NCBI GenBank assembly: GCA_016235455.1
Contig: JACRKZ010000077.1
Coordinates: 1 to 17,384 of the forward strand
Source: Armatimonadota bacterium
Lineage (GTDB): Bacteria > Armatimonadota > UBA10988
DNA: 17,384 nt
Direction: 5' to 3'
Below the pieces are notes generated by a model. It worked only from the letters and a program-made list of their open reading frames with translations, did no database searches and was not told where the DNA came from. The first letter of the stretch is position 1; the number at the start of each line of letters is the position of its first letter. Position numbers and translations under genes: made by a program. Below are positions 1 to 17,384 of the stretch, one piece after another.

Positions 1-378
1 CGCTTCTTCCGCCGCGACCATCTCCTGCAGACGCGCGACTTTGTGGACAAGTACGGCCCGGCCGGGCTGATCATGGCGCGCTTCGTGCCGTTCGCGCGGT
101 CCTTCGCGCCGGCTGTGGTGGGCATCGCCGAGATGCCGTACCGCCGGTTCGTCGGCTACAGCGTCATGGGCGGCCTGTTGTGGGTCTGGTCGATGAGCCT
201 CATGGGCTTCTACTTCGGCAAGATCCCGTTCGTCCGCCAGCACATCGAGAAGGCCATCCTGGTGGTCATCTTCGTGTCGGTGATGCCCGTCTTCATACAC
301 TGGTTCAAGGCGCGACGCCAGGCAGCGCACAGGGCGGTGACAACGGACCAGGCCGCGACGCCGACACCCGAGCGCTAG
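1..378 (+). CDS. dedA: DedA/VTT family membrane protein (5'-truncated by the window edge)
   Basis: Frame 1 is open from base 1 (RFFRRDHLLQTRDFVDKYGP...). It carries the DedA signature 'KYG...ARFVPFARSFAPAVVGIAEMPYRRF', followed by two hydrophobic helices (SVMGGLLWVWSMSLMGFYFG; AILVVIFVSVMPVFIHW). Stop TAG at 376-378. Confidence 0.9.
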   Translation, partial: RFFRRDHLLQTRDFVDKYGPAGLIMARFVPFARSFAPAVVGIAEMPYRRFVGYSVMGGLLWVWSMSLMGFYFGKIPFVRQHIEKAILVVIFVSVMPVFIHWFKARRQAAHRAVTTDQAATPTPER

Positions 379-511
379 GCCGCCCGTGCGGCCGACCTTG
401 CCGATCGGGTGCAGAAGGGCGTAGCGTCCAGGCCGCGAACTGCCTTAGCGACGACGTCCGCCGGTGAGCAGTCGCTGTGATGCAGTCCACCGCGCGGGTC
501 TGGAAGCCGCC

Positions 512-1660
512 ATGTGGATGCCTTCGGTTCTGGTTCTGCTGGCCGTGATGGCCGGGCCCGCCGTGTCGGCCGAGCGTCAGGTGTACTGGGGTGATGTGCA
601 TTGCCACACCGACCATTCCGACGGTACGGGCAGCCTCGAGGCGCTTCTGACCTACGCTCGGGACGTCGCGCACCTCGATTTCGTCATAGTCACCGATCAC
701 GATTTCGGCCACGGTCATCCGTGGTGGATGGCCAACGAAGAATGGCAGTTGATCCAGGACACGATCGACTCCTTCACGGTCCCGGGCCGCTTTGTGGCCA
801 TCGCTGGCTATGAGTGGACCTCTCAACCCAAGTACTGGACCGAGGTTGGACCTGGCATGGCGTCCGAGCGGATCTTCCCGGGTCCCCCGCGGTACTACAA
901 CCACAAGAATGTCTACTTCCCTGGCCGCGCTGAGCGGATGTTCAACGCCAAGGACCGGTCCTGCTTCACCCCTCGCTCCTTGGCCGCGGCCGTGCAGCGG
1001 GCGGGCGGTCTGATCCAGAACAACCACCCGGACGCCGGGCCTGAGGGCCGCGACCAGTTTGACTATGACACCGGCGGCGACGGCGTCATCGCGAACACGG
1101 AGATGGGCGCCGATACTGTCCACTACGGCGGAAAGACCTACGAACTGGGCTGGGAGCGGCTGCTGCGGGGCTTCTTGGCTCGTGGCGGTCGAACGGGTTT
1201 CGTCAAGGGCACCGACACGCACGAAGGCAAGCCGGCCGCTCGGACCGCTGTACTGGCCGGCGAACTGACTCGCGCCGCGTTGTTCGAGGCGCTGGCCAGT
1301 CGCCGAACCTACGCGGTATCGTACAGCCGGATAGGTCTCGACTTGCGCATCAACGGCCACGCCATGGGCGAGGAGATGACGATCAACGGAAAGCCGCGCA
1401 TCGCGGCCTCGGTGGCGGGGACGGCCCTACTGGCCGATGCAGCGGTGATACGTGATGGCCAGGTGTTGCGCCGGCTCAAGCTGGATGGGTCGCGCGCGAC
1501 TCTGGCCTTCACCGACGAGTCCTTCGACGGTGCCGCCTACTACTACCTGCGCGTTGTCCAGGCAGATCAGGACGACAACCTCGATCCATCCTACGCTTGG
1601 TCTAGCCCGATCTGGGTGAAGGAGCGCCGGCACCAGGCTCGCCTTGGCACGCTGCAGTAG
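512..1660 (+). CDS. Secreted PHP-fold metallohydrolase (CehA/McbA-like / DUF3604-like)
   Basis: Signal-peptide-like N-terminus (MWMPSVLVLLAVMAGPAVSA|ERQ). PHP metal-ligand motifs GDVHCHTDHSDG, VTDHD, GYEWT, HKNVYF, NNHP, GTDTH. Family-typical tail YYYLRVVQ...AWSSPIWV. Start taken at ATG 512 (ATG 518 is an alternative) rather than GTG 464. Confidence 0.8.
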   Translation: MWMPSVLVLLAVMAGPAVSAERQVYWGDVHCHTDHSDGTGSLEALLTYARDVAHLDFVIVTDHDFGHGHPWWMANEEWQLIQDTIDSFTVPGRFVAIAGYEWTSQPKYWTEVGPGMASERIFPGPPRYYNHKNVYFPGRAERMFNAKDRSCFTPRSLAAAVQRAGGLIQNNHPDAGPEGRDQFDYDTGGDGVIANTEMGADTVHYGGKTYELGWERLLRGFLARGGRTGFVKGTDTHEGKPAARTAVLAGELTRAALFEALASRRTYAVSYSRIGLDLRINGHAMGEEMTINGKPRIAASVAGTALLADAAVIRDGQVLRRLKLDGSRATLAFTDESFDGAAYYYLRVVQADQDDNLDPSYAWSSPIWVKERRHQARLGTLQ

Positions 1661-1686
1661 GGGGTGGATCTGCGGCGTCGGCTGCC

Positions 1687-2778
1687 CTAGGGCGGCAAGG
1701 CTTGAGCACGCGGCACCCGTGGCAGGGCCCGATCGACGAGCGCTCGACGGCAAGGTACGTCGGCCACGTCGCCCACGGACACGCCCGATACCGCGCTCAC
1801 ATCCACCGCGCACGACTGCATGGACACTCGACCCAGCACCGGGCAGCGCACGCCGCCGATACGCACCGCCGGCTGGTCCGGGCGCAGCAGCGCCTTCAGT
1901 CCGCGCAGCCCGCGCGTCACGCTGCCCGGCTGCAGCGTGAAGCCCTGCTGCCAGCCGATCAGCAGCGTGCCCACCAGCGTCTCGCGTGCCAGCCGGCACT
2001 CGCTGCCATAGCCGATGGTGGCGCCCGCGGGCAGCTTCCTGACTTCGACCAGCGCCGCCTTCAGCGCCCAGGTCGGCCGTAGATCCAGCACGCGCGACAC
2101 ATGGGCGCTGGGATACTGGCCATACAGCAGTGTGCCCACGCGCACCATGCCCAGTCGAGCCTCCGGCAGATCGACCGTGGCGGCGGAGTTGGCGGCATGG
2201 AGCAGCAGCGGGCCGTCCACCTGGCCGACCGCCTCGCCGAACGCCGCCAGTTGCCGCCTTGTGGGCGCCTTGTCTCGGTCCAGTGCGGTGGGAAAGTGCG
2301 TGAACAGGCCGTCCAGCCGCAGTGATGGCTCGCCCCGCACGGCGGCTACCAGCGCCGGCAAGCCGGCCGGCTGCGTCCCGTCGCGGCCCATGCCGCAGTC
2401 GACCAGCAGGTGCACCTCAGCGGTGGTGCCGGCTGACTCGCCGGCGCGGGCCAGGCGTGCCGCCGCGGCAGGGCCGGTGAGCGTCGCGGTGAGCCCAAGC
2501 GCCACCACGTCGGCGCACTCGTCGGGCGTGTGCGAGGCCAATAGCAGGATCGGTGCGGTGAGACCGGCGGCCCGCAGTTCGGCGGCCTCGGCCACCGTGG
2601 TCACGGCCAGCCGGGTGGCGCCACCAGCCAGGAACGCTTGCGCGGCGAGGACGGCGCCGTGGCCGTAGCCGTTGGCCTTGACCACCGCGCAGAGCTCGAC
2701 ACCTGGGCCGACGAGATCCGCCACCTGGCGAGCGTTGTGGGCCAGCGCGGTGGTGTCGATCTCGACCCAGGCGGTCAC
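1687..2778 (-). CDS. alr: Alanine racemase-like PLP enzyme (fold type III), divergent
   Basis: AWVEID start, PLP-lysine motif AVVKANGYGHG, THF, HAANSAA, MVRVGTLLYG, catalytic Tyr in GATIGYG, and GRVSM. GGAG ribosome-binding site overlaps the ackA stop codon. Confidence 0.85.
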   Translation of the reverse strand: MTAWVEIDTTALAHNARQVADLVGPGVELCAVVKANGYGHGAVLAAQAFLAGGATRLAVTTVAEAAELRAAGLTAPILLLASHTPDECADVVALGLTATLTGPAAAARLARAGESAGTTAEVHLLVDCGMGRDGTQPAGLPALVAAVRGEPSLRLDGLFTHFPTALDRDKAPTRRQLAAFGEAVGQVDGPLLLHAANSAATVDLPEARLGMVRVGTLLYGQYPSAHVSRVLDLRPTWALKAALVEVRKLPAGATIGYGSECRLARETLVGTLLIGWQQGFTLQPGSVTRGLRGLKALLRPDQPAVRIGGVRCPVLGRVSMQSCAVDVSAVSGVSVGDVADVPCRRALVDRALPRVPRAQALPP

Positions 2779-2787
2779 GGGCGGCTC

Positions 2788-3987
2788 CTAGGCCAGCACG
2801 ACGCGGCGCGTATCACGGGCGATGACCAGTTCCTCATCGACCGCGGCCATGACCACGGCCACACGGGAATCGGGCGCTGAGATAAGGCCTGCCCGACTGC
2901 GCATGGCGGCCTCGTTGGCGGCCGGGTCGAGCTTCACTCCGAGGTGGCTCAGCCGGCCACAGAGGTGCGCGCGCAGGTCTGGGTTGTTCTGGCCGATGCC
3001 GCCACCAAATGCCAGCACATCCAGCCCGCCCATATCGGCGATGTAGGCGCCCAGGTAGCGCGTGGCACGGTGCAGGAACAGGTCGATGGCGAGCTTGGCG
3101 CGCGGCTCGGCGCTGGCCTTCAGGTCGCGCATGTCGTTGCTGAAGCCGCTGACCCCGCGCAGCCCCGACTGCCGGTTGAACAGGTTGCTCAGCTGCTCCG
3201 GGCTCTGGCCTTGACGGAGCAGGTGCAGCACCGCCGCGGGGTCCAGATCGCCGCAGCGCGTGCTCTGCACCAGGCCCTCGAGCGGCGTGAAGCCGGTGCT
3301 TACCGCCACGCTGCGGCCATGGTCCAGCGCGTTGGCCGTGCAGCCGCTGCCCAGCATCAGGCTGACGATGCGCAACTCGCTCTGGGGCCGTCCCACGAAC
3401 CGCTCCACCTGCTCGACAATCGAGCGCAGCGCCACGCCGTGGAAGCCATAGCGGCGCACGCGATGCTCGGTGTAGAAGGAGCGCGGCAGGCCGTAGAGGT
3501 AGGCCTCGGGCGGCAGCGCGTGGTGCAGCGCGTTGTCGAAGACGCAGACCTGAGGCGTGTTGGGCAGGGCCTCGGCGCAGGCGCGAATGCCGGCCAGGTT
3601 GGCGGGATTGTGCAGCGGCGCCAGATCGCAACAGGCATCGAGCGCGGCCATGACCTCGGCGGTGGCGGGGACCGAGCCGCTGAAGGCCTCGCCCGCATGG
3701 ACCACGCGATGGCCGACGGCGTCCAGTTCGTCCAGCGTGGCGACCACGCCGTGCTCGGGGTCGGCCAACAGCTCCAACACACGGCGAATGCCGTCCAGGT
3801 GCGTGCGGCAGGGGCGCTCCTCGTCCAGCGCCACGCCGTCGCCACCCTCGTACGAGAGCGCCGCCTGGTCGGTCCCCACGCGTTCGATGGTCACCTTGGC
3901 CAGTGACACGGCGTCGGATTCCGAGCGGACCTCATACACCTGACACTTGATCGACGAACTGCCGCTGTTGAGCACGAGTATCTTCAT
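2788..3987 (-). CDS. ackA: Acetate/propionate kinase family protein, divergent
   Basis: MKILVLNSGSSSIK, GHRVVH, LAPLHNP, VFD, RRYGFHG, GFTPLEG, TRCGDLDP, NDMR, GGIGQN and EELVIARDT all match the acetokinase family. Confidence 0.9.
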   Translation of the reverse strand: MKILVLNSGSSSIKCQVYEVRSESDAVSLAKVTIERVGTDQAALSYEGGDGVALDEERPCRTHLDGIRRVLELLADPEHGVVATLDELDAVGHRVVHAGEAFSGSVPATAEVMAALDACCDLAPLHNPANLAGIRACAEALPNTPQVCVFDNALHHALPPEAYLYGLPRSFYTEHRVRRYGFHGVALRSIVEQVERFVGRPQSELRIVSLMLGSGCTANALDHGRSVAVSTGFTPLEGLVQSTRCGDLDPAAVLHLLRQGQSPEQLSNLFNRQSGLRGVSGFSNDMRDLKASAEPRAKLAIDLFLHRATRYLGAYIADMGGLDVLAFGGGIGQNNPDLRAHLCGRLSHLGVKLDPAANEAAMRSRAGLISAPDSRVAVVMAAVDEELVIARDTRRVVLA

Positions 3988-4003
3988 GGCCAGACAGTCT
4001 ACC

Positions 4004-6613
4004 TCATTGAGCGCGGCCGGCGTTGGCGCAGGCTTCGGCGAGATGGCGCAGCAGTGTGACCGGCTGATAGGGCTTCTGCACGAAGCCCGAGAGTCCGGCC
4101 AGCGTGCCGCCGTCGCCGCCGATAGGCTGCGGGTAGCCGCTCGACATGACGACGGGCAGGCTCGGCCACAGGCGATGGACCTCGGCCAGCACCTCGGCGC
4201 CGCTCATGCCGGGCATGGTCAGGTCGAGCAGCACGACGTCCACCTCGCCCTCGCGCCGCCGCAGCTGCGACAGCGCCTCCACCCCGTCTTCGGCGATGAC
4301 CACCTCACAACCGGCCTGTTGCAGCACGGCTTGGGCCACCTGGGCCACATCGTGTTCGTCATCGACCACCAGCACCGTGCGCCCATGGCCCCAGTCGCCG
4401 ACCTCGGTCCAGGCGTCGGTCGGTCGGGCGGCGGCGTCGGTGCCGCGGGGCGCCACTGGCAGGAGCACCTCGACCGTGGTGCCGCGGCCGAGCTGGCTGG
4501 TGACCAGAATGGCCCCGCGGTGGGCGCGGACAATGCCCAGCACCGCGGCCAGCCCCAGGCCGCGACCGGTGAACTTGGTGGTGAAGAACGGGTCGAAGAT
4601 GCGGGCCACCGTGGCCTCATCCATGCCCGCGCCGTCGTCCTGCACCAGCAGCGACACGTACTGGCCTTCGGGCAGCCGGTCAAAGCTGTGCGCTCGCAGC
4701 AGTTCGTCGCGATCGACTGACTTGACCGACGTGCGCACCACAATGTGGCCCGCGCGCGCGCCCAGCGCGTCGGAGGCGTTGGTCAGCAGGTTCATGATGA
4801 CCTGCCTCAACTGCGTGGCGTCGCCCAGGATCAGCGGCAGATCGTCATCCGAGAAGACTTCCAGCAGCGCGAGCTTGCTGACGCTCACGTTGAGCAGATC
4901 GGCCATCTCGGTGACCAATTCGGCCAGATCCAGCGGGGTGACCAGGAACTGGCCCTTGCCCGCATAGGCCAGCAGTTGGGCGATCAGTTCCGCCGCGCGA
5001 CTGGAGGTGGTCTCGATGCGCTCCAGGTAGGTCAGGACCGGTGAGTCGGGTGGGAGATGGTGCAGCGCCAGGGCGGCGTTGCCCATGATGCCGGTCAGCA
5101 GGTTGTTGAAGTCGTGAGCGATGCCGCCAGCCAGGACGCCCAGACTCTCGAGCTTCTGCGCGTGGAGCATCTGCTGCTCAAACACGCGCCGCTCCTCCTC
5201 CGCGTCGCGCCGCCCGGTGACGTCACGGACCACGGCGCAGATGGCTTCGCGTCCGCCGTAGCTGATGCGGTTGGCCTTGACCTCGGCCTCCACCCAGCGT
5301 CCGTCGCGCCGGCCGAAGCGCACTTCGACCACATGGTCGCCCTCGGGCGCCACGGTGGTCAGGTAGCCACGGATCTGTTCGGCCGCATCGCCCAGCAGCG
5401 TGTCGAGCGTGACCCCGGCCAGCTCCTCGTGCTCGTAGCCCACGAGTTGCAGCAGCGCCGGATTGGCCTCCAGCAGCCCCATGCTGGCGGCATCGACCAG
5501 CAGGATGCCCTCGGAGGTCTGGGTGATCACCGAGCGATAGCGCAGGTCGCTCTCGGCGCGCTCGTTCTGCGAGCGGCGCACGGCGTCCAACATGCCATTG
5601 AGCGCGTCGGCCAACTGCGACAGCTCGTCCTGCCCGCCCACCGAAACCCGCGCGTTGAGGTCGCCGGTGGCGCCAATCTGCGCCACGTCGGCATTGAGCC
5701 GGGCGAGGCGCGAGAGTACGGCGCGCTCGATGAGCATGAGCATGACCAGCGAGAAGAACAGCACCGCGATGGCCACCATGAAGCCCAGGTAGGTGACCAC
5801 CTGATGCCCCTTGGCATTGATGGGCCGGCTCTGCACACCGCGCAGAATGACGGCGGGTGCTTGCTCGATGTCCTTGAGCAGGGCGTAGCCGGCGATGCGG
5901 TTCTCGCTGATTGGGCGCACCGCCAGTTGGTCGCGCTCGCTCATCATGCCCCAGGCCTGGCGGCAGTCGAGGGGCAGGCCGGGGTCGTCCAGTCGATGCA
6001 CCTCGAGCTGCAGCGAGGCAAAGTCGCCCCACTCGGCGGTCTTGGCGGCGTCGAGCTTGCGCGCGAAGAGGAGCACGCCACGGTCCGGCCCCCGTCCGTC
6101 GGTGCTGCGAATGGGCCGTGTGGCCACCAGCAGCGGATCGGGATCGGCGAGAATGAGCCCGCGCGTCAACAAGTAGTCTGCGGTGCCATGCTGCCCCAGC
6201 AGGCGTTTCAGGTAGGTCGTCAGCGGCTTGGGCACAGGCGCGGCGCGGTTGGTGAGCAGGTCGTGGCCGTGCTCATAGATGACCCGTCCGTTGAGGTCGA
6301 GGGCGACCACGGCGCTGATCTTGAGTGTGTTGAAAGTCTGCGGCACCAGGTTCCGTGGCGCAAAGTCCTTATCGCGCCCGGTCACCCAGGCCACGGATTC
6401 GTCCCAGTTGGCCCAGTCCGAGACGCTGGTGTCGATATCGAGCAGTTCGTTGAGGAAGACCACCGCCACCCGCGCCGCGTTCTGGCGCAGAACCTCGGTC
6501 TCCATCGCGATGAAGTCGCGCTGTACGGCGCCCCTAAAGCCCAGAAACAGCGATGTGATCAGCCCCGCGGAGGCGACAAACATGATGCGGAGTGTTTTGT
6601 TCCGAAGCGTCAT
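4004..6613 (-). CDS. Membrane hybrid sensor histidine kinase (TM-CHASE4-TM-HAMP-PAS-HisKA-HATPase-REC; CckA-like core), 869 aa
   Basis: Likely start ATG at 6613 (MTLRNKTLRIMF, then a TM helix). CHASE4 motif DWANWDE; HAMP (DELSQLADALNGML); PAS (EGILLVD...EANP...VVRDVT); H-box QKLESLGVLAGGIAHDFNNLL; N-box QVIMNLLTNA; G/F boxes DDGAGM, IFDPFFTTK, GRGLGL; receiver LVVDDE...LLDLTMPGMSG...FVQKPY. The ORF-track extension to 6904 overlaps the next gene and is not adopted. Confidence 0.92.
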   Translation of the reverse strand: MTLRNKTLRIMFVASAGLITSLFLGFRGAVQRDFIAMETEVLRQNAARVAVVFLNELLDIDTSVSDWANWDESVAWVTGRDKDFAPRNLVPQTFNTLKISAVVALDLNGRVIYEHGHDLLTNRAAPVPKPLTTYLKRLLGQHGTADYLLTRGLILADPDPLLVATRPIRSTDGRGPDRGVLLFARKLDAAKTAEWGDFASLQLEVHRLDDPGLPLDCRQAWGMMSERDQLAVRPISENRIAGYALLKDIEQAPAVILRGVQSRPINAKGHQVVTYLGFMVAIAVLFFSLVMLMLIERAVLSRLARLNADVAQIGATGDLNARVSVGGQDELSQLADALNGMLDAVRRSQNERAESDLRYRSVITQTSEGILLVDAASMGLLEANPALLQLVGYEHEELAGVTLDTLLGDAAEQIRGYLTTVAPEGDHVVEVRFGRRDGRWVEAEVKANRISYGGREAICAVVRDVTGRRDAEEERRVFEQQMLHAQKLESLGVLAGGIAHDFNNLLTGIMGNAALALHHLPPDSPVLTYLERIETTSSRAAELIAQLLAYAGKGQFLVTPLDLAELVTEMADLLNVSVSKLALLEVFSDDDLPLILGDATQLRQVIMNLLTNASDALGARAGHIVVRTSVKSVDRDELLRAHSFDRLPEGQYVSLLVQDDGAGMDEATVARIFDPFFTTKFTGRGLGLAAVLGIVRAHRGAILVTSQLGRGTTVEVLLPVAPRGTDAAARPTDAWTEVGDWGHGRTVLVVDDEHDVAQVAQAVLQQAGCEVVIAEDGVEALSQLRRREGEVDVVLLDLTMPGMSGAEVLAEVHRLWPSLPVVMSSGYPQPIGGDGGTLAGLSGFVQKPYQPVTLLRHLAEACANAGRAQ

Positions 6614-6639
6614 GGCAACGAAGGACCTCGGCTTGTGGG

Positions 6640-6702
6640 CATTGTACCCCGCGCGGCGGGCACCAAACAAGTTGGTGGCGTCCCCGGCGACCGGGTACAA
6701 TG
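6640..6702. promoter_or_regulatory. Putative back-to-back sigma70-type promoters formed by an inverted repeat, with a central palindrome (possible operator)
   Basis: CATTGTACCC (6640-6649) and GGGTACAATG (6693-6702) are a perfect 10-bp inverted repeat. Each arm gives a TACAAT -10-like hexamer pointing at one of the two divergent genes. Centre: CACCAA-N5-TTGGTG (6661-6677). TTGGTG lies 18 bp upstream of the + strand TACAAT; TTGTTT (6670-6665) lies 18 bp upstream of the - strand TACAAT. Confidence 0.6.
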
Positions 6703-6723
6703 TGACGCGAATGGAGTCTGCAC

Positions 6724-7209
6724 GTGATCCTGGCTCGACTCGACCAAGCCGATCGCTATGCCGCGCTGCACCCGGCTTTCGCCGACGCGCTGGCCTGGCT
6801 GCGAGCCACCGATCTGGCGGCCCTGCCTCTGGGGCGCGTGGGCTTGGGTCACGGCGTCGAGGCCATTGTGACCGACGCGCCAGGCCGCGGCCAGCAGCCA
6901 GCAAAGCTCGAAGTGCACCGGCAGACCATCGATATCCAGTTCTGCGTCTCGGGGAACGACATCATCGGCTGGCGACCGGCGGCCGACCTGCATCTGCGCG
7001 CCAGTGACTACGATCCCAGTGCCGATGTCGAGACGTTCTACGACGAAGCGCTCTGCTGGCAGCCGCTGCCCGAGGGCTGCCTGGCCATCTTGTGGCCCGA
7101 GGACGGTCATGCGCCTTTGGGCTGCCCTGCGGGCACGCCGCTGCTCAAAGTGGTGGTGAAGGTGCCCGTACGCGACGGGCACCCTCAGCCACTTCGGCTA
7201 CTTCGCTAG
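6724..7209 (+). CDS. YhcH/YjgK/YiaL (DUF386; NanQ/TabA-like) family protein
   Basis: MI...YAALHPAFADALAWL, LEVHRQTIDIQF, DYDPSADVETF, AILWPEDGHAP, LKVVVKV match the family pattern (E-x-H...IDIQ; P-x-D-x-H-x-P; K-x-V-x-K). GGAG at 6713-6716 precedes the GTG start. Confidence 0.9.
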   Translation: MILARLDQADRYAALHPAFADALAWLRATDLAALPLGRVGLGHGVEAIVTDAPGRGQQPAKLEVHRQTIDIQFCVSGNDIIGWRPAADLHLRASDYDPSADVETFYDEALCWQPLPEGCLAILWPEDGHAPLGCPAGTPLLKVVVKVPVRDGHPQPLRLLR

Positions 7210-9402
7210 CCTGACTAGCACACGCAGTCGCTTGGCTGTGTACGACCCCGCGTTGCCCGCGAACGTCCAGTCACGCGTGCGCTGCATGCCCGGCTTGGGG
7301 TCCAGGTTCGAGTTGCCGATGCCCAGGTCGGCGCCGGTGCCGGCGCGCCAGTTGTTGATGGCGAACACGGTCTGCTTGGCACCGTAGTTGCCCACCTGCA
7401 TCGAGCCGTAGCCCTCGATGGGGTCCATGTACTCGTCACCGAAGTCCCACACGCCAGCGTCGGCGTTGGGGATGGCGGCTTTGTTGGCCGGGCCGTAGTT
7501 GTGCGGCCAGAACTCGATGTTGCAGGTGCCCAGCGCCGTGCCGCCCGCGATGCCTTCGGCGTTGGAGATGATGTTGGCGTTGGCCACCTTGGTCTGGAAG
7601 ACCGCACCGCTGGCCGCCGTCGGCACGCCGATTTTGGCCAGGCTGTCGGTAAAGGCATCCATGGACACCCACACGTACTGCGTCGGCTTGCCCTGCGCCG
7701 TCAGCTCCAGGAAGTAGCCGATGCGGTCGAACTTGCCGGTGATCTTGGCGCGGTTGTCCACGTCGTAGACCAGATTGGCGCCGAGGTTGGCCAGGTCGAG
7801 ATCCAGCGCCAACTGGTAGTCCTTGGCTTCGGCCACACGCAGCGCCAGGTAATCGCGCTTGGGCACCTCGCCGGCCCGGAACGGCCGCGCGGGCAGGCCT
7901 TCCTTGTTGGCCAGGTTGGGCTCGGCCATCTTGCTCCAGGCATAGGTCACGGCCAGCGGCTTGGGCACCTTGGGGCAGCTGACCAGGACGCTGTCGCCGT
8001 CGATCACGGCCGTGGCGTCTTCGAAGTCCGTCTCCTCGCCGATCACCTGGAACCAGGTCAGCGGCTTGTCATCACGCGAGACCAGACCACCGCCGACGTT
8101 GTCGAAGCGCAGCCGGATCTTGTCGCCCTCGAGCGCCATGGACTTGAACACGGGGCCGTCGGCGACGACGTCCTTGCGGCCATAGGCACCCTTCAGCGCG
8201 AGCAGGGCGAACCGACGGCCCACTTCCTGCTTGTTGCGCGGATGGATGTCGTTGTACTCCGAGATGTCGTTGGTGACGACCATGCCCGTGTTGGGCAGCT
8301 TCAGTGCGGCGGCCTGCGCCTCCCAGAACTCAGCCATGACCTGCGGCGGCTCGGCACCGTAGTTGAACGGTGCGATCTGCACCCAGTAGAAGGGCATATC
8401 TGGGTTCTGGAAGACCGTGCGCCAGCCTCTGACCAGTGCTTCGGTCTTGGCGGTGTAGAGCTTGCCCTCACCGTGGTTCGACTCGCCCTGGTACCAGATG
8501 GCGCCCTTGAGCCCGAAGGGCACCAGGCCCTCGACCATGCCGTGGTACAGCGTGGTCGGCTGCTGCTGCGGCTGATCACCGCTGGCCAGCGACTGCAGTT
8601 CGGCGGGGAAGGCCGGCGCCGGCGCGATGGGCTTGCCCGCGGCCATGGCCGTGCGGGCGGCCTCGGTCCAGTCGGTCAGGGCCTTGATGTACGCGGTGAG
8701 CTTGGCCTGGTAGGCGGGGTTCTTGGGGTCTGCCGCCTGCACGCGAGCGGCGATGTCGGCCAACTCGGGCAGCAGCGAGAAGCTCTCGGGCGTGCACCAC
8801 GGCTCGATGCGCGTGCCGCCCCACGAGCTGTTGATCAGCCCGATGGGCACGCCGAGCTCCTTGCGCAAGGTGCGGGCCATGAAGTAACCACAGGCCGTGA
8901 ACGAGCCGGCCGTCTGCGGCGAGCAGACTTTCCAGTCGCCGCGGATGTCGGTGCCGCTGTAGCCCAGCGGCGCCTTGACCGCCTCGATGCTGCGGATCTG
9001 GTCATCTGTGGCGGCGGCGATGTCAGCCGCGGCGTTGAGGCAGCTCGCGACGCGCATCTCCATGTTCGACTGGCCCGAGCAGAGCCAGACGTCGCCGACC
9101 AGCACGTCGTCGAGAGCGACCTCGTTGTTGCCCTTGACCTTCAACTGCATTGGGCCGCCGGCCCTGCGCGCCGGCAGCTTGACGCTCCAGCGGCCGTCGG
9201 CACCGGTCTTGGCGGTGACCGCCGCGCCATCGCCCAGCGTCACGCTGACCGCCTCATCGGCCGCCGCCGTGCCCCAGACGGCGATCTCGCGGTCGCGCTG
9301 GAGCACCATATGGCTGCCGAACACCGCGGGCAGCTTGACATCGGCCCAGGCGCTGGTGGCCACCAGGGCCAGCAGCAGGGACCACCGCACGAACTTGCGC
9401 AT
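7198..9402 (-). CDS. Secreted sialate O-acetylesterase (SASA/DUF303, SGNH hydrolase) family protein with an extra C-terminal domain, 734 aa
   Basis: Signal peptide MRKFVRWSLLLALVATSAWA|DVKLP; AGGAG before ATG 9402. Family motifs VFGSHMVLQR, GDVWLCSGQSNM (catalytic Ser), PIGLINSSWGGTRIEPW, GAIWYQGESN, PFYWVQIAP, NDIHPRNKQEVG (catalytic His), NLANKEGLPARPFR. Confidence 0.9.
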   Translation of the reverse strand: MRKFVRWSLLLALVATSAWADVKLPAVFGSHMVLQRDREIAVWGTAAADEAVSVTLGDGAAVTAKTGADGRWSVKLPARRAGGPMQLKVKGNNEVALDDVLVGDVWLCSGQSNMEMRVASCLNAAADIAAATDDQIRSIEAVKAPLGYSGTDIRGDWKVCSPQTAGSFTACGYFMARTLRKELGVPIGLINSSWGGTRIEPWCTPESFSLLPELADIAARVQAADPKNPAYQAKLTAYIKALTDWTEAARTAMAAGKPIAPAPAFPAELQSLASGDQPQQQPTTLYHGMVEGLVPFGLKGAIWYQGESNHGEGKLYTAKTEALVRGWRTVFQNPDMPFYWVQIAPFNYGAEPPQVMAEFWEAQAAALKLPNTGMVVTNDISEYNDIHPRNKQEVGRRFALLALKGAYGRKDVVADGPVFKSMALEGDKIRLRFDNVGGGLVSRDDKPLTWFQVIGEETDFEDATAVIDGDSVLVSCPKVPKPLAVTYAWSKMAEPNLANKEGLPARPFRAGEVPKRDYLALRVAEAKDYQLALDLDLANLGANLVYDVDNRAKITGKFDRIGYFLELTAQGKPTQYVWVSMDAFTDSLAKIGVPTAASGAVFQTKVANANIISNAEGIAGGTALGTCNIEFWPHNYGPANKAAIPNADAGVWDFGDEYMDPIEGYGSMQVGNYGAKQTVFAINNWRAGTGADLGIGNSNLDPKPGMQRTRDWTFAGNAGSYTAKRLRVLVRLAK

Positions 9403-9503
9403 GAGCAAACACTCCTGTCCGCGGATTCACGGCGGTATTCGGAACTCCTCCTGGTAGGAGAGCGTCGGCCTTGGGCGAATGGCAGGCGCGGAGACATCAC
9501 GCG

Positions 9504-10583
9504 ATGGGTCAGTTTGATGGTCTAGCAGTCAACATGGGCAATCTGCACCGGCTCAGTGCCGCGCAGACGCGCTCGATCAGCGCCGAGCACTACACTGGCG
9601 CCAGGGGCGCCGGCGGCATGGCCACCGAGGGTACCGGCGCCGGCTGCGCCCGCGACCTCGGCCAGGGCTGGAAGATCTCGCCCTCGGTGCGCATCGAGGC
9701 GGGCGCCACCTTCGAGATGGCCGACATCGAAGGCCCCGGCGCCATCCAGCAGATGTGGCTGACGCCGACCGGCAACTGGCGCTTCTGCATCCTGCGCATC
9801 TACTGGGACGACCAGGAACAGCCGTCCGTGGAGTGCCCGGTGGGCGACTTCTTCGCCTGTGGCTGGGGGCAGTACGCCCAGGTCACCTCGTTGGCGGTCT
9901 GCGTCAATCCGGGCAGCGCCTTCAACTGCTACTGGCCGATGCCGTTCCGCAGCCGCTGCCGCATGACCATCACCAACATCGCGGGCGACGCGATGACGCT
10001 CTACTACCAGGTCAACTACGCGCTGGGCGAGGTGCGCGACGACTGCGCGTACTTCCACGCGCAGTGGCGCCGGGCCAATCCGCTGCCCTACCGCGAGGTC
10101 TACACCATCCTGGACGGCGTCAAGGGCCAGGGGCACTACGTGGGCACCTACATGGCCTGGCAGGTGAACAACACCGGCTGGTGGGGCGAGGGCGAAATCA
10201 AGTTCTTCATGGACGGCGACCAGTGGCCGACCATCTGCGGCACCGGCACCGAAGACTACTTCTGCGGCTCGTACAACTTCGAGAACCAGGCCACCAAGCA
10301 GTACCAGGAGTTTACCACGCCCTATGCCGGCATGCCACAGGTCATCCGCCCCGACGGTGTCTACCGCAGCCAGCAGCGCTTCGGGCTGTACCGCTGGCAC
10401 ATCACCGACCCGGTGCGCTTCTCGCAGGACCTGGCGGTGAACATCCAGGCGTTGGGCTGGCGCAGCGGCGGTCGCTACCTGCCGTTGCAGGACGACATTG
10501 CCAGTGTGGCATACTGGTACCAGACGCTGCCCACCGCGCCGTTCCCGCTGCTGGGCTCGCGGGACGACTTGGAGATCATCTAG
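9504..10583 (+). CDS. Glycoside hydrolase family 172 (DUF2961) protein, no signal peptide
   Basis: TRSISAEHYTGARGAGG, IEGPGAIQQMW, LRIYWDD...PSVECPVGDFF, AFNCYWPMPF, YFHAQWRR, GHYVGT, WWGEGE (~10179-10196), GTGTEDYF (~10239-10262), YRWHITDPVRF, DDIASVAYWYQ. The two glutamate motifs correspond to the GH172 catalytic residues. GGAG at 9490-9493 precedes ATG 9504. Confidence 0.9.
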   Translation: MGQFDGLAVNMGNLHRLSAAQTRSISAEHYTGARGAGGMATEGTGAGCARDLGQGWKISPSVRIEAGATFEMADIEGPGAIQQMWLTPTGNWRFCILRIYWDDQEQPSVECPVGDFFACGWGQYAQVTSLAVCVNPGSAFNCYWPMPFRSRCRMTITNIAGDAMTLYYQVNYALGEVRDDCAYFHAQWRRANPLPYREVYTILDGVKGQGHYVGTYMAWQVNNTGWWGEGEIKFFMDGDQWPTICGTGTEDYFCGSYNFENQATKQYQEFTTPYAGMPQVIRPDGVYRSQQRFGLYRWHITDPVRFSQDLAVNIQALGWRSGGRYLPLQDDIASVAYWYQTLPTAPFPLLGSRDDLEII

Positions 10584-10584
10584 G

Positions 10585-13500
10585 GTGGCGTATCTCCCTC
10601 GGCTCACAGTCCTGTTCGCGCTTCTGGCCGGGCTGTCGCTGGCTGACCAGCGACCGGCCTCGGCCCAGGAGCGCCTGGCGCCCGCCACGTGGTTCGACGA
10701 GGCGCGTGACCAAGTGCCCACGGCGCCGTGTGTCACGCGCCGCGTGGCGCCGGTGCTCGACGGCGACCTGCTGGACTGGGCCGACCACCCCAACCTGCCG
10801 CTCGGCCTGCCCTGCCAGGCGCGCTTCGACGCCAACTGGTTCGGCCGCGCCGACCTGAGCGCGCGCGTCTGGCTGGCTTGGGACCGCACCTACCTCTACG
10901 CCGCGGCGCAGATGACCGACGATCGGCCGGTGATCGCCCCCGGCGGCGACCCGCGGAAGGGCGACCTGCTCAGGCTGTTCGTCGGCGCCGATCCCGACGC
11001 GCCCGCGGCCGGCGCCAAGGCCATCTACCTGCTGCCACCGCGCAATGGCCAGCCGGCTGTGGCCGCCGATGGCGACACGCTCGATCCCATCCCCGGCGCC
11101 GACCTGGCCTGGAAGGCCGTTGACCGCGGCACTCGCCTGGAACTGCGCGTGCCCTGGGCGGCACTGCCCGGCGGCCCCCCGCGGGTTGATGACCAGCGCG
11201 CGCTGGCCATCGACCTGGCCGACTGGGATACCGACAAGACGCCAGACGGCTCGCTGGTCTTCCCGGCCTCGCTCGACCCACCCAAGCCGGTCAGCGCACC
11301 CGCGGCACCCGCGGGCTGGCAGCCACCCCGGGTCGAGCCGGCGCCGCGGCCGGCGCGCCTCGCGCCGTTGGCCATCACCGGCGCGCTCGGCGAGAGCGAA
11401 GCGCTGCTCTACCTGCCCGCGTGCCTGCCCGTCGGCTGCGAGAAGAGCTTCTACGGTGACAACGAGCAGGTCCGTATCTATGCGCTGAGCGGCCTGCCCC
11501 AAGGGGCGCTGGCGCGGCTCGACCTGTGGGCCACACGCTCGGCCGCACAGCCGTTCCTGCTCTCGCGCGACGAGAGTTGGAGCGAAGGCGCGGTCGGCGG
11601 GCAGACCTGGAGCTACCAAACCCCCGAGAAGTTCGACCAGTCGTTGCTCCTGGTGGCCGCCGTGCGCGACCCGTTCGACAGTCAGCGCGCTTACGGTCGC
11701 CTGACCTCCATGGGCGGCGTGTTCGACGAGTACCTGGCCAAGCTCAAGGCGCTACGCGAGCACATCATGGTCGTGGCCACGGAACCTGGCGCCGACGCGC
11801 GCCGGCGGCGCTACCTGGGCTCGGTGCTCATCAATCTCGAGGACCGGCAGCGGGCCAACGAGATGTGGCGCAGCTACCTCGCGCCGGACGACGTGGACAA
11901 ACTGCGGCGCGACGTCGCGGACATAGAGGCCGCGGCCGATGGCGCGCTGCGCGGCATCGACCCCTACGCGGGCAAGACCGGGCAGATCCTGCGCGGCTAC
12001 GTGTCCGACATCGACGACACGTTGCAGCACTACGCGGTAGGCATCCCCGACAACTGGGTGCCGGGGCAACGCCTGCCGCTGGTCATGTCGCTGCACGGTT
12101 ACGGTTCGGGCCAGTTCCAGGGCTCACCAGCGCCGCGCGAGGACGGCATGATCTACCTGTCGCCCTACGGCCGCGGCAACGGCGACTACAAGCTGTGGTG
12201 CGAGGAGGACCTGCGCACGGTCATCGCCGCCTGCCTGGAGGATTACGGCTGCGATCCCGACCGCGTCTACTGCACCGGTGGCTCCATGGGCGGCACCGGA
12301 TCCTGGCAGATCGCCACGATGTACCCTGACCTGTTCGCGGCCATCGGCCCGACCATGGGCAACGCCAACCACCGGGTGTGGGAGCAGGTGTGGGGCTGGG
12401 GCCAACGGGGCCAGACCTTCCTCACCCCGTTCCGCAACTGGCTGGAGTCCACGACCTCGGCCTTCACCTATGCGGAGAACCTGCGCAACGTGCCGGCTTG
12501 GTGCGTCCATGGCGATGCGGACGACATCGTCCCCGTCGACCATTCGCGCACCATGGTGCGCCGGCTGCGCGGTTTGGGTTATCAGATCAGCTATGAGGAG
12601 CAGTCGGGCGTTGGCCACGGCGGCTTCGCCTCGGGCACCGAGCAGCGCCAGCGCCGGGCCATGATGACCCAGGTGCGCGACCTGTGGCCCAGGCATGTCA
12701 GCTACAAGACCAGCTGGCCGCGCTATCAGGGTGCCTACTGGGTGCGCATCGAGCGCATGACCGCCCCGGGCAAGGACTCGGTCATCGACGCGAAGGTCAG
12801 CGGCCAGAAGGTCGAGGTGACCTGCTACAGCGTGTCGCGCTTCGCGCTGACTCTGAGCGACCGCCTGCTCGATACGCTGCGCCCGGTGACGGTCAGCGTC
12901 AACGGCATGACGGCCTTCAGCGGCCAGGCACCGGCGGACGGCCCGCTGCGCATCGGCATCGCCGATGGCCGCTGGCAGACGGTGCAGCCGCCGCGTGGGC
13001 TGGAGAAGAACGCGCGCGTCGGTGGCCCGGTGGAACATGCCTTCATGTCTCGCTTCCTGCTGGTCTATGGCACCACGGGCGACCGCCGCACCAACCTGGT
13101 GAACCGGCTCATGGCCGAGCAGTGCGCCGACAAGTGGAAGCGCTGGGGTCGCGGCCAGCCAGCGCGCCTCAAGGCCGACTTCGATGTCGACGACGACGAT
13201 GTCGCCGAGAGCAACCTGATCTGTTTCGGCTCGCCCGACAGCAACCGCATCACGGCGCGCGTCAATCCGAGCCTGCCGGTGCGCTTTGAGCCCGCCAGCG
13301 AGACGCTGCCGGCCGGTATCCGCGCCGGATCCGAGGTGTTCAGAGGCGACGATGTCGGCGTGAAGCTGTGTTACCCCAATCCGCTCAACCCCGACCGTTA
13401 CGTCTGCCTGTTCGGCGGCGCCACCTGGCTGGGCACGTGGGACATCAACGGCCGCTTCGGCAACTGGTTCGACTGGGGCGTGTTCGACGACCGCAACTGG

Positions 13501-16500
13501 TCCGACTTCAACATCTTCGACGCGCGCACCCAGACGCCTGAGACGCATCTGCTGACCGGCTACTTCGACAGCGACTGGAAGCTCGACGGCGGGCTCCTGC
13601 TGCGGGGCGACCCCAAGCTGCGCGCTCAGACCAAGCCGCGCCGCGCGCCGGACCCGCTGGCCGGGCCGACCAACGACGATGTCTGCTACCTGAGCGACCT
13701 GGTGCCGCTGCGCCAGCGCCAGGAAAAGGGCGTGCTCGGCTACGACCAGAGTTTTGGCGGCCGAGCCATCACACTGGGTCGCAGCACCTTCGCCCGCGGC
13801 CTGGGCATCCATCCCGAAGCGGAGATGGTCTACGACATTGGCGGACGCTTCGACCTGTTCGACGTCTGGGCTGGCATCGACCTGGAGGGCGCCGACAGCG
13901 TCAGTGGGGCGCGCGAGGCAGCCGAGCGGGTCGGCTTCGAGGTGTGGGGCGACGGCAAGCTGCTGGCCGACAGCGGCGAGATGCGCTGGAACACCAAGCC
14001 CAAGCACTTCCTCGTGCGCGTGACCGGCGTGAAGGAACTGCGCCTCAATGCCCGGGCAATGGACTTCCGCAAGTGGCTGTTCGGCTCCGCCGCTTGGGGT
14101 GAGGCCAAGCTCTCACGTACCAGGCTCGCCGCGGCCGAAGTCACGACGGCGGCACCGCGGGCCGTGCCCAGCCCCGACCGGCTGGCGCTGGACGGTCGTT
14201 GGCAACTCGACAGCTACGGCGTCGGCGCCGGCCTGGCCGGCGGCGCGCTGAGCAGTGCGGCGGCCGAACGGACCATGGAAGTGCCGGGCTCCGTGGCCGC
14301 GTCCTGCGCGGCGCTCGGCGAGATCCCCGCACTGGACAGCGACGACGGGCTCAGAGCCGCCGCTGGCTTGACCGATCGTGAATGGTGGCTGCGCCGCCGC
14401 GTAGACATACCCGCCGCGTGGGCCGGTCGAGCCCTGCGGCTCCGCGTCAGCGGGGCCACGGTCTCGGCTGACCTGTGGTGCAACGGCACCAGCGTGGGCC
14501 GCACCGACGGCGCGCCTGAAGGTTGCTCGGAGTTCGACCTCACGGACTTGGCCCGGCCCGGCCAGCCCAATGAACTCGCCGTGCGCCTGACCGCCGGCCC
14601 GGCCGAGTGGAGTGGGGTGACCTGGTGGAGCGCGCCTGGCCGCGACAAGGTGCTGGCGCCGCGCGTGGCCTGGGGCGACGACGGTGGCGGAACCTGCCTG
14701 CCGCTGGGCATCCACGGCGAGGTGACGCTGGAAGCCGTCGGGCAGACGACGCTGGGCGCCCCGCGCGTCTCGGCGCGGCTGCTCGACGCAGTGCCGGCCG
14801 GCGGCGAGGCCACGGCGCGCGGCATGGTGACCGTGACGCTGCCAATCACCTCGGCGGACAAAGAGCCGCATGGCGTGCCGCTACGCGTGTGGGTCCGGCG
14901 ACCTGGCGAGCCGCCGGTCGAGGTGACGTGCAACGTCCTGGTCGACCCAGTGGCCAATGAGCCGGCGCGGTTCAGCTTCGAGATGCCCGCGGTGCTGCCC
15001 TGGTGGCCGACGGGCCTGGGCACTCAAAGCACCTACCGGCTCACCGTCGCGGTCGACGGTGCACTGCCGGCCGACGACGTGCGTGAGACGACCTTCGCCT
15101 TCCGCCAGGTGAGTGTCGCCGGGGAGCAGTTGCTGGTCAACGGCCAGCCGTGGTCGCCGCGCATGGTGCGCTGGCGGCCCATCGACCGCTTTCTGCGGCC
15201 CGCCCGGCAGCGTACCGAGCAACTGCTGCGCGCCGCGCTCGACGCCGGGTTCAACACGCTGCGAGTGGAGTCAGGCGCGCTCTGGGCCTCGCGCGAACTG
15301 CTGGACCGCTGTGACCAGCTTGGCCTGATGGTGCTGGCTGAGTTGCCGCTCTCGGGCGACATCGGCCCCCTGGGCGACGACCTGGCCCGAGCCGCGGCCG
15401 GCGGGTGGGCTGGCCTGCTGCGCAACCATGCCTGCCGCCTGGGCTATGTGTTGGGCACCGATGTGGGCGACAGCGGCGACTGCGCGTTCCGCCTGGCGGC
15501 GGCCGGCCGGCGACTGGAGGACCTCGATCCCGACGGTCTGGTGGTCGCGCCGACCCGGTCGGCGAGTGGCCTCGCGGCCTGGAACTGGTCGACGCTCGGC
15601 GTGGCCCGGCGCGGGCTTACGGCCCATGTCTGCCAGGTGGCTTTGGCCACGGCGCCGCCCGCCGACGGCTCGGCATTGGGCTCGGCGCTGGCCGACCCGG
15701 CAGCCGTCGAGCTATGGCCGCTGAGCGATGCCTGGCGGCGCCGCGGCGGCTCGGACGATGATGTACGCGCGGCGTTGACGCGGCTCGGCCCGGCCGATGA
15801 CATCGGGGATCTGGCGCAGCGACTAGGCTGGTGGCAGGCGGAATCGGCGCGGCGCCAACTGACCGGCTGGACCCGCGGCATGCTCAGCGTGGACACGCTC
15901 AACGAGAGCTGGCCGCGGGTGGGCGGTGCGCTGATCGACTTCCAGGGCGCGCCCAGGGCCGCGCTCGACCTGCTGCGCACGCGGCTACGGGCCCGCGCGG
16001 CATGGTCTGAGCCATCGGCCGAGGCGCTGTCCATTGGCGAGACGCTCAGCACTCGGCTGCATGCGGACGAGGCTGTGCCCGCCGAGGCCACGGTGCGTTG
16101 CCGGCTCCAGGGCCTCGACGGCAAGGTGTGGGCCGAGTGCAGCTACGCCGCCGCCGAACTGGACGCGGCGCGCCTTGTCTGGCAGCCCGCGTCGGGCACG
16201 CCGTCGGGAGCCTACCTCCTGGTGACCGAAGTGCTCGGCGGCGATGCCCCGGCCGATGTCGCACCGCTCACGCTGCGCGCCGACCCCGCCATCGCCAGGC
16301 TGGCCGTAGCGACCGTCGGCACCGAACTGCCGCCCGTGCCCGGTTTGGTGTCTGACGCGCGCGCGGCCAAAGTGTGGTGGGCCGGCGGATCGCTGGCCGA
16401 CCAGGGCGCGGAGATGGAGCGCGCGGTGCAGGCCGGCGCCGGTGTGGTCTTCGACGGCTACCCGTCATTGCCTTACGGCAGTGAGCTGGACAAGGCCCTG

Positions 16501-17208
16501 CCGGCCAGGCGCAGCTACAGCAGCGACCAGCGTGTGGCCGGTGTCTCACGGCCCGAAGCGCTCCTGCCCGATCATCCTGCTCTGCTGGGTCTCGGCGAGC
16601 TGCCGGAAGGTCAGCCGCCTGGCTGGTACGAAGTGGACTCCCGCGCCGACACACTCCTGGGCTTCGGTTCAGGGCGGCCGCTGCTGGTCGAAGGGCAGTA
16701 CGGCGGCGGTCGTGTGCTGATGCTGCTGGCCTCCGAGCCGTACCGTCGCCGGCTGGAGGCGTGGCCGGGCTGGCCGCGGTTCGTCACGGGCCTGCTGGCT
16801 TACGCGGCCAAGCTGCCGCACAGCCAGGCGCGCGCGCTGCTGGATACCGCCATCGTGAGGCCGCTGGGCAGCCTGCCGTCCGTGGCGCGGGCCAACGTGT
16901 CGGTCAACGGCGGCGGCGGCAACCTGAGCGTCGAAGCGGGCAGCAGCGCGACCCGCGAACTGCGTATCAGGAACGAGGGGCCGGCCCTGATGCCGCTGGT
17001 CCGGTTGGAGTTGAACGGCCTGCCCGCCGAGCTGGCCGCCACCCTCAGTACCAACGGCTTCGCCCTACGGCCCGGTGAGACGCGGGCGGTGACTATCACG
17101 GTCGAGGCACGTCGTCGCGTCAAGGCGAGCGGCACGCTGAGCGTGACCGTCGACGGCTGGGGCGTCAACCCGCAGCGCATCGACCTGCGCGTCGAGTGCG
17201 GCGGCTGA
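10585..17208 (+). CDS. Giant (~2207 aa) secreted multidomain protein: CBM9-like, alpha/beta-hydrolase (esterase/S9-like), NPCBM/NEW2, degenerate GH2 beta-mannosidase-like region, class I GATase-like insert, Ig-like domains
   Basis: GTG at 10585 lies 1 nt after the GH172 stop, with GGAG at 10571-10574, then a signal peptide (MAYLPRLTVLFALLAGLSLA). CBM9-like PVLDGDLLDW...WDRTYLY...DD...ELRVPW (~10740-11235). Hydrolase PLVMSLHG, TGGSMGG (Ser 12283), HGDADD (Asp ~12520), GVGHG (His 12616). NPCBM YLSDL...GLGIHP...FEVWGDGK...AWGEAKL (~13681-14112). GH2-like LDGRWQL...VPG...NELAVRL...GIHGEVTL, WWPTGLG.Q..Y, FNTLRV, CDQLGLMV, RNH, LNESWP (~14185-15975). GATase-like ~16300-16815. Terminal Ig-like NGFALRPGETRAVTI. 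Confidence 0.85.
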   Translation: MAYLPRLTVLFALLAGLSLADQRPASAQERLAPATWFDEARDQVPTAPCVTRRVAPVLDGDLLDWADHPNLPLGLPCQARFDANWFGRADLSARVWLAWDRTYLYAAAQMTDDRPVIAPGGDPRKGDLLRLFVGADPDAPAAGAKAIYLLPPRNGQPAVAADGDTLDPIPGADLAWKAVDRGTRLELRVPWAALPGGPPRVDDQRALAIDLADWDTDKTPDGSLVFPASLDPPKPVSAPAAPAGWQPPRVEPAPRPARLAPLAITGALGESEALLYLPACLPVGCEKSFYGDNEQVRIYALSGLPQGALARLDLWATRSAAQPFLLSRDESWSEGAVGGQTWSYQTPEKFDQSLLLVAAVRDPFDSQRAYGRLTSMGGVFDEYLAKLKALREHIMVVATEPGADARRRRYLGSVLINLEDRQRANEMWRSYLAPDDVDKLRRDVADIEAAADGALRGIDPYAGKTGQILRGYVSDIDDTLQHYAVGIPDNWVPGQRLPLVMSLHGYGSGQFQGSPAPREDGMIYLSPYGRGNGDYKLWCEEDLRTVIAACLEDYGCDPDRVYCTGGSMGGTGSWQIATMYPDLFAAIGPTMGNANHRVWEQVWGWGQRGQTFLTPFRNWLESTTSAFTYAENLRNVPAWCVHGDADDIVPVDHSRTMVRRLRGLGYQISYEEQSGVGHGGFASGTEQRQRRAMMTQVRDLWPRHVSYKTSWPRYQGAYWVRIERMTAPGKDSVIDAKVSGQKVEVTCYSVSRFALTLSDRLLDTLRPVTVSVNGMTAFSGQAPADGPLRIGIADGRWQTVQPPRGLEKNARVGGPVEHAFMSRFLLVYGTTGDRRTNLVNRLMAEQCADKWKRWGRGQPARLKADFDVDDDDVAESNLICFGSPDSNRITARVNPSLPVRFEPASETLPAGIRAGSEVFRGDDVGVKLCYPNPLNPDRYVCLFGGATWLGTWDINGRFGNWFDWGVFDDRNWSDFNIFDARTQTPETHLLTGYFDSDWKLDGGLLLRGDPKLRAQTKPRRAPDPLAGPTNDDVCYLSDLVPLRQRQEKGVLGYDQSFGGRAITLGRSTFARGLGIHPEAEMVYDIGGRFDLFDVWAGIDLEGADSVSGAREAAERVGFEVWGDGKLLADSGEMRWNTKPKHFLVRVTGVKELRLNARAMDFRKWLFGSAAWGEAKLSRTRLAAAEVTTAAPRAVPSPDRLALDGRWQLDSYGVGAGLAGGALSSAAAERTMEVPGSVAASCAALGEIPALDSDDGLRAAAGLTDREWWLRRRVDIPAAWAGRALRLRVSGATVSADLWCNGTSVGRTDGAPEGCSEFDLTDLARPGQPNELAVRLTAGPAEWSGVTWWSAPGRDKVLAPRVAWGDDGGGTCLPLGIHGEVTLEAVGQTTLGAPRVSARLLDAVPAGGEATARGMVTVTLPITSADKEPHGVPLRVWVRRPGEPPVEVTCNVLVDPVANEPARFSFEMPAVLPWWPTGLGTQSTYRLTVAVDGALPADDVRETTFAFRQVSVAGEQLLVNGQPWSPRMVRWRPIDRFLRPARQRTEQLLRAALDAGFNTLRVESGALWASRELLDRCDQLGLMVLAELPLSGDIGPLGDDLARAAAGGWAGLLRNHACRLGYVLGTDVGDSGDCAFRLAAAGRRLEDLDPDGLVVAPTRSASGLAAWNWSTLGVARRGLTAHVCQVALATAPPADGSALGSALADPAAVELWPLSDAWRRRGGSDDDVRAALTRLGPADDIGDLAQRLGWWQAESARRQLTGWTRGMLSVDTLNESWPRVGGALIDFQGAPRAALDLLRTRLRARAAWSEPSAEALSIGETLSTRLHADEAVPAEATVRCRLQGLDGKVWAECSYAAAELDAARLVWQPASGTPSGAYLLVTEVLGGDAPADVAPLTLRADPAIARLAVATVGTELPPVPGLVSDARAAKVWWAGGSLADQGAEMERAVQAGAGVVFDGYPSLPYGSELDKALPARRSYSSDQRVAGVSRPEALLPDHPALLGLGELPEGQPPGWYEVDSRADTLLGFGSGRPLLVEGQYGGGRVLMLLASEPYRRRLEAWPGWPRFVTGLLAYAAKLPHSQARALLDTAIVRPLGSLPSVARANVSVNGGGGNLSVEAGSSATRELRIRNEGPALMPLVRLELNGLPAELAATLSTNGFALRPGETRAVTITVEARRRVKASGTLSVTVDGWGVNPQRIDLRVECGG

Positions 17209-17220
17209 GCGCGGCCGCTA

Positions 17221-17384
17221 GAGCCTGTCATGCACTTGCCATCGCAGCCAGCACGGGCGCGGCCCGTGACAGCATCAACAGGCTGAAGGCCACGAAGTGG
17301 AGCCCGGCCAACGTGGAGGCCAGCCGTTCGTAGTCACGCGCCAGGCGCCGGAAGCGGGCCAGCCAGGCGAAGCTGCGCTCGACC
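17221..17384 (-). mobile_element. Right end of an IS5-family insertion sequence (partial)
   Basis: The transposase stop (17228-17230) sits inside a probable terminal inverted repeat starting GAGCCTGTCATGCAC at 17221, preceded by CTA (forming CTAG), typical of IS5-subgroup ends and targets. The partner repeat is outside the window, so the boundary is inferred. Confidence 0.75.
17228..17383 (-). CDS. IS5-family DDE transposase, C-terminal 51 aa (5' part lies outside the window)
   Basis: Manual translation of the minus strand: [51 protein letters not shown]. This is the characteristic C-terminus of IS5-family (IS1031/IS427-type) transposases, with the catalytic Glu in VER. Absent from the ORF track. 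Confidence 0.9.

Follow-up and report, generated by a model that had tools for sequence, protein, structure and literature searches.

What does a single bacterial polypeptide do when it strings together binding modules, a serine hydrolase, a glycosidase-like body and a GATase-like domain, and which of its putative active centres still works? The question is raised by one gene in the window analysed here, the whole 17,384-nucleotide stretch of an Armatimonadota genome (contig JACRKZ010000077.1). The initial annotation, made from the sequence alone, described one uninterrupted 6.6-kb ORF for a glycan-targeting machine whose only clearly active centre is a serine hydrolase, with over half of the chain used for substrate capture or scaffolding.

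Gene and modular layout

The ORF opens with GTG at 10585, closes with a stop at 17206-17208 and encodes 2207 residues, with no internal stop in the translation that we read. The GTG start, with GGAG 11 nt 5' of it, matches the database protein and 14 homologues. A TTG at 10498 would lengthen the protein by 29 residues, but the database entry and every homologue start at the GTG. The upstream gene stops 1 nt before this GTG in the junction that we read, and the two genes are probably co-transcribed and translationally coupled. This DUF2961 gene is context only, and the family does not conserve it (DUF2961 was absent from 44 related loci by tblastn). In order, the features are:

9471..10583, + strand: upstream gene, DUF2961 family, 370 aa (Pfam E 5.1e-98)
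10585..17208, + strand: whole gene, 2207 codons plus stop, GTG start
10585..10668, + strand: Sec signal peptide, as predicted from the sequence, residues 1-28 (R6, a hydrophobic core, LTVLFALLAGLSL, and an ASA-Q site for cleavage; the lipobox Cys is lacking)
10831..11241, + strand: CBM9-like (PF06452) beta-sandwich, residues 83-219 (Pfam)
11278..11355, + strand: Pro-rich linker PPKPVSAPAAPAGWQPPRVEPAPRPA, residues 232-257 (sequence)
11410..11949, + strand: unassigned region, residues 276-455, a beta-rich part and then a helical part
11950..12684, + strand: serine esterase domain, alpha/beta-hydrolase of LC-Est1/TmEstA type, residues 456-700 (profile and Pfam)
12685..13659, + strand: MID, a beta-sandwich (~701-805) plus an alpha/beta domain (~806-1025) (AF2 pLDDT 91.4)
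13684..14112, + strand: NPCBM/NEW2 module, residues 1034-1176 (Pfam E 1.1e-26, above cut-off, profile positions 3-136 of 137)
14161..16284, + strand: beta-mannosidase-type GH2 body, domains 1-4 (sugar-binding, Ig, degenerate TIM barrel, Ig), residues 1193-1900 (family profile)
16294..16818, + strand: GATase1-like (ThuA/DUF1355-like) alpha/beta domain between GH2 domains 4 and 5, residues 1904-2078 (AF2 pLDDT 88.8)
16882..17205, + strand: C-terminal Ig-like domain, GH2 domain 5, residues 2100-2207 (Pfam Ig_mannosidase 1.7e-4)

All of the motifs quoted in the initial annotation lie where it had placed them (linker, 232-257; GGSMGG, 565-570; HGDADD, 642-647; GVGHGG, 675-680; NLICFGSPDSN, 877-887), and the NPCBM/NEW2 module that it named is also found, with 7js4 matched by the NPCBM profile. 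The signal peptide suggests secretion by the Sec route. The CBM9-like module stands as well: CBM9_1 falls just under the Pfam cut-off of 23.4 here (22.9 bits, E 8.6e-5, for the slice; 17.8 bits for the whole protein) and clearly over it in two homologues (56.2 bits, 5.5e-15, in L021; 31.6 bits, 1.9e-7, in L020). Residues 276-455 matched no Pfam family, had no usable match in the ESM Atlas and gave BLAST matches in just 5 of 38 related ORFs. Their final ~75 residues are part of a widely conserved core, and the match to short-form relatives starts at residues 379-472.

The reading that we hold to be probable, if well short of assured, is a secreted, multi-modular and glycan-directed serine esterase with a dead GH2 body as a scaffold, binder or oligomeriser. 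Exported by Sec, the enzyme would most likely strip a complex glycan of its acyl groups (acetyl, for example). Its catalytic unit would be an LC-Est1/TmEstA-type hydrolase with its triad, packed tightly on MID and followed by NPCBM. To this, the lineage would have added an N-terminal CBM9-like module and, at the C-terminus, a complete beta-mannosidase-type GH2 body minus its acid/base and nucleophile Glu, into which a non-catalytic GATase1-like domain would have been inserted.

The probable esterase and the domains attached to it

Against solved structures, a 38-sequence profile of the hydrolase matched LC-Est1C (3wyd, E 9.5e-44) and 3doh (2.3e-30), followed by the PHB-depolymerase-family esterase 8daj (6.7e-16), feruloyl esterases (~1e-10 to 1e-12) and DPP4-type peptidases (~1e-10). 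The triad described initially as intact is invariant among relatives, and the esterase is probably active:

12283..12285, + strand: catalytic Ser567 (TCC) in GGSMGG (Ser in 39/39 relatives; aligns with the LC-Est1C nucleophile elbow)
12520..12522, + strand: catalytic Asp646 in HGDADD (Asp in 39/39; aligned to LC-Est1C VHGDNDKTV)
12616..12618, + strand: catalytic His678 in GVGHGG (His in 39/39; aligned to LC-Est1C GGDH)
12361..12474, + strand: family-specific Trp-rich insertion in the esterase, VWEQVWGWG..., about residues 593-630

The best Pfam match on the hydrolase is Peptidase_S9 (530-692, E 6.4e-16, above cut-off), which counts against the preferred reading. An S9-type serine peptidase or acyl-aminoacyl hydrolase, aimed by its carbohydrate modules at glycoproteins or cell-wall material, would account for this match, for the alignment of the DPP4 and FAP catalytic domains over the whole length of the profile (~1e-10) and for database records that call relatives "prolyl oligopeptidase family serine peptidase". 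However, those names are automatic, no S9 beta-propeller or N-terminal domain was detected with Pfam, and esterases give much stronger matches (1e-44 and 1e-30). We infer esterase rather than peptidase chemistry and consider the peptidase unlikely.

The initial annotation had noted a further alpha/beta region after the hydrolase. An alpha/beta fold is indeed present, containing NLICFGSPDSN and GRFGNWFDWG, but it is not a second hydrolase; as modelled, the region is a conserved beta-sandwich plus a GH115N-like domain packed on the esterase. MID matched no Pfam model and no PDB sequence, and nine of its positions hold the same polar or aromatic residue in 39/39 relatives. The best fold match of its alpha/beta part is 9fsa (Z 11.1, rmsd 2.9, 125 residues aligned), the cell-wall anchoring domain of a Methanococcus voltae S-layer protein, and further matches are GH115 N-domains (Z 9.8, 8.7 and 8.7), BcsB (Z 9.3) and a GH67 N-domain (Z 7.6). 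The esterase-MID complex was modelled with an ipSAE of 0.91 (runs 0.92, 0.91 and 0.91; best control 0.00); the runs had at least 88% of contacts in common and partner pLDDT of at least 89. Among solved complexes, 116 of 157 attain this mark, and among mismatched pairs, 2 of 215. The predicted interface includes esterase residues 596 and 608-637 and the invariant loop of MID. The triad residues are not among it, and the predicted interface gives no indication of a composite active site.

The S-layer match, together with weak Pfam S_layer_C matches in two relatives (2.2e-3 and 9.2e-4) and the cadherin-like, Big_9 and PKD domains on other cassette proteins, could be taken to mean that the protein is mainly structural or adhesive, with MID as a cell-wall anchor, a stalk made of the dead GH2 and the Ig domains, and an esterase of secondary importance. 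Nevertheless, a common fold shows no function, MID is predicted to pack on the esterase through its invariant loop, and the invariant triad suggests selection for catalysis; we consider a primarily structural role decidedly unlikely.

Averaged over 14 homologues, identity is 0.58 in the esterase, 0.59 in the MID alpha/beta part and 0.55 in NPCBM, but 0.29 in GH2 TIM strands 4-8, 0.31 in the GATase-like domain and 0.23-0.24 in the GH2 Ig domains. At 55-59% identity, where most C-terminal domains have 23-31%, esterase-MID-NPCBM is the conserved functional core. By sequence comparison, this cassette forms a large, uncharacterised family of thousands of proteins, MID matching 5574 cluster representatives with many other modules attached. 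Other proteins join the cassette to GH5-like, F5/8-type-C, GDSL and CBM9 modules, and scattered carbohydrate genes adjoin relatives. There was no conserved gene neighbour across 35 loci, nor does any neighbour in the window recur, so gene context does not point to the substrate. The NPCBM match, the fusions to carbohydrate modules and the scattered carbohydrate genes do place the protein in a glycan context, which argues for a glycan esterase and suggests a glycan ester as substrate.

Decidedly unlikely as well is a depolymerase of PHA, cutin or a similar polyester, with extra modules that hold it on particles or cell surfaces. Some relatives bear the database name poly(3-hydroxybutyrate) depolymerase, and NCBIfam models for the type 1 catalytic domain of extracellular scl-PHA depolymerase (1.4e-16) and for esterase_phb (2.4e-7) match, but with scores far under their cut-offs (60.8 versus 150 and 30.4 versus 107.85), and the attached modules are of carbohydrate-binding types, not PHA substrate-binding domains.

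The GH2 body and its GATase-like insertion

The family profile matched beta-mannosidase 5n6u (E 5.7e-69 over 1193-1787), 6byg (3.3e-57 over 1172-1882) and CsxA 2vzs (2.2e-48). The protein had no Pfam match to Glyco_hydro_2_C. Ig_GlcNase/Ig_mannosidase matches to the last domain reach E 1e-12 to 1e-17 in homologues (Ig_GlcNase, 4e-12 to 4e-17), and for this domain CsxA 2vzo aligned over model residues 1-372 (Z 9.4). Thus, the GH2 architecture, GATase-like domain and Ig-like domain listed initially are all present, but the terminal Ig is the fifth domain of the GH2 itself, and the GATase-like domain is therefore inserted into the GH2 body rather than appended to it. Two positions bear on activity:

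15460..15462, + strand: Asp1626, GH2 acid/base column, Glu in active GH2 (18 family sequences: E 2, D 6, A 5, S 4, G 1)
15640..15642, + strand: Ala1686, GH2 nucleophile column, Glu in active GH2 (Glu in 1/18 family sequences)

Since the acid/base position is Asp and the nucleophile position is Ala, with neither conserved in the family, the GH2 body appears catalytically dead; in the same alignment, both Glu are present in a genuine GH2 that the genome also encodes (L003). Asp1626 could in principle serve as a general acid, a point counted against the preferred reading.

A bifunctional esterase-glycosidase would require the GH2 to work through non-canonical residues, such as Asp1626 as acid/base and a nucleophile from elsewhere or from the substrate. 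The five-domain fold is fully kept, 8 of 18 family members have Asp or Glu in the acid/base column, and the body, of about 1000 residues, is open over more than 1000 codons in many lineages (>12). Yet the nucleophile strand, HVCQVALATAPP, contains no Asp or Glu, the catalytic half of the barrel is among the least conserved parts, the family alignment has no invariant column between residues 1589 and 1787, and the alignment of the lone sequence to GH2 stops at barrel strand 3. We regard glycosidase activity as very improbable. A body that has long stayed open must, however, have some function, and a dead GH2 would act as a scaffold, spacer, glycan-recognition surface or oligomerisation platform.

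The GATase-like assignment is upheld by fold (2gk3, Z 15.7; 3rht, Z 14.8; 1t0b, Z 13.4; the GH42 domain of 5xb7, Z 11.1), and the region in homologues has weak PF07090 and PF24157 matches. The domain contains no Cys, nor does the family conserve one at any column (4 of 17 sequences at most), as would suit a non-catalytic role. In GH42-type enzymes, this same GATase1-like fold mediates oligomerisation. With the triad intact, the GH2 lacking both Glu and the GATase-like domain lacking Cys, the esterase is the only recognisable active centre, in agreement with the initial annotation, which was also right that over half of the chain is non-catalytic.

Recurrence of the layout and its nearest known relatives

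In other MAGs, at least 11 complete ORFs (35-51% identity, 2140-2452 aa) share the domain order of signal peptide, CBM9-like module, Pro-rich linker, unassigned region, alpha/beta-hydrolase, MID, NPCBM and a five-domain GH2 body with a GATase1-like insertion before the last Ig. Fifteen proteins of the full-length class were found, the present one included. The giant form is present in ~13 of the 301 Armatimonadota genomes sampled. All 5 genomes sampled from the window's own family have it, as a conserved orthologue, and so do several other Armatimonadota families; in Planctomycetota, the architecture is present without the CBM9 end. Hence, it is not unique.

Single contigs of two sequencing runs cover 10685-17222 and 10400-17222 (9 and 11 base differences, respectively, and 0 gaps), and no indels were found in any of the four sequencing runs compared with the ORF. 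Eight read joints in the region have a short side of just 20-22 letters each; joints of this kind mostly stem from other organisms or from repeats, and none is backed by the long contigs. One relative (L012, also G069) has the gene as two ORFs (964 + 1257 aa) meeting at residues 1058/1061, a single split that looks like a frameshift. That the ORF is a chimera of the assembly, or that a stop-loss recently fused two genes, as raised initially, is barely conceivable: gap-free run-level contigs cross the entire ORF, and the identical fused order recurs in other assemblies, in 11 complete ORFs and, for the 1800-aa form, across two phyla, which marks the fused state as the old one.

What is new is a layout that is unstudied, though recurrent in related bacteria: we found no characterised protein with it in the literature, and databases give automatic names only, in keeping with the initial claim. 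The nearest characterised esterases are LC-Est1 and TmEstA, the natural substrate of either being undefined. One paper (PMC12103068) assigns both to ESTHER Abhydrolase_5 with activity "undefined" and gives them as absent from CAZy. LC-Est1C differs from the present family in lacking the Trp-rich insertion, its positions 143 to 150 bridging profile positions 138 to 176, whereas W599 and W603 of the insertion are kept in 38/39 and 37/39 relatives, respectively.

Domain architecture and the esterase cassette

Judged from its sequence, the product of the giant gene best fits a secreted carbohydrate esterase. It comprises the following parts, numbered along the 2207-residue protein encoded at 10585-17208 on the forward strand:

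Residues 1-28: N-terminus, which reads as a Sec-type signal peptide (R6, hydrophobic core LTVLFALLAGLSL, ASA-Q cleavage motif, no lipobox)
Residues 83-219: CBM9-like module, slightly below the Pfam cut-off here and well above it in homologues
Residues 232-257: Pro-rich linker, seen in the sequence
Residues 276-455: region without a domain assignment, with similar sequence in just 5 of 38 related ORFs
Residues 456-700: alpha/beta-hydrolase (esterase), by profile match to solved esterases, with an intact triad
Residues 701-1025: MID, the region between esterase and NPCBM, a beta-sandwich then an alpha/beta domain in its AF2 model
Residues 1034-1176: NPCBM module (Pfam E 1.1e-26)
Residues 1193-1900: GH2 domains 1-4, by family profile against solved GH2 enzymes
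Residues 1904-2078: GATase1-like domain, by fold match of its AF2 model
Residues 2100-2207: Ig-like domain, by model and Pfam matches in homologues

When a profile of 38 family esterase sequences was searched against the PDB, the best two of 101 matches were LC-Est1C (3wyd, E 9.5e-44) and Thermotoga maritima EstA (3doh, 2.3e-30). The putative catalytic residues S567 (GGSMGG), D646 (HGDADD) and H678 (GVGHGG) align to the LC-Est1C triad and are kept in 39/39 relatives. Further matches included the PHB-depolymerase-family esterase 8daj (6.7e-16), feruloyl esterases (~1e-10 to 1e-12; the CE1-type 1jjf and 8jh8 only at 1e-9 to 1e-12) and DPP4-type peptidases (~1e-10). The domain also carries a Trp-rich insertion of ~35 residues (VWExxWGWG...), in which 38 of the 39 relatives keep W599 and 37 keep W603.

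Carboxylesterase chemistry appears most likely, because of the esterase homology, the triad, polyester-depolymerase models that stay below their cut-offs, and the lack of an S9 propeller. Peptidase chemistry could draw on the DPP4-type matches and on Peptidase S9 (PF00326), which scores 58.9 bits against a cut-off of 22.6; it is less likely, as no S9 beta-propeller appears among the Pfam matches at E <= 1 over the whole protein, the hydrolase being preceded instead by the CBM9-like module and 180 residues without assignment. A polyester depolymerase is also less likely, since the NCBIfam PHA models fall far under their cut-offs (scl-PHA depolymerase type 1, NF050058, 60.8 against 150 bits; TIGR01840, 30.4 against 107.85). 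Even for a carboxylesterase, homology does not give the substrate.

For MID, there was no Pfam match, and a PDB sequence-profile search gave 0 matches at E <= 10. The initial annotation had called it a further alpha/beta region; in the AF2 model (38-sequence alignment, pLDDT 91.4) a beta-sandwich precedes an alpha/beta domain. A Foldseek search of the model returned none at E <= 0.001, so that its fold matches come from the VIA comparison alone, in which a Z of 7-8 is common and the top few matches alone are informative. Specifically, these were the Methanococcus voltae S-layer anchoring domain 9fsa (alpha/beta domain, Z 11.1), GH115 N-terminal domains (Z 9.8, 8.7, 8.7 and 7.0) and BcsB (Z 9.3, over the sandwich and alpha/beta domain together), followed by the GH67 N-domain (Z 7.6) and those of GH84 and GH20 (Z 5-7). 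All share a fold like that of the MID alpha/beta domain without detectable sequence similarity. The glycosidase N-domains are partnered with a (beta/alpha)8 glycosidase, whereas the partner of MID here is the esterase.

MID and the esterase are equally conserved (mean identity 0.59 and 0.58, respectively), and N932, R957, N960, D963, W964, D974, D979, E986 and W998 of MID are invariant in 39/39 relatives. The sole low-confidence loop of the MID model, residues 962-967, bears the invariant F962, D963, W964 and G965. In a complex prediction, the esterase and MID slices paired with an ipSAE of 0.91 (runs 0.92, 0.91 and 0.91; best of 3 controls 0.00). Of the solved complexes, 116 of 157 attain that mark, as do 2 of 215 mismatched pairs; these counts are approximate here, with custom alignments. 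At least 88% of contacts were common to the runs, with a partner pLDDT of at least 89. The predicted interface includes esterase residues 596 and 608-637, of the family insertion, and MID loop 961-967, but not the triad. Contact between two domains of one chain is unsurprising; nonetheless, the prediction supports a compact, co-evolving unit of esterase and MID and lends no support to a shared active site. Because several of the nine invariant MID residues sit in the predicted interface, we rated packing as their probable role, ahead of catalysis in a second active site within MID.

At E <= 0.001, the MID profile reached 5574 cluster representatives; 3286 remained at 1e-10 and 1181 at 1e-30. 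Among 21 of the 150 listed matches, picked for unusual length, an S9/esterase domain lies upstream of MID in 11 (E <= 1e-6) and NPCBM occurs in 8, other partners being GDSL, DUF7133, HEAT, F5/8-type-C, FG-GAP, CBM9, cadherin/Big_9, PKD and AhpC-TSA domains. In P0121 (2792 aa) and P0126 (3063 aa), two giant proteins that end in an F5/8-type-C domain, the cassette of esterase, MID and NPCBM is accompanied by a GDSL lipase together with DUF7133 and HEAT repeats. At another related locus (L034:6928-11370, forward strand), a 1480-aa protein has a GH5-like domain ahead of the cassette; the best PDB match of this domain is 9gmj, a "DUF5060 domain-containing protein" (E 1.9e-72), and its matches to beta-mannanases are weak (1e-9 to 6e-4). 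We consider the esterase-MID cassette new as a very large family, in which MID lacks a Pfam model and for which no characterized member was found in the literature searched. The names that source databases give to such proteins were all of automatic origin.

Of the modules flanking the esterase and MID, NPCBM/NEW2 (PF08305), which we take to correspond to CAZy CBM51, exceeds its cut-off of 23.9 bits with a score of 94 and covers profile positions 3-136 of 137; NPCBM modules are galactose-binding. The CBM9-like module (PF06452) scores 17.8 and 22.9 bits here against a cut-off of 23.4, and 56.2 and 31.6 bits in two homologues (L021 and L020, respectively). Across residues 265-455, the ESM Atlas gave no usable match and Pfam only one at noise level (E 0.22).

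The GH2 body and its insertion

Behind the cassette lies a five-domain order of sugar-binding, Ig, TIM-barrel, Ig and Ig domains, with significant similarity to the beta-mannosidase/CsxA branch of GH2. The family profile matches the beta-mannosidases 5n6u (E 5.7e-69, positions 1193-1787), 6byg (3.3e-57, positions 1172-1883) and 2je8 (BtMan2A, 2.6e-50), as well as CsxA (2vzs, 2.2e-48). Used alone, the sequence of this protein can be aligned with GH2 structures no further than barrel strand 3; the Pfam GH2_N, GH2 and Ig_mannosidase models are weak here and clear in homologues, and Glyco_hydro_2_C has no Pfam match in the protein.

The alignments show that both catalytic glutamates have been lost. 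The acid/base Glu of 6byg (WCGNNE) aligns with Asp1626 (YVLGTD), and the nucleophile with Ala1686 in the registers of 5n6u and of L003, a genuine GH2 enzyme of the same genome, or with Gln1684 in that of 6byg. The nucleophile strand HVCQVALATAPP has no Asp or Glu (residues 1681-1692). Among the 18 family sequences compared, E occupies the acid/base column in 2, D in 6, A in 5, S in 4 and G in 1, while the nucleophile column has Glu in 1, A in 3, T in 4, V in 3, L in 2, N in 1, K in 1 and a gap in 3. In the same alignment, L003 bears both glutamates and 6byg its acid/base Glu. Further, barrel strands 4-8 have a mean identity of 0.29, and the alignment of homologues (A1) has no invariant column within residues 1589-1787. 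We thus regard the GH2 body as a predicted pseudo-enzyme. Residual glycosidase activity, for which one might cite the retained five-domain fold and an Asp or Glu in the acid/base column of 8 of the 18 sequences, is less likely.

This body is nonetheless open in every lineage examined, and a reading frame kept open in this way suggests selection for something other than catalysis. Stand-alone relatives of the GH2 body were represented by one weak match in a word-indexed search (an 849-aa beta-mannosidase, E 2.5e-7, 15% coverage), a limited method that is not evidence of absence.

The last two domains were modelled together (residues 1830-2207; 17 sequences, pLDDT 88.8). Model residues 75-249 match STM3548 (2gk3; VIA Z 15.7, rmsd 3.1, 169 aligned; Foldseek 4.5e-7), the Planctomyces GATase1-like protein 3rht (Z 14.8) and the ThuA-like 1t0b (Z 13.4), and homologues show weak PF07090 and PF24157 matches in this domain. 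With no Cys in residues 1904-2078 and no conserved Cys column (the best holds Cys in 4 of 17 sequences), the domain is not an amidotransferase. In the same model, residues 271-378 fold into an Ig-like sandwich; CsxA aligns along the entire model, and the last domain of homologues matches Ig_GlcNase at E 4e-12 to 4e-17. These matches indicate that the last Ig domain is GH2 domain 5 and that the GATase1-like domain is an insertion. The initial annotation had placed a GATase-like domain and then an Ig-like domain behind the GH2 architecture; the order holds, and the separation of the Ig domain from GH2 does not. It had also singled out the serine hydrolase as the only clearly active center, and this agrees with a triad kept in 39/39 relatives, the loss of the GH2 glutamates and a GATase-like domain devoid of Cys. 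A mainly structural surface protein, a reading to which the S-layer fold match of MID and the inactive modules might lend themselves, is less likely than an esterase; the triad is invariant.

Enzymes of GH42 type (5XB7, 3TTS, 4UCF) likewise have a TIM barrel, then a GATase1-like domain and then a beta-sandwich, and the domain here matches its GH42 counterpart at VIA Z 9.4-11.1, with Foldseek E-values of 4e-7 to 2e-5 when the GATase1-like domain and the sandwich are taken together. The difference is that the barrel here is GH2-type and apparently dead. GH42 enzymes are active trimers in which the GATase1-like fold forms the trimer interface and, by analogy, the inserted domain may form an oligomer interface here.

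Integrity and recurrence of the gene

Frame +1 stays open for 2207 codons between a GTG start at 10585 and the stop at 17206-17208. The GTG is preceded by a GGAG at a distance of 11 nt, and its position is also the start of the database copy and of all 14 homologues; the alternative TTG at 10498 would add 29 residues and overlap the upstream gene. That gene, which encodes a DUF2961 protein, ends with a TAG 1 nt ahead of the GTG, a spacing that suggests that the two are probably translationally coupled.

The window is one entire contig (C172) of a 6.5-Mb MAG that is 93% complete in 185 contigs, and an assembly chimera or a recent stop-loss fusion of two genes had been named at the outset as ways in which so long an ORF might arise. 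Two sequencing runs speak against a chimera, in that single contigs without gaps cover 10685-17222 in X1 (6538 nt, 9 base differences) and 10400-17222 in X2 (6835 nt, 11 base differences), and homologues share the fused order. X1 and X2, for which conservative per-run contigs were used, come from the same study, possibly the one that yielded the MAG. In another study, two runs covered 28/30 and 25/30 bins with short contigs at 95-100% identity, and no indel was listed in any of the 4 runs compared. Eight read joints were dismissed as noise: their short side is just 20-22 letters, the long contigs contradict them, and, as the tool cautions, such joints usually stem from other organisms or repeats. 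An artefactual ORF is effectively excluded.

At the contig end lies the C-terminal tail of a DDE transposase (17228-17383, reverse strand; PF13586, E 7.3e-7, 30 bits against a cut-off of 29.2). Depth at 17157-17384 is 3-4x that of the giant gene (156 against ~35 in X2), several alternative contigs branch at 17193-17273, and an IS copy probably broke the assembly there.

Counting the query itself, 15 proteins (1816-2500 aa, 35-51% identity) came up in a protein search, with 97-100% query coverage in 7 of the 14 homologues; the nearest relatives are carried by Armatimonadetes and Fimbriimonadaceae MAGs. In a scan of species-representative genomes, 11 of 44 related loci contain a complete ORF (2140-2452 aa) in which the parts follow the same order. 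A match at E <= 1e-60 occurs in 40 of the 301 Armatimonadota genomes sampled, and ~13 of the 301 have the giant form (11 open frames of 2191-2477 aa, 1 truncated at a contig end and 1 split), counts that are a lower bound because the first-pass search was stricter. The giant form is present in 5/5 genomes of the window's own family and 4/4 of another. The early concern had been that the architecture might prove both common and already characterized; it is not unique, and the literature searched yielded no characterization.

By size, the related loci comprise proteins of ~780-1030 aa with esterase, MID and NPCBM (Planctomycetota, Lentisphaerota, Armatimonadota), proteins of ~1800 aa that add the GH2 body (Planctomycetota and Brocadiia), and proteins of 2140-2450 aa that also have the CBM9 end (Armatimonadota). 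The window's own genome has two shorter cassette paralogues, one matching residues 450-1020 with one in-frame TGA (L002, G000:C150:15592-17265, reverse strand) and one matching residues 466-943 (L004, G000:C117:37614-38972, forward strand). At three Planctomycetota loci (L022:2669-6199, L024:6261-8855 and L025:6087-8792), a large protein (865-1177 aa) with a GH2 Ig domain directly precedes the 1800-aa form; these GH2-like proteins are too distant for reliable alignment at the catalytic motifs. In one groundwater Armatimonadetes MAG (L012, JACPDV010000130.1, which is also G069), the orthologue is present as two ORFs of 964 and 1257 aa that join at residues 1058/1061, between MID and NPCBM (locus positions ~2745-2900). 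This is a frameshift or a genuine split; since the other copies are fused, a frameshift seems the better reading than an ancestral two-gene state.

Genomic context, proposed function and known systems

Besides the giant gene, the window carries the following genes, together with a DUF3604-like gene and genes for alanine racemase and acetate kinase, all assigned by Pfam:

4004-6904, reverse strand: hybrid histidine kinase, 966 aa (CHASE4-HAMP-PAS-HisKA-HATPase-REC)
7198-9408, reverse strand: SASA (sialate O-acetylesterase-like) protein, 736 aa, with SASA just at residues 285-401 (E 1.1e-18)
9471-10583, forward strand: DUF2961 gene (E 5.1e-98), directly upstream of the giant gene

DUF2961 presumably corresponds to CAZy GH172, and the SASA protein, encoded in divergent orientation, is another candidate carbohydrate esterase. 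The kinase gene sits between the carbohydrate genes and those for acetate kinase and alanine racemase. A tblastn search of six window neighbors against the 44 related loci gave two histidine-kinase matches only, with DUF2961 and SASA absent, and Pfam revealed no conserved neighbor among 120 neighbor ORFs of 35 loci. The neighbors of relatives are scattered: GDSL with CBM9 and CE15 (Thermosaccharophagus loci), sulfatases, Gfo/Idh/MocA oxidoreductases, polysaccharide deacetylases, NPCBM-melibiase and DUF6785/6784.

In the working model that we propose, the protein would have one live active site within a conserved functional core of esterase, MID and NPCBM, and the lineage-specific additions would probably serve to place it on a polymer or to build oligomers. 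As to substrate, a weak and speculative thread leads to acylated mannans, because the GH2 body is of beta-mannosidase type, NPCBM is regarded as galactose-binding, and the GH5-like domain of L034 has weak beta-mannanase matches. A bolder version, which we think rather improbable, is that the cassette represents an unrecognized, very large carbohydrate-esterase family in which MID is obligatory to the hydrolase, and that the Armatimonadota/Planctomycetota branch retained a disarmed beta-mannosidase as a lectin-like recognition or oligomerization module, which would guide the esterase towards acylated glycans that contain mannose and are decorated with galactose, for instance acetylated galacto(gluco)mannan.

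These possibilities matter for several reasons. First, the protein would be a clean natural case of a GH body of more than 1000 residues retained after catalytic loss and joined to a live esterase, and could reveal what a pseudo-glycosidase is for, whether binding, spacing or oligomerization. Second, the cassette is widespread in hard-to-culture, polysaccharide-degrading phyla (Armatimonadota, Planctomycetota and Lentisphaerota), and once a substrate is defined for one member, it would give an annotation to thousands of genes that today go by "prolyl oligopeptidase family" or "NPCBM domain-containing". Finally, hemicellulose-deacylating esterases are useful accessory enzymes, which gives the family some interest for enzyme discovery. 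Should the esterase prove an ordinary short-chain acetylesterase, the finding would shrink to a curious domain arrangement.

Every fold described here is already known, as are multi-modular enzymes combining esterase, GH and CBM modules; what appears new is the fusion of a conserved, seemingly dead GH2 body to a live esterase, and the GATase1-like insertion within a GH2 architecture. The literature consulted on Armatimonadota multidomain GH/esterases, NPCBM esterases, inactive GH2 and LC-Est1 does not describe this architecture, and the main text of the Fervidibacter sacchari paper makes no mention of NPCBM, CBM51, CBM9 or carbohydrate esterase.

The closest relatives of the catalytic domain, LC-Est1 (3WYD) and T. 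maritima EstA (3DOH), share a homologous catalytic domain in which the GxSMGG elbow and the places of Asp and His are identical. Each bears an extra N-terminal domain, and LC-Est1C is without the Trp-rich insertion; the esterase of the present family, in contrast, is always followed by MID and is here embedded in a 2207-aa chain. The accessible part of PMC12103068 places both enzymes in ESTHER Abhydrolase_5, beside the CE1-related Esterase_phb family, with activity given as "undefined", their natural substrates thus themselves undefined, and with no CAZy family. The GH2 enzymes DtMan (5N6U), XacMan2A (6BYG), BtMan2A (2JE8) and CsxA (2VZS) resemble the present body in five-domain architecture and sequence, and CsxA also in its C-terminal Ig domains; they differ from it in that here the catalytic Glu pair is lost and neither residue is conserved in the family, a GATase1-like insert stands between domains 4 and 5, and the whole is fused behind an esterase cassette. 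Segatella copri GH26B, as presented in the accessible part of PMC12704710, is likewise a secreted GH fold without catalytic Glu residues, proposed, though not shown, to be a binding protein; it belongs to another GH family and stands alone, with no esterase fusion. Finally, CkXyn10C-GE15A (xylanase, CE15 esterase and CBM9/CBM22) and the fused acetyl-feruloyl esterases of Bacteroidetes also unite esterase, CBMs and a GH-type module in one secreted chain (PMC8280721, PMC7110780, as far as their accessible parts go). Both of their catalytic modules are functional and assigned to curated CAZy families, whereas here the esterase belongs to a group without a CAZy listing in the accessible part of PMC12103068, and the GH module it is joined to appears to be dead.
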